The notes under the pieces: generated by a model
Told to the model about the DNA's origin: nothing
Seen by the model: only the letters and a program-made list of their open reading frames with translations
Databases searched by the model: none
Shown here: positions 1 to 64,000 of the stretch, piece after piece
Layout: every line of letters begins with the position of its first letter
Numbering within the stretch: position 1 is the stretch's first letter
Program-made: the position numbers and the translations under genes
From: a virus
Taxonomy: Duplodnaviria; Caudoviricetes
Virus record (IMG/VR): IMGVR_UViG_3300030376_001612
Coordinates: 1-64,000 of that record
Length of the DNA stretch: 64,000 bases
Reading direction: 5' to 3' (one strand)

Positions 1-493
1 TTACACCAACATCTGTAGGTGTACCAGTATTTGTGGTTGTTGTTGGTAATTGTATGCTTTTCTGTACAACTATATTAGTTGTTCCCGTTGTATTACCATT
101 AGCTAAAACTTCTGATAATGTATCTACTGTATCTACTTGTGCATCTACATATGCTTTAATTTGAGATGTTGTAGCTAAACCTGTACTATCACTTGAAACA
201 GCTTGCGTAACAATGTCTAATACAGTATCACCTTCTAAACCATTTGTAATAGTTAACTGATTTGGTGTAGTTGTTGTAATACTTGTAATATCACCAGGAG
301 CTAAGGCTTTCCAAAAAGTTGCATCATATGCACCGGATGCTTTTGTATATACAAATACAGTTTTAGATGCACCAGAATTATAATATACTTGACCTTGTAC
401 AGGACTTGTAGGTGCAGTACCTAAAGAGTGAATTACTGCATTCTGTAACTCATTTTGTTCTAAACTTATACTTGATAAATGTTTTATTGCCAT
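1..493 (-). CDS. Tail/head fibre-like protein, 5' part (runs off window start)
   Basis: Not in ORF track; ATG at 493, reads MAIKHLSSISLEQNELQNAVIHSLGTAPTSPVQGQVYYN...LATTSQIKAYVDAQ...LSEVLANGNTTG; the latter motifs recur in the 48032-50197 fibre. Confidence 0.7.
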   Translation of the reverse strand, partial: MAIKHLSSISLEQNELQNAVIHSLGTAPTSPVQGQVYYNSGASKTVFVYTKASGAYDATFWKALAPGDITSITTTTPNQLTITNGLEGDTVLDIVTQAVSSDSTGLATTSQIKAYVDAQVDTVDTLSEVLANGNTTGTTNIVVQKSIQLPTTTTNTGTPTDVGV

Positions 494-505
494 AACTGTT
501 TAATT

Positions 506-1012
506 TTAATTTAAATAAGCTTTACCACTAAATGATGCTTCAAATGTAATTGTCACTTGATTAGGACTATCATATGCTACACTACCAACAACTACATTAT
601 TACCTGAGTCTACTACTGTAACAGACGGGAATTTTCCTAGTCCGTGTACAATGACCCATGTATTAGAAGCTGCACTTTGATTGTGAACATATGTATCTGC
701 ATCATTAGCTGCATTAACTATTGTTTGTAAATTAACTACACAGTTGGTTTCTGTAGGTAGTGGATCTGTGCAAGGCTCATCCTTAACTGACATAACTTCA
801 AATGGTGCAATAAATTTGCCTTCTTCATTTGTAGGATAAGCTTCTTGAGCCCTCCATTTACTATTCCAATCACATATCTCTTTTTTAATTATAGTTGATT
901 CTAGATCTGTCAAACAACAAGGAGTTATGCCATATCTTTTTGACATAAAATTTTTGTATGCTTGTTCAGCAAACTTTTGATGTTTTTCTATAACTTCAAC
1001 TTCTGAGTACAT
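506..1012 (-). CDS. Putative structural protein
   Basis: C-terminal WVIVHGLGKFPSVTVVDS...G.AYLN beta domain common in phage tail proteins; structural block. Confidence 0.55.
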   Translation of the reverse strand: MYSEVEVIEKHQKFAEQAYKNFMSKRYGITPCCLTDLESTIIKKEICDWNSKWRAQEAYPTNEEGKFIAPFEVMSVKDEPCTDPLPTETNCVVNLQTIVNAANDADTYVHNQSAASNTWVIVHGLGKFPSVTVVDSGNNVVVGSVAYDSPNQVTITFEASFSGKAYLN

Positions 1013-1134
1013 TATTGTTTTTGAGTTTTATTATTATATTCAGTTAAACACATCTTGCAAACTGTGCTGCCATCTTTTGCTATTGCTTTTTGACAACCAC
1101 AGGATATTGGTTTATTGCAATTTTTACAGTTCAT
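1012..1134 (-). CDS. Small Cys-rich protein (40 aa)
   Basis: Own translation MNCKNCNKPISCGCQK...VCKMCL; fills the gap between neighbours exactly. Confidence 0.55.
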   Translation of the reverse strand: MNCKNCNKPISCGCQKAIAKDGSTVCKMCLTEYNNKTQKQ

Positions 1135-1138
1135 TTTT

Positions 1139-1675
1139 CTAACATATTATTTTACTTAGTAATTTTTCTGCATAGTTATATAATTCCATCCCTTTTTTAG
1201 GATTAGTACAATACTCTACTTCTGCTACTGCGGCATCAATTAGAGTTTTAATATAATTCATTTGTCTTAGCAAGTCTTCCCTTTCACTGCTAGGTTCACA
1301 AGGTTTGACATCTATGTCACACAATTTATTATAGTAAGTAGTAAGAAGATTTGTTACTCTCAAATGATTATATTCTACATATACTTTGTCATTAGGAGAA
1401 ACACTGTATCTGATAACATAAACGCCATCAGGTAATTTCATACGCTTTGTGCCACAATCAACTTTTTGAAGTGCAAGAACACACGCATTTAAACAAAGAT
1501 CAAATTCATGATCAACTTTTATTAATACGGGAGCAGTAAACCCAGGCATTGTAATTAATAATTCACTACAATCTACATTTAATTTTTTAGTATATTGACT
1601 TGTATCTTTGACACATAAGACTTCACAATTACTAACCGTAGGTACTTCTAAGCTTAAAATATGTTTTTCTGCCAT
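1139..1675 (-). CDS. Putative tail/ring structural protein
   Basis: LPDGVYVIRYSV motif; position in virion block. Confidence 0.5.
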   Translation of the reverse strand: MAEKHILSLEVPTVSNCEVLCVKDTSQYTKKLNVDCSELLITMPGFTAPVLIKVDHEFDLCLNACVLALQKVDCGTKRMKLPDGVYVIRYSVSPNDKVYVEYNHLRVTNLLTTYYNKLCDIDVKPCEPSSEREDLLRQMNYIKTLIDAAVAEVEYCTNPKKGMELYNYAEKLLSKIIC

Positions 1676-1748
1676 TATATATATGTATTTAGTCCGGAAT
1701 AACTACACTACAACAATAATATACAAAATTAATCATACAATATAAAAT

Positions 1749-1779
1749 AAAAAAGACAGGACTTTTAGGTCCTGCCTTT
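1749..1779 (-). terminator. Rho-independent terminator
   Basis: AAAGACAGGAC/GTCCTGCCTTT stem, U-tract on minus strand, after 1814-3028. Confidence 0.7.
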
Positions 1780-1813
1780 CTTAAAATAATATGAAATCTA
1801 CTTAAATTATATA

Positions 1814-3028
1814 TTAAGCATCTGGTGTTTCAATCTTAACCATGTTCTTCACGTCATTAGCTAAAGTTTCAACCCTAGTCATTAGGACATCCATTTTACT
1901 AATTAGATCTGAATCTGAACACTTAACAAAAATTTCATATAGATATTGATCATTATCAAAAGTTCCTGTAGGATTATTAAATCTTGGAACACTGTGTTGA
2001 ATATAATAAGATCTGTATAAAGCTGATCTATCTACAGCTGCTAAAATCTTATCTGATCCTTCAATCTCTCTAATTCTTGCGCTATCAATTGCTCCTTGAC
2101 TAAATGGATTTTGTGCATAAGCTTCAGATAACAATACTTTTCTTAGTACTGTTTCTCCAACTGTCTGCTGCATTTTACCAGGAGTTTTTGCAGATGTACC
2201 ACATGAATCACATGGGTCACCTTTCATGTCAACAAATGACAACTCAACTGATAAAGGCTCTTTTCCATAGAAGTCTCTTGTATCAAATGATGCATTTCCA
2301 AATGTACTCTCAACATAAGCAGCTTCAACTTTAAGTGTAGCTGATACATTATCTGATACTGGATCTGTACTTGCAGTATATGCACCAGAAACTCCAGCAT
2401 CTAATACTTGAGAAATAGTTTTAGTAGCATTACTACCGTTTGTGTTTATTACAACACCACCACCCGTAGCTTCTTGAATAAAAGGTTTTACAACTGGATC
2501 AGCTAATAACATTCTACCAATTGTAGCTAGAGCTACAGCTGGATCAACGTGAGTCTGACCATCTGCACAACATACTGAACCACTGTCTCCAATAGCGTAT
2601 ATGTTTTTATTTAAGAATCTTAGAGCAGGTGATCCTTTGATATCTACTCTTACATATTGTGTTTCACCACATGGGGAACAATCTTTACCGATTGATACCT
2701 GAGCTGTAGCTTTTACTGGGTTAACACATGCACCTTTCCAAAGAGCGTTAATATACTTTGGATTGATACCTTTAGACTTTACAGATTCAGAGTAACCTCC
2801 ATGTCCTGGATTGTTACCAATAGAGTCTGCTGTCTGATAATTTCCTTGAACTAGGTATAATAGACCGTTGTTACCAAGTGAACCATTTGCAGTTGCAATA
2901 GTTTGCCAGTCACTACTATCTACTAATCCTAATGTTCCTGCTGGTAAAGCTGAAGTCGCTGTGTTAGCGGTTGCATCAACTTCTGCAACAACAAAGCTTT
3001 TTACAAAAGCGTGATTAAAATAAGCCAT
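1814..3028 (-). CDS. Auxiliary capsid/structural protein (crAss gene 73-like)
   Basis: 404 aa, own promoter and terminator, position in the crAss MCP-75-74-73 order. Confidence 0.55.
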   Translation of the reverse strand: MAYFNHAFVKSFVVAEVDATANTATSALPAGTLGLVDSSDWQTIATANGSLGNNGLLYLVQGNYQTADSIGNNPGHGGYSESVKSKGINPKYINALWKGACVNPVKATAQVSIGKDCSPCGETQYVRVDIKGSPALRFLNKNIYAIGDSGSVCCADGQTHVDPAVALATIGRMLLADPVVKPFIQEATGGGVVINTNGSNATKTISQVLDAGVSGAYTASTDPVSDNVSATLKVEAAYVESTFGNASFDTRDFYGKEPLSVELSFVDMKGDPCDSCGTSAKTPGKMQQTVGETVLRKVLLSEAYAQNPFSQGAIDSARIREIEGSDKILAAVDRSALYRSYYIQHSVPRFNNPTGTFDNDQYLYEIFVKCSDSDLISKMDVLMTRVETLANDVKNMVKIETPDA

Positions 3029-3127
3029 AATAAATTGTTTTTAAAGTTTATAAATAAAATTAATAAATGTATACCTTCTTAGGTATATAAATAATATACA
3101 AAATATTTCACTAATAACAAACTAATG

Positions 3128-3832
3128 TTAATTAGATCGTTCAGCAGATTGCATGCCTCTTTGCATCTGTATAACATTCTCTATGTCACCAGCAATGAGT
3201 GCTGCAGCTTCATCTATAATTAACTCTACAATGTCATCTCTGAACTCACTTTCAACATTAGTTGAAGTGGTTGTTCCATCTTGTGGATTTACACATCCAG
3301 GAATTTGTATAGTAATTGGTTTTCTATAATACGTTAGTGTTGGTCTGGTAATAGAAAAATCACTTGCTCTATATATTCTAACTGTATTATTTATAAATGT
3401 TGCTATAGTTTCTGCCCATTCAAAATCCGGTTTCTTTAACGGATCTCTTAATATTAAATCAATATTTGCTTCTTCTACTAGATAGACTGTCATAGAATAA
3501 GGCTCCTTACAGCATTCTGATTTTGCTTTTGTACTGAGCCTTTTATATTCTAAATAGTTATCTGGTAATCCATTAGCTTCAAAATAATTATCATTTTCTG
3601 AGCCTGATAGATTTGTTTCTGTTAAAAGTACACTAAGATCATCTATACGTCTTTGAGAACCTTCATCACCTTCTTTAAACTGGTTCATACCATGAAGTTG
3701 TCTTCTTGTCCATTGTAGTGCAGCTTTATTGAAAGCTTCAATTATCTGCCAACATTCTAGGTTATCAAAGTCATTACTAGAGAGCTTGTTTAGTCTCTGT
3801 CTAAGTTTAATTTGTATGAGATCATTAGTCAT
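3128..3832 (-). CDS. Head-tail ring protein (crAss gene 74-like)
   Basis: RRIDDL..LL, LP.NYL, LTYYRKP motifs; synteny. Confidence 0.6.
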   Translation of the reverse strand: MTNDLIQIKLRQRLNKLSSNDFDNLECWQIIEAFNKAALQWTRRQLHGMNQFKEGDEGSQRRIDDLSVLLTETNLSGSENDNYFEANGLPDNYLEYKRLSTKAKSECCKEPYSMTVYLVEEANIDLILRDPLKKPDFEWAETIATFINNTVRIYRASDFSITRPTLTYYRKPITIQIPGCVNPQDGTTTSTNVESEFRDDIVELIIDEAAALIAGDIENVIQMQRGMQSAERSN

Positions 3833-3843
3833 ATTTTAATTTT

Positions 3844-4863
3844 TTAAGCGTTCCAATATGGTTCAACCTTTTCTAGTAAGCTAGTAAGTGCTTCTTCATT
3901 TTCTGGATTCTTTAAAAATGCAACACATTCATCAGGTCTTTTTCCTAATTTAACACTACTATCTAAAGTCTCTATCCATCCATTAGCTTTAGTAGTTATA
4001 AATTTATAATATAGACAATCTTTAACTAGTGCTCTAATTTTAAGATCTTCCATTTTTGACCTAGCTGCATCTATAAATGTTTGTGTTGCTCTTTTCTTAT
4101 TAGACTCAGAGCCTTCACCATTTATATACATATCCATGTTCTCATAAACAACATCATTAGAAATGCTTGTTGTATATTGAGTACTTTCTACATCTACTAC
4201 TTTAGCTACGTATCTTAGTTTTGTTGGATTTTTGTCATATAATTTTTGTAGTTCTACAATAGCTCTGTTTCTTAGTTTGCTAAATTCAGTTCTAGTTGAA
4301 ACAGTTTCCTCTACAGTGTCTAAATAAAATTTAGGTGCATCACCTGATGTCTTAGCATCCTTAAGAGATTTTGCTACAATTGAGAATCCCCCTGCCTTAA
4401 TAGCATAAAGTTTTACTAAATCATAAGGGTCATTGTAAGGATCTAAAAATACGGGATCATTACCACATTTTATACTTATTCTTGACCAAAACTTATCATT
4501 GTCTGGTTTTAATAAAGTAAGCTTGTTCCAAAACTCTTTGTCTTCAGGATCTACAACATTAGCTGCTAGATCTTTTTCTAATTGTGAAACAACTGATCTA
4601 ATTTCTTTTATTTTCTGTTCTCTTTCAGCTACAGCCAGTTTTTTAACTTCTGGTGCAAACTCATTAAGACCAGTTACATATCTCTTAACTCCATTTATTT
4701 CTAAACAGGCTAAGCTTTCTTCATGATAAACACCATCATGTAAGGCCATTCCATAATTTTCTAATCCCATATTGCTTTTGCTAGGATTAAAGTATGGGCG
4801 TACAGCAATACTACTATTTTGTTTGGTTTGCTGATACTTTTCTACTATTGTATAATCACTCAT
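3844..4863 (-). CDS. Conserved protein downstream of MCP (crAss gene 75-like)
   Basis: 339 aa, synteny, C-terminal LG....CVAFLKNPENE. Confidence 0.55.
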   Translation of the reverse strand: MSDYTIVEKYQQTKQNSSIAVRPYFNPSKSNMGLENYGMALHDGVYHEESLACLEINGVKRYVTGLNEFAPEVKKLAVAEREQKIKEIRSVVSQLEKDLAANVVDPEDKEFWNKLTLLKPDNDKFWSRISIKCGNDPVFLDPYNDPYDLVKLYAIKAGGFSIVAKSLKDAKTSGDAPKFYLDTVEETVSTRTEFSKLRNRAIVELQKLYDKNPTKLRYVAKVVDVESTQYTTSISNDVVYENMDMYINGEGSESNKKRATQTFIDAARSKMEDLKIRALVKDCLYYKFITTKANGWIETLDSSVKLGKRPDECVAFLKNPENEEALTSLLEKVEPYWNA

Positions 4864-4965
4864 TTTTATTGGTTTTTAAAATTAATATTCAACTCAAAAG
4901 TACATAATTATGTACATTCTTAAAATATCTAATGCTGAGCCTAAGCCCAGCACAAGTTTTTTGAG

Positions 4966-5226
4966 TTACGCTGTAACTATTTTTAATGCTCCTGCAGTAT
5001 GATAAATATCACCATTGACTAGACCTGCAGTTTTAGCTGCAGCATTGTTTGCATGATTTCTTGCTAAAAGTGCAGCATTACTAACTTTAGATATAGGGCC
5101 AACAACTTTGTTGACTTCTGCTATAACCTCATTAACATGCGCATATCTTGCTAAACCATGTTCAGCTCTTGGTGCTTTACCTAAAACAGAATCATCTACA
5201 ACTTGCTTTACTTTTTTTATTGCCAT
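4966..5226 (-). CDS. Small head fibre/decoration protein
   Basis: ANNAAAKTAGLVNGDIYHTAGALKIV tip motif; adjacent to MCP. Confidence 0.5.
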   Translation of the reverse strand: MAIKKVKQVVDDSVLGKAPRAEHGLARYAHVNEVIAEVNKVVGPISKVSNAALLARNHANNAAAKTAGLVNGDIYHTAGALKIVTA

Positions 5227-5252
5227 GATATAATCTTTTTTACAGGTTAAAC

Positions 5253-5288
5253 AAAAAAAAGGAGGAGGGTTTAATCTCCTCCCTTTTA
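5253..5288 (-). terminator. Terminator after MCP
   Basis: GGAGGAG/CTCCTCC stem flanked by A8 and T5. Confidence 0.75.
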
Positions 5289-5295
5289 ATTAATA

Positions 5296-6912
5296 TTAGA
5301 ATGATCCTCCTGTAATTGGATTTCTCATTACAATTTTTAGAACTTTACTTGGATCTTTCACCCAGATAGCCGGCATGGTTTGAGTCATCATAACTCTATA
5401 ACCATTAAAGTTACCAGTTGAAGCAAAACCTTGGTTTCTTCCCATGTAGTCCATAGTACCATTTTGGTAGAACCACTTAAGTTGATTATCCCAAGATAAC
5501 TTCAATAAGTGAATGTTATCATTTCCGTTCTCTGTTACATCAAAAATAATGAAGCTGTAAGAACTTAATGGACGTCCGTCAATTAATGGGTTCTCAACAT
5601 CATTAGTATGTAAGTTATCAAATGCTGGATTCAATACAAATTTAACGTTAGCTAAGAATGGAATAGTAAAGCTTGTGTAAGCAAAACCAAAGTCTAGATC
5701 CATTCCAGAACCTTTAACAGCTCCAATATCAGAAGCATTTTGTACTAAACCAGAACCATATACTTCATCAGCAATAGCTTTGTTGATCAACTGCATTCCA
5801 CCAATACCTGTTTGTACAACAAGTGATCTTTGTGGATCTGGGCCTTTGAATTCAACTTTACCTTGGTAGAAGTTATATAATTCAGATTTGAACATATCAA
5901 GAGTGAAGGAAGATTTGTTATAAACTCTTTTAAATGAGTTATCTAACTGAGACCATAGACCAACTGATAATCTAATATCATCTGGACCATCTTGTCTAAT
6001 TCTACCACCTTTACCCCACATTAGGTAAGTTTCAATGTCATTAGCAACTTTGCTTAAGTGCGCAGCTTCTAGATTTGTAATGAAAGATCTAGTCAATTGA
6101 CCGCTTTCAAATGCATCTCTAGCACCTGATTTACCCATGCTTGCTACTAACTCTTCAATAGAGCTAACTGACATATTATCACCTGCACCAAAATTTCTCC
6201 AAATTTCAGTTACAGGAACTGTTCCGTCTGCATTCAATCCTCCTTTGATCATAAGATCAGCTCTAGAAGAAATTGAATAGTGTACGTGAGCTTCAGCTCC
6301 TCCTACAAAGTTGTAGAATTCTCTGAACCCTGAGCCAGCTTCAATATCACTGAATCTTTCACCATACTCTCCTCTTGCAGAACCTTTTCTAAAGAATTTA
6401 GTTCCTGAAGCTAAGTATTTGTTGTCTAAGATAGCAGCGCTATTATTGTTGACTAATTGTACTGTGTAGATGAAACCATCACCTGCAGGGATAATATCAT
6501 CTGCTGTGATGTAAAGTTCTAATCCGTTATACTTGTCATAAGTGATAATATCACCATGTCCAAATGCACGTTTAGATAATTTTACTTTAAAGGTAGTTCC
6601 ATCAATACCTTTAGAAGCGTTTGAAGACTCAATGTCTGCCACTATAAATGGTAGATCTTGAGCTACTGGAGTTTGCCATTTGTACTCGCCTCTAGCGTTG
6701 TCCACAAGAATTGTATTCTTTCCACCAAATGAAGCCATTTGATATAGGGGCATTTCAACTTTTTGAGTCATTGCCCATAAATCAACTGGACCTAGATCCT
6801 GAGGTTCTGCTGAACCTAGCATCGCTGTCAAGTGATAAGAATCAATGTGAGAACTTGCTTTGTAGCTTGTATCCCTTAGGAAAATTCCATTGTTTAAAAC
6901 TGGAGTTGCCAT
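5296..6912 (-). CDS. Major capsid protein
   Basis: 538 aa, order portal-scaffold-MCP, strong terminator after it, crAss-like size. Confidence 0.8.
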   Translation of the reverse strand: MATPVLNNGIFLRDTSYKASSHIDSYHLTAMLGSAEPQDLGPVDLWAMTQKVEMPLYQMASFGGKNTILVDNARGEYKWQTPVAQDLPFIVADIESSNASKGIDGTTFKVKLSKRAFGHGDIITYDKYNGLELYITADDIIPAGDGFIYTVQLVNNNSAAILDNKYLASGTKFFRKGSARGEYGERFSDIEAGSGFREFYNFVGGAEAHVHYSISSRADLMIKGGLNADGTVPVTEIWRNFGAGDNMSVSSIEELVASMGKSGARDAFESGQLTRSFITNLEAAHLSKVANDIETYLMWGKGGRIRQDGPDDIRLSVGLWSQLDNSFKRVYNKSSFTLDMFKSELYNFYQGKVEFKGPDPQRSLVVQTGIGGMQLINKAIADEVYGSGLVQNASDIGAVKGSGMDLDFGFAYTSFTIPFLANVKFVLNPAFDNLHTNDVENPLIDGRPLSSYSFIIFDVTENGNDNIHLLKLSWDNQLKWFYQNGTMDYMGRNQGFASTGNFNGYRVMMTQTMPAIWVKDPSKVLKIVMRNPITGGSF

Positions 6913-6969
6913 AATTGATTGTAGTTTTTAATAGTTAATAATTAATGTTAAATGTAAATATAAAAATTC

Positions 6970-8262
6970 TTAAAATCTTTTAAATATGTTTTGTTGTCTT
7001 TTTAATTTCTTGCTTCCTCTCTTTACTGTAGTGTCTTCTTTTTGTTCTACTCCTAAAGAGGCTCCACCGCTATTTACTTGTTCAGTCTTTAATTTTCTGA
7101 CTGTTTTCTCAATTGTTTTCTGAGCTCCTTTTTCCATAATCTTACTTTTGTAACCATCTGGATCTTGTAATAACCAAAGGGCTTCAGATATAAGACTATA
7201 ATTAGGCTCAACAAATTGATACTTTTCAAGTAAGTGTCCTAACAGGTTAGTGTTACGTCCACTTACAGAAGGATAATTAGGTTGTACAAGTCCATTATAT
7301 AACATTGACTGAGTCTTCTTGTCTATTTTTATATCACTCAAAGCTCCGTCTTTTAATGTATCATATACATTTTGCATATAATCTTTAGATGCTTGTTCTT
7401 GTTGTTTCTTTTTCATCTCCTGTTCCTGGAGTTTTTTGGAAACAACTTTTTCTTGCATCTTCTGTAACTTAGGTTGAAACTTAAGAGCTTGTTGCTCTAG
7501 CTTTCCTAAGTCTTTCCAAACTTCTACTTCCTCTGCTATCTCTTCTGCTGTACCATATCCGGTTGCAGAAAGGTATTCATGGATTACTCTTTCTTGTCCT
7601 CTCTCAGACTTTACATCTATAGTACTAGTTTCTTCAACTTGTGCTAGTGTCTGAAATAAACCTTTAAGATCTTTACCACCATCAAATACATATCTTGCAG
7701 CAATCTTTAATTCATCTGGCAAACTTTCAAAGAACTTAGCGGGAGTTTCTTTTCTAACTTGGTTTGCCTTTTCTTCCATGTTAGCGTCAATTAACTCTTC
7801 CCAATCTTTTGCTGAATAATCAGCTAGAGGTTTGTCATCATCAAAAGGAACAATCTTGTCAGATTTAATTAGCTTGTCAAATACATCAGCTATTCCTTCT
7901 ATTTTCTTTCTACCTCTTTTTTTAGTTTCTGTTTCTTCTTCATCTGTTTCTTCCAAAGAATCTAAAACATCATCTAAAGTTGCAGCTGGTTCCTCTTCCT
8001 TTTTTTCTGCTTTTGGTTCCTCTTTAGCTTCTTCAGCTTTAGGTTCTTCAGCAGCTGGCTCCTCAGCTACAGGCTCTTCAGCCTTTTCTTCTTTTTTATC
8101 TAAAAAATCTAAGTCAGCCTTGTCTTTTTTAGAAAAGATATTTTTTGGTTTTGCTTCTGGAGTTACTATTGCATCAGCATCTGGTGCTGCGGCAAATAAC
8201 TCATCTAAATTTATATCCACTTTTTCAACAGTAGTGTCCTGTGTTTTATTCTCTTGTGCCAT
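6970..8262 (-). CDS. Acidic scaffold-like protein (crAss gene 77-like)
   Basis: Glu/Lys-rich helical 430 aa between portal and MCP. Confidence 0.65.
   Translation of the reverse strand: MAQENKTQDTTVEKVDINLDELFAAAPDADAIVTPEAKPKNIFSKKDKADLDFLDKKEEKAEEPVAEEPAAEEPKAEEAKEEPKAEKKEEEPAATLDDVLDSLEETDEEETETKKRGRKKIEGIADVFDKLIKSDKIVPFDDDKPLADYSAKDWEELIDANMEEKANQVRKETPAKFFESLPDELKIAARYVFDGGKDLKGLFQTLAQVEETSTIDVKSERGQERVIHEYLSATGYGTAEEIAEEVEVWKDLGKLEQQALKFQPKLQKMQEKVVSKKLQEQEMKKKQQEQASKDYMQNVYDTLKDGALSDIKIDKKTQSMLYNGLVQPNYPSVSGRNTNLLGHLLEKYQFVEPNYSLISEALWLLQDPDGYKSKIMEKGAQKTIEKTVRKLKTEQVNSGGASLGVEQKEDTTVKRGSKKLKRQQNIFKRF
7981..8091 (-). repeat. Degenerate 15-nt coding repeat (AEEPx)
   Basis: AEEPVAEEPAAEEPKAEEAKEEPKAEKKEEEPAA. 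Confidence 0.7.
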
Positions 8263-8400
8263 AATTGTTGGTTTTAATTAATAATATTATTATGTACATA
8301 TACAATATAAGAATTAATATTGACATGTAAACTTATAATATTTTATTATTTATAACATTTTGTGCAATATATAGCTAACGTTAAAAATCTTTTTTACAAA

Positions 8401-11136
8401 TTAACTTTCTTTGTCATATTTGTTTTTATTCTCTCTTGCTATTTGTAGATTTTTATTAGCAATATCTCGCTGTGTAGCTAGCTTTTCTCTGTCTATTTGT
8501 AGTTTGGCTTGAGCTTGAGCATTCTTCTGAGCGTTCTGCTCTCTTTTCATGTTCATTTGCTCTCTGTATTGTGAAGTTTGTTGAATATCTTTTAAGGCAT
8601 CTTGATAGTCTGACTGCTTATTTTCATTTAGGTCCATCATAGATCCATAACCTGCAGCTCTTATTTCAGCAACTGTAATATTATTTTGTCTTTCTTTATC
8701 CGCTTCATTAGACTGATATTCAAGTTTTAACTGATTCTCTTCAGCTTGAGCTTTCAATTGCTCTTCTTGCATCTGTCTTTGCTGTTGCATTTCTTGTTGT
8801 TTCATAGCCTGAGTTTTTTGCTCAGAGTCTTTAAGAATATCAGTTACTTCTGCAATTGAATCTGCTTTTAATATATTACCTAAATCATAAATGCTTGCAC
8901 CTGTAGTATTGTTAGTTAGTGCCATTTGTTTTAACTGCTCTAATACTTGTCTATGATTTGTTCTTGTAGTAGCAAAAATATTAAAGTCTCTCATTAATAA
9001 ATCTGTGCCATTAATTGTAAAATTAACTTTTTCAGCTGCCGTAGAAATATATTGCAACCTTAAACTTGGAGTGTTGCTGTAGTAGTACTGAGCCAGATCA
9101 GTTCTCATTTTGTGTACTCTTGGCATAAGATTATCTGAATGATTTATAAAGTAAGTCTCAGTTTGTGCAAATGACTGCTGTAATGCTTGTGTAACACCAG
9201 TAGCTGTTTGTTGTGCTACAGGTCCTCCAAGTCTTTGCGGGTTGATTCCTATTGCCTCAAAAGCTTGAGACTTAAAATAATTTGCTAGTTGTATCCTTGA
9301 CATTAATCTATTAGTTTGCTCCATGTTTAGAGTTTGATAATGATTAAAGTTAGTTGCATTTTCTGTATTTGTTATTGATGTATCAAGAGGTAGCATCTGA
9401 AAATCTTTCATTGCTACAAATGCCTTAGCATAATTATTTTTGCCCCAATCTTCTCCCATACCATGACGTGGTAAAGCATTTTGATCAAACATAATAATTG
9501 TACCTAGTTCATCAACAAGTATATCTGCTATTTGATTATTTACCATATTGTAACCAACTTGGTAAGCTTTCATTAAATCTACTAAGGATGTAGATCTAGT
9601 ATTTCTATCAGAAAATACTCTACCTTCAACAGGTAGTTTACAACCATATAAAGTTTTATCTCCTTTAAATTGGAAAGGTATTCTTCCTGGTTTTACTTTA
9701 TCAATCCCTAAATAAATAGGATCAACATTATTACCCATTTCAGAACGCCATCCTGTAGGAGAATTTGGACCTATTTTTACACCACCCCATACTTCATTAA
9801 TCCAAATGTAATCTACATGTTCTCCTTCTAATAAATTTTCTTTTGTTTTATTTTTGATTAACGTAGTATCATATACAGGCTTCATTGAAACTTTAAATGT
9901 TTCATCTACTAGTTCTTGCATAACAGTTCCATCTTTCTTTATGCAAGTAAGATGACCAACTTTTCTTTGTGTTTTCCAGTAAACTGTGGTTACACGCATA
10001 AGATCAGCTTCACCCCATTGCATAACATCTTCCCCTTCATTTAGAATTGCACTTACTATATCACCGCCTCTAGCTGGATCATCTGACCAATTGCTTATAT
10101 ATCTTCTAAAGTTTAAACTTGGAGCGTTTGTATTCCAAGCATGTGATCTACTTGCATCATAATATGAACCGTCATTCTGATATCCATTAACTTGATACAT
10201 AGAAGATCTAGCAGGATATATTTTGTTTAAAGACTTTAATTGTTTTTCATTCATCAAATATCCATACTTATCAATAACATCTGACACAGTCATAAGATCC
10301 ATCTTACCTGCATAGTTTGAATCAGATATATATCTTGTCTCTGGAGACTTTTGATAAAAAGTTAAAACAGGATTCCATAATTCTACATCATAATCATCTT
10401 CTAGCATTCTAAAATGCCAAAACTCTCTATCAGCAATAAGCATATCTCTAAAAGCTCTTTCTTCAAGTTCTTGCATTTTAAATCTTTCAATGTCTACATT
10501 CATTTGATGAGTAGCCCATTCTTCAACCATACTTCTATAAGACTTACTAAAAAAATCTTCTATTTCAGGTAGTGATTTAATCTTTTGTGGATCCATCATT
10601 TCCTTTGCTTCTTCAGAACCAGGATTAAGACCCATCTCTAACATCTTCATCAATTGTTTTTTTTGTGCGTCCGCAAGTAAGTTCTGTTCTACCAAGGCTC
10701 TTTTTGATTCTAACATCTCATTGTATGATGTATCATCTACAGCCCTAAACTGAACTTTTGAAAATCTTTTTGAAAACTCTCCACTAAGTACATTAACTAC
10801 ATTTGGGATAATAGGATAAAACTTTAATTCAAGTGCTGACTCATCTTCTTTAGTTAAGACATCCATAAGATCTTTATGGTCATTGTCTTCTTCAATGATA
10901 TAATCTTTTTTGTCTATAATACCTTTGGCAAGTTTATAGTTTTTTAATAGCTTTCTTGCATTTCTACGCAGGAATTCCATTCCTTGTAACTCAAGCCAAT
11001 CTAAATTCCAAGCTGACCAGTCATCATTCTTTTTGTTAGCCGGTAAAAACTGGATTGGTTGTGTTAAGGATGAAGATACATGACCTCCCTCTTTTTTGGC
11101 TCCTGCCTTGAGTTGCATTGCATTAAATACTCTCAT
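8401..11136 (-). CDS. Portal protein
   Basis: 911 aa after TerL; YPIIPNVVNVLSGE, GINPQRLG, Gln-rich coiled-coil C-terminus. Confidence 0.85.
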   Translation of the reverse strand: MRVFNAMQLKAGAKKEGGHVSSSLTQPIQFLPANKKNDDWSAWNLDWLELQGMEFLRRNARKLLKNYKLAKGIIDKKDYIIEEDNDHKDLMDVLTKEDESALELKFYPIIPNVVNVLSGEFSKRFSKVQFRAVDDTSYNEMLESKRALVEQNLLADAQKKQLMKMLEMGLNPGSEEAKEMMDPQKIKSLPEIEDFFSKSYRSMVEEWATHQMNVDIERFKMQELEERAFRDMLIADREFWHFRMLEDDYDVELWNPVLTFYQKSPETRYISDSNYAGKMDLMTVSDVIDKYGYLMNEKQLKSLNKIYPARSSMYQVNGYQNDGSYYDASRSHAWNTNAPSLNFRRYISNWSDDPARGGDIVSAILNEGEDVMQWGEADLMRVTTVYWKTQRKVGHLTCIKKDGTVMQELVDETFKVSMKPVYDTTLIKNKTKENLLEGEHVDYIWINEVWGGVKIGPNSPTGWRSEMGNNVDPIYLGIDKVKPGRIPFQFKGDKTLYGCKLPVEGRVFSDRNTRSTSLVDLMKAYQVGYNMVNNQIADILVDELGTIIMFDQNALPRHGMGEDWGKNNYAKAFVAMKDFQMLPLDTSITNTENATNFNHYQTLNMEQTNRLMSRIQLANYFKSQAFEAIGINPQRLGGPVAQQTATGVTQALQQSFAQTETYFINHSDNLMPRVHKMRTDLAQYYYSNTPSLRLQYISTAAEKVNFTINGTDLLMRDFNIFATTRTNHRQVLEQLKQMALTNNTTGASIYDLGNILKADSIAEVTDILKDSEQKTQAMKQQEMQQQRQMQEEQLKAQAEENQLKLEYQSNEADKERQNNITVAEIRAAGYGSMMDLNENKQSDYQDALKDIQQTSQYREQMNMKREQNAQKNAQAQAKLQIDREKLATQRDIANKNLQIARENKNKYDKES

Positions 11137-11137
11137 G

Positions 11138-13321
11138 CTATCTTATATTTTTAAATCCTGATCTTTTTTTGGTTCTTCCTATGCCTTTATTGCGTCCCAA
11201 ATTTCTAAACGCACTATACTTTAATTTATACAAATTTTCTTGATTATCCAAGGATTTTGATGTTGATTCACGCCTTTTAAGGTATCCTCTATTAGATTGT
11301 TGCACTTTTGCAAAAGCTATTAGTGCAGAGAAGGCTACAAGTCTATCTACGTTAAGTCCAGGATAATAAGCTAACATTTCCTTTAATAACATAGGATCTG
11401 GTATTCTTTCAACACCAAGCGTTTGACTAATAACAGAACCATTTATATCAGTTTCCTCATCAATCTGTTCTCTTATAAATTCTATTGCGTATGATATTAA
11501 ATGATTTTTAAAAAGTGTTCCTGTATTCTTCCATCCATATTCTTGATATACTGTTCTGTTTGAACCAAGATCTTTTAAAAATAAAATTTGTTGTTTTGGC
11601 ACTAACCATTTTTGTTTTCTTTTGGCAATCATATGCTGTATAAATAATGATATATTATTTTCTACAACAGTCCATGCTTTATACCACTCAATGATTTTTT
11701 CTAACTGCTCATGAGTTTTGTTTATATCATCATACCTACCACACCAAGCAGCAACAATCTTATCTTTTTCTATAATAGTTTCTATACCGTCCGGTGTCTC
11801 TCTTCTTATCTCAACAGGATTTTTATAAACAAATATACTACACAAAGAATCTGATGTAGTTGTTTTACCTTCTGATACCGGGTCAACAGAAGCATAATAC
11901 ATTCCAAAATCAGGATTTTTAATGGGTCTTTCCCATACAACTAGCACCCCTTCTTTGTTAGTAGCTTTTTTATCTACAGGAAACTTACTAATAGGTAATC
12001 TGTTACTTCTTTTAGCTACTATACCTTCTTGTTCCCATTCTAATTCTATATGCTCATAACTGTAATCTTTGTCAATTATTTTTCTCATTTGCTTTTGTAG
12101 TATACCTTGAGGAAATATAGATTGTTTTCTGTAGGCAAAAGCTTCTGCTATATTCATAGGCTTCTGAGAAATCCTTAGTTGAAACTGCTCAGGAGATAAT
12201 TCTGACTTCCATCTTTTTCTTTCAACATTAATGGATTCAAGTGCTTCTTCTATTTTACTATTTCCAAAATCATCAATGTAAGGAGGCATTGACCACTGTT
12301 CTGGTATAAACAGACCTGCTAGCCCTGAAGTGCCGTCAGCGTCCATTAAATTAGTTTCTACAGCGTATATATCATTTACTGTAGGATTAAGAATCATTTC
12401 TTTGAGCGGATTGCATTGTTCCAGATCACCAACTGAACCAGCAGCTATAAACATACCAGTTGTCATCATACCTGAAGACATAGCAGGTCTAAGATATTCA
12501 TAAGTATCCATCATCTTTGGAGCAATACCTGCTTCTTCATGAAAAAAGTAAGTTGTAGGTCCACCAACTCCAGTGGTTGCATTCTTTTCAAATGATGCTC
12601 CTTGAATTTTAGATTTTAAACCACGGGCTGTTTTTCTATTGTTTACACGGACTTCAATCTTTTGTTCCCATAGTAAAACTTTTTCTGGTGTTGATGGTCT
12701 ATACCAAGCTGTGTGTTCATTAAGAAATGTTTTGTACTCATCTAAAAACTTCCAAGAACCTTTATCATTTATGTAATCTTTTAGTGATGCACCTATCTTA
12801 CACACAGATCCCTCTTCAAACCAATAAGTATTTATAACCTTGGCCATATGAAAATATGATGATGCTATCTGACGTTTCTTTAATATTGCACAGTGTTTAT
12901 TATTAAGCTCTGCTAATATCTCATATAAAGCCATATGGTACTGAGCATCTCTTACTTTTGCAAAACCATATTTTTTTTCTTCTTTATCATATATAGGCAA
13001 AAAATTAAGCCACATATAATAATCTCTAGTTACAAACCAAGTCTTTTTATTTACTGTGTATATTACACCATTTCTGCATTTGTTTTTTTGATCATCCCAA
13101 TATGCCATAAAGTCTTTAGACCTAAAAGGAGAACCACAATAGAAACCATCTTCATTAAATCTGCGTGCTTCTGCATTAAACAAAAAAGCAGTTTCATTAA
13201 AATCATATTTGCCTGGTTCAGAAAAAATAGATAATACAAATTTGGCTAAGTCTTCTTCAGACTTAAATTCAGTGGTAGTCCACTCTCCATCTTTGTATGT
13301 TGGGATAGATTTACTCATCAA
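11138..13321 (-). CDS. terL: Terminase large subunit
   Basis: LKKRQIASS (Walker A-like), FFHEEAG (Walker B), nuclease YASVDPV and NVDRLVA. Confidence 0.9.
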   Translation of the reverse strand: MMSKSIPTYKDGEWTTTEFKSEEDLAKFVLSIFSEPGKYDFNETAFLFNAEARRFNEDGFYCGSPFRSKDFMAYWDDQKNKCRNGVIYTVNKKTWFVTRDYYMWLNFLPIYDKEEKKYGFAKVRDAQYHMALYEILAELNNKHCAILKKRQIASSYFHMAKVINTYWFEEGSVCKIGASLKDYINDKGSWKFLDEYKTFLNEHTAWYRPSTPEKVLLWEQKIEVRVNNRKTARGLKSKIQGASFEKNATTGVGGPTTYFFHEEAGIAPKMMDTYEYLRPAMSSGMMTTGMFIAAGSVGDLEQCNPLKEMILNPTVNDIYAVETNLMDADGTSGLAGLFIPEQWSMPPYIDDFGNSKIEEALESINVERKRWKSELSPEQFQLRISQKPMNIAEAFAYRKQSIFPQGILQKQMRKIIDKDYSYEHIELEWEQEGIVAKRSNRLPISKFPVDKKATNKEGVLVVWERPIKNPDFGMYYASVDPVSEGKTTTSDSLCSIFVYKNPVEIRRETPDGIETIIEKDKIVAAWCGRYDDINKTHEQLEKIIEWYKAWTVVENNISLFIQHMIAKRKQKWLVPKQQILFLKDLGSNRTVYQEYGWKNTGTLFKNHLISYAIEFIREQIDEETDINGSVISQTLGVERIPDPMLLKEMLAYYPGLNVDRLVAFSALIAFAKVQQSNRGYLKRRESTSKSLDNQENLYKLKYSAFRNLGRNKGIGRTKKRSGFKNIR

Positions 13322-13589
13322 CTAAAACAGCAAATATATCACCTGCTGCTATTAGTAAGTGATCTTCTCCTTCATGTTTCATTTTGGTAGGTAATGCATA
13401 GTCTGCATATTGTATACAATCACCTACTTTTACCTCATCAACTTCTTTACCTACTGCAATAACATGACCTTTTAGTTCATCTTGTCTTTGACTTTCTGGT
13501 ATCATAATGCTTGTTCCTGCAAAGTATGCATCTGCATCTTTCTTTTTGATAAGTACTCTTTTACCTACTGGTATTACTTTGGTTTTCAT
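13311..13589 (-). CDS. groES: Co-chaperonin GroES
   Basis: PVGKRVLIKK...IMIPE...GHVIAVG...VKVGD...DIFAV Cpn10 pattern. Confidence 0.85.
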   Translation of the reverse strand: MKTKVIPVGKRVLIKKKDADAYFAGTSIMIPESQRQDELKGHVIAVGKEVDEVKVGDCIQYADYALPTKMKHEGEDHLLIAAGDIFAVLVDE

Positions 13590-13603
13590 AATTTAAATTT
13601 AAT

Positions 13604-14122
13604 TTACATTTGATCATAAGCAAGACCTTGTCCACCGCGGACAGAACTTTCTTGCTCAGATTTCATATCAGTAAATGCTCCCTTGTATGATTGTCTAATT
13701 TGTTCAAACTTTGAAGCAGCATTTACCATTGAGTTAATATTACCATCTCTTCCATGCTCTATCTGTGTAACTTCCATGTACTTAGCAAGTCTATCAAGCA
13801 TAGATTTGATACCCACGTATGCTCTATACGTTGGTGTTTCATATAATTTTTTACACATATCTAATGCGTATCTAATTTTAGAATCTTCTGTAGACTCTTC
13901 TAATTCTATTTCTTCAATTATTATATCTTCTTTTTCATGCTCAGGTAAATTAAAAAAAGGATTTAAATCTGGATTAGGGCATGACATATAAAACAAGTAT
14001 TGATATACTTGCATATATGTTTCAGGATAAGTTTTCATTATTTCTTTTAAAAACTTTATTGTATAGCAATGTTCTGTAGGTACTGCTTTGCCATTTTGTA
14101 TATCAAATATTCTAACAATCAT
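13604..14122 (-). CDS. Conserved protein upstream of TerL (possible small terminase)
   Basis: 172 aa helical; position only. Confidence 0.4.
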   Translation of the reverse strand: MIVRIFDIQNGKAVPTEHCYTIKFLKEIMKTYPETYMQVYQYLFYMSCPNPDLNPFFNLPEHEKEDIIIEEIELEESTEDSKIRYALDMCKKLYETPTYRAYVGIKSMLDRLAKYMEVTQIEHGRDGNINSMVNAASKFEQIRQSYKGAFTDMKSEQESSVRGGQGLAYDQM

Positions 14123-14261
14123 AATATAAAATTAAAGAGACATCCATTATTCCTAAATATAAAACATGCTCAATAGAACATGAGTCTTCATTTATATAGT
14201 TTCTATATCCAAGTAAAAACCCTGGTACTATACCCATATTAATTTCCCAACGTTGTAACAT
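14112..14261 (-). CDS. Small hypothetical protein (49 aa)
   Basis: Own translation MLQRWEINMGIVPGFLLGYRNY...EHVLYLG; overlaps both neighbours' stop/start. Confidence 0.55.
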   Translation of the reverse strand: MLQRWEINMGIVPGFLLGYRNYINEDSCSIEHVLYLGIMDVSLILYYDC

Positions 14262-14887
14262 TATTCATATATTTTGTCAAGATCAATACACACAAGTGGC
14301 CAACCAGTTTGAACATATCCATTAATTACCCTAATTGAATGAGTTGGCGCAGTTCCTGTTAGTGTAACACCATAATAACCATCACTCAATAATGTAGTAC
14401 CATCATTTAAAAATACTTTATTACCTGCTGCTGGTAAACTATTTGCTGTACCATTATGTTTATAAGTTTGGTTCGTAATAGAACTACATGCTCCATTAAA
14501 AACTGTAACAGTACTAGACGTGTATGCTACTGTACCTGTATTACCAGTACCTGTATTACCTCCTTGGTTACCATTACCTTGTCCTCCCCCTTGGTCAACT
14601 GTATCACCACTACCTACTGTAACAGGTGAATATGCATTTTCATTCATAAGTGCTACAAGTTGAGCGTAAGGTTGTTTAACTACAACAAAACCAGCACCAT
14701 CTTTCAAAAAAACTTCATTAACATCTTTAACCCATGTTTTTGTTTGAATGTCCCAGTGTGGTCTTACCATTGAAATAAGTTCTGAATGAACAGTCATTTC
14801 TTGTGGATAGTCACATACTACTTTAGGATGTCCATTATTATCTATTTGGACATAAGGTATTACAGTCATTAATGTTATTTTAGGCAT
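14261..14887 (-). CDS. Two-domain protein with Gly/Asn linker
   Basis: GGGQGNGNQGGNTGTGNTG linker before a beta-rich, two-Cys C-terminal domain. Confidence 0.5.
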   Translation of the reverse strand: MPKITLMTVIPYVQIDNNGHPKVVCDYPQEMTVHSELISMVRPHWDIQTKTWVKDVNEVFLKDGAGFVVVKQPYAQLVALMNENAYSPVTVGSGDTVDQGGGQGNGNQGGNTGTGNTGTVAYTSSTVTVFNGACSSITNQTYKHNGTANSLPAAGNKVFLNDGTTLLSDGYYGVTLTGTAPTHSIRVINGYVQTGWPLVCIDLDKIYE

Positions 14888-15698
14888 TTTTATTTTCTTT
14901 AAGCCATTTAATAAGTTGAACTACTTCATCCTTAAGATATGGCAAGTTATACATTTTTATGTCTTCTATTACTGGTTCCCCATCTACGTGTTCATTGATA
15001 GGATAACCATTAGAATCTGTTCCAACTTGTTTAAATTTAACATGTTGAATTTTAAGATTTCCAACCTTTAGTTTAGGGTTGTGCTTTTTAATAATATACG
15101 CATAAATACTCAATTGTAAGTTATAATGATTCAAATTACAATCATCTAAATGACTTACTGGATTATACATCTTGCTGGTTATACCCTCCCAATTAGTAAA
15201 TCCTTTTTCTTTTATCTCTTTATTTGTTTTGTAATCAGTGATGTTTATATACCCATTTACAATCTCTACTAAATCAGCCTGCCCACATAAACCTGCTGAC
15301 TTTAGATATACTAATAACTCAGGATAAATACCACTAACTAGCTTTTGATCTAGTGCTATTTTAGCACCTTCCTCATTAAACTCAGCTCTAAATATTGGTA
15401 GTGTAGAACCATATCTTTTTATATTATCAAACTGTATCATGTCTGCTTCTCTTTGATCATGATAAAAATTACCTAGTTTTATTGCTCTGTCTGTTTCATT
15501 TTTCCAAGCTTGTAGTATTTCTTTTTCTGTCATACCAAACCACTTAGAACGTTTATTCTTAGAAGATTTTTTAGCTTGTGCTTTTGCATCAAACTTAGGT
15601 TTAAACATACCTATAAAACCAGTAACGCTAGTCCAATTTATTTTATCTTGATCAGTGCTTTCATAAAGGTGACCTTCTTCTTTGAATACAATTGCCAT
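14880..15698 (-). CDS. PD-(D/E)XK (Cas4/RecB-like) exonuclease
   Basis: GQADLV...ITDYKT...YNLQLSIY. Confidence 0.8.
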   Translation of the reverse strand: MAIVFKEEGHLYESTDQDKINWTSVTGFIGMFKPKFDAKAQAKKSSKNKRSKWFGMTEKEILQAWKNETDRAIKLGNFYHDQREADMIQFDNIKRYGSTLPIFRAEFNEEGAKIALDQKLVSGIYPELLVYLKSAGLCGQADLVEIVNGYINITDYKTNKEIKEKGFTNWEGITSKMYNPVSHLDDCNLNHYNLQLSIYAYIIKKHNPKLKVGNLKIQHVKFKQVGTDSNGYPINEHVDGEPVIEDIKMYNLPYLKDEVVQLIKWLKENKNA

Positions 15699-15778
15699 CT
15701 TAGTAACTTATTGATGTATACCACATGCCATTTTGAGCATTTATGTTATACGTTGTTTTATTTTCTTTATATATATAA

Positions 15779-16087
15779 TTAATCATTATCTATTAATTTT
15801 TGTTCTTCTAATTCTGTAAGTAATGCTTCCCATTTTCCTGCTGGACATTCTGATGACATAGATCTTGACTTCCATTTCATAGAACAACCACACAAAGAAC
15901 AACAAGGCTGTGTGCCTGGCGCCATACATTTACTTCCTTCTGTATCAAACTCTTCACAGGACTCACATATTTTAATTCTAGATGCAGCAATTTTTTCTAC
16001 ATACTCAGTTCTAAAAATATCATTTTTAATACCATCATAAATTTGATCTATGTTTTTAAGTGCATTAATGTATTTACTTATTGGCAT
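15779..16087 (-). CDS. Zn-binding protein
   Basis: RIKICESC...CSLCGC...ECPAGKW. Confidence 0.6.
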   Translation of the reverse strand: MPISKYINALKNIDQIYDGIKNDIFRTEYVEKIAASRIKICESCEEFDTEGSKCMAPGTQPCCSLCGCSMKWKSRSMSSECPAGKWEALLTELEEQKLIDND

Positions 16088-16442
16088 TCTTATTCTTTTT
16101 AAACTGTTTTTTGTTTTCTATATTGTCATCTATAATTCTCAAAGCAGATTGCATCTCTTCAAGTTTTTTATTTATTGCATATGTTTTTTCATATCCTTCA
16201 TAAGTTCTTTTTCTCAAATTACCAAGCATACTTTTATTTCTTTTAATAGCTTTTTGCAACTTGCCTTTTCTAATAAAAAAAGTACCTAGACCATCAACCA
16301 GAATTCTGGGATACTCTAGTGTAGATAAAGATTTTCTAACTTTTGCATAATAAAAAGATATAAAATCTTCTACAACTTTAGGATGGACACCAACCTCTTT
16401 AGCTATTTCTTCCTTAAACTTTTTGTGGCTCTTTGGTCTCAC
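16074..16442 (-). CDS. HU/IHF-like DNA-binding protein
   Basis: EIAKEVG...ILVDGLGTFFIR. Confidence 0.65.
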   Translation of the reverse strand: MRPKSHKKFKEEIAKEVGVHPKVVEDFISFYYAKVRKSLSTLEYPRILVDGLGTFFIRKGKLQKAIKRNKSMLGNLRKRTYEGYEKTYAINKKLEEMQSALRIIDDNIENKKQFKKNKNANK

Positions 16443-16794
16443 GTCCTAAAATTTTATAATCTAACAAAACAATTCCTTCAACTTGAATATTCATGTCACT
16501 ATTTAGGTTTATTGTTTTCTTATTTACTCCATTTTTAATAATCAATCCTTTTTTTTCTGCTTTAGTTATTGCATTTCTTGCAGATTGATTGCTTTTGAAA
16601 ATATCATTATCAGTCAAGTATATACAAAATTTTGTAAGTTCTACTCCAGCTTTCTTTGCTAGCTTAGTTAAAAGTTTTAAATCTGTATTACTTATATGTA
16701 TATCATTAAAAAAACAGTGTGACAATATTTGATATGCTACTGTATCCTCTATTGTCACTTGCTTTTTAAACTCTACTTTATTTACTATTGCCAT
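16414..16794 (-). CDS. Winged-helix-like protein
   Basis: SNQSARNAITKAEKKGLIIK. Confidence 0.45.
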   Translation of the reverse strand: MAIVNKVEFKKQVTIEDTVAYQILSHCFFNDIHISNTDLKLLTKLAKKAGVELTKFCIYLTDNDIFKSNQSARNAITKAEKKGLIIKNGVNKKTINLNSDMNIQVEGIVLLDYKILGRETKEPQKV

Positions 16795-16795
16795 T

Positions 16796-17713
16796 TTACA
16801 AACTTAGTATAATATCAATTAATCTTTCATCTGGGTAACAATCTGTTTTATCTCTTCTTACGTTAGTATGAGTTAATAAACCTTTTACTTTACCATAGTA
16901 AGCATCTTCTTGAAAATCAAATGCTTTTACAGGTCCATATTTTTGTATCCATTGTTTAAGACCTAATCTAACATCAATACCATCTCTTTCAGCAATATAC
17001 TTTATCCACTTTTCAACTTCTTCCATTTGTCTATCAGTATAAGAATGATATTGAGTATAGCCTCTAAAAGGTTCTTTAAGTGTATAAATCTGGTCTTCTT
17101 TAACTCTTGTATTAACATAAGTCTTTCCATCTTTTAAGTATCCAAATGCACATATCTCAATACCAGTAGAATGTCTATTCATATGACCACTACCTGTTTT
17201 GCCTAAGTGCCATCCATAACCTCCAATAGGAAAAGCCTGTACCATTACTCCATCATAACTATCATTACCTGTAGTAGAGCACTTACCTCCTAGTACAAAT
17301 TCTGTAGCAACTCTACCTCTAGTATCTCTTCCCCAATGATCAACAACCTTAAAAGGATTCTGTCTACCAGCCGTATGATGTAAAAAAGCATATTCATTTA
17401 CTACAGGACCCTCAAGATATTCTCCTTTTGGTAAGTAGTATCTGTGTATAGTTTGACTAAATTTAGTTTCCCATACTGCAGATTGATTATCAGTATCTTC
17501 ATCTATAGCTTCTTCTTGGTATGTAGCCCCTACAAGAAGACGCTCCCAAGTAGATGCACCTACTATACCATCTGGTTTAAGATCATAAGCTAACTGAAAT
17601 CTAATAACTGCTTTTTCTGTTGCTGGACCAAACACACCATCTTGTGTTAATTTTAAAATAGTTTGTAATTTGTGTATTTCTGGTCCTTTATCACCCTTCT
17701 TGATTAGTTTCAT
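16796..17713 (-). CDS. Endolysin: peptidoglycan-binding domain + N-acetylmuramoyl-L-alanine amidase
   Basis: DGVFGPATEKAVIRFQ...DGIVG PG-binding; HHTAG, GIEIC, HTNVRRDKTDC amidase_2; start moved to ATG 17713. Confidence 0.85.
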   Translation of the reverse strand: MKLIKKGDKGPEIHKLQTILKLTQDGVFGPATEKAVIRFQLAYDLKPDGIVGASTWERLLVGATYQEEAIDEDTDNQSAVWETKFSQTIHRYYLPKGEYLEGPVVNEYAFLHHTAGRQNPFKVVDHWGRDTRGRVATEFVLGGKCSTTGNDSYDGVMVQAFPIGGYGWHLGKTGSGHMNRHSTGIEICAFGYLKDGKTYVNTRVKEDQIYTLKEPFRGYTQYHSYTDRQMEEVEKWIKYIAERDGIDVRLGLKQWIQKYGPVKAFDFQEDAYYGKVKGLLTHTNVRRDKTDCYPDERLIDIILSL

Positions 17714-17948
17714 CACTTTGGTTTTGGTTATTAGCTTCTTGTTTTGCAAATGATTGCGCCAAGAACATAGATGCTTGTAATCTTTTAGCTCTTTGTTCTT
17801 CAATGTCAGTTAAAAGAGTTTCATACTCTAACTGAACTTTTAAGTGCTTACTTCCGTCTTTGTAGAAATTTGTAAGCTCTTGTCTTCTTTCTTTGACCTC
17901 TTCAGGAGTCAATTGCTCCTCTGGAGCAGTATTCATATCTATTGCCAT
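17691..17948 (-). CDS. Hypothetical coiled-coil protein
   Basis: ORF track; TATCTTTG promoter upstream. Confidence 0.6.
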   Translation of the reverse strand: MAIDMNTAPEEQLTPEEVKERRQELTNFYKDGSKHLKVQLEYETLLTDIEEQRAKRLQASMFLAQSFAKQEANNQNQSDETNQEG

Positions 17949-17978
17949 ATTATTGGTTTTAAGTTAAACAATATATAA

Positions 17979-17986
17979 CAAAGATA
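17979..17986 (-). promoter_or_regulatory. Bacteroidota -7 element (TATCTTTG)
   Basis: Matches TAnnTTTG 30 nt upstream of 17948 start. Confidence 0.55.
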
Positions 17987-18021
17987 TAAATAAAGTTTAA
18001 ATAATAAAAGTTTAAAGTGAA

Positions 18022-18201
18022 TTATCTTGTTGTAAACGTATGTAATGAGAATAAAATAAGGCCTGAGAGTAATATTCCTAAGATTGCTTCATCATTCTGT
18101 GTTACTTGTGTTCTATCTTTTCTATCCCAAGATGGTTTTGCTGGTCCACAGCTGCTAGATAGTAAAAAGAATAGTATTGTAATGATTATAGTCTTTTTCA
18201 T
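18022..18201 (-). CDS. Small lipoprotein with C-terminal TM helix (59 aa)
   Basis: Own translation MKKTIIITILFLLSSSC...AILGILLSGLILFSL. Confidence 0.55.
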   Translation of the reverse strand: MKKTIIITILFFLLSSSCGPAKPSWDRKDRTQVTQNDEAILGILLSGLILFSLHTFTTR

Positions 18202-18587
18202 GATTTGAATGTTTGTTTTTTACCTCCGTTATAAATATAAGCATGCCCTTCATCTACTAACATTTGATTCAAGCACATTTCCTTTCCTTCTATGTCTTTG
18301 ACATATATTTCACCTAATACACGTCCATACTTACCTGTACCGTGTGATTTAAGCCTACATAATCCAGAATCACAGCTAACGTCTAAAAGTATTTCTTTCG
18401 TGCGTGCTTTGGCGGCTAAACCTTTTTTCTTTTCAGCTTTATCACGAGTTCTAGATTCCCACGTATCTACGCCTTTCAATCTTATTCTACGTTTTATCCA
18501 CGTATCAAACCCCAGGTCAATCATAGCATCAAAGGTATCCCCGTCTACTACCCTCACTAATTTAGCCCTATATACGTATTTATCCAT
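18198..18587 (-). CDS. Thermonuclease (SNase-like)
   Basis: RVVDGDT, RIRLKGVDTWE, GKYGRVLG, LVDEGHA. Confidence 0.9.
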   Translation of the reverse strand: MDKYVYRAKLVRVVDGDTFDAMIDLGFDTWIKRRIRLKGVDTWESRTRDKAEKKKGLAAKARTKEILLDVSCDSGLCRLKSHGTGKYGRVLGEIYVKDIEGKEMCLNQMLVDEGHAYIYNGGKKQTFKS

Positions 18588-18757
18588 TATATTTCTTTTT
18601 CTGATACTAAGGTCATTGTAGTATTAGCTCTATTTCTTAGATATTGATCTATTGTCCACTCAGCAGTTCTATCTGTTTCTACTGTTACATGTGATATAGT
18701 TTCATGCTGAGGTCCTGATTCAACAACTTTAAATATTTGTTTGGTTTTAATATCCAT
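18587..18757 (-). CDS. Small hypothetical protein (56 aa)
   Basis: Own translation MDIKTKQIFKVVESG...; coupled stop/start on both sides. Confidence 0.5.
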   Translation of the reverse strand: MDIKTKQIFKVVESGPQHETISHVTVETDRTAEWTIDQYLRNRANTTMTLVSEKEI

Positions 18758-19011
18758 TAGACTTTGTTTTTATTAAGGCATTCTATTACGCATTTAAGAT
18801 CTTTGTAATCATAAAATGTTACTTCGGCTTCAGGAATTTCTACGGACCACATCTTTTTTTCTTGTCCGTTTCCACTATCATTAGATACAAAACATACGTT
18901 TCCTACGTTATACGTATAGTAATGTATATCTACGTCTAGATTACTTTCTTCTTTTGAAACGATACATTTCTCAAAACCTAATTTTATTATACTATTTTCT
19001 GTCATAGCCAC
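18757..19011 (-). CDS. Hypothetical protein
   Basis: ORF track. Confidence 0.6.
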   Translation of the reverse strand: MAMTENSIIKLGFEKCIVSKEESNLDVDIHYYTYNVGNVCFVSNDSGNGQEKKMWSVEIPEAEVTFYDYKDLKCVIECLNKNKV

Positions 19012-19352
19012 TCTTCTAGTTTTTCATGAATTGACTCAGGATATTTAGTGTTCAGCATATCTTTTAGTACTGCACATTTTTCATACTCTTCAGTCTCTAT
19101 AAAGTAGAGGATCATATTCTCATACTCTTCTTTAGTAGGGCCTACACTAGTATTATGAGCTAGTACGAAGCCAAACTCACTCTCACTGGCCTCTAATACA
19201 TAGTCCATACTAACTTTATTAGTCAAGAACATAAAAGAATTATTATACGCAAAAGAAAGCATTTCATCTTCTTTCTGCATTTCTTCTACAGTCTTCCCGT
19301 AGCCGTAATCTTCTTGTTCTTCCATACCATCCATAGTATTACCCTTATACAT
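19002..19352 (-). CDS. Hypothetical protein with UVR-like C-terminal helix
   Basis: YFIETEEYEKCAVLKD. Confidence 0.55.
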   Translation of the reverse strand: MYKGNTMDGMEEQEDYGYGKTVEEMQKEDEMLSFAYNNSFMFLTNKVSMDYVLEASESEFGFVLAHNTSVGPTKEEYENMILYFIETEEYEKCAVLKDMLNTKYPESIHEKLEEWL

Positions 19353-19415
19353 CCAATATACAAAATTTTTTCCCCACCTAAAAAAAATGTGATGTATTTA
19401 GCATTGGCAAGAGGT

Positions 19416-19445
19416 CCTATTGTTTTGCTCCCCAACTAAATTTTG
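19416..19445 (+). promoter_or_regulatory. Degenerate copy of the CCTA..TTTCTCCC motif
   Basis: CCTATTGTTTTGCTCCCCAACTAAATTTTG upstream of first plus-strand gene. Confidence 0.45.
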
Positions 19446-19446
19446 G

Positions 19447-19463
19447 TAGGGGGGTGCCCCCTA
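19447..19463. other. G/C-tract palindrome at strand switch
   Basis: TAGGGGG-GTG-CCCCCTA in an AT-rich genome. Confidence 0.6.
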
Positions 19464-19498
19464 TCACTAATTAATGTTTAACCTAATAATTTTACACT

Positions 19499-19792
19499 AT
19501 GTACTATTTTAAAATTACTGAGAGCAACAAGGCTCTCATCACAACAGACTCACCACTAGGTGGAGTAGAAACTATCACTAAGAAAGTTGGTGGTAGAGAA
19601 ATGCAAGTCAGACAGCAAGCAGGGAATGGTAATGTCCGCTTTGGATTTACTGCTATAAACCCTGAAGACGGAATGGCTTTAAGAGCAGAACTAAAGGTAG
19701 GAGATGAAATCCAATCATTAGAACTGACTGAGAAAAAGGTAGTGAACCAATCAACAGGAGAAGAATTTGACAACCTGTACTGGGCACACTAA
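19499..19792 (+). CDS. First plus-strand gene, hypothetical
   Basis: 97 aa, monocistronic with own terminator. Confidence 0.7.
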   Translation: MYYFKITESNKALITTDSPLGGVETITKKVGGREMQVRQQAGNGNVRFGFTAINPEDGMALRAELKVGDEIQSLELTEKKVVNQSTGEEFDNLYWAH

Positions 19793-19795
19793 AAG

Positions 19796-19821
19796 AAAGG
19801 GGAACTACATGTTCCCTTTTT
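19796..19821 (+). terminator. Rho-independent terminator
   Basis: GGGAAC-TACAT-GTTCCC-TTTTT. Confidence 0.75.
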
Positions 19822-20152
19822 CACTTATCTAGTTCCAATGTTGGCTTTTGCAACTATTTTGCTATCAAAACAAATTAATTGTGTGTGTTACGCAGTTAAA
19901 GTGAGGCAATATATCCACAAAATACCACCTTTTACCACTAGAATAAAATAAATGCACAGTATATATATAATATAGCTAACGTAAGAGCACAAACATTAAA
20001 TTGGGTTTGGTTCGGAGATTGACAATTGAGATGCAAATCATGAGTCCACGTTATATCACACTCTTATGTTAGCTTATATATAGTATTGTCTCTCTCTTAT
20101 ATGAAGAGTACAGTACCCGCAATATTGTTTAACCCATAATTCACTTACAGTT

Positions 20153-20434
20153 ATGAAAATAAAATATATAAAACCAGGTGCTTTTGTTAAGCACAATAAT
20201 GAGATTGGTGTTACATTAGTAGCATCAAACAATGATGCCGTAGTCAACTTCTTTGATGAGTATGGTGATCATAGAATAGTTCAAGCTCAAGATGTAGAAT
20301 ACCCAGAAGATGTGGAGTTACAGAATGAGTTATTGTTAAACCGTGGACTTAGAGAGTTAGCCTTGAATAATAATCTAATACAGATTGATACTTGGGGTGA
20401 TGATTATCTAAGTCTTGTAATGTCATTTGCCTAA
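20153..20434 (+). CDS. Hypothetical protein
   Basis: ORF track. Confidence 0.6.
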   Translation: MKIKYIKPGAFVKHNNEIGVTLVASNNDAVVNFFDEYGDHRIVQAQDVEYPEDVELQNELLLNRGLRELALNNNLIQIDTWGDDYLSLVMSFA

Positions 20435-20435
20435 T

Positions 20436-20591
20436 ATGAGAAAATTAATGTACGTTGTAGTGGCTCTATTCGTTTTAGGGCCAGTACTAACATCTTGTAG
20501 CTCATCCAGAGGAATGTGTAAAAGTAAAAAGAAATACTATAAAGCACAGAAATGCTGGAATGCTAAGAAGCAAAAGTATACAAGATGCTAA
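20436..20591 (+). CDS. Small basic lipoprotein (51 aa)
   Basis: Own translation MRKLMYVVVALFVLGPVLTSC-SSSRGMCKSKKKYY; lipobox LTSC. Confidence 0.6.
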   Translation: MRKLMYVVVALFVLGPVLTSCSSSRGMCKSKKKYYKAQKCWNAKKQKYTRC

Positions 20592-20601
20592 GCTTAATCA
20601 T

Positions 20602-20639
20602 AGGTATAGCCTACTTACTATTAGTAGGCTTATACCTTT
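20602..20639 (+). terminator. Hairpin/terminator
   Basis: AGGTATAGCCTACT...AGTAGGCTTATACCT-TT. Confidence 0.55.
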
Positions 20640-20657
20640 ACTTACACACTAAATAAT

Positions 20658-21104
20658 ATGAAATATTTATATATCATTGCTTTATCGTTGAGTTTTATTT
20701 CTTGTAACTCTGATGATGACATAGCAATACTTGAGTCAGAAGTATTTATATATACTATTGACCCTAACAAGGAACAGTATGAAGGAGACATGAGTGATTA
20801 CCAGTATCTGTATTTAGCACATACAAGTGATAAATCATGTGAAACTTTAGCTGATTGGACTACTTTTAACTATACATCTAATGGACCATTGTCATATGAA
20901 GACTATTTAATCTATTATTTTCTACCTCCTTACTCTATAGGATATGGTAGTAAACCGGATTATAAAATATTCAGTAACAATATCTATGATATAGAAGTAG
21001 ATTCAACGGAGATCAGTTGCAATAATAATATTGGTGAGTCATTACTCATTACTAATATGAGCACGCTGATTGAGAATGGAGACCTTATTATTAACTTAAA
21101 TTAA
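20658..21104 (+). CDS. Lipoprotein
   Basis: Lipobox FISC followed by NSDDD. Confidence 0.65.
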   Translation: MKYLYIIALSLSFISCNSDDDIAILESEVFIYTIDPNKEQYEGDMSDYQYLYLAHTSDKSCETLADWTTFNYTSNGPLSYEDYLIYYFLPPYSIGYGSKPDYKIFSNNIYDIEVDSTEISCNNNIGESLLITNMSTLIENGDLIINLN

Positions 21105-21109
21105 AAAAT

Positions 21110-21430
21110 ATGGATAGTCCTTTTATTAAGAGGTTACTCAAGTTTATACTTGTGGTACTTCAACCTTTGTGTGCTGTTTGGTTAATCCAAGTAGCAATCA
21201 TTGATTACAGCTGGTTACCTGCACTATGTGTAGCACCAGTAATGTTTCTATCATCAATAGTGCATTTAGCATTACTTGATAGAATTAAAATCTTACCTAG
21301 CATAAAATTTACCAAGAAATCACAGATTGGCTTTTCAATAGGCTTATCATCTAATGGATCTCTTGCAATCTTAGTTCCTTTCTTATACTTAGTAATAAGC
21401 TATAATGAAGATACGGCCCTTGAATTATGA
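21110..21430 (+). CDS. Membrane protein
   Basis: Two to three hydrophobic segments. Confidence 0.55.
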   Translation: MDSPFIKRLLKFILVVLQPLCAVWLIQVAIIDYSWLPALCVAPVMFLSSIVHLALLDRIKILPSIKFTKKSQIGFSIGLSSNGSLAILVPFLYLVISYNEDTALEL

Positions 21431-21613
21431 CACCAGTGTCGTACTAATAATAACATAGTATTATATACTATAATAACATTAGTATTAAGGCTAAAGAATA
21501 ATTGGTTAGGTAAGTGATAACCATTGTGTGAGATGGAGCAGTTACTTATAGTTAGTTTTTGTTTAGTATAATTTTAATTTTTCATGGATACTGCTCCTGA
21601 CCACACATATTTA

Positions 21614-21637
21614 CCTAATTATTTTTCTCCCAAGCGG
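21614..21637 (+). promoter_or_regulatory. Conserved 24-bp motif, copy 1
   Basis: CCTAATTATTTTTCTCCCAAGCGG. Confidence 0.65.
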
Positions 21638-21667
21638 AGATTTGCTAACATTTTAACACTTATAACA

Positions 21668-22450
21668 ATGAAAAATATAATTTATTTACTGTGCTTGATG
21701 ATAAGTATACCTGTATCAGCACAAATTGCAAAATGTCAATCAAGTAAGACTATAAAATGCTTGTATAAAAAGCCTAAGCAGGCTAAGAAGTATGAAAGAT
21801 TTCAAGATGCGTTCTCAGAATGGATAGCAGATCATCCATTAAAGAGAGATGACGTATTAAAATATCATACAGGAGCAATAAAGTATATTGCACCTAATGA
21901 TGTATATGATGCTGTATTTGATTATGAGATTGGCCCTTTAGATTTACATCAGTGTGCAGATGCAGCTATGTATCTATGGGCATCGTATAACTACAGTAAT
22001 GGGCCTGAATTCTATGAAAGACTAGTATTTAATGGTGCAGATGGTACTGAATATAACTATCTAGGCTATTTAGAAACATCAGGTAAAGAAGATAACTGCA
22101 AAACATTCAGAAGATGGCTTGATCTTGTGTGGACTTATGCTAATACATGGTCTATATCAGAATATAACCTTGTTTCTGTACCTATTTGGGATATCCAACC
22201 AGGTGATGTGTTAATTGTAGGTGGTTTTCCTGGGCATGCAGTAAGCGTTGTGGATGTGTTGTTAGACTCTGAGACAGGACATAAGTATTTTATGTTAGCT
22301 CAGAGCTTTATGCCTGCTCAGGAGAATCATATACTTAAAAATCCTGCAACAGGAGATGTGTGGTATGAAATAGAAGCATATATGACACATGTTAGAACAC
22401 CACAATATACGTTTCACATAAATGATTTAAAAAGATGGCGCAACAGATAG
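21668..22450 (+). CDS. Secreted DUF4846-like protein
   Basis: Signal peptide from ATG 21668; DLHQCADA, PGHAVSVVD, LAQSFMPAQE. Confidence 0.7.
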   Translation: MKNIIYLLCLMISIPVSAQIAKCQSSKTIKCLYKKPKQAKKYERFQDAFSEWIADHPLKRDDVLKYHTGAIKYIAPNDVYDAVFDYEIGPLDLHQCADAAMYLWASYNYSNGPEFYERLVFNGADGTEYNYLGYLETSGKEDNCKTFRRWLDLVWTYANTWSISEYNLVSVPIWDIQPGDVLIVGGFPGHAVSVVDVLLDSETGHKYFMLAQSFMPAQENHILKNPATGDVWYEIEAYMTHVRTPQYTFHINDLKRWRNR

Positions 22451-22917
22451 AAGTACCAATACCCTTTGACACTGCATACAAGCTCATTAGAAGTGGGCTT
22501 GTAGAGCATGTCAACAGAGATGCAGTAGCAGAATGCTTAATGGAGACTATGGATAAAGAAAGTATAGCAATAGTTATTATGCTACTGCAAGAATCTGAAC
22601 CATATGTACCTTTACTACCAGGTGATTATGTAAAATTTCACCGTAAATCAGCATACTTTGCAGATAAATATGACACTGATGTCCTTTTAGACATGGGATT
22701 GATGGTTGATGATTATATGTTTGGTAGAATACCATATAAAGATGATTATGGTAATACACCTAAAAGATTTAGTCCAAGACAGAGTGTAGAATTACTTGTT
22801 TATAATAACAAAAAAGAGTATGACACTGAAAATATGAGACTAGATACACATAATCTTACATATGTTGCAGAAGATGACATTCCTTATCTGAAAAACAAAC
22901 GTGCACAAGATATATAA
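22435..22917 (+). CDS. Hypothetical protein
   Basis: ORF track. Confidence 0.6.
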   Translation: MAQQIEVPIPFDTAYKLIRSGLVEHVNRDAVAECLMETMDKESIAIVIMLLQESEPYVPLLPGDYVKFHRKSAYFADKYDTDVLLDMGLMVDDYMFGRIPYKDDYGNTPKRFSPRQSVELLVYNNKKEYDTENMRLDTHNLTYVAEDDIPYLKNKRAQDI

Positions 22918-23155
22918 GAGATTTGGTATAGTTAACTGGGAAGTTATGTCTAATCCTTCTATTAAACCACAAGAAAAAGCATTGTATTCTATATTATGCG
23001 TCTATTGTGGAGATAAAAGAGAGTGTTTCCCATCTATATCAACACTTGCAGATATAATGGACTTGAGTCAGCGTCAAGTAAATAGATTAATAAAAAATCT
23101 TAAGATTCATGGCATTATTGCAAGAAAAGGACGTAAAATCCTTTTATTAGATTAG
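22901..23155 (+). CDS. Helix-turn-helix protein (HTH_36-like)
   Basis: EKALYSIL...CFPSISTLADIMDLSQRQVNRLIKNL. Confidence 0.75.
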   Translation: MHKIYKRFGIVNWEVMSNPSIKPQEKALYSILCVYCGDKRECFPSISTLADIMDLSQRQVNRLIKNLKIHGIIARKGRKILLLD

Positions 23156-23239
23156 TGCGTTAGCTATTATTATGCTAACTATTTACCAATTGAGCCGGTA
23201 ATATACACTATTAAACCAGTAAGACTGTATAATTTTTGT

Positions 23240-23247
23240 TACTTTTG
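23240..23247 (+). promoter_or_regulatory. Bacteroidota -7 element (TACTTTTG)
   Basis: TAnnTTTG 21 nt before ATG 23269. Confidence 0.5.
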
Positions 23248-23268
23248 ATTTGACTCAGATGTAATAAG

Positions 23269-23544
23269 ATGATACTACAACTCCCAAATGGCAGAATTAT
23301 AGAATGTTCGGTAGAACAGTACTTATCTATGTCAGATCAGGAGATAAAAGACCTTAATGGTATTGGCTCAGCATATACAAAAGAAGTAGGTAACCCATTT
23401 TATGGTTTGTATGCTAATACAACGTTAGCACGCAAAGAAGCTATGGAAGATATGAAGTCAGAAAGGGAATATGAACCCAGACTAGATGAAGTATCTGATG
23501 TAGATAAAATGAATGATGACTACTTTCACTCAGATGATATCTGA
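23269..23544 (+). CDS. Hypothetical protein
   Basis: ORF track. Confidence 0.65.
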   Translation: MILQLPNGRIIECSVEQYLSMSDQEIKDLNGIGSAYTKEVGNPFYGLYANTTLARKEAMEDMKSEREYEPRLDEVSDVDKMNDDYFHSDDI

Positions 23545-23578
23545 TTAATCAATTTTTTCACCTTTTAATATTTTAATT

Positions 23579-24172
23579 ATGTCAACAGTCAAAATTATGG
23601 CTGATGAACTAGGCAATGTAATTCGCCAGTCATCAAACAATCCTGAGTTTGGATACATCAGACTCACACAAAAAAGAAGAGTTATTAAACCTAATAACTT
23701 TGTAGACGTCAAAAATCTATCAACATTAATCCACGGTAAACTAGAAGATCTGGAAGCTACAGGCCTACAGCATACAAAAGAGATATCCGGTAAGATATAT
23801 GTTATAGAACAAGTAACACCATTCAGTGAAGAAAACCCTGATAGGGATCTTAAATACGCTGGTACAACAGGAGTTATATGTGCAACCCAAGATGGGGAAC
23901 CTATTTATAGGAAAACATTCTATACAGAAGACCAGAATGTATCTGACACATTGATTGCTCATGCTAATGGTGATGCTATTAGAGAAGCTAACGGTACCTC
24001 AGCTAAGATTATGAAGGAAGTAAATGAAAAGCAAGTGGATTTAGAAGATTCAATTGCTGAAGTTGAAGGAGAAACAGAGGTAACAGATACACTTGTATCT
24101 GAAACAGAGGTAGTTGCTGAAACTCCTGTAGAAATTACAGAGGATGAGGGCATTGAGTCCTTTGATCTGTAG
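23579..24172 (+). CDS. Hypothetical protein with acidic tail (possible ssDNA-binding)
   Basis: Beta-rich core, acidic tail ending ESFDL. Confidence 0.5.
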   Translation: MSTVKIMADELGNVIRQSSNNPEFGYIRLTQKRRVIKPNNFVDVKNLSTLIHGKLEDLEATGLQHTKEISGKIYVIEQVTPFSEENPDRDLKYAGTTGVICATQDGEPIYRKTFYTEDQNVSDTLIAHANGDAIREANGTSAKIMKEVNEKQVDLEDSIAEVEGETEVTDTLVSETEVVAETPVEITEDEGIESFDL

Positions 24173-24287
24173 TATCTACTCATTATAAATACAAAAATCA
24201 TTTGTGCTAGCACTTATGCTTGATCATACGGTTTGGAGCCCGGTATTTATATTTATCACTTATGTATAACCCTATAATAATAATAAT

Positions 24288-24806
24288 ATGTTTAATCCAC
24301 AACAAATACAATCACTGAAACAACATCAAATAGAACAGTCAATTATAGATACAGAAAAAAGACTAAACTATTATGGTATACTATCAGAATACCAGTTACA
24401 TCCTAAAGATTTAGTTCAAAACTTGAGCTATCGTAAACTTAATCCGTATCAACACTTTTTGTTTAAACGTGTACTACATGGTTTAAACATGTATAATGCT
24501 GAAGATAAGGCTAAGTTACATTGGGATAAGAAAAGAAGGATAACAAGAGTATGGAAACGTGCTCAAAAGGAAATAAATAATTGGAAACAAATTATTTGTA
24601 ATAAGAAAGTAAATGCTTATTTTAGAGAGACATTTACAGGGCCTACTGCTGAGTATATTATATCTATACCACCAGAGGAAACATTAGAAAATTTTACTAA
24701 TACTATGACACTAAGAGATCTTGGAATTACATATGAAGACGTAATACTTAGATTTATGCAGAAAGGATTATTACCAAGAACATTCTTAACGTTGAAAGCA
24801 GCATGA
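24288..24806 (+). CDS. Hypothetical protein
   Basis: ORF track. Confidence 0.65.
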   Translation: MFNPQQIQSLKQHQIEQSIIDTEKRLNYYGILSEYQLHPKDLVQNLSYRKLNPYQHFLFKRVLHGLNMYNAEDKAKLHWDKKRRITRVWKRAQKEINNWKQIICNKKVNAYFRETFTGPTAEYIISIPPEETLENFTNTMTLRDLGITYEDVILRFMQKGLLPRTFLTLKAA

Positions 24807-25228
24807 AAATTAAGAAGAAACTATGCTATAGTTGTGATACTGAGCAAGTTATATGGAAGAATCATGAAGGTAATAAGTATTGTAAAATCTGTTGGTTTAA
24901 AATTAAACAAGAAGATAATTTTAAATCAGATTACTATAGAAAATATAGTAAACCTAGACAAAAGATTAAATCTATGTCTAATAAGATGCAGAAAACTGAG
25001 AGGGCTTACAGCGTATTACGCAAAGCCTTCTTAGAACAGCATCCTGTATGCAAAGCCAGCTTAGTTAAATGCACGGTTAAAGCTACAGATGTGCATCATA
25101 TGAAGGGAAGGGGTAAATATCATCTTGATACTACTACATGGCTTGCAGTGTGCAGACCATGTCATATGTTTATAGAAGAGAACCCTGATCTTGCTAATGA
25201 ATTTGGATTTTCAAAATCAAAACTATGA
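24803..25228 (+). CDS. HNH-like nuclease with Zn fingers
   Basis: C...ATDVHHMKGRG...LAVCRPCHMFIE. Confidence 0.7.
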   Translation: MKIKKKLCYSCDTEQVIWKNHEGNKYCKICWFKIKQEDNFKSDYYRKYSKPRQKIKSMSNKMQKTERAYSVLRKAFLEQHPVCKASLVKCTVKATDVHHMKGRGKYHLDTTTWLAVCRPCHMFIEENPDLANEFGFSKSKL

Positions 25229-25301
25229 ATAATAATAAAAAAGACTGGAACTGGTTTGCAATAATAACCTGGTCTATAATACTTTTATTTACATATACAC
25301 T

Positions 25302-26429
25302 ATGGAAGTACATAATAAAACTGTTCCTGTGAATAAAGATAGGGATGTTATACAAAAAGATGCATTGTCTATAGCAGTGCAGCATAAAAGATGTGGTCTT
25401 GGGATATCAATGGGTGTAGGTAAAACACGTATTGCTATAGAGCACCTCAAAAGAAATTATCATCCCCTTATACAAGTACTTGTAGTAGTGCCTAAGAATA
25501 CAGTTAAGCAATCATGGATTGATGAACTTAAAAAAATGAAGGCTTTACATCTAAGAGGGCATATTATATTTAGTACATATCTCTCTTTAAATAAACAAAA
25601 TCCAAATGAATATGATATTGTTTATTTAGATGAGTGTCATAGCCTATTAGAATCACATAAAAGTTTCTTAGATGCTTTTAACGGTAAGATACTTGGCCTT
25701 ACAGGTACACCGCCAAGAGTAAAAACAAGTGAGAAAGGACGTATGGTAGCAAAGTATTGTCCTATTAAATACACTTTTTCAGTTGATGATGCAACTGATT
25801 CAAAGATCTTAAATGATTACCAAATCATTGTACACCAACTTGAGTTGTCTGACTTAAAAACATTAAAGAAGAAAACTAAAGATGGTAGGCAATGGTATAC
25901 TTCAGAGAAGAAAGACTACGCATATGTAGTACAAAGAGTAGTGGCAGCTCAGACTCAGAAACAAATGCAGTTTGCATCTATAATGAGAATGAGAGCACTG
26001 ATGGATTACAGTACAAAAGAAACCTATGTAAAGGACCTACTTAGGAAAGTAAAAACAAAGTGTATTGTATTTGCAAATACTATGGATCAGGCTGATAGAG
26101 TCTGCAGGCATAGTTATCATTCAAAAAATCCAAACTCTGAAGATAATCTTCAATTATTTAGTGATGGACGGATAGATAAACTATCTTGTGTATTACAACT
26201 TAATGAGGGTGTTACTATTCCAGGCCTAAAGCAAGGCATTATTATGCATGCATATGGTAATGAAAGGAAGACAGCACAAAGAATTGGTAGATTATTAAGG
26301 TTAAATCCATCAAATACTGCAGTGTGTCACATATTGTGTTATAAAAATACACAAGATGAGACTTGGGTAGCCAAAGCACTAAAGGATTTTGATGAAAATA
26401 AAATCAAATATTATAATCCAACAATATAA
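25302..26429 (+). CDS. Superfamily II helicase
   Basis: MGVGKT, DECH, LTGTP, QRIGRLLR. Confidence 0.85.
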   Translation: MEVHNKTVPVNKDRDVIQKDALSIAVQHKRCGLGISMGVGKTRIAIEHLKRNYHPLIQVLVVVPKNTVKQSWIDELKKMKALHLRGHIIFSTYLSLNKQNPNEYDIVYLDECHSLLESHKSFLDAFNGKILGLTGTPPRVKTSEKGRMVAKYCPIKYTFSVDDATDSKILNDYQIIVHQLELSDLKTLKKKTKDGRQWYTSEKKDYAYVVQRVVAAQTQKQMQFASIMRMRALMDYSTKETYVKDLLRKVKTKCIVFANTMDQADRVCRHSYHSKNPNSEDNLQLFSDGRIDKLSCVLQLNEGVTIPGLKQGIIMHAYGNERKTAQRIGRLLRLNPSNTAVCHILCYKNTQDETWVAKALKDFDENKIKYYNPTI

Positions 26430-26432
26430 TTT

Positions 26433-26669
26433 ATGGGAAAAATGAAAGAAATTTTCATGGAAATGGTTGAACATGAATATAATGGGTCACATGATGCATT
26501 TATTCAAGACATGGCCAAACAAACTTGTGAGGAGTTTGTTCCGTGGAATCAAGATACATGTTTAAATTGTAACAACACAACTATGGAACGTAATGAAACT
26601 GAGGCAAGATGCTTAGCATGTGGTCATGAGTTTATTTATGTTGACGGTGAAGTTTTAAGATTTAAGTAA
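26433..26669 (+). CDS. Zn-ribbon protein
   Basis: CLNC...CLACG. Confidence 0.55.
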   Translation: MGKMKEIFMEMVEHEYNGSHDAFIQDMAKQTCEEFVPWNQDTCLNCNNTTMERNETEARCLACGHEFIYVDGEVLRFK

Positions 26670-27013
26670 TGAACAAGATAATACTAATAATAGCATTTCA
26701 TATTTCAGTTACGGCAACTATATATCATGCAGTTCCTGCACAGACAGATAGCACACCGTTTATTACGGCATCTAACAAGGTTATTAATAAAGATAATCCT
26801 GGTAAACATAGATGGATTGCAGTATCCAGAGACTTAGAAGCATTAGGATTTACATTTGGAGCACGTGTATGTGTAGAGAATGCAGGGCCAATGAACGGGT
26901 ATTGGATAGTGCAAGACAGAATGAACAAAAGATGGTCTTATAGAATAGACTTCTTAGTTGATGAGTCTATGAAAGGTGGCAAATGGGAGAATGTTAAAAT
27001 ATATTTAGAATAA
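26669..27013 (+). CDS. 3D-domain (lytic transglycosylase-like) protein
   Basis: TATIYH...QTDSTPFITAS, IAVSRDL, VQDRM, RIDFL; N-terminal hydrophobic stretch. Confidence 0.7.
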   Translation: MNKIILIIAFHISVTATIYHAVPAQTDSTPFITASNKVINKDNPGKHRWIAVSRDLEALGFTFGARVCVENAGPMNGYWIVQDRMNKRWSYRIDFLVDESMKGGKWENVKIYLE

Positions 27014-27014
27014 T

Positions 27015-27296
27015 ATGCAAAAGAGAATACATACCGTAGAGATAACAGAAAAATTTTGGGTTGACGTTTATTACAACTATGAACCAGGAGAACCAGAAGT
27101 ACATACATATGCTAATGGTGATCCTGGTCATCCTGGTAGTGCATCAACTGTAGAAATTGTACAGATCAGAGCATTATGCAAAGATAGAAATGGTAATAGT
27201 GTTGACGTAGACATATTACCTTATCTAGAATTGTTTGATGATTTAGATCCATGGATGCTAGAAGATAAAATACTAAAAGAACATAATGAAGAATAA
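27015..27296 (+). CDS. Hypothetical protein
   Basis: ORF track; YEPGEP...GDPGHPG. Confidence 0.6.
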   Translation: MQKRIHTVEITEKFWVDVYYNYEPGEPEVHTYANGDPGHPGSASTVEIVQIRALCKDRNGNSVDVDILPYLELFDDLDPWMLEDKILKEHNEE

Positions 27297-27669
27297 CCTA
27301 CATGCAAGACTAGTGGTAAACAATGGTAAGCTTGACTTTCCTAGTAAGCCACAAGAAACTAGATTTAATGCATTTCTAAAAGAGATACCTGATGGTACAC
27401 CAATAGATATATTTATGGGTGTAAGTACGGATAAGGGTAGCAATGCTCAGCTTGCTAGAGTACATGCTATGATCCGTGAGCTTGCACAATATATAGGATA
27501 TACTTTTGAAGAAGTAAAACTACAAACAAAAAGAAAAGCAGGATTATGCTTTGTTAGAGATAAGCAGGAGTATTGCAAAAGTTTTGCAGAGTGTGATAGG
27601 GACGAACTAAATTTAGTAATTCAAGCTCTTGTAGAAATGGGAGACTTCAATGGAATGCAGTTAAGATAA
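27286..27669 (+). CDS. NinB/YbcN-like protein
   Basis: SNAQLARVHAMIRELAQYIGYTFEEVK. Confidence 0.45.
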   Translation: MKNNLHARLVVNNGKLDFPSKPQETRFNAFLKEIPDGTPIDIFMGVSTDKGSNAQLARVHAMIRELAQYIGYTFEEVKLQTKRKAGLCFVRDKQEYCKSFAECDRDELNLVIQALVEMGDFNGMQLR

Positions 27670-28089
27670 TTATTTATCTTTCTTTGCTGCTTCTTGTTTA
27701 GCCTGTATATCTGCAAAGAACTCTTTATATAAATCAGTTTGTGTAGCAGTATCATTTTCAAGTATACTCTTTGTAAGTTTACCTAATAAGTCTGTATCCA
27801 TTTCAACATCAGACTCTTGATAAAGACCCTGGTCATTAGCATATGCAGCAAAAGTTTGTAGTAAAGAATAAATGATCCATGTGTGGTATTCATACCATTT
27901 AAGATCTAATTTCTTTTCATCTAACTCACCGCTAAGCATTCTTTTGAACTTGTTTAGTGTGGCTGATACATCTTCTGACTTAGGATACACTTGATCAATA
28001 TAGTATAACATTATTGATTGCAGTGCAGGAATATAATCTGAATGAACAGTAATACCTGTGATTGATTTTTTTTCTAATTGTTTTGCCAT
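27670..28089 (-). CDS. Hypothetical protein, antisense to its block
   Basis: 139 aa, fills gap exactly, no plus-strand ORF there. Confidence 0.65.
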   Translation of the reverse strand: MAKQLEKKSITGITVHSDYIPALQSIMLYYIDQVYPKSEDVSATLNKFKRMLSGELDEKKLDLKWYEYHTWIIYSLLQTFAAYANDQGLYQESDVEMDTDLLGKLTKSILENDTATQTDLYKEFFADIQAKQEAAKKDK

Positions 28090-28111
28090 GAGGTAAAAAT
28101 ATTTAAAATTT

Positions 28112-28798
28112 ATGAATGAACCAAATATATTATATATAATTAATAAAATAAAAGAAAAAGTGAGTAGCTCAGATTGGGCACCTCACTTACAACCGTGGCT
28201 TGATTCAGCTGATCACTACAATGTCGTAAAAGCCTTAAAATCAGCTAATGAATCAGGAGTAAGATTTACTCCAAGGTATGGTGATGCTTATAATGCATTC
28301 CTACATTGCCCGGTTAAACAACTGAAGGTTGTGATGATAGGGCAAGACCCCTATCCTCAGCCTGACGTTGCTGATGGAATAGCATTTAGCTGTAGCAAGA
28401 AGGGTAAACCTGAGGCTAGTTTACGCTATATATTTAAAGCGCTAGATACACCGGATGCAAATCCAGATCTAAAGAGATGGGCTGAACAAGGCGTGCTACT
28501 ACTTAATACGGCTATGACAGTAGAGGTAGGTAATATTGGTTCTCATTATGAAATGTGGAAACCTTTTACATCTTCTCTCCTTACAGAGATTAGCAACATG
28601 GACCCACAGATTTGTGTTGTTGGTCTGGGTAAAAAAGCACAAGAATGGTTAGGTTACTTTCCCTTCGCACATAAAATAGAAGTGTCTCACCCAGCTAGTG
28701 CTGCCTATCGTAAAGGTGGAACGTGGGACCATCAGAACGTATTCAATCGTATAAATGAATACTTAACTTGGCAAGGAAAAGACTTGATTAAGTGGTAA
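28112..28798 (+). CDS. ung: Uracil-DNA glycosylase (family 1)
   Basis: VVMIGQDPYP, GIAFS, QGVLLLN, SHPAS. Confidence 0.9.
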   Translation: MNEPNILYIINKIKEKVSSSDWAPHLQPWLDSADHYNVVKALKSANESGVRFTPRYGDAYNAFLHCPVKQLKVVMIGQDPYPQPDVADGIAFSCSKKGKPEASLRYIFKALDTPDANPDLKRWAEQGVLLLNTAMTVEVGNIGSHYEMWKPFTSSLLTEISNMDPQICVVGLGKKAQEWLGYFPFAHKIEVSHPASAAYRKGGTWDHQNVFNRINEYLTWQGKDLIKW

Positions 28799-28814
28799 GC
28801 TTTTCGTATATTTG
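28784..28814 (+). promoter_or_regulatory. Bacteroidota promoter (TTG-N20-TATATTTG)
   Basis: -33/-7 pair upstream of 28835. Confidence 0.6.
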
Positions 28815-28834
28815 ATAACCTTTAAAACCAATAT

Positions 28835-29425
28835 ATGTGGGACTTTTTTCAGATAATTACTAAGTCTGGTATGACTCCAAATGAGTGTCTTTCACTCTTT
28901 GCAGTACATATGAAGATTACACCTCACTATGGTAATAATATCAATAGTTTAATAAACAAAGGATTAATTGAATTTGATGATAAAAAACAGCATTATGTAA
29001 TTACAAATGATGCTAAAGATATTATGACCAAGTTAGACAACTATTTTCTTAAAGCAAAAAAGAAAACGGATATACAACTTTTGGGAAAAGACTTTGTAAC
29101 ATTAATTAATGATTACAGAGAAATATTCCCAGCTAAGAAATTACCTAGCGGTAAACCTGCAAGAAATAATGTAAAAGCTTTAGGCACAGCATTCAGATGG
29201 TTCTTTGAAACCTATAGTTATGATTGGGCCACTATATATAAAGCTACTAAGATGTATGTAAATGAATACAGAGACAAAGATTATTTATATATGCAGACAA
29301 GTCAATATTTTATTAGTAAACAAGATAAACACAAGGTAAAACATTCTACTCTTGCTGATTATTGTGATATGATACTAGAAGGTATTGACACAGAAGATGA
29401 ACATTTTAAAGAAAAAGTAGTATAA
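28835..29425 (+). CDS. Replication protein coupled to DnaB (initiator/loader candidate)
   Basis: wHTH-like N-terminus; stop overlaps DnaB start. Confidence 0.5.
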   Translation: MWDFFQIITKSGMTPNECLSLFAVHMKITPHYGNNINSLINKGLIEFDDKKQHYVITNDAKDIMTKLDNYFLKAKKKTDIQLLGKDFVTLINDYREIFPAKKLPSGKPARNNVKALGTAFRWFFETYSYDWATIYKATKMYVNEYRDKDYLYMQTSQYFISKQDKHKVKHSTLADYCDMILEGIDTEDEHFKEKVV

Positions 29426-30381
29426 TGGCAAAAGCAAAAGAAGCTTGGGTAGGGCAATACGCTGCCTTCAATGAAGCACTTAAGTATATGTACCGTAGAC
29501 AAACCGGTGAGGAAAAGTCTATATATACTCCTTGGCCTAAGTTTAATGATGCTACAACTGATGGATTAGAATGGAATACTCTTACAGTTATAGGTGGTAG
29601 ACCTGGTTCAGGTAAAACACTTATTAAAGATCAGATAGTAAGAGAATCATTTGTATTAAATCCAGCAGATGACTTTAGAGTATTAGAGTTTCAGTTTGAG
29701 ATGGTTGGTAGAACCTCAGCAATTAGAGAGTTCTCATCAATCACAGGTAAAACATATAAAGAATTATGTAGTGCCGGTAGTAAACTAAAGACAGATATTC
29801 TAAATAAATGTCATGCTTATGCTAAAGAAAGGGTCAAGCACCCTGTAGATATAGTAAGTAAACCTTTGACTGTAAATCAAATGCGTGATCAGATAGATAT
29901 GTATATGAATTTACATAAGGGTGCTAAAACTATAATAACACTAGATCATACCATGCTTGTTAAAAGAGCACCTTATCAGAATAGTAGCTTAGATATGCTA
30001 TTTGAGTTAGGTGAATTCTTTACACAGACAAAGCGTGAGTATCCATGTTTGTTTGTTGTTATCTCACAATTAAATAGAAACATTGATAACCCTGACAGGG
30101 CTGTTGATGGTAAGTATGGTAACTATGTACTTGAGTCAGACATATTTGGCTCAGATGCAATGTTACAACATGCTGATACATTAATTGGTATAAATAGACC
30201 AGCAAAACAAAAGATTAGATTCTATGGGCCAGATAGGTATATCATAGAAGATGATAGAACTCTTGTATTACATTTCTTGAAAGCAAGAAACGGTGATGCT
30301 AGAATGAGTTTCTTCAAGGCTAAATTTGAACAAATGGAAATAGCTGAGATGAAAACACCTGAACAACAGCAACGGAGATAA
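29425..30381 (+). CDS. dnaB: DnaB-like replicative helicase (C-terminal domain only)
   Basis: GGRPGSGKT, FEM, ISQLNR, LKARNG. Confidence 0.9.
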   Translation: MAKAKEAWVGQYAAFNEALKYMYRRQTGEEKSIYTPWPKFNDATTDGLEWNTLTVIGGRPGSGKTLIKDQIVRESFVLNPADDFRVLEFQFEMVGRTSAIREFSSITGKTYKELCSAGSKLKTDILNKCHAYAKERVKHPVDIVSKPLTVNQMRDQIDMYMNLHKGAKTIITLDHTMLVKRAPYQNSSLDMLFELGEFFTQTKREYPCLFVVISQLNRNIDNPDRAVDGKYGNYVLESDIFGSDAMLQHADTLIGINRPAKQKIRFYGPDRYIIEDDRTLVLHFLKARNGDARMSFFKAKFEQMEIAEMKTPEQQQRR

Positions 30382-30382
30382 A

Positions 30383-30406
30383 CCTATTTATTTTTCTCCC
30401 CAGCTG
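30383..30406 (+). promoter_or_regulatory. Conserved 24-bp motif, copy 2
   Basis: CCTATTTATTTTTCTCCCCAGCTG. Confidence 0.65.
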
Positions 30407-30432
30407 CTAGTTGCACGTTTAAAAATTATTAA

Positions 30433-30963
30433 ATGATAAGTACTAAAAATAAAAGTTATATGTCACCAGATGAAAGAAAAGCAAAAGTTAAAAAGTTGCG
30501 TGAGACACACCAAGCGTGGTTTAATGACAACAAGTTAACTGATGCACTATACATACCTAAGATGGCTTACAGGCCACCTGGTAAGGATGAACTGCATGTC
30601 AGCTTCTTTCCTAGTGAACTAGAGAAAGATGAAGACGTGTACACTGAATTTGTAAGTATTGATTATGAATCAGAAGACCCAAAAAGGACTTTATATCTAC
30701 ATAAACGTAATTCACATTGGCGTGAAGAATATGAATTAGTAGAGAGTAAGTCTGGTTATCAAAGACATTTGATACCGGTCAGTGAATTAGTAGTGATTAG
30801 AGATATCACAGACAATGCAGCAAAAGTTATAGAAGACTTTGCTAACTTGCCTGATCCTGATAATAAAAAAGATCCTACTGTTAAAGATGTGCTTGGAGAG
30901 ATTAATGCTTCTTTACAAGCTATAAATAAAACAATGTATCACATATTAAATAAAATGAATTAA
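30433..30963 (+). CDS. Hypothetical protein
   Basis: ORF track. Confidence 0.65.
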   Translation: MISTKNKSYMSPDERKAKVKKLRETHQAWFNDNKLTDALYIPKMAYRPPGKDELHVSFFPSELEKDEDVYTEFVSIDYESEDPKRTLYLHKRNSHWREEYELVESKSGYQRHLIPVSELVVIRDITDNAAKVIEDFANLPDPDNKKDPTVKDVLGEINASLQAINKTMYHILNKMN

Positions 30964-31647
30964 ATGGCACAATCTGTATTAATTATTGCTGACTCAGGCA
31001 CAGGTAAATCAACAAGTATGAGACACCTAGATCCTAAGTCAACTGTTATAATCAACATTGCTAATAAGCCTTTACCTTTTAAGGGCTGGAAGAGCAAGTA
31101 TACTGTAATGAACAAAGATAATCCAAAGGGTAATCTTGTAGCTGTTTCATCTGCTGCTGGTATAGGCAAAGCAATGAAACATGTAAATGATAATATGCCT
31201 CACATCAAGACATTAGTTGTTGATGACTGGCAATATATGAGTTCTTTTGAATACTTTGATAGAGCAAATGAGAAAGGCTATGATAAGTTCACTCAAATAG
31301 CGGCTAACCTTGCACAAATAGCAAAGATGCCTAAAGATATGAGAGATGACCTTACTATATATTTCTTAACTCACTCAGAAGATTCAACTGATATTAATGG
31401 TAACCGTAGAGTTAAAGCAAAAACTGTTGGTAAAATGATAGATAATGCATTAACTTTGGAAGGTCTCTTTAGTATTGTCCTATTTGGGAAAGTAGTAAAG
31501 GATGACAAAGGTGTATATCATTATGGGTTTGATACCCAAAACAATGGAGAAAACACATGTAAATCTCCAATGGGTATGTTTGAAGATTCATTCATACCAA
31601 ATGATCTTGCATACGTGAATAAATGCATAGATGAGTATAATAATTAA
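30964..31647 (+). CDS. AAA_24/Sak4-like P-loop ATPase
   Basis: ADSGTGKST, LVVDD, KAKTVGKM, TCKSPMGMF. Confidence 0.8.
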   Translation: MAQSVLIIADSGTGKSTSMRHLDPKSTVIINIANKPLPFKGWKSKYTVMNKDNPKGNLVAVSSAAGIGKAMKHVNDNMPHIKTLVVDDWQYMSSFEYFDRANEKGYDKFTQIAANLAQIAKMPKDMRDDLTIYFLTHSEDSTDINGNRRVKAKTVGKMIDNALTLEGLFSIVLFGKVVKDDKGVYHYGFDTQNNGENTCKSPMGMFEDSFIPNDLAYVNKCIDEYNN

Positions 31648-31669
31648 TTAATTAAAATTTAAAGAAAGT

Positions 31670-32347
31670 ATGTTAAGTACAAAAGACATGTCCGCTGGAA
31701 GCGGCAGAGTAAAACCAGTAATGGGTTCAGGTAACAATGTTATCAGAATCAACAGTGTAACATTTGATGTTACTCCATATGATGCAGATGCATATAATAT
31801 TGTATTACATGTAGAAGGTAAACCAGAAGAAGGAGAATTCCAAGGTTTCTTGAAAGATGTAGCTAATCCAGAAGGCCCAAGATATGAAGGTCAAGTTGGT
31901 AGAATTAGATTTGCTCCATATCCATACAAGGATACTACATTACCAAGTGGTGTAGAAATATCTAGAGATAATGAAGTACTTAAAGCTATGATTTATCTTA
32001 GTGAAGTACTAAATAAAAGAGATGCTTTAGATAAGATTGAGGCAAATACCATAGAAGACTTTATGGTTGAGTGCAATAAGTTATTCTCTAACAGTGAGTT
32101 CTTTAATGCTTGTATTGGCGGTAGAGAGTGGGAAAACAAAGACGGTTATGTAAACCTAGATCTGTTCTTACCACGTATGTCAAAAGATGGGATACCATTA
32201 GAAGCTCTAAATAAAGAGAACAGCAGACTACTAACATTCAATGAAAAGGATCACTTGAGAAGAATTCAAAAGAAAGAAAGTTCTTCTACAGGTAGTTTTG
32301 AGCCAGCAAAGACAACAGTAAATGCTGGTGATGACTTTGATTTGTAA
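31670..32347 (+). CDS. Putative single-stranded DNA-binding protein
   Basis: Between Sak4-like ATPase and primase; acidic GDDFDL tail. Confidence 0.55.
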   Translation: MLSTKDMSAGSGRVKPVMGSGNNVIRINSVTFDVTPYDADAYNIVLHVEGKPEEGEFQGFLKDVANPEGPRYEGQVGRIRFAPYPYKDTTLPSGVEISRDNEVLKAMIYLSEVLNKRDALDKIEANTIEDFMVECNKLFSNSEFFNACIGGREWENKDGYVNLDLFLPRMSKDGIPLEALNKENSRLLTFNEKDHLRRIQKKESSSTGSFEPAKTTVNAGDDFDL

Positions 32348-32361
32348 ATATTAATAATGAT

Positions 32362-32396
32362 AAGGGGTGGTTTTCGTGGTTGACTTCCACCCTTTT
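32362..32396 (+). terminator. Terminator-like hairpin
   Basis: GGGTGG...CCACCC-TTTT. Confidence 0.55.
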
Positions 32397-32419
32397 GATT
32401 TATTTATTATATTTATAGA

Positions 32420-33397
32420 ATGCTAAATACAAAAAACTTAGTATCAAGAGAATCAAATGTACCTAGTTATTGGGTATTCCAACACTATCTAACACTATCA
32501 GAAACACTTACGGGTCAAGACATTAAAATTAAATCTGTATTTAATCCTACTGAGAGAACACCATCAATGTGTATCTTTGTAGACAAATCTATAATGCAGT
32601 ATAAATTTAAATGCTTTTCTACTGGTAAGTATGGAAGTAAGATAGATCTTGTGAAAGAATTGTTTAGTATAGATTATTCACAAGCAGTAACCCGGATAGT
32701 AGAAGACTATAATAAATATGCTAAGACAAACGGATCTGGTAAAACAGATTTTAAAATAGCTGCAAAATGGAAAGTTGACTTTATAAAAGAAAGAAGTTGG
32801 TTTGACATTGACGCTGAATATTGGCTAGCATATAATATTGGCAGTAGTTTATTAAAGGAATATAACGTTAGACCTATAGACTACTACAATATGGTCAAAG
32901 AAGATGATGGTGAAATCAAATCATTACAAATTAAAGGTAAACACATGTATGGTTACTTTGATAAAGAAGGTAATATCTATAAGATATATCAACCTCTATC
33001 AAAAAGGCATAAGTTTCATAAGGTTAAACCCTATTTACAAGGATATGACCAATTGAAATTCAATCAGCCTTATTTAGTTATATGTTCATCACTTAAAGAT
33101 GCAATGTGTCTTAAGAGCTTTGGGTTCAAACTTGAAGTAATTGCACCTGACAGTGAGAATACAATAATAAAACCGTATATTGTTGAAAATTTAAAGAAGA
33201 AGTATAAGAAAGTAATAACATTGTTTGACAATGATGAAGCAGGCAAAAAAGCTATAGATAAGTATAAAGAGATGTATAACTTAGATGGCTGCTCACTGAA
33301 TAATTGTAAAGATATTTCAGATGCTGTAAAGCAACACTCTGCACAAACAATTGCACATTCTCTTAGATCTCTTTTAATAACAACCTTAAAACAATAG
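32420..33397 (+). CDS. dnaG: DNA primase (TOPRIM)
   Basis: ERTPS, SSLKDAM, FDNDEAG, KDISD. Confidence 0.85.
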   Translation: MLNTKNLVSRESNVPSYWVFQHYLTLSETLTGQDIKIKSVFNPTERTPSMCIFVDKSIMQYKFKCFSTGKYGSKIDLVKELFSIDYSQAVTRIVEDYNKYAKTNGSGKTDFKIAAKWKVDFIKERSWFDIDAEYWLAYNIGSSLLKEYNVRPIDYYNMVKEDDGEIKSLQIKGKHMYGYFDKEGNIYKIYQPLSKRHKFHKVKPYLQGYDQLKFNQPYLVICSSLKDAMCLKSFGFKLEVIAPDSENTIIKPYIVENLKKKYKKVITLFDNDEAGKKAIDKYKEMYNLDGCSLNNCKDISDAVKQHSAQTIAHSLRSLLITTLKQ

Positions 33398-33399
33398 TT

Positions 33400-33870
33400 A
33401 TGAAGTGGTTTATACCAGGTAATGTACCAAGTAGTAAGAACGGAAGAAGATGGACAGGCAAATATTTTATTGCAAGTAAGACTGTAATGAATTATAGAAA
33501 GAAAACAAAACAGTATTTTGAACAATATGGTCCTTTGTTTGCAAAGGAACTTGAAAAATACAAACTCCCTGTCAAAATAGCTTTCACTTTTATTAGAGGT
33601 ACAAGACACAAGTTTGATTATATAAATCCTGCACAAACAATACAGGATGATATGGTTAAGCACGGATGGATTGAAGATGATGATATGAATCATATAGTAC
33701 CAGTGTTCCCTGAATACAGGTATGACAAAGTAAATCCAGGTGTATTTATAGAAATCTTAAAAGAAGAAGAAGAAAATGTACAATCAAAAGGACATAGAAA
33801 AGACAAACATATTAAAGACAGCACTACTTCAAAAGCTAAAAGATCAAGGAATAGCAGAAATACAAATTAA
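33400..33870 (+). CDS. RusA-like Holliday junction resolvase
   Basis: VPSSKN, FDYINPAQTIQD...WIEDDD. Confidence 0.7.
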   Translation: MKWFIPGNVPSSKNGRRWTGKYFIASKTVMNYRKKTKQYFEQYGPLFAKELEKYKLPVKIAFTFIRGTRHKFDYINPAQTIQDDMVKHGWIEDDDMNHIVPVFPEYRYDKVNPGVFIEILKEEEENVQSKGHRKDKHIKDSTTSKAKRSRNSRNTN

Positions 33871-34249
33871 TTTCTCTGGTTCTGGTGACAGTGGGGATAT
33901 AGATGAAGTAGAATATATAGACATGAATGGACTTAGTTCATGGCAACAAGGGTATCAAGGCCCTGAGAATCCAAATGAAACTGAAGATCAAATAAGAGAC
34001 CTATTCTATGATAAGGTAGATTATGAAGCGTGTAAGCACGGTGACTGGGTAAATAATGAAGGAGGTTATGGTAACTTGACTATAAATACAGATACCGGTT
34101 CATTTGAGCTTCAGTATTATCAAAGAACTGTAGAGTCTTATACAAGTGAAGGTGACTCAGTGTTTGATAAATTTGACAACAGTTTTGATGATATACCATT
34201 ACAATATAAAGTAAGGATGGGTCAGCTGCCTGGTACATACCAGCAGTAG
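33776..34249 (+). CDS. DUF6878-like protein
   Basis: FSGSGDSGDID, DWVNNEGGYG. Confidence 0.65.
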   Translation: MYNQKDIEKTNILKTALLQKLKDQGIAEIQINFSGSGDSGDIDEVEYIDMNGLSSWQQGYQGPENPNETEDQIRDLFYDKVDYEACKHGDWVNNEGGYGNLTINTDTGSFELQYYQRTVESYTSEGDSVFDKFDNSFDDIPLQYKVRMGQLPGTYQQ

Positions 34250-34259
34250 ATTTTTTTGT

Positions 34260-34283
34260 CCTATTTATATTTCTCCCTAGCTG
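34260..34283 (+). promoter_or_regulatory. Conserved 24-bp motif, copy 3
   Basis: CCTATTTATATTTCTCCCTAGCTG. Confidence 0.65.
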
Positions 34284-34303
34284 AAATTTGATAATTTATT
34301 TAT

Positions 34304-34651
34304 ATGGCACACCCGCTACTACACAGCAAGAGTTCTTGCAGGAAGTGGGGTGGACAAACTAGTGACTATGAACCAATACATAATTGGTTTGATGACACTA
34401 AAAGATGGTTGGGTCACTCTAATCACCGTATGTTCCGCCACCACTCTGAAGGGATCTTTGAAGCAGAACAAATATTTGGAAAAAGTTTTATCAACTCAGA
34501 TGGTAAAACAGTATATACAAGATATGTTGGAGAACAACATGTAAAAGAAGATTGCAATGGTTATATACCATCTGCAAAAGAATGGATGACATGTATAATG
34601 GGTAATGTCAGACCTAAATGGATGAGAAAAGCCCAACTAATTAATGATTAA
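34304..34651 (+). CDS. DUF6915-like His-rich protein
   Basis: MAHP..HSKSS, IHNWFD, HR..RHHSEG, EQHVKED. Confidence 0.7.
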   Translation: MAHPLLHSKSSCRKWGGQTSDYEPIHNWFDDTKRWLGHSNHRMFRHHSEGIFEAEQIFGKSFINSDGKTVYTRYVGEQHVKEDCNGYIPSAKEWMTCIMGNVRPKWMRKAQLIND

Positions 34652-35001
34652 TGGAAAAAGAAGATTTTAAGAATATACAAGCACTATTGAATGGTGCACC
34701 TGATGATTATGAGATTGCATTATCTAATATTAAAAATATGAAACCTCATGAAATCTTTATACTATTACTTGGCAAAGACCTTGTAAGTGAGAAACGCGCT
34801 AATTTTATTAAAGAGTTTCCTGCAATAAATTGGCCTGAAGGTAAAGACTTTACTTATAGGGCTTTATATAAAAGATGTAAGAATATGCCACCTAAAGTAC
34901 AGGAGGTTTTTACAGATATAATATCTAGACAAATATACAATGGATATTTGTGTGAGACATTTGAATTTGTAGAAGAACTAAAAATAGAGATAAAATGGTA
35001 A
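34651..35001 (+). CDS. Hypothetical helical protein
   Basis: ORF track; translationally coupled. Confidence 0.6.
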   Translation: MEKEDFKNIQALLNGAPDDYEIALSNIKNMKPHEIFILLLGKDLVSEKRANFIKEFPAINWPEGKDFTYRALYKRCKNMPPKVQEVFTDIISRQIYNGYLCETFEFVEELKIEIKW

Positions 35002-36146
35002 GAGAATATTTATCTAAAGCAATTAAGACACTAATACTTGAGGAGCCCTTTTACGGGCTCTTTATTGTTGGTCTCAATAAAACATATAGAACAGACATAC
35101 CTACAGCAGGTGTAAGTCAAAATGGTATAGGAGTACAACTAGTAGTAAATCCAGAGTACCTTGAGAATCTTAATGAAGATCAAAGGAAAGGATTACTTAA
35201 ACATGAAGTTCTTCATATATCATTTGGTCACTTGCTTACAAGGAATCTCTATAGTGATAAGCAATTATTTAATATTGCTGCAGATATAGAGATTAACCAA
35301 TATATTACAGAACGTTGTTTGCCAGAAGGAGGATTAACATTAAATAGTTTTCCTGAACTTAATTTGCCGGCTAAAGCAGGTACTGATAAGTACTATGAAT
35401 TATTACAGCAAGCTAAGAAAGATAATACATCTCCATCTCTTGATAATTTATTAGGTCAAATGGATGGTAATAGTCAGTATTGTCATAATACATGGGATGA
35501 GTTTGATAATCTACCTGAGTCAGAAAAGAAACTGATTAAGAAACAAGTGGAGCATCAGATAAAAGAAGTGGCACAACAAACAGAAAAGAGAAGAGGAAAC
35601 ATACCAGGAGAATTGGCAGAGTTAATACGTAAATTATTAAATATTACTCCACCTAAATTCAATTGGAAAGCTTATCTAAAAAGATTTGTAGGTAACTCTA
35701 GTGTAATATATACTAAGAAGCTTAGAAGGAAGTATAACAAAAGGTATAGTGAAAACCCAGGTTTGAAGATTAAAACTAAAAACCACGTATGTGTTGGTGT
35801 AGATACTTCTGGCTCAGTATCAACTAATGAGTTGATAGAATTTATGAATGAAATAAACCACATGCATAAGACGGGTCATAAAATTACAGTGGTACAGTGT
35901 GATACACAGATCACATCTATTGAAGACTTTAATCCTAAAAAGGATTGGGGTATTAAAGGTAGAGGAGGGACAGACTTCCAACCGGTGATTGATCACTACA
36001 ACCAAAGTAATTATACAGCACTAATATATCTAACAGATGGTGAAGCTTATACTCCACAAAACTGTCCTAAGAACGCATTATGGGTTCATAGTAGTCAATG
36101 TAGAATAAATGAAGAGTTACCAGGATTAAAAATACAATTAAATTAA
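34995..36146 (+). CDS. Metallopeptidase-like + vWA protein (DUF2201 type)
   Basis: HEVLH, NIAADIEIN; MIDAS DTSGS, GRGGTDF, YLTDG. Confidence 0.85.
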   Translation: MVREYLSKAIKTLILEEPFYGLFIVGLNKTYRTDIPTAGVSQNGIGVQLVVNPEYLENLNEDQRKGLLKHEVLHISFGHLLTRNLYSDKQLFNIAADIEINQYITERCLPEGGLTLNSFPELNLPAKAGTDKYYELLQQAKKDNTSPSLDNLLGQMDGNSQYCHNTWDEFDNLPESEKKLIKKQVEHQIKEVAQQTEKRRGNIPGELAELIRKLLNITPPKFNWKAYLKRFVGNSSVIYTKKLRRKYNKRYSENPGLKIKTKNHVCVGVDTSGSVSTNELIEFMNEINHMHKTGHKITVVQCDTQITSIEDFNPKKDWGIKGRGGTDFQPVIDHYNQSNYTALIYLTDGEAYTPQNCPKNALWVHSSQCRINEELPGLKIQLN

Positions 36147-36152
36147 AATAAA

Positions 36153-37433
36153 ATGGCAGAAGTAAATTTAAATATAGATGAATTAAAAGGGTTTGTTAAT
36201 CACATGATAACAAACAATAGACATATAAGAAAAGAAGGTAAGAATCCTGTCTCAGTAGAAATACTTGGTGAATCAGGTATTGGTAAAACTTCTACGGTTA
36301 TAGAGCTTGCTCAGGATAATAACCTAGACTTTGTAAAATTGAATCTATCACAGATAGAAGAGATAGGTGACCTTGTAGGATTTCCTGTACGTCAGTTCCA
36401 AATGTACAAAGAAAAGCAAATACCTGTAAAGAGCAATAGTTCTGATTTACAAATGGTAACAGCAACACAAAGAGCTGGAGGCGCTAGTCTTGCTAACTTA
36501 AGTACTACAAACACAGTTACAAAAAAAGTTGGTATGTGGGTAGATGAGTTAGCTGTGCAAGAATATCTTAAGCAAGGTTATATGATGACAGGCAAAAATA
36601 GAATGTCTTACTGTGCACCTGAGTGGATTGCTGATAAGAAGAAAGGTGGTATACTATTGCTAGATGACTGGAACCGTGCTGATATGAGGTTTATACAAGC
36701 TGTAATGGAGTTGGTTGACAGACAACAATATATATCATGGACATTACCTGAGGACTGGCATATTATATTGACAGCAAATCCAGATAACGGTGATTACATG
36801 GTAAATAGTGTTGACCCAGCACAAAAGACTAGATATATTACAGCTAATCTTAAGTATGATATAAATGTATGGGCTAGATGGGCAGAAGAAGCAGGTATAG
36901 ATACAAGATGTATTAACTTCTTGTTGCTACATCCTGAACTTGTGACACAAGAAACTAATGCAAGATCTATTACAACGTTCTTTAATGCAATATCAAGCTT
37001 TGAAAAGTTTGAGGATAACTTAACATTGATACAGTTGATTGGAGAAGGTAGTGTAGGAGACGCATTTGCTTCAATGTTTACAACATTTATTAATAATAAG
37101 CTAGATAAACTTGTGACACCAATGGATCTGTTAACTCATGATAATGAAGAATATATTCTTGGAGAGTTAAAAGGCTGTATTGGTAATGGAGACACATATC
37201 GTGCTGATATTGCGTCTACATTAGCAACAAGATTTGCAAACTATGCTGTAGTATATTCTAAAGATAATACTATAAATGATAAAGTAACAAATAGAATTGA
37301 GTCACTTGTAACAAAAGATTACTTTACTAATGACTTAAAATATCTAATTGTTAGAACCATCTATAATGGTAATAAGCAAAAGTTTAGTAAGCTTATGATG
37401 AAACCTGAAGTAATTAAAATGACAATGAAATAA
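36153..37433 (+). CDS. MoxR-like AAA+ ATPase
   Basis: GESGIGKT, LLLDDWNR, ILTANP, DPAQKTR. Confidence 0.85.
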   Translation: MAEVNLNIDELKGFVNHMITNNRHIRKEGKNPVSVEILGESGIGKTSTVIELAQDNNLDFVKLNLSQIEEIGDLVGFPVRQFQMYKEKQIPVKSNSSDLQMVTATQRAGGASLANLSTTNTVTKKVGMWVDELAVQEYLKQGYMMTGKNRMSYCAPEWIADKKKGGILLLDDWNRADMRFIQAVMELVDRQQYISWTLPEDWHIILTANPDNGDYMVNSVDPAQKTRYITANLKYDINVWARWAEEAGIDTRCINFLLLHPELVTQETNARSITTFFNAISSFEKFEDNLTLIQLIGEGSVGDAFASMFTTFINNKLDKLVTPMDLLTHDNEEYILGELKGCIGNGDTYRADIASTLATRFANYAVVYSKDNTINDKVTNRIESLVTKDYFTNDLKYLIVRTIYNGNKQKFSKLMMKPEVIKMTMK

Positions 37434-37435
37434 TT

Positions 37436-38455
37436 ATGAGTAAATACATTTTTAAAACTGTTCCTAAAAATGTATTAGATCATCACAACTTAGCAGACAC
37501 TAGTAAATTACACTATGTGTCTGCTTATGGTGATCTAATGCCTGTTTATTTGGCACAGGATCCAACACTAAGAGATACGCTTGTAGAGAAACTTAAAAAA
37601 TCTAATACAAGTACACTTGTTGGACAGGGATACAAGAAAGCTTTTATAATACCAGACTGTCCTGCAAAACTAGACAGAATGAAAATGGCATTAAAAGAGC
37701 ATAAAATAACTATAACAAATGATATAGATATTGCAGATGTAATTGTGACACACAACAACTTGTCAGATAGTTATGAAAGCAGTGCAAATATTAATAGTAA
37801 AAAACTATTTGCTGCTTTATGGAACTATAATGCATACCATATACCCGGTACAGAAAAAAGCTTGGTTTATCAAACAGATAAAGATCAAGATAAGTATGGT
37901 GGTACTTGGTCATGGGATGATGAGGATACAGATAGTATATATGAAATGGATTACTTCACAGGGCTTGGATTAGAATTATCTAAGAAATATGATGAGGCAT
38001 TTCCATTTGTAGACATAGAAACTGTTCTAGAAGAATCATCAACAAGGCAAACTCTTACAAAAGAATTGCTAGACTTGTTAATATCACAACACCGTGCAGG
38101 TGGTGATGATAGAGAATTAGCATTAAAGCTATTACCAACAGTAGATTGTAATAAAAACCATCATTTTCTGTGGGAACTATCTCAACAGATTGGTCATGAT
38201 ATATACTATGAAAGAAGAAACAAAGACCTAGGTTACTGGGTAAGACATAGTAAAGTCAATGACTATATGGATATGAGTGCAGAACAAATGATTATTTGGT
38301 TAAAAGAAAATGATTTACTAACTTCAAACTCATTCAGATACTTAGAACCCATTGTAAGAAAAGAGATACAAATTCACAATAGAGAATTATATGTCTTTAA
38401 ATGTATGGTAAAACCTGAGTTTTCTGAATACTTAAAATTAAATACAAATGAATAA
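37436..38455 (+). CDS. Hypothetical protein (BRCT-like segment)
   Basis: KITITNDIDIADVIV; paralogous to next gene. Confidence 0.6.
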   Translation: MSKYIFKTVPKNVLDHHNLADTSKLHYVSAYGDLMPVYLAQDPTLRDTLVEKLKKSNTSTLVGQGYKKAFIIPDCPAKLDRMKMALKEHKITITNDIDIADVIVTHNNLSDSYESSANINSKKLFAALWNYNAYHIPGTEKSLVYQTDKDQDKYGGTWSWDDEDTDSIYEMDYFTGLGLELSKKYDEAFPFVDIETVLEESSTRQTLTKELLDLLISQHRAGGDDRELALKLLPTVDCNKNHHFLWELSQQIGHDIYYERRNKDLGYWVRHSKVNDYMDMSAEQMIIWLKENDLLTSNSFRYLEPIVRKEIQIHNRELYVFKCMVKPEFSEYLKLNTNE

Positions 38456-39659
38456 AGCATATGAATTAAAAATTAATAAAGTATCTGATCGTGTACAAAT
38501 AAAAGGATCAGTTAATAATATTGGCTATTGGATTGGAGAAAAGGTATCATGGAAAGATCCTGTTCACAGTATAGTAAAACTGGATATTGCAAGTGAGCCA
38601 GATATGATTGAAATCCAAAATGCTAAACTATATAGATATCCAAAACTTTCATTACCAAGAGTCAAAGTAGAAACTTTGAAAGAAAAGTATGATGTTAAAG
38701 TAGTTAGAGACAGTAATAAAGCAGACTATAGTATTGTATCTAACAAGATGATAGAAGATTTACTAACAGTAAGTTGGCGTTCATACTATAATAAAGAACT
38801 ACTTGGTTTATTTATTAAGTGTCTTGATGTATTCAAAGATAAAGATATGTATTCAAATCAGTTTTATGATAATATAAAGTCCTTCTATGAAAACATTGAG
38901 GATAATGATAGAATAGATATTAACGTTAGCCTAGGATGGAATAATGATAATACTCATTTAGAAACATTTTCTCAAGCTTGGGATAAAGCATATCAACAAT
39001 ACTACAAAGGAATAGAAAGAACATATCACTCTGATGTAATATTAGCAAATGAAAATGTAAGCGCATTTCAAAATTTACAAAAGGAAAAGCTAGTATTAGA
39101 TAAGTGTATTAATAGAATATGTAATGAAGATGCTCATGTAATAACTGAAGATGAAGTTATTACTACAATGCAGATGATAAATTCTGGAGATGAAACATCT
39201 CGTTCATTAGCTGTTGAGATGCTTGCAAATTGTAATGTTGAGGAGTGCTTTGATAAAGTTGCTTACATGTGGACATTTGGTTATGATACAATTAGGTATG
39301 CTACAAACTGGAATACTGTAAATGTGAAAGCATTGAAAGAACGTATGCTAGATGTTACACCTCAGCAGAGTCAGATACATCAAATATACATGTATGAACA
39401 TTTAATAAGGGCTCTTATAAAAGAACAATCTTTTACAGAATGGGCTTGGAATAAATTACAAGAGGATATATACAATAATGTTATTAAGAGTTATGGTTTG
39501 TCTAATAAGAACAAAGATCATGATAACGTTATAGATATAAATATTGCTGATATAAAACTATCAGATAAATATTCAAGCTGTATTGTAAAAGAAGAATCAG
39601 GTAAAGAAATCTTAGATGAGATTACTCAGCCTGATGGATTTGATGATTTACCATTTTAA
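38448..39659 (+). CDS. Hypothetical protein (BRCT-like segment, DDLPF tail)
   Basis: VKVVRDSNKADYSIV; ends GFDDLPF. Confidence 0.6.
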   Translation: MNKAYELKINKVSDRVQIKGSVNNIGYWIGEKVSWKDPVHSIVKLDIASEPDMIEIQNAKLYRYPKLSLPRVKVETLKEKYDVKVVRDSNKADYSIVSNKMIEDLLTVSWRSYYNKELLGLFIKCLDVFKDKDMYSNQFYDNIKSFYENIEDNDRIDINVSLGWNNDNTHLETFSQAWDKAYQQYYKGIERTYHSDVILANENVSAFQNLQKEKLVLDKCINRICNEDAHVITEDEVITTMQMINSGDETSRSLAVEMLANCNVEECFDKVAYMWTFGYDTIRYATNWNTVNVKALKERMLDVTPQQSQIHQIYMYEHLIRALIKEQSFTEWAWNKLQEDIYNNVIKSYGLSNKNKDHDNVIDINIADIKLSDKYSSCIVKEESGKEILDEITQPDGFDDLPF

Positions 39660-39661
39660 TT

Positions 39662-39823
39662 ATGGGAGATCTAGGACATTTTGGAACTAACGCTAGAGAG
39701 CTTGAGCGCAAGAGTATCATAGATGAAATTCTTAAGCTTAAGGCTCTACCGTATAGTTCAAAGAGAAAACTTGAAATACAGAAACTTCAACAAAAATTAA
39801 ATAATTATGACCGAAGAGGATAA
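39662..39823 (+). CDS. Small hypothetical protein
   Basis: Own translation, 53 aa. Confidence 0.45.
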   Translation: MGDLGHFGTNARELERKSIIDEILKLKALPYSSKRKLEIQKLQQKLNNYDRRG

Positions 39824-39935
39824 AAAATACAGACAGGGTAGAAGAAAAGAGCAAGTAGAAGGCCATGCTAAAGCAGCAATGCTTGGTATAGTAGGTATAG
39901 TATTAATATTGTTTATTATAGGATTATCACAATGA
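39807..39935 (+). CDS. Small membrane protein
   Basis: Own translation, 42 aa with C-terminal TM; ATGA overlap with next gene. Confidence 0.5.
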   Translation: MTEEDKKYRQGRRKEQVEGHAKAAMLGIVGIVLILFIIGLSQ

Positions 39936-40918
39936 TAGTAGATAAACAAAAAGAAGAAGAGTTTTTTAGTAAAGACTTTAACTTCAGTTATTCATCACTG
40001 AATAGGCTGCTATTTTCTCCATCTTTGTTCTACAAAGACTATATATTAAAAGAAAAAGAAATTAGGTTAGATAAGCATCTTGTAGAGGGTAGTGTAATAC
40101 ACTGCCTTCTATTTGAAGCTGATAAACTAAAAGAAAAGTTCAAGATTGTACCTGGTAAAACACCATCAGATAGTGTAAAGAAAGTATTATATAATATGCT
40201 ACAATACACAGATGCTGTATCACTAGATAAAGTTGAGGACTTTGTTATACTTGATTCTCTTAAAGAGATTAACCTTTATCAGAGTCTCAAGAAAGATGAG
40301 CAGAGAATTGCTAAAATAAGAACATCAGATAACTCAGACTATTGGGCATTCATGATGAATGATATCAAAAATATTATTGATCTTGACACGCTTAATAAAT
40401 GTAAAGATAGAGTTGAGCTACTAAATAACAATGAAGAAGTTAAAACAGCATTGGCTCAAAAACAATCAGACTTTGAACTAGATCCCATTACAACTCATGC
40501 AGAAGCATATTTGAAATGTGAACTTGCAAATTATGATTTTGGATTACATGGGTACATTGACTTTTATGAAGTAAATGATGACACAAAAGAAGTAACTATA
40601 TATGATTTAAAAACTACATCAAAAAGTATCACGGATTTTAAAGATACTGTAGAGTATTATAACTATTGGTTACAGGCGGCTGTATATAGCAAGCTTGTGT
40701 TTGAAAATTTACCAGAAGAAAAGAAAGATTATACTATTAGATTTAGATTTATTGTAATAGATAGTTATGATCAAGTGTATATTTTTAATGTATCTATTGA
40801 GTCTATGTCAAGCTGGATGGATGACTTATTTAATGCTTTAGAAGCTGCAAAACACCATTTTGACACCAAAAACTTTAATTTACCTTATGAATTCTTAATA
40901 AGAAGGGTTAATTTATAG
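39932..40918 (+). CDS. PD-(D/E)XK exonuclease (RecE/DUF3799-like)
   Basis: SYSSL, GSVIH, HGYID, YDLKTT, YWLQAAVY. Confidence 0.8.
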   Translation: MIVDKQKEEEFFSKDFNFSYSSLNRLLFSPSLFYKDYILKEKEIRLDKHLVEGSVIHCLLFEADKLKEKFKIVPGKTPSDSVKKVLYNMLQYTDAVSLDKVEDFVILDSLKEINLYQSLKKDEQRIAKIRTSDNSDYWAFMMNDIKNIIDLDTLNKCKDRVELLNNNEEVKTALAQKQSDFELDPITTHAEAYLKCELANYDFGLHGYIDFYEVNDDTKEVTIYDLKTTSKSITDFKDTVEYYNYWLQAAVYSKLVFENLPEEKKDYTIRFRFIVIDSYDQVYIFNVSIESMSSWMDDLFNALEAAKHHFDTKNFNLPYEFLIRRVNL

Positions 40919-40919
40919 T

Positions 40920-41501
40920 ATGAAGAGTGTTTATACAGAGTATTTTCAAAAAAGTAAGGTCTTTCTATACCCACTACTACGTTTAAAGAAAGGAATTGAC
41001 TATGTTCCTGCAGAAACGTACTGTTTTTGGGATGAAATATATGACCATACTGACTATAAATTTATTTGTCTATATAAAACTAAATATAATACTAGCTTTC
41101 AAGACTTTCAAATAAAACATTTACCATTATTAAATAATAAAATGGAACATTATGATTTGGGAGAAGAACAAATTATAATATTTGACATGAAAGACTTTAG
41201 ACATGACTATGATAAATTTATAGAAGGGAGATACTCTGCATTCGGTGTAGACAGTAAGATAGCTATCCTTGATTACTTTGGTGGTCAAGGAAAGATATCA
41301 TCATATGTTCAATCTTTTTTAAGCCCTGATGAAGATTTACATAAATTATATTCTGAATTTTTTAATGTTGACTTTGAGCTTATACAAGAAGTACACGAGT
41401 TATGTAGTGCTCCTGATAAAATAAAAGAAACACTTTATTATTCATATCCTATGAAAATAGATTTGCATAATTTCAAAAATTCATTATCTTTGGGAAAATA
41501 A
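40920..41501 (+). CDS. Hypothetical protein
   Basis: ORF track. Confidence 0.65.
   Translation: MKSVYTEYFQKSKVFLYPLLRLKKGIDYVPAETYCFWDEIYDHTDYKFICLYKTKYNTSFQDFQIKHLPLLNNKMEHYDLGEEQIIIFDMKDFRHDYDKFIEGRYSAFGVDSKIAILDYFGGQGKISSYVQSFLSPDEDLHKLYSEFFNVDFELIQEVHELCSAPDKIKETLYYSYPMKIDLHNFKNSLSLGK
41462..41492 (+). promoter_or_regulatory. Bacteroidota promoter (TTTG-N19-TATCTTTG)
   Basis: Consensus -33/-7 pair. Confidence 0.65.
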
Positions 41502-41507
41502 TCAAAT

Positions 41508-41924
41508 ATGAGTATAGGTAAAAACATGATGCTTGTTAACTCTTCTTTTAGAGGAGCTAAGAGTTTTAATTTAATTCCTGTGAGCAAAGAAGCTCCGTAT
41601 ATTGAAGCCATGTTTGACCCATCATCTGGTATTCTAGCATGTATTGGTGTGAATAATAAACAATCATTCCATATGGTGCCAAGATTAAATGATGACGGTC
41701 AACCAATGAGGCTTAAGGTTCCTAATAAAGCAACCGGTAAAACTGTTAAAGAACAAAGAGTAAGTCAACAAACCTATTCTGAGTACTATGTAGCTGAAAA
41801 AAATGATATTGAAAATTTCATAAACATTTTTGCAATCAATGCAGATACATTTGATTATAAACAGTTTATTGATGTTGATATTAAAAAAACGGAAACATCT
41901 AAAATTATATTACCAGGACAGTAG
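41508..41924 (+). CDS. Hypothetical protein
   Basis: ORF track; own promoter and terminator. Confidence 0.65.
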   Translation: MSIGKNMMLVNSSFRGAKSFNLIPVSKEAPYIEAMFDPSSGILACIGVNNKQSFHMVPRLNDDGQPMRLKVPNKATGKTVKEQRVSQQTYSEYYVAEKNDIENFINIFAINADTFDYKQFIDVDIKKTETSKIILPGQ

Positions 41925-41955
41925 TGGGTCCAATTACTACTATCCTTAAAAAAAG

Positions 41956-41980
41956 AAGCCTATTGACGTAGGCTTTTTTT
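41956..41980 (+). terminator. Rho-independent terminator
   Basis: AAGCCTA-TTGACG-TAGGCTT-TTTTT. Confidence 0.75.
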
Positions 41981-41997
41981 GGCTATAACAATTACAT

Positions 41998-43995
41998 ATG
42001 CATATGAAACATTGGGTAATGGACTATGAAACCCTATCAAACTGCTTTGTTGCAGTATTTAAACACTATAAAACTGAAGAGCAAAAGGTGTTTGTAATAC
42101 ATGAACTGAGAGATGATAGAGATGCTTTCATTGAGTTCTTAATACAAAATATAAATAATAGAGAGTGGCACATTTCATTCAATGGCCTTGCCTTTGATGC
42201 ACAGGTCACTCATTATATAATAGATAATCATAAGGATTGGAGACACGGAACTGCTGATGAAGTTGCAAGAGCCATATATAGATATGCACAAAAAACTATA
42301 ACTGCTGCAAACAACAAACAGTTTTCAGAATATCCAATATGGAAAATGGTTATAGGGCAGATAGATATATTTAAAATGCATCACTGGGATAATCCTGCTA
42401 AGCGCTCTAGCTTGAAGTGGATTCAGTACAGTATGGATTGGCAAAATATTCTTGATATGCCTTTGTCTCATGAGACAGAAATAGAGACGCAAGAACAACT
42501 TGACACTATAATAGAATACTGTATAAATGATGTTGAGTCAACTAAAGAAATCTTTAATAGATCTAAATCTTTAGTAAGTTTACGTAAAACATTGACAAAA
42601 GAGTATGGTATTAATCTATTTAGCGCATCAGAACCAAGAATAAGTAAAGAACTATTTGGTTATTACTTATCTAGACTATTAAATATACCTAAAGGTGAAT
42701 TAAAAAAGATGAGAACTTATAGAGAAACTATAAAGTTCAAAGATATAATATTGCCTTATGTTAATTTTAAGTCTGCTGAGTTTAATGTTCTATTAGATAG
42801 ATTTAAACATGTTGAACTAGACCCATCTAACTTAAGAGGTGGTTTCAAGTACAACATAAACTATAAAGGGGTCAACACACACTTTGGTTTAGGTGGTGCA
42901 CATGGTGCACGTCAACCTGGGGTGTATGAATCAGATGAAGAACATATAATTATGTCTTCAGATGTTACATCATTCTACCCGAATCTTGTAATCAAGAACA
43001 AATGGTCACCAGGACACTTCCCTGCGGATGAGTTTTGTGACCAGTATGAATGGTTCTTCAAAGAAAGAAAGAAGATACCTAAGAGTAATCCTATGAACTA
43101 TGTTTATAAGATTATATTAAACTCAACATTTGGCTTGAGTAATGATATAAACAGTTTCTTTTATGATCCTGAGCTTTGTATGAAGATTACAGTAAATGGT
43201 CAACTAACGTTGATGATGCTGTATGAAATGATTATGGAAGCTATACCTGGGTCAATATCATTACTACAGAATACAGATGGTATAGAGATTAGAATACCAA
43301 GAGAACAAAAACAAAAGTATCTTGAGGTATGTGCAGAATGGGAAGAGATAACAAATCTACAACTTGAGCATGATGAGTATCAAAAGTTAGTACTTGGTGA
43401 TGTAAATAATTACATTGGGTTAAACAGCTTTATACAAGTACCTATTGATACATATAGAAGCATTAAACAAAAGAGTCCACATTATCTATTTAAAGTAGAT
43501 AAAGATAAATTCTACTATGCTCCTACAAAGCTCAAGGGTAGATTTGATTTTCACAACTTAATGTTGCATAAAAATAAATCTAAACTTATTATACCAAAAG
43601 CTATCTACTATTACTTTATATATGATATGTTACCAGAAGAATACTTGAATCAAAATAAAAACATCCTTGACTACTGCATAGGTGGTAAGTCAAAAGGTGA
43701 TTGGCAACAAGTTTCTAGAACAATAGTTAATGGTGAATTTCATGAAGAAAAGTTACAGAAGATAAATAGATATTATATATCAAAGACCGGTGTCAAGATT
43801 ATAAAAGTAAATAAGAATGACAATAGAGAAATACAATTAGAGTCCGGTAAATGGTTACAAACTATCTATAATAAGATGGAAATAGAACCTAAATGGGAAA
43901 ATTATAATATCAATAAATCTTATTATCTATCTGCTATAGAGCAAGAGATAAATAATATTCTTAAGGTATCAACAAGCCAGTTAGAATTATTTTAA
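41998..43995 (+). CDS. polB: DNA polymerase family B
   Basis: Exo DYET, FNG..FD, YCINDV; pol DVTSFYP, YKIILNSTFG, NTDG. Confidence 0.9.
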   Translation: MHMKHWVMDYETLSNCFVAVFKHYKTEEQKVFVIHELRDDRDAFIEFLIQNINNREWHISFNGLAFDAQVTHYIIDNHKDWRHGTADEVARAIYRYAQKTITAANNKQFSEYPIWKMVIGQIDIFKMHHWDNPAKRSSLKWIQYSMDWQNILDMPLSHETEIETQEQLDTIIEYCINDVESTKEIFNRSKSLVSLRKTLTKEYGINLFSASEPRISKELFGYYLSRLLNIPKGELKKMRTYRETIKFKDIILPYVNFKSAEFNVLLDRFKHVELDPSNLRGGFKYNINYKGVNTHFGLGGAHGARQPGVYESDEEHIIMSSDVTSFYPNLVIKNKWSPGHFPADEFCDQYEWFFKERKKIPKSNPMNYVYKIILNSTFGLSNDINSFFYDPELCMKITVNGQLTLMMLYEMIMEAIPGSISLLQNTDGIEIRIPREQKQKYLEVCAEWEEITNLQLEHDEYQKLVLGDVNNYIGLNSFIQVPIDTYRSIKQKSPHYLFKVDKDKFYYAPTKLKGRFDFHNLMLHKNKSKLIIPKAIYYYFIYDMLPEEYLNQNKNILDYCIGGKSKGDWQQVSRTIVNGEFHEEKLQKINRYYISKTGVKIIKVNKNDNREIQLESGKWLQTIYNKMEIEPKWENYNINKSYYLSAIEQEINNILKVSTSQLELF

Positions 43996-43997
43996 TT

Positions 43998-44195
43998 ATG
44001 AGTAAATACAAAGGACAGAAGTTCTTTAATGTTTGGTACATTCCGCATGATAAAATGTGGAGTGAACCAAACCCATCACTGTATAAAAAGTGGATGGGCG
44101 TTTGGGCACCCAATAAAAAGTCAGCTACAAAACAAGCTGAGGAAGACGGGTTTGTCAAATGGATTGAAGAAGAAAAACTAAATATTGAAAAATGA
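43998..44195 (+). CDS. Small hypothetical protein
   Basis: ORF track. Confidence 0.5.
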   Translation: MSKYKGQKFFNVWYIPHDKMWSEPNPSLYKKWMGVWAPNKKSATKQAEEDGFVKWIEEEKLNIEK

Positions 44196-45025
44196 TTAAG
44201 GTTCAAACAACAAAAACTCTAACCACAAAACCTAATAACAATAGTGCAAATTGCATAGCCCCTAATGTAATCTACGGATGCATGGGTGGCTGTGTGAACA
44301 CTTATTGTTATATGGCTAGATATAACGGTAAAAGAGTATACGTAAATAAAAACGTTGATCAAATATTCAAGTCTGTTGTTGAATGGGAAAAGACATTTGT
44401 AAAAGTCCCAGACCAACAAGACCCTATATATACAATGGTAGATGTTGCTTGTAACACAGATTTAGTTCTGATGCAAAGACATATGCCAGAGCCTTTACAT
44501 GATTATCTTAAGCGCTATGATGATCATCCTCAACTTAATAGTACAATGGCTACAAAGTATCCTAATCTCCTTAAACTGGATGTTAATCACTTTAATAAGA
44601 AACCCAGGGTAAGGGTAAGTCTAATGCCTCAGATATATTCTGATATACTTGAACCAAAGATGCAGAAAATATCAGGTAGAATAGTAGATATAGACCGGTT
44701 AAAAGACTTAGGATGGGAAGTCCACTGTAATTATAGTCCATTAATATTCTATCCAGGATGGAAAGAAGAGTACAATACACTATTTCGTGTAGTAAAAGAG
44801 ATTGCTGGAGTTAATAAGTGTGAGGTAATAGCATTAACTAATCACAGAAACCAAATGGCTAAGGCTACACCAGAAGCTCAAGAACTAATGAGAAGATCTT
44901 CTGAAATAAAAAATCACTCAGGTGTTATGAGGTATCCAATACAACATAAAACCAGATTGTTATCAGAATTTAAGGAGATTTACAAAAAATATTTTCCATT
45001 AAACACAATAAGATATATATTTTAG
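44192..45025 (+). CDS. splB: Spore photoproduct lyase-like radical SAM enzyme
   Basis: GCMGGCVNTYCY, ACNTD, ATK, RVRVSLMPQ, EP...R, NYSPLI..PGW..EY. Confidence 0.8.
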   Translation: MIKVQTTKTLTTKPNNNSANCIAPNVIYGCMGGCVNTYCYMARYNGKRVYVNKNVDQIFKSVVEWEKTFVKVPDQQDPIYTMVDVACNTDLVLMQRHMPEPLHDYLKRYDDHPQLNSTMATKYPNLLKLDVNHFNKKPRVRVSLMPQIYSDILEPKMQKISGRIVDIDRLKDLGWEVHCNYSPLIFYPGWKEEYNTLFRVVKEIAGVNKCEVIALTNHRNQMAKATPEAQELMRRSSEIKNHSGVMRYPIQHKTRLLSEFKEIYKKYFPLNTIRYIF

Positions 45026-45077
45026 TTTGTTGGCTCAGTATTTTTTATTATATTTACACTTTAAAAGTTTATAAATT

Positions 45078-45968
45078 ATGGGATACACAAAACCAAAAGA
45101 GACTACCAGACAATATCTGGAGTCACAACCTTTACCAACACATGGTAAAAGCTATACAGTCATACCCCACGCTAGGGTAATTGACACAACACTTAAACTG
45201 TTGAATGACAGTGGATTTAGTGTAACAAAAGAGATGTACAGAGCTAATATGAATGCAAATGTAGCACAGGGTATATACCACATTACTCCTCTAGCTACAT
45301 CAGATGAAAAGGTCAGTAAAGAAACTGAACTAGGGATGATGTTTGCTTGGACTAACTCATATGATAAGTCTACAAGATTTCAGTGCTCTATTGGAGGATA
45401 CGTTATGGTATGCTACAATGGTACATGTAGTGGAGATCTTGCAAACTTTGCACGTAAACACACAGGTTCAGCAGACATTGATATAAATACTCAGATATCA
45501 AGCCAGATAAAAAGAGCTGAGTTAATATTTAGAAAGATTATAGATGACAGAGACTTCTTAAGAAATACAGATATGTCTATGGAAGCACAAGCAAAAATGC
45601 TTGGTATGCTTTACTGTGATTTAGAACTTCTAGATAATACACAAATGAGTATTGCTAAGTCTGAGATGGATAAGCCCTCTTTTAATTACAACTGTAATCC
45701 TGAGACGGCATGGACTTTCTATAATCATGTTACACATGCATTAAAAAAGAGTCATCCACGTACATGGTTAAAAGATACACAGAGATTTCATGATTACATT
45801 ACCTCTTTACTTAAAGGTAATAATATAAACACTGAAAAAACTCCAGTATTATACAATCCTAACAATAAGATATCAGAAATGCAAATAGATGATACTGATT
45901 GGTTAGAGATACCAAATACTGTAGATGTAGATATTGTGCAGAACAGAGTGGAAAACATGCTTAGATGA
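45078..45968 (+). CDS. DUF932-like protein
   Basis: YTVIPH, NSYDKS, VCYNG, RKHT, WTFYNHVTHALK. Confidence 0.7.
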   Translation: MGYTKPKETTRQYLESQPLPTHGKSYTVIPHARVIDTTLKLLNDSGFSVTKEMYRANMNANVAQGIYHITPLATSDEKVSKETELGMMFAWTNSYDKSTRFQCSIGGYVMVCYNGTCSGDLANFARKHTGSADIDINTQISSQIKRAELIFRKIIDDRDFLRNTDMSMEAQAKMLGMLYCDLELLDNTQMSIAKSEMDKPSFNYNCNPETAWTFYNHVTHALKKSHPRTWLKDTQRFHDYITSLLKGNNINTEKTPVLYNPNNKISEMQIDDTDWLEIPNTVDVDIVQNRVENMLR

Positions 45969-46135
45969 CATGGGAAATTGTAATTAGCGTTATAATTTTA
46001 TATGTTTGTTTAAGCTTGGTCTTTTCAGACAAGTGGCACAAGTATTAGAGTTTGAAGGGGTGTAACCAGCTGGAGTAAGTCATAATTGATTATAATTAGT
46101 CCAACACCCCTTTTACTCTTTAATTTAAATAGCTT

Positions 46136-46336
46136 ATGAAATATTTATTACTTATTGTGTTTGCAGGTATTTTTACTTGTGGGCCCAAATATGATATTAA
46201 TAAAGACCCCGAGGTCTTAGATTGGTATATAGATGATAATGATACCATTATATATAGAAAAGAAGATTCTATTAGAGATGCCCGTGATAGATGGGAGTAT
46301 CATAGAAGTCTTGCACATGATAGTTTATGGGAATGA
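46136..46336 (+). CDS. Small lipoprotein
   Basis: MKYLLLIVFAGIFTC lipobox-like. Confidence 0.5.
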   Translation: MKYLLLIVFAGIFTCGPKYDINKDPEVLDWYIDDNDTIIYRKEDSIRDARDRWEYHRSLAHDSLWE

Positions 46337-46512
46337 AAAAAATAAAAGAATATTTATATGGCTTAGCCATGCAATCACCATTGCGTAAATGGGCCTTGTC
46401 TTTGACAGGCTGGAAGTGGTGGTTTTATCAGATAGTAGTTTGTGGTATCATATTCCTAATAATGGAATGGTTACTTAATAAAATTGGAATGACAATGTTA
46501 CCTTGGAAATAA
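46327..46512 (+). CDS. Small membrane protein
   Basis: Trp-rich, one TM. Confidence 0.5.
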   Translation: MGMKKIKEYLYGLAMQSPLRKWALSLTGWKWWFYQIVVCGIIFLIMEWLLNKIGMTMLPWK

Positions 46513-46513
46513 T

Positions 46514-46864
46514 ATGAATGCAAAACAAAGAAAAGAACGCCCTGTATATACAGGAGTGTTAAAGTATTTCCCTGATGCAATAATGGAGGTTGCTAAAGTT
46601 TCCTTAGCTGGGAACCAACAGCACCATCCAGATAAACCTTTGCATTGGGACAGAGCTAAAAGCACAGATGAACTTGATGCACTAGCTCGCCACCTTATAG
46701 ATGCAGGTAAAATTGATGATGATGGTCAACGTCACTCAGCCAAAGTTGCCTGGAGAGCTCTAGCTAATCTACAGAAAGAGATTGAGGCTGAGAGAGATCA
46801 AACAAAAAAAGATTACAAGATTCAGCCAGGAGATGCTGGAACTGAAAGTGCTTATATAATATAA
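46514..46864 (+). CDS. dATP/dGTP diphosphohydrolase domain protein (DUF5664)
   Basis: FPDAIMEVAKVS..G, DALARHL, HSAKVAWRAL. Confidence 0.7.
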   Translation: MNAKQRKERPVYTGVLKYFPDAIMEVAKVSLAGNQQHHPDKPLHWDRAKSTDELDALARHLIDAGKIDDDGQRHSAKVAWRALANLQKEIEAERDQTKKDYKIQPGDAGTESAYII

Positions 46865-46865
46865 T

Positions 46866-46892
46866 AAAAAAGGGCCCATGAAGGCCCTTCTT
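46866..46892. terminator. Bidirectional terminator between convergent blocks
   Basis: AAAAAAGGGCC-CATGAA-GGCCCTTCTT. Confidence 0.7.
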
Positions 46893-47001
46893 ACAAGAGT
46901 ATTAGTTATTCCGTTAATTTCTACTCTCTATCCCCAAGCTGGTGGAACCGGTGCCGGTTCTCCATCTCTTCTTGAATGTTTATTATTCATAGTTATTTAT
47001 T

Positions 47002-48012
47002 TTAGAATGTTGATAATGCGGCTCTTTTCCATGTATTAGTTGCAGTGCACACATAAATATGTCCTGCATCTATTCTTATTTGACCTGGAGTCCCTGCTGC
47101 AGTTGCACTAGATGGCGCTGCATTTAATGCATTAAGATTAAACTCTTTAGCATTAACGGATCCTGCAGTGTCTAAAGGTAAATCTGCTTCATTATGTATA
47201 AACTGTGCTGTCCCTGTTGCTGTTCCATTATACTTATGATAGATACCTTTGTAATTTACCAATGTCTCACTATCCTTTTTATAGTTAAGGTATATCTGAT
47301 ATGCATCATTTATTGTAGCTGCTGCATTAAGATCTATCTCGTAGTATCCAGAATAAACATTATTAATATTATTGTCTGCATTACCTATATTAATAGTGTT
47401 ATGGTGAGCAATTATGAAAGCAGTAGTATCCGTACCTGTTCCTTTTATAGAGACTTGATTACTATGACCGTATAGACTACTTACTTGTTTATTACCAACA
47501 CCGTCCATCTCTGCAATATTGATCTGGCCAATAACAAAGTAGGCATTACCACTTCCCTTAAATTCACTCTTAACCTGTTGTGCAACAAGTTGAGGAAATC
47601 CACCTGAGTATGCAGTTTCAACTTCTAAACTAGCCATTCGTAAGTACTGATTCGTACCACTTGCCTGAGAACCGTGAAACTGAACTTTCTCGTTAAGTGC
47701 TATCTGGATACTGTTATCACTCGTTCTCTTTGCAAACGTAACTAATGACGTATTCTCTACTGGATTAAACTGTGCTGTTGAATCACCTATAACTCGTAAT
47801 CTATTAAAGTCTGAAGCTGTTTCTAGTACATTTGCAACTGCACTCGCTAGATCTGTAACTCTAACTAACTTTGCTTCTGGATTGTGTACAGGAGTTCCTG
47901 GTCTGTTTCCTTTATCAATACCAATCGGTATATAATCTTTAGCTTTTGGTACGCCACCAGTAACAAACTGATTTTTGTTAAACATGCTGGCTAAATCTTG
48001 AAATATATTCAT
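47002..48012 (-). CDS. Virion fibre protein
   Basis: C-terminal APSSATAAGTPGQIRID...YVCTATNTWKRAAL; N-terminus shared with 48032. Confidence 0.7.
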   Translation of the reverse strand: MNIFQDLASMFNKNQFVTGGVPKAKDYIPIGIDKGNRPGTPVHNPEAKLVRVTDLASAVANVLETASDFNRLRVIGDSTAQFNPVENTSLVTFAKRTSDNSIQIALNEKVQFHGSQASGTNQYLRMASLEVETAYSGGFPQLVAQQVKSEFKGSGNAYFVIGQINIAEMDGVGNKQVSSLYGHSNQVSIKGTGTDTTAFIIAHHNTINIGNADNNINNVYSGYYEIDLNAAATINDAYQIYLNYKKDSETLVNYKGIYHKYNGTATGTAQFIHNEADLPLDTAGSVNAKEFNLNALNAAPSSATAAGTPGQIRIDAGHIYVCTATNTWKRAALSTF

Positions 48013-48031
48013 TTTATTATTTTTAAATTGT

Positions 48032-50197
48032 TTATCCTGCTGATACTTTTAATGTACCATTATCATTCCATAGTACTCCTTTTGAGACAGGGTCACTTGT
48101 AGGTAAGTCCTGCATTACTACTCTTCCGTCAGTAACTTTTAAGTTTGAAAATCTACCTTGACTTTCTATTTCATCTTGAAAGAATAACTCATATTTTCCT
48201 GATACTTGCGCTGAAGAATTTCCTGAGAATACATAATCACATCCTGCTGTATATGTCTGTCCACTATTTTGAAACTTTGCAAATGTTGTGTCTTTACCTG
48301 CCCAAAGTAAGTTAAATGGAGGTCTGCCCATTGTACTTGAAGTTAAAGTAGTATCTCTAAAATATACATATACTGTTGATGGTAATACTACATCATCCAT
48401 GGCAGCATTTGGTGCACTATTTCGTGCATCAATAACTCTTAACCCTAAAGTACCATTTCCTGGTGATGATCCATTACCGTCTATCTTTATACTTACTGGT
48501 AGTCTAAGAGACTTTAAAGTTCCTATGTCAGTTGTATATATTTGCAAATTGGTGCTAAGAAAACTTGAGCCACTATAATTAGCTTTATTTATATCAGCTG
48601 TACTTGGTTCTACATTTACTCTAAGACCTGATCCTTGGCTACCTGGTATGCCCAAACCTGCATCATAACCTGAATCTACTGCTGGAGAATATTGCTCAGC
48701 ATATAAATTCCAAGGTAATCCACCTTTAGTTCCTGCTGCAGCACTTTGCCTTTTAAAGAAAATATCTTGTGGACCATTATATGTTTGATTAATATCAGGT
48801 GATCCTGTTGTCTTGTTAGTAATATGAATTGATATGTTATATCTATTACCTGTGTCACTACTATCTGAACCAAAATAATCTATTGTACTATGCATGCATG
48901 ATTCTGTACTTTCTAAAGTAGGACCAATTTTCATAAATCCATTTTCTACAAAGACTTGATCAGCAGCCCAGCCATCTGGCATATTTTTAAACTTCAATTC
49001 TGTTTTACCAGCTGATGTGTACTGCATGCTTACTTCTTGAGATGGTCCCATCAAAAGCTTAGAAGTATTAGTAAATGTAATGTCATCATTAGCACTAATT
49101 GCTATATCGGTTCCACCTGTGGTGTTACCAACTGCTAGTATCTCAGCTAAAGTATCTTGGGTAAGAAGTTGAGTATCTACGTATGCCTTAATAGATTGTT
49201 GAGTTGCTAAGTGAGTGGCAGAATTACTAACCATATTATCCTCATCTTTAATTGCTGTTCCACTTATTGCTGGAGCATCTAATTTTATTCCTCCTGTACC
49301 AGTTGAATGAATATAAGTATAATCACCTTCAGCAATATGATAAATAAGTAATTTATTTCCATCACCAAACTTAGCCTTAATATTGTTTTTATACTGTATA
49401 TCTTTTGTAGCTACAGAGTAACCTAATCCACTATCAACTCTAAAGTACTCATTTTGGCCAGAACCTTTAAGTTTTACATCTCCTTCTGATCTAAGAGTTA
49501 AATCGCTGTTTCTATCATTATGTATTTCTAGTTCACCAGAGGTTTTATTTTCAATTAATATACCACCTTTACTCTCTATACTTAGACCACCAGATCCTGC
49601 TTTAATATTAGCTCCACTGTCGTGGTATATTTCAAGATCAAGGCTATTAGAATTTGAAGAGTTACCAAAAATTAAACGTGAATGCTCAGGAAATTGTGTA
49701 TATACATCAGGATTACCTGTAACAGCCATTGAGCTATTCAAATAAAAATATGTAGTGGAGCTTGAATCACCATCACCATTGTCACCTTGGAATATTAAAT
49801 CTCTACCATCATCTTTATGTCTTATAATTAAGTTACCTGCACCGTTAAATCCTCCACCTTCAATGTAACTATTACTGCCGTCATGATATATTTGTAAATC
49901 ACCGCCTGCACCAAATTTAGCTTTACTTGTATCTGAAAAAGTAACATCATCTCCTGCAGTAACTACTATGTCTTTACCTTCTGTAGTATTTCCTACAACA
50001 AGAACTTCTTTTAAAGGCTGATCTGTAAAGTCTTTGATTTTTTTCATGGTAACAATCTTGACTTCTGGATATTTAATAATTGAGCCAGGTCTATTACCTT
50101 TATCTATTCCTACTGCTAGATAATCTTTAGCTTTCAAAGCACCATTTATAAATTGGTTCTTTGTAAACATTTGTGTGAAATCTTGGAAAAAATTCAT
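48032..50197 (-). CDS. Virion fibre protein
   Basis: Repeated KAKFG.G.DLQIYHDG units; LPTSDP..KGVLWNDNGTLKVS tip. Confidence 0.75.
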   Translation of the reverse strand: MNFFQDFTQMFTKNQFINGALKAKDYLAVGIDKGNRPGSIIKYPEVKIVTMKKIKDFTDQPLKEVLVVGNTTEGKDIVVTAGDDVTFSDTSKAKFGAGGDLQIYHDGSNSYIEGGGFNGAGNLIIRHKDDGRDLIFQGDNGDGDSSSTTYFYLNSSMAVTGNPDVYTQFPEHSRLIFGNSSNSNSLDLEIYHDSGANIKAGSGGLSIESKGGILIENKTSGELEIHNDRNSDLTLRSEGDVKLKGSGQNEYFRVDSGLGYSVATKDIQYKNNIKAKFGDGNKLLIYHIAEGDYTYIHSTGTGGIKLDAPAISGTAIKDEDNMVSNSATHLATQQSIKAYVDTQLLTQDTLAEILAVGNTTGGTDIAISANDDITFTNTSKLLMGPSQEVSMQYTSAGKTELKFKNMPDGWAADQVFVENGFMKIGPTLESTESCMHSTIDYFGSDSSDTGNRYNISIHITNKTTGSPDINQTYNGPQDIFFKRQSAAAGTKGGLPWNLYAEQYSPAVDSGYDAGLGIPGSQGSGLRVNVEPSTADINKANYSGSSFLSTNLQIYTTDIGTLKSLRLPVSIKIDGNGSSPGNGTLGLRVIDARNSAPNAAMDDVVLPSTVYVYFRDTTLTSSTMGRPPFNLLWAGKDTTFAKFQNSGQTYTAGCDYVFSGNSSAQVSGKYELFFQDEIESQGRFSNLKVTDGRVVMQDLPTSDPVSKGVLWNDNGTLKVSAG

Positions 50198-50208
50198 TTT
50201 TTATTATT

Positions 50209-50490
50209 TTACCATTTTACTCTATTAGCCCAATATGCAGCTGACATTTTACCTTTAGCAATATTTTTAGCATGTCTTGCTTTAAAGCTTTTACGTCTAG
50301 CATTAGATTTGGAATCCTTTTTTTTACCTGCTGTACTAACACCTTGTTGTCCAAAGCGTATAGTTTTAACTTTGTCTCCTACCTTAGCTACCACAATATG
50401 TGACTTAGTTTTATGACCAGGAGTTCTTTTAGGTTTATTATAACCTGAAACACCTGCTCTTTTTAATCTTGAGTCTTTTTTTGCAGCCAT
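50209..50490 (-). CDS. Small very basic protein
   Basis: K/R-rich; IRFGQQG, RRKSFKARH, AAYWA. Confidence 0.7.
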   Translation of the reverse strand: MAAKKDSRLKRAGVSGYNKPKRTPGHKTKSHIVVAKVGDKVKTIRFGQQGVSTAGKKKDSKSNARRKSFKARHAKNIAKGKMSAAYWANRVKW

Positions 50491-50738
50491 TATTTACCTA
50501 CTTTTTTCTGTGCTATTTTATGTGATGCACCAAATGATTTACCTTTTTTCATTGCATCTACCATCATCTTAATATGTTTCTTAGTATGATGTACAGAATG
50601 TTTTTTAAGTGTAGTGGCTTGTCTGCTTGTAAGACCTTTTGTAGCTACTCCTTTAACAGATACTGGGCCACCCTTTTTATATAGTGACTTAGCCATAGGC
50701 TTTGCTGCTTTTGCTTTAGTTTTTTTCTTTAGTGCCAT
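50490..50738 (-). CDS. Small very basic protein
   Basis: HSVHHTKKHIKMM...FGASHKIAQKKVGK. Confidence 0.65.
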   Translation of the reverse strand: MALKKKTKAKAAKPMAKSLYKKGGPVSVKGVATKGLTSRQATTLKKHSVHHTKKHIKMMVDAMKKGKSFGASHKIAQKKVGK

Positions 50739-50740
50739 AT

Positions 50741-50983
50741 CTATCTTTTTTTACCTTTATGCAATCCATGCCTTGCATGTTGTTTACCTTTTTTAGTTGC
50801 AGCTCTTTTCTTTTTATTAGCAGCTGCTAGCTTAGATCTACCTTTCTTAGTAGACTTAAGTTTCTTTATTGTCTTTGACGGAGCATAAACTTCTCCAGTC
50901 TCTGAACTTTTTTTACCAGAGGGGGTTCTCCACTTTTGCTTTGTCCACCTTTTAAGACTCTTCTGTCTTTTTGTTAATCCCAT
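50741..50983 (-). CDS. Basic protein, DUF5872-like second half
   Basis: QKSLKRWTKQKWRT.SGK.S..TGE.Y.P. Confidence 0.6.
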   Translation of the reverse strand: MGLTKRQKSLKRWTKQKWRTPSGKKSSETGEVYAPSKTIKKLKSTKKGRSKLAAANKKKRAATKKGKQHARHGLHKGKKR

Positions 50984-51198
50984 TCTACGTCAAAATTTTT
51001 CTCTAAAGTTTCTAACTTATCTAAGGCATCACACAACACTTCAAATGCTTCATCTATATTCTTATAGAAGTCACCAGTAGAGTGATCTCCAATACCAACT
51101 GCATTATTACCTAGTAGTTCTAAACTTAAAAGCGCTTTAGCTTTATCAGCTTCAGCTTTGGTTTTTATATAAGTATATACTTCTTTAGATATATTCAT
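50974..51198 (-). CDS. Hypothetical protein
   Basis: AVGIGDHS motif. Confidence 0.6.
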   Translation of the reverse strand: MNISKEVYTYIKTKAEADKAKALLSLELLGNNAVGIGDHSTGDFYKNIDEAFEVLCDALDKLETLEKNFDVEWD

Positions 51199-51558
51199 TT
51201 ATTTTTTAAAATTTGTAAACTTAAATGTTTCTCCAGTAATAGCAAGCTTATCAATTACCTCTGTTTGAAGGTCTCTTAATAAGAGCTCTAATTTATCTTT
51301 TTCAATTACCATAGCTGAAACTCTATCCTCTAAGGCTTCATTTTTAGCTTTAAGTGCTTGTACTTCTTCAGGATTCTTACCTATAAAAGTATAGATAACA
51401 ACTGATAGTGAGCCAACAAGCATACCAACAATAACTTTAAATATATCATTATTAGTATCTGGTATTTCAAAGAAAGCTAAAAATAGTAAAAGACCCATTA
51501 CAAGTAAAAATACTGTAGCAGCTCCTAAATATCCTCTTAATTCTTTATCTTTTAACAT
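51199..51558 (-). CDS. Two-TM protein with coiled coil (holin-associated?)
   Basis: Two TMs then heptad region; start moved to ATG 51558. Confidence 0.55.
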   Translation of the reverse strand: MLKDKELRGYLGAATVFLLVMGLLLFLAFFEIPDTNNDIFKVIVGMLVGSLSVVIYTFIGKNPEEVQALKAKNEALEDRVSAMVIEKDKLELLLRDLQTEVIDKLAITGETFKFTNFKK

Positions 51559-51559
51559 G

Positions 51560-52024
51560 TTATTTATTTTTAATTGATTGAAATTTTTCTGCCCCACGGC
51601 TACCAAAATATGCTACATAAACAGTTACTAAAAGTGTCTGAAGCAAATCTACCCAACCGGTAGATACACTAAAGCTCCACTCAAAACTATCTAGTAAAAT
51701 TAATAAAACCATTGACAATGTCAAAAATATTAGACTCATAGGTCTAGTATTCTTGCTGAGCCAAGAATCAGACTTCATATCTGAATCCCAACGCTTACTT
51801 ACTTCTTGCATTTCTATCATGTCAAGTTCAAGCAGTTTCATTGCCTTTTCTTTATCTTCTGGTGGTAGAACAGTAGCTGGTTCTTTTGCAATCAGCCCTT
51901 TTACTACGCCTAATACTCCTGCGTCAGGCAGAACATCTCCAACAATACCTAGTATTCCAGGTACTTTGTCAGTTAAGAACTGTCCAACTTTAGTATCTTT
52001 AAATTTTTTCTTAGGTTTTGACAT
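51560..52024 (-). CDS. Holin (GTA 3TM-like)
   Basis: RW.SD..SDSWLSKNTRP, two TMs, YFGSRG.EK. Confidence 0.65.
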   Translation of the reverse strand: MSKPKKKFKDTKVGQFLTDKVPGILGIVGDVLPDAGVLGVVKGLIAKEPATVLPPEDKEKAMKLLELDMIEMQEVSKRWDSDMKSDSWLSKNTRPMSLIFLTLSMVLLILLDSFEWSFSVSTGWVDLLQTLLVTVYVAYFGSRGAEKFQSIKNK

Positions 52025-52221
52025 TATTTCTTTTTTCCTCTGTAACCTCCACCGGCAGCTTTATATCTTTTAGCTAGCATTTGAGCTTTACGTGCTGACC
52101 ATTGTCCTGGTCTTCCGCCTTTGCTTCCGGCTTTGATTGAATTAAACAATCTTTTACGCATTGTTGGCTTTGTGTAATTACCTGATGCGTTAACTGTACT
52201 TTTCTTTTTCTTTGCTGGCAT
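52024..52221 (-). CDS. Basic protein, DUF5872-like first half
   Basis: YTKPTMRKRL...GSKGGRPGQWSARKAQMLAKRYKAAGGGY. Confidence 0.65.
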   Translation of the reverse strand: MPAKKKKSTVNASGNYTKPTMRKRLFNSIKAGSKGGRPGQWSARKAQMLAKRYKAAGGGYRGKKK

Positions 52222-52232
52222 GACTTTTAATT

Positions 52233-52838
52233 TTATGTTACTTCTTCAGTAGTTAATACTCCTGTATCATTTACTATAATCTTCCAGATTTTATTATTAG
52301 GTGATTTTAATCTTACTTCAGTTGCATATTGAAAGTCTATAAGCTCACTATTGGCAGTGAATACACCGCCACTACCAGTAGCTTTAATAGATTTAAATTG
52401 CAATGTCTCACCATTCTTGCCAGCAAATAACCCTAATCCCGTACTTGTAGACAAGTTTGCTGCAGCGTTTGGTTCACCTGTAGTGGTGATGTCTATATAA
52501 TCACCGTTCTCTGTGATTGTAGTGTTAACTGATAGGGACTTGAGTTTACGCAAATTTACTGTGCATGTTTGCGGATCTGTGGTTGTAACGGTATCCTTGT
52601 ATACGCCAGCTGTATTGCCAACAACACTTGTAGGAACATTTACATAAGTACAAATCTGTGCAGGTATTTTTAAGTCCTTGAGTTTGATTACTTTAACAGC
52701 TTTGTATGGGATAGGAGATGCAATGCCTAACATGTCTGGTTGTTCATGAACACCTATAGCAATTACATCATTGTCTGCTGCGGAACTTGCATATTTGTCC
52801 TGCTTGATTAAACTAAGTATATCAGTTAATATATTCAT
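52233..52838 (-). CDS. Short virion fibre-like protein
   Basis: N-terminus related to 47002/48032; LKSPN.K.WKI.V.D.G.L C-terminus. Confidence 0.55.
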   Translation of the reverse strand: MNILTDILSLIKQDKYASSAADNDVIAIGVHEQPDMLGIASPIPYKAVKVIKLKDLKIPAQICTYVNVPTSVVGNTAGVYKDTVTTTDPQTCTVNLRKLKSLSVNTTITENGDYIDITTTGEPNAAANLSTSTGLGLFAGKNGETLQFKSIKATGSGGVFTANSELIDFQYATEVRLKSPNNKIWKIIVNDTGVLTTEEVT

Positions 52839-52900
52839 AGTAAATTATTTTCCAGAATAAGTGCGTGCTTGAGTCTGCCCACCTATCTGGTATTTATTTT

Positions 52901-53173
52901 TTACTTTTTTTTTTTACCTTTTTTCTTTTTGACTGAACCACCATAACCATACTCATAGTCTCCGCCTTTTCCCATTTTCATGAGATCTTCATTCATTACG
53001 GCTCCTGTCCCACCCATCTGCATTTTCATTTCAACTAAGTCTGGATTGCTTGGTCCGCCCGTTTGCATTCCTGGAAGAATTTTTTCTACTGGTCCGCCTG
53101 CTTGTTTGTAGCCCATGCTTTTAAGTTTGTCAAATAAAGCTTGTGCTGCTTTTGGATTTTTAGTTCCTGGCAT
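52901..53173 (-). CDS. Small protein with repeated xxxGG motifs (possible -1 extension to 52845)
   Basis: YKQAGG, MQTGG, MQMGG, MGKGG, YGYGG. Confidence 0.65.
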   Translation of the reverse strand: MPGTKNPKAAQALFDKLKSMGYKQAGGPVEKILPGMQTGGPSNPDLVEMKMQMGGTGAVMNEDLMKMGKGGDYEYGYGGSVKKKKGKKKK

Positions 53174-53202
53174 AATTTCTAATTTTTAATTGTTATACAT
53201 AT

Positions 53203-53337
53203 TTATCTACCTTGACCTCTATACGCTTTAAAATATAGTTTGCTTCCTTTAGATTTAGACTGTTTAGTCTTACTATGGATGCCCGGTCTTTTCTTTTTAC
53301 TAGGCTTAACGTATGGTTTGTAAATTACCTTAGCCAT
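53203..53337 (-). CDS. Very basic 44-aa protein
   Basis: Own translation MAKVIYKPYVKPSKKKRPGIHSKTKQSKSKGSKLYFKAYRGQGR. Confidence 0.6.
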   Translation of the reverse strand: MAKVIYKPYVKPSKKKRPGIHSKTKQSKSKGSKLYFKAYRGQGR

Positions 53338-53581
53338 TTTTCTTTGGTCTACCTCTACGCTTTTTACCTGTAACGGCATCATCTAGATCACCTATCTGAT
53401 TGCCTACCTCTTTAATGGCATCTGCTACGTCTGCAAGTTCTTGTGCAGTAAGCTTATACCTTTTCTTTATTTCTTTAACAGTGGCTACTGCTTTTTCATC
53501 TATGTCAGTTTTTGACCATACCCAGTTCCACCCTTTTTTCAAAGAGAAGTTCCATATGCCACTCATGATTTTCTTAAACAT
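53330..53581 (-). CDS. Hypothetical protein with AT-hook-like tail
   Basis: KKRRGRPKK C-terminus. Confidence 0.6.
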   Translation of the reverse strand: MFKKIMSGIWNFSLKKGWNWVWSKTDIDEKAVATVKEIKKRYKLTAQELADVADAIKEVGNQIGDLDDAVTGKKRRGRPKKNG

Positions 53582-53609
53582 AATTAAATTGTTTATTGGT
53601 TATATAATT

Positions 53610-53685
53610 AATATACAAAAATTATGTCGTTATTACAATTAACAGTATATTTGTTTAGGCTTTGCCCTTTATTTAATATACAAAA
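53610..53685. promoter_or_regulatory. Divergent promoter region
   Basis: TTTTGTATATT on minus (53610-53620, 53675-53685), TATATTTG on plus (53646-53653). Confidence 0.55.
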
Positions 53686-53698
53686 AAACCAAAATTAA

Positions 53699-53893
53699 AT
53701 GAACACAATTTCTAAAAATGAAAACAGACTAGGAGTACATTGTAATGTGCTACCTACAGAAACCCTATTAGGGTTCAAAACAATCAATTGTACTATCAAA
53801 TGTGAAGATGAAAAATTCAGACCTTTCTATGGTTTAGAAATAGGATTTTTATTTTTCACAATACAGATTACATATGTTGATTGGAAAGTGTAG
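53699..53893 (+). CDS. Small hypothetical protein
   Basis: ORF track. Confidence 0.5.
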   Translation: MNTISKNENRLGVHCNVLPTETLLGFKTINCTIKCEDEKFRPFYGLEIGFLFFTIQITYVDWKV

Positions 53894-54007
53894 AAAAAAT
53901 TTGTAAGGCATAATTTATTTTTATAAATTATATTAGTGAATAGTCCAGAAGTATGTAGTATTCTAACTGCATGCTTCTTTTTGTCTACATCCCTTAAACT
54001 TAATATT

Positions 54008-54988
54008 ATGAATGGAAACATCTTTAAACCTAGAACAAATATACTGCCTTATGAATACCCTCAACTATTAGCATATAAAGATGCTATTAGACACTCCTAT
54101 TGGATTGATACAGAATTTAATTTTACTGAAGACATACAGGACTTTAAAGTAAATATTAATGATCAAGAACGTGAAGTTATTAAAAAAACCATGTTAGCAA
54201 TAGCACAGATAGAAGTTAATGTAAAAACTTTTTGGGGTGACTTATATAAAAGAATGCCTATTACAGAAATAGGTGACGTAGGATTTACATTTGCAGAGTC
54301 AGAAGTAAGACACAAAGATGCATATGCAAGACTGCTTAGAATCCTAGGATTAGAAAATGAATTTAAAAATGTGGTAGAAATACCAGCTATAGAGGGAAGA
54401 ATTAAGTACCTAAAAAAATACTTAGATGGTACAAGATCTAGAGATGACAAGATGTATACTAAGTCTGTACTGTTATTCTCTTTATTTATAGAGCACGTTA
54501 GTTTGTTTAGCCAGTTTCTTATCATGATGTCTTTTAATAAAGAAAAGAGTATACTTAAAGGCATATCAAATGTAGTTGAAGCAACTAGTAAAGAAGAAGA
54601 CATACACGGTAACTTTGGTGCTGAGATTATTAATATTATTAAAAAAGAAAATCCAGAGTGGTTTGATGAAGAGTTTCAGAATCTTATACATTCAGCATGC
54701 AGAAAAGCATACACAGCAGAGTGTGGTATCTTAGACTGGATCTTTGAATCAGGAGAACTAAACTTTCTACCCAAAGATGTAATTAAAAACTTTATCAAAA
54801 ATAGATTTAACAATTCACTCAAGAAAATAGGAATGCCTGCTTTGTTTGATATAGATAGAGAAATGCTACAACATACAAAATGGTTTGAGGTAGAAATGAA
54901 ATCTACAAAAGAAGGTGACTTTTTCTATAAGAAGCAAATTGATTACAATAAGAAAAGTAAGAGTATAACAGTAAATGATTTATTCTAA
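54008..54988 (+). CDS. nrdB: Ribonucleotide reductase beta subunit
   Basis: QIEVNVK, ESEVRHKDAY, IEHVSLFSQF, EEDIH; start moved to ATG 54008. Confidence 0.9.
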   Translation: MNGNIFKPRTNILPYEYPQLLAYKDAIRHSYWIDTEFNFTEDIQDFKVNINDQEREVIKKTMLAIAQIEVNVKTFWGDLYKRMPITEIGDVGFTFAESEVRHKDAYARLLRILGLENEFKNVVEIPAIEGRIKYLKKYLDGTRSRDDKMYTKSVLLFSLFIEHVSLFSQFLIMMSFNKEKSILKGISNVVEATSKEEDIHGNFGAEIINIIKKENPEWFDEEFQNLIHSACRKAYTAECGILDWIFESGELNFLPKDVIKNFIKNRFNNSLKKIGMPALFDIDREMLQHTKWFEVEMKSTKEGDFFYKKQIDYNKKSKSITVNDLF

Positions 54989-54990
54989 AA

Positions 54991-55131
54991 ATGAAAGATC
55001 AACAACAAAACGGAAACACCCAGTTAAATCTTGAAAGAAATAATCATAATGATAGAGTTAATAGAAAAAAATTTCTAGGATCAACTCCAAGAGTATATTG
55101 GAATAATTCAAGAAGATTTAGAACAATTTAA
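54991..55131 (+). CDS. Small basic protein between nrdB and nrdA (46 aa)
   Basis: Own translation MKDQQQNGNTQLNLERN...WNNSRRFRTI. Confidence 0.5.
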   Translation: MKDQQQNGNTQLNLERNNHNDRVNRKKFLGSTPRVYWNNSRRFRTI

Positions 55132-55141
55132 ATAAACCAAC

Positions 55142-56767
55142 ATGGAATACAGCAAATACTATTGGCTTAATGAAGACAGCCGCAAGTTTTTATCAAGAGG
55201 ATATATAACAGAATCACCAGAACAAAGAATAAAAGATATAGCTAATACTGCAGAAAAGTATTTACATATGCCAGGCTTTGCTCAGAAGTTTGAGCATTAT
55301 ATGTCTTTGGGATATTATAGTTTATCTACACCTGTATGGATTAACTTTGGTAAACAAAAAGGATTACCTATAAGTTGTTATGGATCTAACATAGATGATA
55401 ATTTAGATAGTATACTTAATGCTGGAAGAGAGGTTGGTATGATGTCTAAGTATGGAGGAGGGACTAGTGTATTTTTAGGAAACATTAGACCTAGAGGTTC
55501 TGAAATATCCACAGGAGGTTTAGCTGATGGGCCTGTACACTATGCCAAGATATATGATACTGTAGTAGATGTGTGTAAACAATCTGAGGCAAGACGTGGT
55601 GCTTGTGCAGCATACTTACCCATTGAACATCCAGATGCCGCAGACTTCCTAGATATTGGAACTGAGGGAAATCCAATACAAAACTTACAGTATGGTATAA
55701 CAGTCACTGATAAATGGCTCAATGAGATGAAGGAAGGTGATTTAGATAAACGTGCACTATGGGCTAAAGTAATTCAAAGAAGAAATGAATTTGGATTCCC
55801 ATACATAATGTTTAAAGATAACTCTAATAACAACAGCCCATACAAAGAACTAGGCATGGAGATCACAGCATCAAATTTATGTTCTGAAATACAATTGCCT
55901 ACTGATAGTTACAGTTCTTTTGTATGTTGTTTAGGTTCTATAAATCTATTGCATTGGGATGATATAATTAAAACGGATGCTGTAGAAACTTATGTATTCT
56001 TTTTAAATGCAGTAATGAATGAGTTTATTGCAAAAGCAGAAGTTAAAGCAGGACTCAAAAGAGCTTATAACTTTGCTAAAAAACATAGAGCTATAGGATT
56101 AGGTGTATTAGGATACCACAGTTTACTCCAATCTAAACTTATAGAGTTTGAATCAATGGAGGCTAAAGGTTTAAACAACCAGATATTTAAATATTTAAAT
56201 GAAGCTTCTGAGTCAGCATCTAGATACTTAGCACAAGAGAAAGGTTATGAATGTATTAGAGAAGGATATGCTAATACTACGCTTATGGCCATAGCACCCA
56301 CTAAATCAAGCAGTTTCATACATGGTGCTGTATCTATGGGTATTGAGCCAATCAAATCTAATTACTTTATAAAAGATTTAGCTAAATCCAAAACTATTTA
56401 TAAGAATCCTTTCCTAAAAGAAGAGCTTATAAAATATGATATGGATAATGATAATACTTGGGACAGTATACTAAAGAAAGATGGATCAGTACAACACTTA
56501 GACTTTCCTTCTAAAGGAGTTTTCAAGTCATTCATAGAAATTTCACCCAAAGAAATTATTATACAAGCAGCTCAAAGACAGAAATATTTAGATCAATCAC
56601 AGTCATTAAACCTTATGATACACCCTAGTGTACCTGCAAAAGACTTAAATAAACTGTATCTAAGTGCTTGGGAACTAGGGGTTAAGACACTATACTATCA
56701 GTTCAGTCAGAGCTCAGCACAAGCATTCTCTAGAAATATTTTAGAATGTGCAAGTTGTGAGGGATAA
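55142..56767 (+). CDS. nrdA: Ribonucleotide reductase alpha subunit, no ATP cone
   Basis: PISC, RRGA, SNLCSEI, AIAPT, KTLYY, C-terminal CASC. Confidence 0.92.
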   Translation: MEYSKYYWLNEDSRKFLSRGYITESPEQRIKDIANTAEKYLHMPGFAQKFEHYMSLGYYSLSTPVWINFGKQKGLPISCYGSNIDDNLDSILNAGREVGMMSKYGGGTSVFLGNIRPRGSEISTGGLADGPVHYAKIYDTVVDVCKQSEARRGACAAYLPIEHPDAADFLDIGTEGNPIQNLQYGITVTDKWLNEMKEGDLDKRALWAKVIQRRNEFGFPYIMFKDNSNNNSPYKELGMEITASNLCSEIQLPTDSYSSFVCCLGSINLLHWDDIIKTDAVETYVFFLNAVMNEFIAKAEVKAGLKRAYNFAKKHRAIGLGVLGYHSLLQSKLIEFESMEAKGLNNQIFKYLNEASESASRYLAQEKGYECIREGYANTTLMAIAPTKSSSFIHGAVSMGIEPIKSNYFIKDLAKSKTIYKNPFLKEELIKYDMDNDNTWDSILKKDGSVQHLDFPSKGVFKSFIEISPKEIIIQAAQRQKYLDQSQSLNLMIHPSVPAKDLNKLYLSAWELGVKTLYYQFSQSSAQAFSRNILECASCEG

Positions 56768-56769
56768 AT

Positions 56770-56801
56770 TTTGTTAATTTAAACACTTCTTCGTATATTA
56801 T
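56770..56801 (+). promoter_or_regulatory. Bacteroidota-type promoter (TTTG-N20-TATATTAT)
   Basis: -33/-7 variant upstream of exported-protein operon. Confidence 0.5.
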
Positions 56802-56859
56802 ATTATAAACCAACATGAATAAACCAATCTTAAGTTAAACCTATTTTTAACTCTAAGGA

Positions 56860-57189
56860 TTGAAAGCAATTATATTTTTAATTTTATTTATGATGGTCTC
56901 TAATTTAAATGCCCAAATAGCAGAGGACAAAAAGAAACACTTTATAGCAGGTGCTACAATAAGTGGACTAACTTATTCTCTTGCAAAAGAAAAACTGGGT
57001 GATCCAAATAAAGCTTTGTTATGTAGTATAGGAGCTGGCATTCTTGCTGGTATTGCAAAAGAAACATTAGATAGCAGACAATCAGGTAATACCTTTGATG
57101 GTGAAGACCTTCTTGCAACTACACTAGGTAGTATTTCAATTTCTTTGACTATTAATTTGTTTGACAAAAAAATAAAAAACAAAAAATAA
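56860..57189 (+). CDS. YfiM-like membrane protein
   Basis: DKKKHFIAG, GIAKE..D, DLLAT.LG. Confidence 0.65.
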   Translation: MKAIIFLILFMMVSNLNAQIAEDKKKHFIAGATISGLTYSLAKEKLGDPNKALLCSIGAGILAGIAKETLDSRQSGNTFDGEDLLATTLGSISISLTINLFDKKIKNKK

Positions 57190-57190
57190 T

Positions 57191-58417
57191 ATGAAAAAGA
57201 CACTACTACTTTTAGTAACATTATTATTTGCCTTCTCATCTACAGCTCAAGAGAAAGAAAAAGGTAAATTCTTCAAGTCATTGTACAAAGACTTTTTAAA
57301 GTACGGAACTGTTTATGCAGCAGGGGACATCAGAAGCCCATATGAATCAGAAAGAAGAGACTACTTTGTAGAGAGACCAGCAGATGGTGATCTCTATGCT
57401 ATACCACGTGTAATTGATGTAACAGAATATTTTGATTTTGATTACAGATGGAGCGTTGGTATCAGAAAATTGGCCCGTTTTAGTTATGAAAGAAAGCCAA
57501 GAAACTGGTATGATGGTACAGAACAACAACTTGCATTTACTGCACCTAGCTCAGCATTAACTGGATTAGAGTATCAATTTGATATTGGTAAAGAAAGAAA
57601 CAGAGGAGAAATATTTGATAACCATAGATTCTTTGTTAAGTGGACAGGTAAATATCATATCATAAAAGCTGAGTCAAGACAAGTTGGAAAAATAAATTTA
57701 GACTACAAGTCTGCAGAAGTAAGAGCAAGACTTCCTATTGGTAAAAAGTTTAGTATATCAGCCGGTGCAATCTTCCGTACTCATGAGCGTGCTTATGGAT
57801 ATAATCCAATTGAAATTTGGCTAAATGAAACAGAGACTTGGACTAACCCTACTACAGGAGAGGTAATAGAATACCCTGCAAATCCTTGGTACGCATTAGG
57901 ATTTGAATATGGATACAGTGATCACTACACTACTTATACTGACGTTAATACTGGAGATGTAATTAATGACTGGATATGGAGAGATGAAGATGGAAACATA
58001 GTGGCATATTCAGATTTAGATTTCAGAAATACAGTGTTTAGAGATCTTATTAATAGATATAACAATGAACAATGGGATCTTATTGATGCATTTGCAGAGG
58101 TAGCTCCTATTGTAGGATTTGATTATTATCATTATCAAAATAACTTCTGGCTTCATGCATATGCAAACTATATATTACCTTATCACAAATATGTCAAAGG
58201 TGATGTAGACTTTAGTTATTTAAACAGAAATAACTGGGGAAAAGGTGGATTGATTCAAGATGCTGAACTAGAGCAGTGGGATGATTATTCTGCTGGTGTA
58301 AACTTTGGTTGGAAACTAAGTAAACAACTAGGTGTTTTCTTTGAAGGTGAATATACAAAATTATGGGATAGTGAATTATTCCAAGGCAGTGTAGGACTTA
58401 ATTTTTCATTTAAATAA
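57191..58417 (+). CDS. Putative outer-membrane beta-barrel protein
   Basis: Sec signal, amphipathic strands, terminal GSVGLNFSFK. Confidence 0.65.
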   Translation: MKKTLLLLVTLLFAFSSTAQEKEKGKFFKSLYKDFLKYGTVYAAGDIRSPYESERRDYFVERPADGDLYAIPRVIDVTEYFDFDYRWSVGIRKLARFSYERKPRNWYDGTEQQLAFTAPSSALTGLEYQFDIGKERNRGEIFDNHRFFVKWTGKYHIIKAESRQVGKINLDYKSAEVRARLPIGKKFSISAGAIFRTHERAYGYNPIEIWLNETETWTNPTTGEVIEYPANPWYALGFEYGYSDHYTTYTDVNTGDVINDWIWRDEDGNIVAYSDLDFRNTVFRDLINRYNNEQWDLIDAFAEVAPIVGFDYYHYQNNFWLHAYANYILPYHKYVKGDVDFSYLNRNNWGKGGLIQDAELEQWDDYSAGVNFGWKLSKQLGVFFEGEYTKLWDSELFQGSVGLNFSFK

Positions 58418-58428
58418 AAATAAAAACT

Positions 58429-58710
58429 ATGGCTAAACAAATCGGAGAAGATACTAAAGTCACATTAGACTTAAAAACAATAGGAATGATAGTAGCATTT
58501 GTTATTACTCTAGCAGGAATGTGGTTTACATTACAAGCAGATATTGCTCATGCAGCAACTCAACCAGAACCACCTATTGATAGAATAGAATATGATCTTA
58601 AGGATGAGCTTATAAGACAAACAATAATGGATACACAGGAAGATGTTGAAATGATTCTAGAAAAGATTGAAAAGATGGAAGAGCGCATGTATGACCTGTC
58701 CAAAAAATAG
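58429..58710 (+). CDS. Single-TM coiled-coil protein
   Basis: TM then heptad tail. Confidence 0.6.
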   Translation: MAKQIGEDTKVTLDLKTIGMIVAFVITLAGMWFTLQADIAHAATQPEPPIDRIEYDLKDELIRQTIMDTQEDVEMILEKIEKMEERMYDLSKK

Positions 58711-58716
58711 TTACAT

Positions 58717-59112
58717 ATGAAAAAACTACTATTAGTTTTAATGCTTACAATTCCTTGTTTAGGATTTAGTCAAGAGTGGGCAGATGATACAAATATAGAA
58801 GATATAATAACTGGTAAAAGTGCTTTTGGTGATGATGAACCTTTAGTTATTGTTGAATTTTATGCAGAATTTAATGATGCTAATGCCTTTGCTGACTGGA
58901 AAAATGTTGACATACCTTATTATAGAGTTGATATAGCTAAAGCACCTGTAGCCAAAAAGAAATACAGGGTCCGTATGGCACCCACTATAATTCTTTTTAA
59001 TGAAGGATTCAAGGAGATAACCTGGAAAGCAGGATTAGATTTAGAGTGTCCTGTAACATTAGATGAAATAAAAGAAGCAATACAAGAAGCTAGTCAAGCA
59101 TCACAATTTTAA
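58717..59112 (+). CDS. Exported thioredoxin-fold protein lacking CXXC
   Basis: Signal peptide; VIVEFYAEFN, YRVRMAPTIILFNEG. Confidence 0.65.
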   Translation: MKKLLLVLMLTIPCLGFSQEWADDTNIEDIITGKSAFGDDEPLVIVEFYAEFNDANAFADWKNVDIPYYRVDIAKAPVAKKKYRVRMAPTIILFNEGFKEITWKAGLDLECPVTLDEIKEAIQEASQASQF

Positions 59113-59122
59113 ATTTACAATC

Positions 59123-59665
59123 ATGAAAAAATTATTATTATTATTTTCTTTACTCCTAATAGGATGTGAAAAGGAAGAAGTCATCCCAGAACCAGAAGTA
59201 CTTTTTGAAATATCATTAGATGGTGTTTCATTTGATCCATATGAAAGATATTCTGTAGTCAACACATTTGGTGCTGTAAAAGATGTTGATGGATTTAGAA
59301 GAAAGATTTTTGTACTCTATCTTCAGATAGATGATGGCCCTCCTAGATTAGATAGACAACACTTTGCTTTATTTACTTATGACTTAGAAGGTGATATGGA
59401 TGAGGACCTATTAGATACTGGAATGTATGACCATGAAGGTACAGATGATAAGCTAGCTGGGTTAGAAATCATAGGAGAAAATGACTACGTTAACTGGGCT
59501 TATGTTGATGTGCAGTTAGTAGTTGACGGTAAGATTAATCTAGAAGGTAGCGGTGAGTTTTACAACCCTTATATTGACCAAGTACAAGTAGCAGAGTTCA
59601 AAATAGAAAACATGCCTATAGGAACAGATATAGAAGCTACTCCTTACGGATACTTAATTAATTAA
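59123..59665 (+). CDS. Acidic lipoprotein
   Basis: LLIGC lipobox followed by EKEE. Confidence 0.65.
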   Translation: MKKLLLLFSLLLIGCEKEEVIPEPEVLFEISLDGVSFDPYERYSVVNTFGAVKDVDGFRRKIFVLYLQIDDGPPRLDRQHFALFTYDLEGDMDEDLLDTGMYDHEGTDDKLAGLEIIGENDYVNWAYVDVQLVVDGKINLEGSGEFYNPYIDQVQVAEFKIENMPIGTDIEATPYGYLIN

Positions 59666-62600
59666 TCAATATAAAAGTCTTGTCTTTTTAGGAACCCTTG
59701 CCATTTCTGTATGGTGTATAATGCTGGTATAGCATCAAACCATTCTTTCTTCATTTTCAATTGACCTTTCTTAGGTTTGTATTGATAATATAAATCAGAA
59801 TCTTTTAGCATCTGTCTGTGCTCTCTTTTTGATATACCCCACTCTCCATCTAAACCACCTACAGGTGTAGCCATTACACCTCTTTGGTAAGCAAAGTTAA
59901 ATGAACTTGTGAATGCCTCACCTATCTGACCTAGATTTCTAGAAGATGCAATAGGATCACTAATAAATTCACTCATTAGTCCCACACCACTATCAAACCC
60001 TTTTGCAGAAACAAAAGCAGGAACATACATTACAAGTTCTTTATATGTTCTATCTGCTTGATAAATAGCTAGGTTTCTCAACCTTCTCAAAGTTGGGTCC
60101 ATATCATCATCATCATCATCAAATAATCCCATTAATAAATAATGACTTAGAGCAGCTGCTTGAATCATAGCTATATCTGCCAAAGTTCTTTTTATTCCGT
60201 ATAACTTATTTTGTAGTCTTTCTTGTTCTTGTGCGCCTTGACCTTCTTTACCATACTCTTCTTCCATGTATGTCTTAAAGTTTGCAGCCTTAAAGTTAGC
60301 TTGCCCAATTTGTTTAAACATATAACCAAAGAATCTCATAGCAGATATATATCTACCTTCCATCCAACCTAGGTTTTCATCAAAGTATTCTCTTTGGAAT
60401 CTTGCTCTAATAGCAGGAGCTAACCATTTTTTAAACTGGAATATAAGCTGGCCTATATTTTGTCTTTGTAATAGCACTCTGTCTTCTCTAGCATAGTTAC
60501 CGTGTATCTGCTTATTAACCTCACGCATTTTCATTCTTAAATCAAACCTATAGTTTTCAGTAAATTCTTTAATTGTTTCATTACCTCTTAGATCTTTCTC
60601 TACAACTTGATCAAAGCCTTCTTTTAGTATAGCAGTTTGAGTTTGTGGATCAAAGTAATGAGCATCATAATAACTTAGTCTTTCACCGGTTGCACTATTT
60701 TGCATTGTCAAGTCCATAAGTATACTCATACCTACTGTTGTTTGTACTTTATATTCTGCTGCGTCTTGTAAAGAGTAACCAAATGCTTTAAGATTATCTA
60801 GTGTAAACAAATCATCACTCATTGCTCCTTGACCCTGAATAGATTCACGTATGTCTGCATAAGAATCCATCATCCTTTCTTTGAGTGCCATAGCCTCCCA
60901 TTTGTTCATAGGCTTTCTAGGATCATATCTATTACCTTTTCCTCTAGTTGATGAGTAAGCTAATCTCTTCATCATACCTTGACCAATATTGAGACCGTAA
61001 AATTCAGAGTTTGCTCTAGCATAAGCTTTTCTGCTAAAGAATCTTTGACCCAAAGCCTCTATAGAGTTATTGGCAGATGCTATAGCTAAGTTGTTTATGT
61101 TACCTATTGCGTTAAATGCTACATAAGATAAAGAAGAATACTGTATAGCTAAGTTTGTAAGTTTGTCAAACACAGTTTGAGTCATCTCATCTTTGTTATA
61201 GAATACCATAGAGAACCAGCCTGCAAGTCTTTTCTTAGTATTTTCTTGTTCTTTGGTCTTATTACCTCTTTTACTAGCTAGCTGTCTTATATTATCTACA
61301 CCAGCTTTTGCATATCTAATAATACCTTTTGCTTTATTCTCAGAATATACTCTGTTATCTACTATCTCTTTTATACCAAGAAGTGTGTCTTCTATATCAT
61401 TCATAGCTTCATACATAGAAGACATAGCTGTAAACTTGATAAGAGAATCAGCAAAGTCCATACTTATTTCATCTGCATTAGGTGCACCTAATATAGCTTT
61501 CTTTTGTGATTCTAATATTTCTAACTCCTCTTTATATTGTTCCCCTGTTACCTTTTTATCTTTTCTTAGCTGATCTAAATTTTGAATTTTTTCATTAATC
61601 TCATTTAGTTGTTTCTCAGTCCTAGGTCTACCAACAAACATAATAGGTATTGAATCAATCATATTACCATTAGCATCAAGGGCAACTCTTCTAAAACTTA
61701 TTGTTTCTTTGAATGTGTCTTTTATGTCTCTTCCCATCTGTCTCAAGAAACCTGGCAGGAGTCCTCTTTTTTTAGCTTCTGATAAAATTTTACCTCTAAC
61801 TATAGGAGCATAACCAAGCATACTATCTCTTACACCCATAGGTAATAAAGCAAGCTGCTCTTTATATACTTCCATATAATGATTATAGAACTCTCTTCTT
61901 GCAACACCTAGTGCTGTACTATCCGTCATAAGTTTATTATACTTATCACTTTGTAAATCAGTTCTATCTGTTCTTGCTTGCCTGTATTTTCTTTTTGGAA
62001 AAGACATTTTAGCTGGTATCAATCTACCTGTTGGCTCACCATTTTTTTTCTCCATGATTTGTGCATCTTCCACAACATCATAGTGTTCAAGATAAAATTG
62101 TTCTTGTTGCTCTTGTGTAACATTAGCTTTGAATATCCAAAATCCATGATTTCCTTGAGGTACATAGGTCATAAACTTAGATCTAATATCTTTCCATTCT
62201 TGTGTATATTCATGAAATTCACCGGCTATTGGCTCACCATTATCATCTTTAGTCTCTGCTCTCCAGAAAGCGCTGTGTGCTTGTCTAGCAGCATACAAAT
62301 CTAAATTGTATTTAATATCTGCAGCGTTAGCTGTTTCTAGGTCTGTTATTTCTCTATACTCTTTCCAGTCTCCATTTTCATGACGTAGCTTACTTCTAAG
62401 CTCTTCCATTTTACCATAGTATTTATCTCCTAATTTTTGGACATATCTACCTGTAAATTTACCGTCTACCATTTCTGCCATAAATTCAAAGACATCTCTA
62501 GGATCTTTGAGTCCAGTAAGCTTATATAATTTGTTACCTAATATTCTTGTCTTAGCACTTCTTTCTTCACCTCTAGTCTGACCTCTTAATCTTGCTCTAC

Positions 62601-64000
62601 TAAATTCTTTAGCTACAAGAGCAAGTAGTGTGTCAGGAAGTGTTGCTAGATCTCTTGTATTAAGATTCATAAAACTAGTATCTTCTGCAGCTCTAACAAT
62701 TTCTTTTAATTCTTTTTCTGTAAAGTCTCTATTAGAATTGTTTTTTACATAGTTGGCTCCCCAATCTAACAAAGATTTTCTTATTAATCCAGTCTCATAG
62801 TTATTACCTTCTACTTGTATTAGTTTACTTGTTAAGTTTTGCACTAATATCAACTCGCTTTTATTTAGTAAATCTGAATTACTAATAGTATTTAATGCAA
62901 GATATGATTGTGCAAACTTCTGAAAATTTTGTAAGTATGTTATAAAGTTAGGATCATTTAAGTTTTTAGGATCATTTACATACTCTATAAATGTATTTAT
63001 TTCTTTAATTGCATCACGTATAAGCTGACTATACACATTGCTTTGCAGTGCAACAGAGTCTGGATTTACTGTATCTAATGCAACCATAATACTTGCTAAA
63101 GCATTATTTGTATATTGCAATGCTTGCTCATTTGTCTTATCTACATACAGTCTTTTCTTATAGTTTTCTAATTCTTTTCTTCTTTCTAGAATGTGCTTTT
63201 GATAATTTTTAATATTAGTATTAATAGTTTTATATCTATTTGCATCAAACTCTGGACTTGTTGGATACTCAATATTATCCTCTATGATACTAGGATCATT
63301 AATAGGATCATATTTAAGTTTTCTTTTCCTTATAGTTTTAATTTTTTCTGCTGCTATAGGATCAATATTAATAGGTATCAACATATTTACATAATCCATA
63401 TTTAAAGATGCAGGATGTGCAACCATATCTCCCATTGTATATGTGCCTAAAAATCTTTGATTTTTTCCTGAACCTTTTATATCTACATGAACATGAAATG
63501 TTGTTGCAGAATAAGCATCTGTTGCAACTTCATATCCCATATTCTCAAACATTCTCTTATACATATTAACTTGCATACCATGCTTACCTCTTGTAGATAA
63601 TCTTTCAACTCCTTTTTGTTTTAATAAACTATCATTCTGTAGATTCCATTGTCTTTTATATTGTTCTTTTGCAGTAGTGCTATATGCTGTCTTACTAGTT
63701 TTTAAATCAATAATTTTAATTCTTCCTTCAGGTGTAATTCCTACAATATCTGCAGTACCTGCTATCTTGGTAGCGTTGTCAAATACAACCACCTGCGGTA
63801 TAAAAATAGTACCATCTGCCTTTAGACCTCTTATATAATTACTTAAATCATTATATACATTATCTAAAAGCTTTCTATCATTTTTAAACTTACTGCTGTC
63901 TACTTCTTGTAACTCGTTGAAGATCTGATCTGCTGTTTTATCTGAAAGTATTCCGTCTACAACACTATCAAAGTCATTACCTACTGCTAAATTTTCTTGT
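59662..64000 (-). CDS. Giant virion (cargo/ejection) protein with PD-(D/E)XK domain, 3' part
   Basis: Frame stays open past 63792 to window edge; IAGTADIV...IIDLKTS...Q.NMY; helical body; QFKKW..EGRY C-terminal region. Confidence 0.7.
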   Translation of the reverse strand, partial: QENLAVGNDFDSVVDGILSDKTADQIFNELQEVDSSKFKNDRKLLDNVYNDLSNYIRGLKADGTIFIPQVVVFDNATKIAGTADIVGITPEGRIKIIDLKTSKTAYSTTAKEQYKRQWNLQNDSLLKQKGVERLSTRGKHGMQVNMYKRMFENMGYEVATDAYSATTFHVHVDIKGSGKNQRFLGTYTMGDMVAHPASLNMDYVNMLIPINIDPIAAEKIKTIRKRKLKYDPINDPSIIEDNIEYPTSPEFDANRYKTINTNIKNYQKHILERRKELENYKKRLYVDKTNEQALQYTNNALASIMVALDTVNPDSVALQSNVYSQLIRDAIKEINTFIEYVNDPKNLNDPNFITYLQNFQKFAQSYLALNTISNSDLLNKSELILVQNLTSKLIQVEGNNYETGLIRKSLLDWGANYVKNNSNRDFTEKELKEIVRAAEDTSFMNLNTRDLATLPDTLLALVAKEFSRARLRGQTRGEERSAKTRILGNKLYKLTGLKDPRDVFEFMAEMVDGKFTGRYVQKLGDKYYGKMEELRSKLRHENGDWKEYREITDLETANAADIKYNLDLYAARQAHSAFWRAETKDDNGEPIAGEFHEYTQEWKDIRSKFMTYVPQGNHGFWIFKANVTQEQQEQFYLEHYDVVEDAQIMEKKNGEPTGRLIPAKMSFPKRKYRQARTDRTDLQSDKYNKLMTDSTALGVARREFYNHYMEVYKEQLALLPMGVRDSMLGYAPIVRGKILSEAKKRGLLPGFLRQMGRDIKDTFKETISFRRVALDANGNMIDSIPIMFVGRPRTEKQLNEINEKIQNLDQLRKDKKVTGEQYKEELEILESQKKAILGAPNADEISMDFADSLIKFTAMSSMYEAMNDIEDTLLGIKEIVDNRVYSENKAKGIIRYAKAGVDNIRQLASKRGNKTKEQENTKKRLAGWFSMVFYNKDEMTQTVFDKLTNLAIQYSSLSYVAFNAIGNINNLAIASANNSIEALGQRFFSRKAYARANSEFYGLNIGQGMMKRLAYSSTRGKGNRYDPRKPMNKWEAMALKERMMDSYADIRESIQGQGAMSDDLFTLDNLKAFGYSLQDAAEYKVQTTVGMSILMDLTMQNSATGERLSYYDAHYFDPQTQTAILKEGFDQVVEKDLRGNETIKEFTENYRFDLRMKMREVNKQIHGNYAREDRVLLQRQNIGQLIFQFKKWLAPAIRARFQREYFDENLGWMEGRYISAMRFFGYMFKQIGQANFKAANFKTYMEEEYGKEGQGAQEQERLQNKLYGIKRTLADIAMIQAAALSHYLLMGLFDDDDDDMDPTLRRLRNLAIYQADRTYKELVMYVPAFVSAKGFDSGVGLMSEFISDPIASSRNLGQIGEAFTSSFNFAYQRGVMATPVGGLDGEWGISKREHRQMLKDSDLYYQYKPKKGQLKMKKEWFDAIPALYTIQKWQGFLKRQDFYID

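Follow-up and report, generated by a model that had tools for sequence, protein, structure and literature searches.

Four intergenic copies of one 24-bp motif lie in the rightward gene block of an uncultured marine crAss-like phage, and they raise the question of what the motif does and which polymerase, if any, reads it. The source genome is a 109,954-bp IMG/VR record, whose first 64,000 nucleotides form the window analysed here. A first-pass annotation had proposed that the motif is either the promoter of a virion-packaged RNA polymerase or the operator of a phage regulator, and that it defines an early regulon. Sequence analysis predicts that the motif is probably a promoter. That it is a phage-specific promoter of the rightward block, read by a crAss-type RNA polymerase delivered with the virion, is a plausible but tentative reading.

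The background to the proposal, a crAss-like phage equipped with an RNA polymerase, is borne out. Structural genes of crAss type lie in one leftward block and match PHROGs families for the portal (phrog_6547, E 8e-91), TerL (phrog_6681, E 4e-62) and MCP (phrog_11589, E 4e-33). In tblastn searches the top matches of TerL are crAss-like phages (25–26% identity, E to 4e-43). Just beyond the window (genome 65373–72815) lies a giant ORF of 2480 aa that carries GADFDIDKL at residue 1475; its residues 1116–1546 match the crAssphage ‘RNAP catalytic subunit’ (E 4e-7), as expected of a crAss-type DFDID polymerase. On this evidence the phage is Crassvirales-type and encodes a giant DFDxD RNA polymerase, which by analogy would be located in the virion. 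Sequence searches of the PDB with two giant ORFs returned zero matches, a PHROGs search of the giant ORFs was uninformative, and megablast of 16 kb against GenBank phages also returned zero matches. The ORFs searched include no gene for a T7-like polymerase. The rightward block, of 27 kb, encodes Sak4, a primase, DnaB, UDG, RusA and an SNF2 helicase. It yielded neither a sigma factor nor a transcription regulator, and its sole HTH protein is the replication initiator, through a wHTH.

Three of the copies (sites 1–3) match one pattern exactly, all on the plus strand as first described, against an expectation of 0.00 from 100 dinucleotide shuffles. When both strands of the entire genome are scanned with a position weight matrix, these three score 38–40 and the next best sequence 13, so that no other strong copy turns up. 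The degenerate copy originally placed at 19416–19445 is a true fourth member (site 0), with its right-hand bound corrected to 19438. Its AT tract is one base shorter and it scores weakly against the three-copy matrix, but the all-instance profile R1 gives it 31.4 bits (E 1e-7), and its orthologue in the closest relative, CCTATAATATTTCTCCCCAACTA, has the canonical ATTTCTCCCC form. The motif ends 60, 30, 26 and 20 nt before an ATG at sites 0, 1, 2 and 3, respectively, the last three distances agreeing with the earlier placement. Site 0 lies inside a divergent intergenic region and has no same-strand gene upstream. At site 1 the downstream gene starts at the position given in the table and not at the ORF start, 21584, as relatives align from that methionine. 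The genes preceded by the motif are of replication or accessory type, rather than typical immediate-early.

Table 1. Features at and between the four motif copies; coordinates are those of the window.
Feature	Position	Strand	Remarks
Leftward host-type box TTTTGTATATTGG	19355..19367	-	divergent region; one of 8 TTGTATATT boxes
Invariant 20-mer TATTTAGCATTGGCAAGAGG	19395..19414	+	directly upstream of site 0; site 0 only
Site 0, variant motif CCTATTGTTTTGCTCCCCAACTA	19416..19438	+	head of rightward block
GC-rich hairpin after site 0	19444..19466	+	-16.4 kcal/mol, z -2.45
First gene of rightward block, 97 aa	19499..19792	+	no family match; conserved in clade
Terminator-like hairpin after first gene	19795..19821	+	-14.5 kcal/mol, z -4.2
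Site 1, CCTAATTATTTTTCTCCCAAGCGG	21614..21637	+	37.6 bits; invariant G at 21644
DUF4846 gene downstream of site 1	21668..22450	+	Pfam E 7e-50
Site 2, CCTATTTATTTTTCTCCCCAGCTG	30383..30406	+	1 nt after stop of DnaB-like gene; invariant G at 30413
Unit downstream of site 2: 176-aa protein, Sak4-like annealing protein, 225-aa protein	30433..32347	+	
Terminator-like hairpin with U7 run	34225..34256	+	-17.7 kcal/mol, z -2.56; ends 3 nt before site 3
Site 3, CCTATTTATATTTCTCCCTAGCTG	34260..34283	+	36.5 bits; invariant G at 34290
Unit downstream of site 3: DUF6915, 116-aa protein, DUF2201 metallopeptidase/VWA, ATPase	34304..37433	+	

All four copies are intergenic, sense-oriented and confined to the rightward replication block. 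The minus-strand blocks of this genome and of four relatives contain no copies, in keeping with the reported absence from the late block. Run over both strands of 556 kb, comprising five genomes and phi14:2, the profile finds only the 11 known sites, each in the sense orientation and in the rightward block. Relatives that carry the polymerase conserve the motif, and those at 72–80% nucleotide identity keep it at the same sites while the flanks have diverged: orthologous sites are 86–96% identical within the motif versus 40–50% in the 25 nt upstream, and paralogous sites 83–92% versus 20–36%. Conservation at motif positions 14–22 is partly ascertained, many instances having been collected by pattern. 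Site 1, with eight distinct orthologous instances, shows 96% versus 50%. Of 15 relatives identified through the protein, nine carry the motif at site 2; in the other six the genes overlap and leave no spacer. Site 3 has seven distinct orthologous instances, and two relatives (G006 and G008), whose genomes hold a single motif copy, have neither spacer nor motif there. Site 0 is present in every lineage of the clade; more distant relatives have this head copy only, and in them sites 2 and 3 lack any spacer. The motif is absent from a lineage with a 60%-identical 176-aa protein. Searches for distant relatives with the first gene, as a single protein and as an alignment, returned the same small clade only.

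The architecture of the motif suggests where a transcript might begin. The recognition block reads CCTAWTTATWTTT-CTCCC-N-AGC, and the core found in all lineages is TTK-CTCCC-N-A-R-C. All 36 instances (partly counted by hand) have an invariant G 11 nt downstream of the A of AGC, and its neighbours vary. This G is the candidate +1 because it coincides at site 0 with the start of a covarying hairpin, which begins at the G (19445) or one base before it. The stems of this hairpin differ among relatives but occupy the same place (TAGGGG/CCCCTA, GGCAGGT/ACCCGCC, TGCGTGG/CCCCGCA and TCAGGG/CCCTGA); no U run follows. Indels shift the stems and make the RNAalifold consensus weak, so single-sequence folds were used. 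Alternatively, transcription would start at the AG of AGC. Only site 0 has a strong hairpin, downstream of the motif, and sites 1–3 fold no better than shuffles. The motif is itself unstructured (fold z-scores -0.2 to -1.7), with neither covariation nor dyad or direct-repeat symmetry. An Rfam search of 19000–35000 at E up to 1 gave no match. A sigma-54 reading (GG-N10-GC) was rejected by inspection. The 20-mer TATTTAGCATTGGCAAGAGG beside site 0 is identical or has one change in 10 of 10 distinct relatives of the divergent intergenic region; a match to it in an unrelated Firmicutes-type phage contig was dropped, since 19 specified bases are at chance level.

A promoter-like function is well supported by the position and orientation of the motif, by a terminator just before it, by phylogenetic footprinting and by its confinement to the replication block. 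To this extent the first-pass proposal stands. It goes too far in letting the motif define all of the early regulon, since the block also has host-type TAnnTTTG boxes, at 23240, 28807, 41485 and 46001.

The difference from the host-type promoters of the same genome, noted at first pass, holds up: neither TTTG nor TAnnTTTG occurs in the motif at the spacing of a promoter. The box TTTTGTATATTAT occurs at eight intergenic sites of the leftward blocks, all on the minus strand, and resembles the middle promoters of phi14:2, TTG-N19-TAnnTTTGTA, as read directly from the phi14:2 genome. True host-type pairs occur elsewhere in the genome, one of them at 45026–45056 (TTTG-N19-TATATTTA), and the rightward TAnnTTTG boxes stand upstream of other genes. 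A generic sigma-70 and terminator scan performed at shuffle level and was discarded. An unlikely but substantial alternative is nonetheless that host RNA polymerase reads the motif, either unaided through a -7-like TATWTTTC or with an alternative sigma or phage factor that recognizes CCTA and CTCCC-N-AGC. The motif would then be a middle-class promoter with its start at the AG of AGC, 7 nt past the box. Motif positions 7–14, TATWTTTC, do match seven of the eight positions of the Bacteroidota -7 consensus TAnnTTTG, the site 0 variants read TTGTTTTG or GATTTTG, and, given this box, the conserved AG falls at the expected start. The host-type boxes elsewhere in the rightward block fit as well, as does the assignment of replication genes to the middle class in crAss001 (PMC8375218). 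Against this, all 27 instances of sites 1–3 have C in place of the G of TTTG, and inspection of the sequences at all four sites and their orthologues found no -33 TTG or TTTG 17–21 nt upstream of the -7-like box. The 22–24 contiguous conserved bases, CCTA and CTCCC included, exceed the conservation of a sigma-A promoter, and the lack of a detected sigma factor or regulator in the block also counts against it. Two scans of 185,579 species' genomes showed no host enrichment, with zero 22-mer matches and seven scattered 20-mer matches at chance level.

A non-promoter role is distinctly improbable. It would make the motif a DNA operator for a regulator of phage or host origin, or else an RNA element of the 5' leader, serving protein binding, processing or translation control, that is common to four units transcribed from further upstream. 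The fixed position just before start codons suits a leader element, and the real promoter could lie in the conserved 20-mer that precedes site 0. Some instances form hairpins that include CCNAGC, as at site 3 of one genome, G001 (CCAAGC-taat-GCTTGG), and at site 1 (TCTCC-caagc-GGAGA); such motif-overlapping hairpins are not common to the sites. Against such a role stand the lack of structure and covariation and the position of site 3 directly behind a hairpin and U7 run. The operator half of the original proposal is not supported, as the motif lacks dyad symmetry and the block offers no detected transcription regulator, its only HTH belonging to the initiator. The full 22-mer also occurs in two non-phage marine contigs, which opens a further reading, a very remote one: kinship of the motif with part of a flavobacterial retron ncRNA, which the phage transcript or DNA would mimic, unless the retron DNA mimics the phage signal, with a primary role in phage–defence interplay. 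One of these contigs encodes a reverse transcriptase that matches retron models (E 1e-95) and has homologues in Flavobacteriaceae chromosomes; orthologues found by protein have 17 nt in common, TTTATTTTTCTCCCTAG, at the 5' base of the msd stem. About 1–3 chance 22-mer matches are, however, expected in such a collection (an estimate from base composition), the segment pairs with TTTAGGG inside the ncRNA, a context absent in the phage, and no link between retron and phage was found. As these matches outside the clade lie inside a retron ncRNA, their interpretation as host promoter use was rejected, and they are uninformative on the polymerase.

Known systems provide the frame for the reading in which the virion enzyme uses the motif. 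One is Cellulophaga phage phi14:2; among crAss-like phages, early 5' ends have been mapped in it alone. It shares a homologous DFDID polymerase, the genome layout, the rightward gene content (Sak4, primase, DnaB, UDG, RusA and SNF2 helicase) and leftward promoters of the same host type. Its homologous replicative module is transcribed by the virion enzyme in a rifampicin-resistant manner, and its middle promoters are read by a sigma-70-type RNA polymerase (bioRxiv 10.1101/2020.03.07.982082). The early class comprises the whole replicative module: Sak4, primase, DnaB, UDG and RusA. The authors identified no upstream motif common to the early phi14:2 transcripts (bioRxiv 10.1101/2020.03.07.982082), and the present motif is absent from the phi14:2 genome. 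In vitro, phi14:2 gp66, the one crAss-type enzyme studied, is active on single-stranded or denatured DNA only, and no promoter consensus was found. A precedent is Thermus phage P23-45. Its two-barrel virion RNA polymerase has 14 start sites, located by ONT-cappable-seq, that share a single strongly conserved motif, and enzyme occupancy was determined by ChIP-seq (bioRxiv 10.1101/2022.12.01.518664). The pre-early promoters of this enzyme, gp96, are AT-rich with a contiguous conserved motif, and related phages with the enzyme also have the motif. That system differs in host, phage family and motif sequence, and its 14 sites are mapped, whereas the four here are known from sequence.

Early promoters of coliphage N4 form a hairpin with a 5–7-bp stem and a 3-nt loop upstream of the start. 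N4 places a few near-identical, phage-specific signals, unrelated to host promoters, at the head of its early units, where its injected virion polymerase reads them; the present phage would resemble it in this. No hairpin is common to the four sites here, and N4-type hairpins were not found; the N4 enzyme is T7-like, the crAss enzyme two-barrel, and the sequences are unrelated. A review nevertheless likens the crAss transcription programme to that of N4 (PMC10136315). Under the proposed +1 the motif also recalls T7-type promoters, in that roughly 23 contiguous conserved nucleotides are followed by a short A/T stretch and then by a starting G, although its sequence is unrelated and no T7-like polymerase gene turned up in the ORFs searched. 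Bacteroidota sigma-A promoters (-33 TTTG, -7 TAnnTTTG) resemble it in the A/T-rich TATWTTTC at a plausible distance from the conserved AG and the ATG. They differ in having a -33 element and a box that ends in G rather than C; the CCTA and CTCCC-N-AGC flanks have no counterpart there, and identity between copies is far higher here.

We infer that transcription starts at the motif, and assign the enzyme from these analogies and from the unlikeness to host-type boxes. In the preferred reading, the virion polymerase would be the 2480-aa DFDID protein, delivered in the particle. It would bind the recognition block and, after an 8-nt, mostly A/T stretch, initiate at the invariant G. Site 0 heads the block in every lineage and would give rise to a transcript with a stable 5'-terminal hairpin. 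Sites 1–3 would be internal copies gained in one sublineage, some of them preceded by a terminator-like hairpin, and would let units begin anew. Several observations weaken the role of the virion enzyme. They include the phi14:2 early 5' ends without a common motif and the absence of this motif from that phage, as well as the presence of only four copies for a 27-kb block that also holds TAnnTTTG boxes. Two relatives manage with a single copy, the 5' half of the motif is one base from the host -7 box, and the downstream genes are of replication or accessory type, middle class in crAss001 (PMC8375218). Site 0, moreover, is accompanied by an invariant 20-mer upstream.

The locus may, with considerable reservation, be the first promoter of a crAss-type virion RNA polymerase to be defined by sequence: a 22-nt block CCTAWTTATWTTTCTCCCNAGC, an 8-nt A/T spacer and a G start, with a single ancestral copy at which the early arm begins, its transcript headed by a 5' hairpin, and internal copies added in a sublineage. 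If instead the host enzyme reads the motif, it would represent an unusual class of flavobacterial promoter whose core is rich in C. A sharply conserved candidate signal with a proposed +1 is a defined template for in vitro initiation and structural work. In a phage lineage common in marine metagenomes, it also offers a way of predicting early units in uncultured crAss-like genomes.

A pattern search returned exactly three matches to the 24-bp intergenic motif with its CTCCC-N-AGC core (sites 1–3), all on the plus strand, as the first-pass annotation had described, against an expectation of 0.00. PWM and pattern scans of both strands of the whole genome yielded no further strong copy. The copy at site 0, earlier called degenerate, gets a poor score from a PWM of three copies, its A/T tract being shorter by one base. 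With a profile drawn from 34 distinct instances it reaches 31.4 bits (E 1e-7), and the closest relative carries CCTATAATATTTCTCCCCAACTA at this position; it is a true, fourth member. A profile scan of both strands over 556 kb, comprising the window's genome, four relatives (72–80% nucleotide identity) and the Cellulophaga crAss-like phage phi14:2, recovered only the 11 known sites, all in the rightward block and in sense orientation. The reported absence of copies from the minus-strand blocks holds throughout this set, and phi14:2 has none on either strand.

The exact 22-mer retrieves orthologous sites from IMG/VR and metagenome contigs. The related genome G001 (114 kb) has the identical set of four sites in unchanged order. 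In G005, site 0 reads TTTTGCTCCCGAGCTG and site 2 reads TTGTGCTCCCCAGCTG, sites 1 and 3 being reduced to a CTCCC. G006 and G008 retain site 0 as their sole copy, and at sites 2 and 3 their adjacent genes abut or overlap without a spacer. From this distribution, the universal copy is site 0, which heads the block, and the internal copies are specific to one sublineage. Motif identity within orthologous groups is 86–96%, versus 40–50% in the 25 nt upstream; between paralogous sites of the window's genome it is 83–92%, versus 20–36% in the upstream flanks, which is the random level. Conservation of the core is partly ascertained, many instances having been gathered by pattern; instances retrieved via a 176-aa protein, free of this collection bias, give the same picture.

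Sites 1–3 lie shortly upstream of an ATG, in keeping with the earlier description. Site 2 begins one base beyond the DnaB-like gene's stop codon, and site 3 follows, after 3 nt, a U7-tailed hairpin (-17.7 kcal/mol, z -2.6). G001-type relatives have a small hairpin, AACCC-UUUU-GGGUU, upstream of site 2; this and the other upstream hairpins of relatives are individually not significant. The motif itself is unstructured on folding and matches no Rfam family. In a 37-column alignment the G found 11 nt past the A of AGC never changes, and the three preceding bases vary; the site 0 forms of G005 and G008 also have this G. It is the candidate +1; the AG of AGC is an alternative start. At site 0 the invariant G either opens a GC-rich hairpin or is its second base; this hairpin is found in every lineage with differing stems (TAGGGG/CCCCTA, GGCAGGT/ACCCGCC, TGCGTGG/CCCCGCA, TCAGGG/CCCTGA) and is followed by no U run. 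Initiation at the invariant G would give the site 0 transcript a 5'-terminal hairpin, and sites 1–3 leaders of 14–24 nt. An invariant 20-mer, TATTTAGCATTGGCAAGAGG, precedes site 0 and has no counterpart at sites 1–3. The original observation holds and now covers four sites, with an invariant G and a head copy present across the clade.

Coordinates of the motif sites and associated features
Feature	Position	Strand	Details
Site 0	window 19416	plus	invariant G 19445; motif end 60 nt before ATG 19499
Site 1	window 21614	plus	invariant G 21644; 30 nt to ATG 21668
Site 2	window 30383	plus	invariant G 30413; 26 nt to ATG 30433
Site 3	window 34260	plus	invariant G 34290; 20 nt to ATG 34304
Leftward box TTTTGTATATTAT	window 1726, 3101, 19363, 53618, 53683; genome 86688, 102190, 103116	minus	eight intergenic sites, upstream of leftward genes
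Host-type TAnnTTTG boxes	23240, 28807, 41485, 46001, 53646		precede some rightward genes
TTTG-N19-TATATTTA pair	45026		
Replication module	19.5-46.9 kb	rightward	SNF2-type helicase, UDG, DnaB-like helicase, Sak4, primase, RusA, DNA polymerase
2480-aa ORF	genome 65373-72815	minus	just past window; contains GADFDIDKL
84-aa HTH_36 ORF	window 22901-23155		
ORF-free region	window 19793-20152		360 nt
Region upstream of site 1	window 21431-21613		183 nt
Primase-upstream element	G001 (reoriented) 41508-41634; G005 36395-36498; G008 (reoriented) 26315-26435		equivalent to window 32348-32419
Shared leader	window 19467-19489, 24251-24275		
tRNA-like sequence	G006 4038-4129; G008 (reoriented) 19011-19102		intergenic
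22-mer in non-phage contigs	L074:561-582		exact
22-mer in non-phage contigs	L070:246-267	minus	exact
Retron orthologues of shared segment	L100:3881-3907; L104; L106		found by protein

The ORF-free region, which comes after the terminator of the first rightward gene, is partly conserved in relatives and is reminiscent of two early non-coding regions reported as highly expressed in phi14:2. The non-coding region upstream of site 1 contains a clade-conserved block, ..attagtattaaggctaa..ggttaggtaagtgataacc.., together with a long inverted repeat, TGTGTGAGATGGAGCAGT / ACTGCTCCTGACCACACA; folding gives three hairpins with a z of only -1.5. Upstream of the primase, relatives have ~100 nt of conserved non-coding sequence, ..ccaggtgcttactggtgtcagtccagacgtggcagc..gcgtgaccaaggccc.., in whose place the window has a simple terminator hairpin. 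A leader of the form ATCACT..TGT(T/A)TAACC..TAATAA follows a GC-rich hairpin in two places, and at the second ATATCACTT is kept in relatives.

The leftward boxes are of the same kind as the host-read middle promoters mapped in phi14:2, which read TTG-N19-TAnnTTTGTA in that genome; those are transcribed by a sigma-70-type RNAP and are rifampicin-sensitive in vivo (bioRxiv 10.1101/2020.03.07.982082). The CTCCC motif, which occurs at just four places of the replication block, would thus be a third promoter class, separate from these boxes and from the rightward TAnnTTTG boxes.

Two metagenome matches to the 22-mer are non-phage. One contig, L074, is a retron (RT versus retron models, E 1e-95), with homologues in marine Flavobacteriaceae chromosomes. 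Orthologous contigs found by protein have a canonical host promoter, a1/a2 repeats and three covarying msr hairpins, after which comes ...ATTTTTCTCCCTAG at the msd stem's 5' base. The 22-mer, of which they keep 17 bases, follows the msr hairpins and precedes the msd stem, its CCCTA pairing with a downstream TAGGG. Because the sequence sits inside the ncRNA, these matches are no evidence for reading of the motif by host polymerase. Mimicry in either direction may link retron and phage; as ~1-3 chance matches are expected for a collection of that size, coincidence is the more economical reading.

The genome is that of a crAss-like phage. The record spans 109,954 bp (completeness rating 95%), the window covering its first 64 kb; metagenome matches are from marine samples, Tara among them. 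A portal (phrog_6547), a large terminase (phrog_6681) and a major head protein are encoded in the leftward structural block; the terminase matches crAss-like phages (gut, Flavobacterium, Cellulophaga) at ~25% identity, with E to 4e-43. Residues 1116–1546 of the 2480-aa ORF match the annotated crAssphage RNAP catalytic subunit (E 4e-7); DFDID is the catalytic motif of gp66, the virion polymerase of phi14:2 (bioRxiv 10.1101/2020.03.07.982082). The rightward block agrees in gene content with the phi14:2 early block. The HTH_36 ORF shows similarity only to the N-terminal winged helix found in phage replication initiators (O-like/DnaD-like); rather than a transcription regulator, it may be an initiator that is short or split. 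The window contains no tRNA; G006 and G008 have a tRNA-like sequence upstream of their SNF2-type helicase gene.

That the virion polymerase reads the motif is quite possible, if short of probable. The module is homologous to the one gp66 transcribes in phi14:2, and the motif is long, contiguous and near-identical across copies, as in phage-polymerase promoters; a motif of just this kind serves the virion two-barrel RNAP of P23-45 (bioRxiv 10.1101/2022.12.01.518664). However, phi14:2 early 5' ends share no motif (bioRxiv 10.1101/2020.03.07.982082), the phi14:2 genome lacks this one, and replication genes are middle genes in crAss001 (PMC8375218). Reading by the host enzyme, alone or helped, is rather unlikely. 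In its favour, positions 7–14 differ by one base from the host -7 box; on the other side, a C stands in place of the box's G, no -33 element is present, and two scans of the genomes of 185,579 species showed no host enrichment. The earlier remark that the motif is unlike the Bacteroidota TTTG/TAnnTTTG promoter used elsewhere holds. Searches of the rightward block found neither a sigma factor nor a transcription regulator, its HTH ORF being a replication-initiator winged helix. In the literature searched, no paper or preprint gives a defined promoter for any virion polymerase of the crAss type, and a 2023 review (PMC10136315) mentions none. The first-pass proposal of a virion-RNAP promoter stands in part: assignment to the virion enzyme is plausible, and promoter function is well supported by the sequence evidence, the motif being probably a promoter of some kind.

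Follow-up and report, generated by a model that had tools for sequence, protein, structure and literature searches.

A MoxR-type ATPase and metallopeptidase-vWA pair flanked by three related partner proteins in the replication module of an uncultured marine phage

AAA+ ATPases paired with metallopeptidase-vWA proteins have already been published from phages. Here, we describe a five-gene cassette from an uncultured marine phage (~110 kb) in which such a pair (P4 and P5) is flanked by homologous domains, carried by P3 on one side and by P6 and P7 on the other; this P3/P6/P7 family is undescribed in print. P3, P6, and P7 are probably adaptors of the ATPase-protease, and we tentatively infer, with somewhat less than even confidence, that the cassette is a replisome-linked remodeling and proteolysis machine.

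The cassette lies within the DNA-replication genes of the phage, which are similar to those of Cellulophaga phi14:2, a Crassvirales phage. It sits between primase/RusA and a PD-(D/E)XK nuclease/DNA polymerase (PolB); the structural genes form a block on the other strand. All seven open reading frames (ORFs) originally predicted at 33776-39659 were present there. The features of the locus are given below, with positions counted in the window (the whole 64,000-nucleotide stretch that was analyzed).

33776..34249 (+), DUF6878 protein (Pfam E, 1.2e-14)
34260..34283 (+), 24-bp promoter-like motif (three + strand copies in the window)
34304..34651 (+), DUF6915 His-rich protein (Pfam E, 7.6e-39; phrog_8143)
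34651..35001 (+), P3, 116 aa, all-helical (no family match)
34995..36146 (+), P4, zincin-like metallopeptidase (HExxH) plus vWA (DUF2201_N and DUF2201)
36153..37433 (+), P5, MoxR/AAA_5-type AAA+ ATPase (phrog_1297; E, 1.2e-34)
37436..38455 (+), P6, 339 aa (no family match)
38448..39659 (+), P7, 403 aa (no family match)
39662..39823 (+), 53-aa ORF, 2 nt past the end of P7

From DUF6915 to P7, the genes are joined by overlaps of 1 to 8 nt or by gaps of 2 to 6 nt (P3 and P4 share 7 nt, and 6 nt lie between the end of P4 and P5); DUF6878 and DUF6915 are 54 nt apart. The motif copy noticed at 34260 is real, as a second copy of this 24-mer (34260-34283), differing at 2 positions, is present at 30383 (0 expected by chance). 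Copies lie at 21614, 30383, and 34260, and the motif core, TTCTCCCNAGC, has exactly three exact copies in the window (21625, 30394, and 34271; 0 expected by chance), on the + strand only. In the relatives L003 and L004, the motif is kept ahead of both DUF6915 and a 176-aa gene (~39 nt upstream), and its class is shared by the unit holding the cassette and the unit with the 176-aa gene, Sak4, an SSB (single-stranded DNA-binding protein) candidate, primase, and RusA. The copy at 34260 is predicted to mark where the transcription unit holding the cassette starts. The seven-gene run is not one uninterrupted unit, because the ORFs of DUF6878 and RusA overlap by 95 nt and DUF6878 is located upstream of this motif. 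Since the conserved motif separates DUF6878 from DUF6915, DUF6878 was assigned to the upstream unit; it is an optional upstream neighbor outside the core cassette, and DUF6915, the first gene past the motif, is an optional neighbor heading the downstream unit.

Comparison with related phages reduced the seven-gene unit of the original prediction to a core of five genes, P3 to P7. DUF6878 and DUF6915, which were present together or absent together, were missing from about two-thirds of the related loci carrying the other five (DUF6878 was found in about one-third, with 27 ORF hits). The DUF6915 gene has 72 to 80% nucleotide identity to Bacillus Tsamsa-like phages over 100 to 180 nt. The expected co-occurrence of the cassette genes in related phages was seen in >80 related phage loci. 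The order P3-P4-P5-P6-P7 was invariant and collinear in every related locus spanning the block (~80 fetched), P4 and P5 were adjacent in all related loci (at most one or two small ORFs between them), and the distant clade L093 kept the same five genes with extra ORFs inserted between them. The whole block from DnaB to the polymerase was also collinear in every related locus, so co-occurrence cannot separate a link to the P4/P5 engine from membership in the replication module. In phi14:2, which has DnaB, Sak4, primase, and PolB in common with this phage, no relatives of P3 to P7 were detectable. P4 and P5 (median identity, 69.0% and 78.6%, respectively) are as conserved as DnaB and the polymerase, and P6 (37.8%), P7 (30.5%), and P3 (26.4%) are the fastest-evolving genes in the block. 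Homing endonucleases are inserted in P4 and P5 of relatives, an invasion typical of core conserved genes.

The proposed pairing of a MoxR-type AAA+ ATPase with a metallopeptidase-vWA protein was borne out by family matches and invariant motifs. P4 matched Pfam DUF2201_N (E, 1.5e-21; 77.6 bits against a cut-off of 23.2), Pfam DUF2201 (E, 7.4e-18; 65.3 bits against a cut-off of 26.4), and phrog_1314 (E, 1.2e-68). Its sequence contains HEVLH and DTSGS, and both the HExxH residues (H70, E71, and H74) and a complete MIDAS (D270, S272, S274, T326, and D348) were invariant in 35 orthologs. P5 carries a Walker A motif (GESGIGKT, residues 39 to 46), Walker B plus NRA (LLLDDWNRA, 167 to 176), and the sensor-1 NP (ANP, 208 to 210), with ~120 residues separating Walker A from Walker B, and the key residues (GESGIGKT, DD, NRA, and NP) were all invariant in 25 orthologs. 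Its score against Pfam AAA_5 was 16.5 bits, under the 22-bit cut-off; the closest solved relative was the AAA domains of midasin (E, 1.3e-6), and tblastn matches fell on genes annotated as MoxR-like ATPase. The catalytic motifs of P4 and P5 are all intact and strongly constrained.

An AAA ATPase/vWA pair has been described for N4 (gp24/gp25) and group 2.2 jumbo phages (Iyer et al. 2021, PMC7824862; PMC2784036). We found P4/P5-type pairs in 496 phage records, with the two genes adjacent in N4 (VEc25), Moorella phage MTATph1, and Alteromonas phage AD45. The N4/jumbo-phage pair is like the one described here in its families (phrog_1297 plus phrog_1314, DUF2201_N plus DUF2201), in being adjacent and co-directional, in its intact HExxH, MIDAS, and Walker motifs, and in its place among non-structural genes. 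Identity to the N4/jumbo-type pair is 23 to 30% for P4 and ~21 to 26% for P5, and the order differs (vWA then ATPase here, ATPase then vWA in N4 and the Moorella phage). Whereas the pair here is always bracketed by three partner-family members, none was detectable in the N4 and jumbo phages.

RavA-ViaA, CbbQ-CbbO, NorQ-NorD, and midasin/Rea1 all combine an AAA_5-type ATPase with a MIDAS-bearing vWA partner, and in cellular MoxR-vWA couples and midasin/Rea1 the client or adaptor is gripped through one of its acidic residues by the MIDAS site. Unlike these cellular couples, the vWA protein P4 adds an N-terminal zincin peptidase, and the pair is phage encoded, within a replication module. Eukaryotic SPRTN/Wss1 with p97/Cdc48 joins a zincin-type metalloprotease to an AAA+ unfoldase, and short adaptor motifs bring it to replication forks; its likeness to P4/P5 would be a functional analogy only. 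The ATPase clade differs. The vWA-MoxR “ternary” conflict systems with VMAP proteins (Kaur, Burroughs, Iyer, Aravind 2020, PMC7159879) share the combination of a MoxR ATPase, a vWA protein, and lineage-specific third components, but no effector domains were found here, and the setting is a viral replication module rather than a cellular defense island.

Paralogy of P6 and P7, as suspected from their sequences, was not detected by BLASTP (E, 0.55) and was supported by profile-profile alignment, by sequences bridging both family hidden Markov models (HMMs), and by matching fold hits. The P6 family comprised 295 representatives at E of ≤1e-3, the P7 model matched two proteins of one virus in BFVD (E, 1e-7), and the PDB chains matched by the P6 and P7 models were the same, as was their order. 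For the helical motif proposed to be common to P3, P6, and P7, the three pairwise profile comparisons all agreed on a single register. An HMM from P3 orthologs alone matched P6 at ~213 to 256 and P7 at ~236 to 275 (E, 1e-5 to 1e-3), and hhalign of P3 against P7 gave a probability of 84% (E, 7.4e-6). The N-terminal ~40 residues of P3 match the start of the P6/P7 helical domain, of which P3 looks like a free copy; P3 residues D19 and R49 are invariant against a mean column identity of 30%.

In its AlphaFold (AF2) model (pLDDT, 87.8), P6 consists of an N-terminal hairpin, a BRCT-like alpha/beta domain with an insert (~62 to 204), ARM/HEAT-like helices (~205 to 280), and a highly conserved C-terminal region; P7 (pLDDT, 84.9) has BRCT-like (55 to 228) and ARM/HEAT-like (229 to 308) parts, followed by a low-confidence C-terminal linker. 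The BRCT-like fold, suggested earlier, is tentatively supported by structural alignments of these models at middling Z scores (4.1 to 6.8). P6 62-204 and P7 55-228 align to >15 BRCT domains, including those of BAF155, Mdb1, MCPH1, XRCC1, TopBP1, PARP1, Rad4, and Rev1, at Z scores of 5.0 to 6.8 for P6 (VIA-align) and 4.1 to 6.0 for P7, all <8 and with a large insert present (63 to 79 residues aligned; rmsd mostly 2.6 to 4.0 Å, 6 to 9 Å for BAF155). A Foldseek search of the PDB gave the PARP1 BRCT domain as a weak match to P7 (probability, 0.91; E, 0.35). Matches to BRCT family profiles were limited to a single one (E, 0.039) in 1 of the 56 members scanned, with no Pfam BRCT match; lacking a sequence-profile match, P6 and P7 were not filed as BRCT family members. 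The helical parts align to designed armadillo proteins, STAG1, AP complexes, and beta-catenin over ~65 to 80 residues (Z, 5 to 6.7 for P6 and up to 7.4 for P7), a range that is common for helical folds. As modeled, P6 and P7 are distant paralogs, each with a predicted BRCT-like domain followed by ARM/HEAT-like helices.

P7 ends in FDDLPF, an SSB-type tip (an acidic-hydrophobic hexapeptide after a flexible linker) that matches the bacterial SSB tip, DDDIPF (PMC5928155). The last ~25 residues have a pLDDT of 44 to 60, and the tip, in contrast to the variable linker, is kept at identities as low as 38%. Other P7 clades end independently in ...EDLPF, ...IDLPF, or ...SPLPF, and about two-thirds of P7 clades are without an LPF tip. 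Among the 378 ORFs of the genome, such a tail was found only in P7 and in the SSB-candidate 225-aa protein (tail, GDDFDL).

The original proposal for these genes had been a shared helix serving as a docking element and a possible role in host takeover or anti-defense. Genomic context favors DNA replication/recombination at least as strongly, because the cassette lies between primase/RusA and PD-(D/E)XK/polymerase and because P7 has an SSB-type tip. Under the replisome-linked reading, P3, P6, and P7 would act as adaptors or client selectors for the ATPase-protease P5/P4, and P4, through the MIDAS site of its vWA domain, may hold on to a conserved acidic residue in the shared helical element. 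Tethering of the machine to replication/recombination intermediates would fall to the BRCT-like domains and the P7 tip; at these intermediates, proteins would be remodeled or cleared by ATP-driven unfolding and proteolysis as the phage DNA is replicated.

That the ATPase-protease instead unfolds or cleaves host immunity or other proteins, with P3, P6, and P7 as arms-race target adaptors, appears less likely but is a serious rival reading. The rapid evolution of these three genes around a highly conserved engine would suit such a role, and a mimic of the SSB tip could just as well serve to decoy or hijack SSB-binding host proteins. In phage Bas54, moreover, a MoxR ATPase gene (which may not be of the DUF2201-paired type) is dispensable in a laboratory strain and required against the predicted defense system DS-28 (bioRxiv 10.1101/2025.11.20.689424). 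However, the cassette has a fixed position in the replication module rather than in a variable accessory region, and its engine is conserved like DnaB and the polymerase and, in relatives, invaded by homing endonucleases as core genes typically are. When the seven proteins were compared with PADLOC defense models, the sole match was a weak one between the Walker A region of P5 and DolB (E, 3.3e-5 over 44 residues), which also argues against anti-defense.

We consider it unlikely that the engine and its partners are functionally independent, P3, P6, and P7 being replication/recombination accessories (e.g., BRCT-like/SSB-tip scaffolds) that merely adjoin the pair. Within a block collinear from DnaB to the polymerase in all related loci, adjacency is weak evidence of a functional link, and N4, Moorella, Alteromonas, and other phages have the pair without a detectable P3/P6/P7 relative. 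Against independence, the partner family occurs on both sides of the pair in frames that overlap or nearly abut, this flanking arrangement persists in the distant L093 clade despite the inserted ORFs, and P3 to P7 are all without detectable relatives in phi14:2.

A virion-assembly chaperone with a processing protease, the role shown in Acidianus two-tailed virus for its MoxR-vWA pair and proposed for the same domain pair in group 2.2 jumbo phages (PMC7824862), is very unlikely here, since the pair lies among replication/middle genes in this phage and in N4 rather than in the structural block, the cassette has the same strand and the same class of preceding motif as the early/replication block, and the partners show BRCT-like and SSB-tip features rather than those of structural proteins.

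The 53-aa ORF that follows P7 is possibly a small extra member of the cassette; its homologs were confined to close relatives (L003, L004, and L012, for example).

The observation is real, and its engine is already known: a zincin-vWA protein (P4) paired with a MoxR/AAA_5-type ATPase (P5). New here are a dedicated BRCT-like/ARM-like partner family, to which P6 (339 aa) and P7 (403 aa) belong, and a mimic of the SSB tip on P7; a 116-aa helical protein (P3) is the third partner. The full virus record is 109,954 bp long (estimated 95% complete), and the window is its first 64 kb. The seven open reading frames (ORFs) of the original prediction, including DUF6878 and DUF6915 genes besides P3 to P7, and their family assignments were as it described. 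All genes around the P3-P4-P5-P6-P7 cassette lie on the plus strand.

Genes flanking the seven ORFs
29425, plus strand: DnaB-type helicase
After DnaB and before the Sak4-like gene, plus strand: 176-aa protein
After the 176-aa gene, plus strand: Sak4-like annealing ATPase (phrog_2872, E = 1e-63)
31670-32347, plus strand: 225-aa protein, directly 3' of the Sak4-like gene
Between the 225-aa gene and the seven ORFs, plus strand: primase, then RusA
After the seven ORFs, plus strand, in this order: 53-aa ORF, PD-(D/E)XK nuclease, two proteins without assignment
Last of the block, plus strand: DNA polymerase (phrog_1252, E = 3e-128)

Cultured-phage relatives of the polymerase included Cellulophaga phage phi14:2 (Crassvirales; 31.5% identity), which shares with the window the order DnaB, Sak4, 222-aa protein, primase. 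A P6-family profile retrieved 344 IMG/VR relatives, from which 80 loci were fetched and their ORFs labelled with iterated HMMs built for every window gene. The DnaB-to-polymerase block was collinear throughout, and P3 to P7 were found in every locus spanning them. The seven-gene module of the original prediction is reduced to five, as DUF6878 and DUF6915, which occurred together, were limited to about a third of loci (27 ORF hits for each, versus 82 to 90 for their neighbours). Because the whole block is strictly collinear, co-occurrence alone proves less. The divergent clade L093/L094 retained a P3-like gene, P4, P5, and genes at the P6 and P7 positions, among which two small ORFs of 88 and 68 aa and a gene for a GIY-YIG endonuclease had been inserted, and no relatives of the five genes were detectable in phi14:2, though the surrounding replication genes are shared (a P4 profile search of phi14:2, run without a positive control, gave no match). 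On this evidence the five genes behave like a single cassette that can be inserted. Between the vWA and ATPase genes, several relatives carried an additional ORF of 128 to 129 aa that matched nothing in Pfam (L052, 5313-5699; L069, 5308-5697).

P4 (34995-36146) matched DUF2201_N and DUF2201 above Pfam cut-offs, and across 35 orthologues its HExxH residues (H70, E71, H74) and complete MIDAS (D270, S272, S274, T326, D348) were invariant. The label "HNH endonuclease", which PHROG gives to phrog_1314 and many GenBank records repeat (OR602862.1 and NC_021532.1 among them), is evidently a misannotation of this peptidase-vWA family, since the family's Pfam domains and motifs give it no support. P5 (36153-37433) matched phrog_1297 (E = 1.2e-34), and its closest solved relatives were midasin AAA domains. 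Invariant in P5 were GESGIGKT, a DD Walker B followed by NRA, and an NP sensor region; Walker A and Walker B are about 120 residues apart, including a variable low-complexity stretch (residues ~85 to 135; 36400-36560) that may be an enlarged helix-2 insert and face the pore. The pair was found in 496 phage records, including N4-like phages and several jumbo phages. Its N4 version, gp24 (AAA ATPase) and gp25 (vWFA), is conserved in N4-like phages with function unknown (PMC2784036). Jumbo phages of group 2.2 also have the pair, as described by Iyer et al. (PMC7824862). No experimentally established function for the pair was found in this analysis.

Conservation differed sharply along the block.

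Median identity to the window proteins across the more distant loci
DnaB: 87.5%
Sak4: 78.7%
P5: 78.6%
Polymerase: 72.3%
P4: 69.0%
P6: 37.8%
P7: 30.5%
P3: 26.4%

Constraint on the engine thus equals that on the replication enzymes, and the partners are the most variable genes of the block. In some relatives P4 was split by an insertion with a LAGLIDADG endonuclease ORF, and in others P5 was split, or neighboured, by a GIY-YIG/NUMOD1 endonuclease ORF (endonuclease-ORF loci: L070, 3040-5310, and L068, 3449-5719; L041, 3936-6325; L093, 5497-6105). These insertions in the engine genes look like intron-like homing elements; highly conserved core genes are the typical targets of such invasion.

BLASTP among P3, P6, and P7 gave nothing significant, so profiles and bridging sequences were required. 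Profile-profile comparison of P6 and P7 gave a collinear match of 124 columns in the C-terminal halves (E = 8e-4 to 3e-3, low probability). An exhaustive P6-profile HMM search recovered 295 representatives at E ≤ 1e-3; its second tier held proteins of 356 to 399 aa (E = 1e-24 to 1e-15), many of which also matched the P7 profile. The protein at the P6 position of L093 matched a clean P6 HMM (7.8e-21) and, over residues 41 to 356, a clean P7 HMM (5.8e-12). Such bridging sequences are the decisive evidence, at the sequence level, that P6 and P7 are paralogues. AlphaFold models were confident (pLDDT, 87.8 for P6 and 84.9 for P7), with secondary-structure elements in the same order. Structure comparison placed BRCT domains on residues 62 to 204 of P6 and 55 to 228 of P7 (more than 15 different BRCT domains, Z = 4.1 to 6.8) and ARM/HEAT repeats on residues 205 to 280 and 229 to 308, respectively (Z = 5 to 7.4); several identical PDB chains were matched by both models over the same chain ranges. 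The paralogy in the original prediction is thus borne out by profile alignment, bridging sequences, and matching fold order. Its BRCT-like label is suggested by the fold matches and not by the Pfam BRCT profile, which had no match in scans of the P6/P7 family; given the middling Z scores and that missing match, the fold is called BRCT-like only, and family membership is not claimed.

Foldseek against the PDB returned nothing at E ≤ 0.001 for either protein, and ESM Atlas gave only subthreshold matches for P6. In BFVD, the P7 model matched four viral proteins, all uncharacterised, at E = 4e-9 to 4e-7; two of the four belong to one virus and one to a crAss-like virus. Death effector domain matches in 5 of 30 P6-family members (best E = 0.008), among scattered subthreshold Pfam matches, were rejected as noise because the matching members were absent from the 20 rescanned. 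The partner family comprises at least 295 representative clusters in metagenomes, without Pfam or functional PHROG annotation. A tblastn search of 50,697 phage records with P6, P7, and a distant homologue (P0311) gave no match, so no cultured phage in that collection has the family. No similarity was found by hhalign between the P6 and P7 profiles and genes beside the pair in Moorella phage MTATph1 and Alteromonas phage AD45, and the P3, P6, and P7 HMMs had no hits in the N4, Moorella, Alteromonas, and phi14:2 loci.

P3 orthologues were taken by locus position; a word-based homologue search gave only near-identical sequences. An HMM of these positional orthologues only, run against 1,758 ORFs, matched P6 members at ~213 to 256 and P7 members at ~236 to 275 (E = 1e-5 to 1e-3), with a few matches spanning all of P3. 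Profile-profile comparison of P3 gave 84% probability with P7 (E = 7.4e-6) and 27% with P6 (E = 6.8e-4). The three pairwise registers were mutually consistent and agreed with the three peptides aligned in the original prediction, whose shared helical motif is thereby upheld. The 147-aa P3-like protein of L093 matched both the P3 HMM and positions 236 to 277 of the P7 HMM. P3 is very variable (30% mean column identity), but D19 and R49 are invariant. P3 is probably homologous to the helical domain of P6 and P7; the motif resembles the HEAT/ARM repeat signature, so repeat-type convergence could explain part of the similarity.

The C terminus of P7 is FDDLPF, preceded by a linker modelled at low confidence; the tip was kept down to 38% identity while the linker varied. 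Independently, other P7 clades have EDLPF, IDLPF, or SPLPF at their ends; the remaining clades have no tip. The Escherichia coli SSB C-terminal tip, DDDIPF, recruits genome maintenance proteins, and in phage HK620 the SSB tip recruits the neighbouring Sak4 (PMC5928155). The P7 tail carries the sequence signature of such a bacterial tip. Of the 378 ORFs in the complete genome set, P7 and the 225-aa protein beside Sak4 are the only two with an SSB-type tail. The latter lacks Pfam and PHROG matches; its tail (FEP...GDDFDL) was present in all relatives. Given this conserved tail, it is likely the phage SSB, partnering Sak4 as in HK620.

An intact ATPase, an intact zincin-MIDAS protein, three related partners bracketing both, close coupling of the genes, their location inside the replication module, and the SSB-type tip on P7 form the basis for a mechanism. 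P3, P6, and P7 would act as adaptors or client-selectors, with the MIDAS site gripping an acidic residue of the shared helical element. MIDAS domains grip ligands in this way. The BRCT-like domains and SSB tip would recruit the machine to intermediates of replication or recombination, and proteins there may be remodelled or degraded by it. We tentatively favour this reading, a replication-linked remodelling/proteolysis machine with adaptor partners, at somewhat under even confidence. An anti-defence or takeover role is unlikely but credible: according to a 2025 preprint, phage Bas54 requires a MoxR ATPase gene, bas54_0063, against a predicted defence system (bioRxiv 10.1101/2025.11.20.689424), and the cassette here sits among replication genes. 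Slightly less probable still are two independent functions that are merely adjacent, which collinearity of the whole block would allow and the joint retention of the five genes in L093/L094 argues against. Virion assembly, for which Iyer et al. proposed the pair as a chaperone on the model of Acidianus two-tailed virus (PMC7824862), is very unlikely here, the partners pointing toward DNA replication as the place to look.

The replication-linked machine also has a more specific form, which we regard as improbable: a replisome-tethered unfoldase-protease, the phage counterpart of eukaryotic p97/Cdc48-SPRTN/Wss1. BRCT-like/ARM-like adaptors would dock on the vWA MIDAS via the conserved acidic residue of the shared element, namely D19 in P3 and the D or E aligned with it in P6 and P7. 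The P7 tip would plug the machine into the SSB interaction hub, and the ATPase and zincin would strip or digest whatever blocks phage replication forks, be it a host nucleoid protein, a stalled complex, or a DNA-protein crosslink. If true, this would provide the first lead to what the so far unexplained gp24/gp25 pair does in N4-like and jumbo phages. The partner family and SSB-tip mimic make the long-unexplained MoxR-vWA pair more testable; the fixed partner set of this marine lineage, with its BRCT-like fold, ARM/HEAT-like helices, and SSB-type tip, yields testable hypotheses on clients and recruitment.

A 24-bp motif (core TTCTCCCNAGC) lies 20 to 55 nt upstream of a start codon at each of three sites.

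Sites of the 24-bp motif
21614-21637, plus strand
30383-30406, plus strand
34260-34283, plus strand

The core occurs exactly three times in the window, on the plus strand only; the copy at 34260 is repeated at 30383 with two mismatches (chance expectation, none), and the motif was kept at the same two positions in relatives with only ~60% protein identity. We consider it a candidate for an early or middle promoter specific to the phage. A scan for sigma-70-type promoters found fewer sites than in shuffled sequence and was uninformative. DUF6878 sits upstream of the motif in this window; its ORF (33776-34249) overlaps that of RusA (33400-33870) by 95 nt in a different frame. The RusA Pfam match stops near residue 119, and the basic C-terminal tail of RusA is coded within the overlap. 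Within the DUF6915 gene (34304-34651), positions 34374-34551 had 72 to 80% nucleotide identity over 100 to 180 nt to the Bacillus Tsamsa-like phages Tsamsa, Izhevsk, and Chewbecca, which is striking for a low-GC marine phage of another host group and suggests strong constraint or recent exchange.

Follow-up and report, generated by a model that had tools for sequence, protein, structure and literature searches.

In the 64,000-nucleotide stretch of viral DNA analyzed here (the window), a gene that directly follows a DNA polymerase gene encodes a 277-aa protein, which a first-pass annotation had taken for a phage homolog of spore photoproduct lyase (SPL). This raises the question of whether the phage carries a lyase that reverses thymine dimers in its own DNA, and of whether such an enzyme could hold its [4Fe-4S] cluster on a CX3CX4C motif in place of the canonical CX3CX2C. 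Alternatively, the protein may combine the fold of SPL with a different substrate in DNA, it may tailor a modified thymine, or its altered motif may have cost it the cluster altogether. We examined the family, predicted fold, active-site residues, cluster motif, distribution, and surroundings of the gene with these alternatives in mind.

The SPL-like gene and its neighbors

The window is part of an IMG/VR virus record of 109,954 bp that is ~95% complete and has a G+C content of 32%. The SPL-like open reading frame begins with ATG, has an in-frame stop immediately 5' of it, and ends a plus-strand block that also includes genes for a metallopeptidase/VWA protein, an AAA ATPase, and a PD-(D/E)XK exonuclease. 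Its neighbors, and the residues that we discuss below, are listed in Table 1. The first-pass annotation had placed the gene next to PolB, and we agree: along with its profile match, the translation of the upstream gene contains three readable PolB signature motifs (DVTSFYPN, KIILNSTFG, and NTDG). A scan for promoters and terminators around the SPL-like gene found sites no more numerous than in shuffled sequence, with the exception of a hairpin at 46867-46892.

Table 1. Coordinates in the window of the SPL-like gene, its neighbors, and the residues assigned by comparison with SPL
Feature	Position	Strand	Basis
Gene for 277-aa short SPL-family radical SAM protein	44192..45025	+	PF20903, E 5.5e-18; AlphaFold pLDDT 95.5; VIA Z 26.3 to 4fhc residues 62-341
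Upstream neighbor (context, outside the enzyme): DNA polymerase (phrog_1252) with PolB-type motifs	41998..43995	+	Match to phrog_1252 'DNA polymerase'
Downstream neighbor: DUF932 protein	45078..45968	+	Recurs beside SPL-like genes in divergent phages
Ser18 = Ser79, in the loop holding the 3'-thymine of the lesion	44243..44245	+	Ser in 123/128
Predicted cluster-binding loop C30-M-G-G-C34-V-N-T-Y-C39, CX3CX4C	44279..44308	+	Three Cys invariant in 128/128 nonredundant family members
Two added residues, V35-N36, right after Cys2; Tyr38 still directly before Cys3	44294..44299	+	Alignment gaps; insert consensus [RMV]-[ND]
Y38-C39-Y40 = Tyr96-Cys97-Tyr98 of Geobacillus SPL (SAM contact, radical relay)	44303..44311	+	Alignments; PMC3467042
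C87-N-T-D90: C87 = Cys140 (H-atom donor); T89/D90 = Ser142/Asp143 (SAM amino group)	44450..44461	+	Asp in 127/128, Glu in the other
K122-Y123 = Lys174-Tyr175 (SAM carboxylate, cluster environment)	44555..44560	+	Profile and family alignments
R139-V-R141-V-S143: R141 = Arg193 (O4 of 5'-dihydrothymine); S143 = Ser195 (SAM)	44606..44620	+	Profile and family alignments
E211 = Glu268 (lesion contact); T216 at the Arg273 position (phosphate/SAM contact), not kept	44822..44839	+	Thr in 116/128
Short beta-hairpin, residues 238-248; tip K240-N-H-S-G244 has no aromatic	44903..44935	+	DSSP; pLDDT 82-84
R274-Y275: Y275 = Tyr339 (H-bonds O4 and N3 of 5'-dihydrothymine)	45011..45016	+	Tyr in 124/128

An SPL-family protein lacking the N-terminal domain

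We compared the 277-aa protein with profile, structure, and sequence collections. It matched PF20903, the SPL family, at 65.4 bits against a gathering threshold of 27, with its residues 5-275 aligned to profile positions 63-336 of 338. The closest NCBIfam model was TIGR03886, 'SPL family protein' (142.9 bits, E 1.3e-41), at a score below the equivalog cut-off of 437.55 and with the N-terminal ~61 positions of the profile unmatched, and TIGR04070, the equivalog model for true SplB, gave 56.4 bits (E 2.3e-15) against a cut-off of 400. The single sequence matched PDB entry 4FHC with HMMER at E 1.4e-10, and a 50-sequence family profile matched it at E 1.8e-32 over SPL residues 64-339. A PHROGs search with the protein returned no match. 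The nearest relatives were all PF20903 proteins, and not the radical SAM enzymes from outside the SPL family that the first-pass annotation had named as the finding that would speak against it.

The predicted fold led to the same family. An AlphaFold2 model built on the family alignment had a pLDDT of 95.5 and a pTM of 0.92, and Foldseek searches with this model placed six SPL entries on top (E ~1e-15 to 1e-16), with NifB as the next family at 3e-5. When the model was compared with SPL residues 62-341 by VIA-align, 265 of 277 residues superimposed with a Z of 26.3 and an rmsd of 2.4 Å; the runner-up, RlmN, reached a Z of 14. The model has the partial (beta/alpha)6 TIM barrel of the radical SAM superfamily, in which it matches SPL, RlmN, PFL-AE, viperin, and NifB. 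The alpha/beta domain at the N terminus of SPL (four strands and three helices in the first ~61 residues) is absent from the model, and the 277-aa protein is thus predicted to be an SPL-fold enzyme that starts ~61 residues into SPL.

We conclude that the 277-aa protein is a homolog of SPL by sequence, profile, and predicted fold, and that it is a minimal, N-terminally shortened member of the family. The earlier claim of homology is upheld with a qualification, as the protein lies nearer to TIGR03886 than to SplB, scores below the cut-offs of both models, and has no N-terminal domain, no Arg273, and no aromatic residue at the hairpin tip. That these proteins resemble SPL is not a new finding; JGI names already label them 'spore photoproduct lyase'.

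We also considered a split gene, in which a 65-aa open reading frame at 43998-44195, overlapping the start of the SPL-like gene in ATGA, would supply the missing N-terminal domain. We rejected this possibility because an in-frame stop lies directly upstream, because the 65-aa frame shows no similarity to the N termini of 73 long forms of the family or to the frame upstream of the gene for a sister protein (P0122), and because its position is not conserved: of the 160 viral loci searched, only 5 have the frame, and there it lies elsewhere.

Conservation of active-site and substrate-contact residues

Residue equivalences were taken from a family-profile alignment to SPL and from an alignment of 128 nonredundant family sequences, and the roles of the SPL residues are those known from its crystal structures (PMC3467042). 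C30, C34, and C39 correspond to Cys90, Cys94, and Cys97 of SPL. Further along, the first-pass annotation had likened an ACNTD sequence to the ACTSD motif that carries the hydrogen donor cysteine, and HMMER pairs these two motifs, with Cys140 lying inside ACTSD. ACNTD comprises residues 86-90 (44447-44461), and the C87 codon is TGT at 44450-44452. A cysteine occupies the C87 position in 23 of 27 CX3CX4C sequences and in 44 of 60 short CX3CX2C sequences (67 of 87 short forms). At SPL-equivalent positions other than that of Cys140, the residue is kept in most or nearly all of the 128 sequences; Tyr38 and Tyr40 are present in most of them, and the lesion contacts S18, R141, E211, and Y275 are each kept in at least 95%. 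Since Arg193, Glu268, and Tyr339, together with the Ser79 loop, hydrogen bond both thymine rings of the photoproduct, we regard the retention of their equivalents as the strongest argument for a thymine-dimer-type substrate.

Residues that contact the DNA backbone or open the helix in SPL are kept less well. The position of Lys309, which contacts a phosphate in SPL, is hydrophobic in the alignment, and a different conserved lysine, K253, lies nearby. The hairpin is ~five residues shorter than that of SPL and has no Tyr305-type aromatic wedge for base flipping; within it, R247 and Y248 are near-invariant and invariant, respectively, and more distant family members keep a YG or FG at the tip. 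With SPL residues 1-61 absent, Arg273 replaced by Thr, and no wedge on the hairpin, DNA recognition may differ from that of SPL.

A conserved CX3CX4C motif that alternates with CX3CX2C

Reading the DNA places C-MGG-C-VNTY-C-Y exactly at 44279-44311, where the first reading had put it, with codons TGC for C30 (44279-44281), TGT for C34 (44291-44293), TGT for C39 (44306-44308), and Y40 at 44309-44311. That the motif is two residues longer than the canonical one was likewise borne out, as HMMER pairs CMGGCVNTYCY with CMGHC--HYCY of Geobacillus SPL (4fhc). The protein therefore departs from the canonical CX3CX2C radical SAM motif, while its three invariant cysteines still lie on the same loop.

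This spacing is neither chance nor a sequencing error, since all 120 closest homologs and all 80 closest IMG/VR loci share the pattern C-x-G-G-C-x-x-[ST]-Y-C. Across 53 aligned genes, the motif's Cys, Gly, Val, Thr, and Tyr are all invariant and their codons vary synonymously, and the gene-wide median dN/dS is 0.08 at a dS of ~1.6. Judged by this gene-wide median (~0.08), purifying selection acts strongly on the two residues added after Cys2.

In the wider family, the spacing is mixed. Many divergent short forms have CX3CX4C, others have the canonical CX3CX2C, including the 50%-identical sister P0122, and two clusters have CX3CX3C. The CX3CX4C forms keep [ST]-Tyr before Cys3, and Gly-Gly precedes Cys2 in 20 of 27 CX3CX4C sequences versus 3 of 101 CX3CX2C sequences. 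On a maximum-likelihood tree computed with the motif removed from the alignment, the spacing state changes at least nine times, and a single CX3CX4C clade was rejected (delta lnL 159.6, AU p 0.0014, for a group defined after the first tree had been seen). The two-residue insertion, as reconstructed from these sequences, has been gained or lost several times, and the two spacings look interchangeable. Since closely related proteins whose active sites agree in all other respects may have either CX3CX4C or CX3CX2C, we argue that both should bind the cluster and be functionally equivalent.

Abundance in marine phages and occurrence in bacteria

We found more than 1,100 close homologs in marine metagenomes, including Tara, on contigs of up to 125 kb, and among the 120 close homologs listed nearly all are 277 aa long. 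CX3CX4C proteins number more than 1,000 among marine phage proteins. Relatives from the lineage of the window are encoded on at least 555 IMG/VR contigs, at least 570 further contigs match a profile of the divergent form, and marine metagenomes of 12 studies contain near-identical DNA. Among 1.84 billion cluster representatives searched, only 178 clusters matched (E <= 1e-3). Among the 50,697 deposited phage genomes of INPHARED, the 277-aa protein had no match even at E 1, and a divergent family member used as the query gave one weak match, to a faecal phage contig. With no member in a deposited phage genome, the SPL-like subfamily is currently missed by annotation pipelines and model systems.

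Cys1 lies near residue 30 in the viral forms, all of which are short, and near residue 95 in the long TIGR03886-type proteins of bacteria, whose motif reads CAMACAYC and which are found in Curtobacterium, Microbacterium, Myxococcus, Azospirillum, Methylobacterium, Bryobacteraceae, Isosphaeraceae, Trueperaceae, and others. About half of these long forms have Glu at the Cys140-equivalent position, and their genes have no conserved neighbor, except for a second SPL-family paralog in a few genomes. Unexpectedly, short CX3CX4C genes are also chromosomal in Legionella sp. D16C41, Candidatus Odyssella, Paracaedibacteraceae, Rickettsiaceae, a Neisseria MAG, a Burkholderiales MAG, and Cesiribacter, where they sit among ordinary cellular genes and not in prophages. 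Four aspects of the family appear undescribed: the short viral subfamily, its abundance in the absence of a member in deposited phage genomes, its conserved CX3CX4C loop, and the repeated switching between that loop and CX3CX2C.

Neighboring genes for replication, recombination, and repair

The gene order PolB, SPL-like gene, DUF932 is conserved in the lineage of the window, and at 63 of 80 close loci a polymerase lies upstream of the SPL-like gene. The commonest neighbors at 34 divergent viral loci encode DnaB helicase, DUF932, other helicases, dNMP kinase, PolA, PD-(D/E)XK, ERF, UDG, and Endo VII. The surroundings of viral SPL-like genes are thus a replication, recombination, and repair setting. 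Neither a photolyase nor a T4 endonuclease V gene was found in the virus record, and so we found no other gene for the reversal of UV lesions. Searches of the genome for flavodoxin, 2Fe-2S ferredoxin, A-type Fe-S assembly protein, and alpha/beta SASP also came back empty.

Proposed function and competing explanations

The reading that we favor, and consider somewhat probable, is that the gene encodes an SPL-type lyase that reverses thymine dimers independently of light and is expressed together with the replication genes; the phage probably has a DNA repair of its own that needs no light. This reading rests on homology, predicted fold, gene context, purifying selection, and the conservation of residues that serve catalysis or contact the substrate in SPL, and from these we infer that CX3CX4C binds the cluster, which lesion is the substrate, and when the enzyme acts.

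The mechanism would run as follows. A [4Fe-4S] cluster would be ligated by C30, C34, and C39 on a loop that has two more residues than usual, and its fourth iron would bind SAM, with further SAM contacts from T89/D90, K122, and S143. The 5'-deoxyadenosyl radical would then take a hydrogen from C6 of a flipped-out dimer of the 5-thyminyl-5,6-dihydrothymine type, held in place by S18, R141, E211, and Y275. The methylene bridge of the dimer would break, C87 would give back a hydrogen atom, and Y40 and Y38 would relay the radical back so that SAM is regenerated. Fe-S assembly and the reductant would be supplied by the host. As the gene lies in a replication and recombination block directly after PolB, the enzyme would, with no need of light, rid the injected phage DNA of thymine dimers that block replication, before they are reached by the phage PolB. 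In Curtobacterium, which does not sporulate, a bacterial SPL-family protein is induced by UV (PMC12029717), which shows, at the least, that the family responds to UV outside spores.

Several points count against a thymine-dimer lyase. The scores fall far below the NCBIfam equivalog cut-offs (143 versus 437.55 and 56 versus 400), and the hosts live in oxic surface water, a setting in which radical SAM enzymes are vulnerable. Nor does the phage genome itself have a gene for a flavodoxin, a ferredoxin, or an Fe-S assembly protein. We know of no report of spore photoproduct (SP) in hydrated phage particles, and a literature search returned nothing relevant on the photoproduct in capsids or on SPL in phages or viromes.

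The main rival to a thymine-dimer lyase is a radical SAM enzyme with the SPL fold whose substrate in DNA is a different one, such as a crosslink or some other pyrimidine lesion, or DNA that is single-stranded or replicating in place of duplex SP. The missing N-terminal domain, Arg273, and aromatic hairpin tip are what such an enzyme might show, and the scores under both SPL cut-offs and the lack of proof that SP forms in hydrated capsids point the same way. The Glu in place of Cys140 in about half of the bacterial long forms further implies that the wider family need not be isofunctional. Even so, we think this explanation unlikely: the residues that hydrogen bond the thymine rings (the Ser79 loop, Arg193, Glu268, and Tyr339) are kept almost throughout, as would hardly be expected if the substrate were unrelated, and the Cys/Tyr relay that is particular to the SPL mechanism is largely kept as well.

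The other two explanations are both poorly supported. The first-pass annotation had offered base modification as its alternative, and the protein might indeed be a DNA hypermodification enzyme that tailors a modified thymine in phage DNA, as does gp53 of Pseudomonas phage M6. That protein is the sole characterized phage radical SAM enzyme acting on DNA and models on SPL (PMC8989533), and the SPL-like gene lies in a DNA metabolism block. However, the similarity to gp53 is marginal (an hhalign probability of 88% over 53 columns only), and gp53 has no PF20903 match. The genome has no ThyA-type dUMP hydroxymethylase, no ThyX, and no second radical SAM gene, neither a PLP enzyme, a 5-hmdU kinase, nor an aGPT-Pplase is among the 25 neighbor families listed for the 34 divergent viral loci, and the bacterial copies are stand-alone chromosomal genes. 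The suggestion is weakened accordingly, and we consider it improbable. Least probable of all is that the insertion abolishes cluster binding and leaves a non-catalytic DNA-lesion binder or a decaying gene; our literature search did find no characterized radical SAM enzyme with CX3CX4C, but the three cysteines, the aromatic residue before Cys3, and the SAM-contact residues are kept under a dN/dS of 0.08, the loop is modeled at a pLDDT of ~92, and sister sequences that share the rest of the active site can have either spacing.

The idea of a thymine-dimer lyase can be extended to the ecology of these phages, although we do so tentatively and think the extension more doubtful than not. As the first-pass annotation had suggested, the packed DNA of free marine phage particles might accumulate SP-type dimers in sunlight; a large group of as yet uncultured phages might reverse them in the dark with a stripped-down lyase, and CX3CX4C might be a new and fully functional cluster signature that exchanges freely with CX3CX2C.

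Significance and comparison with known systems

Sunlight is a main cause of phage decay in surface seawater, and to our knowledge the recovery of phage infectivity has so far been credited to host photolyases and excision repair. If the phage enzyme is a thymine-dimer lyase, phages would guard their own genomes against a lesion class that has so far been tied to dry or spore DNA, and SP-type lesions may form in capsids. The lineage that encodes it is very abundant and is represented by the at least 555 IMG/VR contigs and the near-identical DNA in metagenomes of 12 studies. In addition, the 277-aa form, lacking the N-terminal domain, would be a minimal scaffold for SPL chemistry, and the sister pairs that differ by two residues between Cys2 and Cys3 offer radical SAM enzymology a natural comparison.

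Among the closest known systems is SplB (Geobacillus thermodenitrificans SPL, PDB 4FHC/4FHD; Bacillus subtilis SplB; TIGR04070). SplB and the 277-aa protein share the partial TIM-barrel radical SAM fold (Z 26.3), the Cys triad on the loop before helix alpha4', the Ser79 loop, the C-terminal beta-hairpin, and the equivalents of Tyr96/Tyr98, Cys140, Ser142/Asp143, Lys174, Arg193, Ser195, Glu268, and Tyr339. The two differ in that identity is ~20%, CX3CX4C stands in place of CX3CX2C, Thr replaces Arg273, and the hairpin is shorter and lacks the Tyr305 wedge; the 277-aa form, unlike SplB, is also encoded by a phage of non-sporulating marine hosts. The nearest named family, TIGR03886 of non-spore-forming bacteria, has the same core and conserved residues and likewise occurs as a stand-alone gene, with one UV-induced member (PMC12029717). 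Its proteins differ from the 277-aa form in being long, with Cys1 near residue 95 and the canonical CAMACAYC, and the function of TIGR03886 is itself putative.

Among phage enzymes, M6 gp53, a radical SAM N-alpha-glycinylthymine isomerase (PMC8989533), is distantly SPL-like and acts on thymine derivatives in DNA. Unlike the 277-aa protein, it is 480 aa long, has a canonical CTVGCAFC motif, falls outside PF20903, and lies in a cluster of kinase, aGPT-Pplase, and PLP genes that is absent around the SPL-like gene.

For the motif, our literature search found no paper on CX3CX4C (CxxxCxxxxC) spacing in a radical SAM enzyme, and an insertion between Cys2 and Cys3 was not found among the known radical SAM motif variants. 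Catalogued variants include HmdB (CX5CX2C), QueE (CX14CX2C), ThiC (CX2CX4C), and PhnJ (CX2CX21CX5C) (PMC4389238), all of which use three cysteines at non-standard spacing for a SAM-binding [4Fe-4S] cluster, as is predicted for the 277-aa protein. In HmdB and QueE, whose motifs are N-terminal or canonical in position, the change falls between Cys1 and Cys2 and leaves the C-x-aromatic-C half intact, whereas in the 277-aa protein the insertion falls between Cys2 and Cys3 within a fold that is otherwise canonical.

Variation in the cluster motif and at the H-donor position

In two clusters of relatives, P0130 and P0140, the spacing is an intermediate CX3CX3C, with the motifs CNGGCKNYC and CQGNCKSYC. 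The protein of one cluster is 243 aa long, where 277 aa or more is usual, and that of the other is a fragment of 85 aa. In the family alignment of 128 non-redundant relatives, the column of window residue C87, which corresponds to the H-donor Cys140 of spore photoproduct lyase (SPL), is occupied by Glu in 20 of the 41 long and bacterial forms, and viral short forms mostly retain Cys there.

Genomic context of the viral SPL-like gene

The SPL-like gene is followed directly by a DUF932 gene in 61 of the 80 closest IMG/VR loci, and DUF932 is also the second most frequent neighbor family around the 34 divergent viral homologues (6 of 149 neighbor ORFs). The two genes may be functionally linked, or they may belong to a common module. 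Upstream, the block 5' of the polymerase gene keeps its synteny in most of the close loci; its 339-aa and 403-aa proteins are without annotation. The 65-aa ORF at the SPL-like start has relatives in only five related phage loci, at differing positions; its behavior is that of a small gene, mobile or accessory. The hairpin is probably a terminator at which the plus- and minus-strand blocks converge.

Features around the SPL-like gene and in bacterial homologue loci (L-numbers)
Feature	Position	Remarks
DUF2201 metallopeptidase/VWA protein and AAA ATPase, then 339-aa and 403-aa proteins	window 34995-39659	phrog_1314, phrog_1297
65-aa ORF	window 43998-44195	ATGA overlap with SPL start
DUF932 gene	window 45078-45968	immediately 3' of SPL-like gene
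GC-rich hairpin, then T-run	window 46867-46892	between plus-strand replication block and minus-strand tail-fiber-like genes
Tail-fiber-like genes	window 47002-50197	minus strand
Second SPL-family paralogue	L181:4632-5726, L189:6812-7951, L191:6812-7924, L227:4674-5789	

SPL-family genes in bacterial genomes

Short CX3CX4C SPL-like genes also occur on bacterial chromosomes (genome contigs, loci L166-L173 and L176), in Legionella sp. D16C41, Ca. Odyssella thessalonicensis, Paracaedibacteraceae and Cesiribacter, as well as in Rickettsiaceae, Neisseria and Burkholderiales MAGs, where they are flanked by ordinary cellular genes, such as those for SelO, SAM synthetase, MscL and Usp. Bacteria associated with amoebae make up several of the taxa listed. 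Genomes of Trueperaceae, Acidobacteriaceae, Bryobacteraceae and Motilibacter carry, in tandem with the long TIGR03886-type gene, a second SPL-family paralogue, which is highly divergent and has the motif CPAHCQYC.
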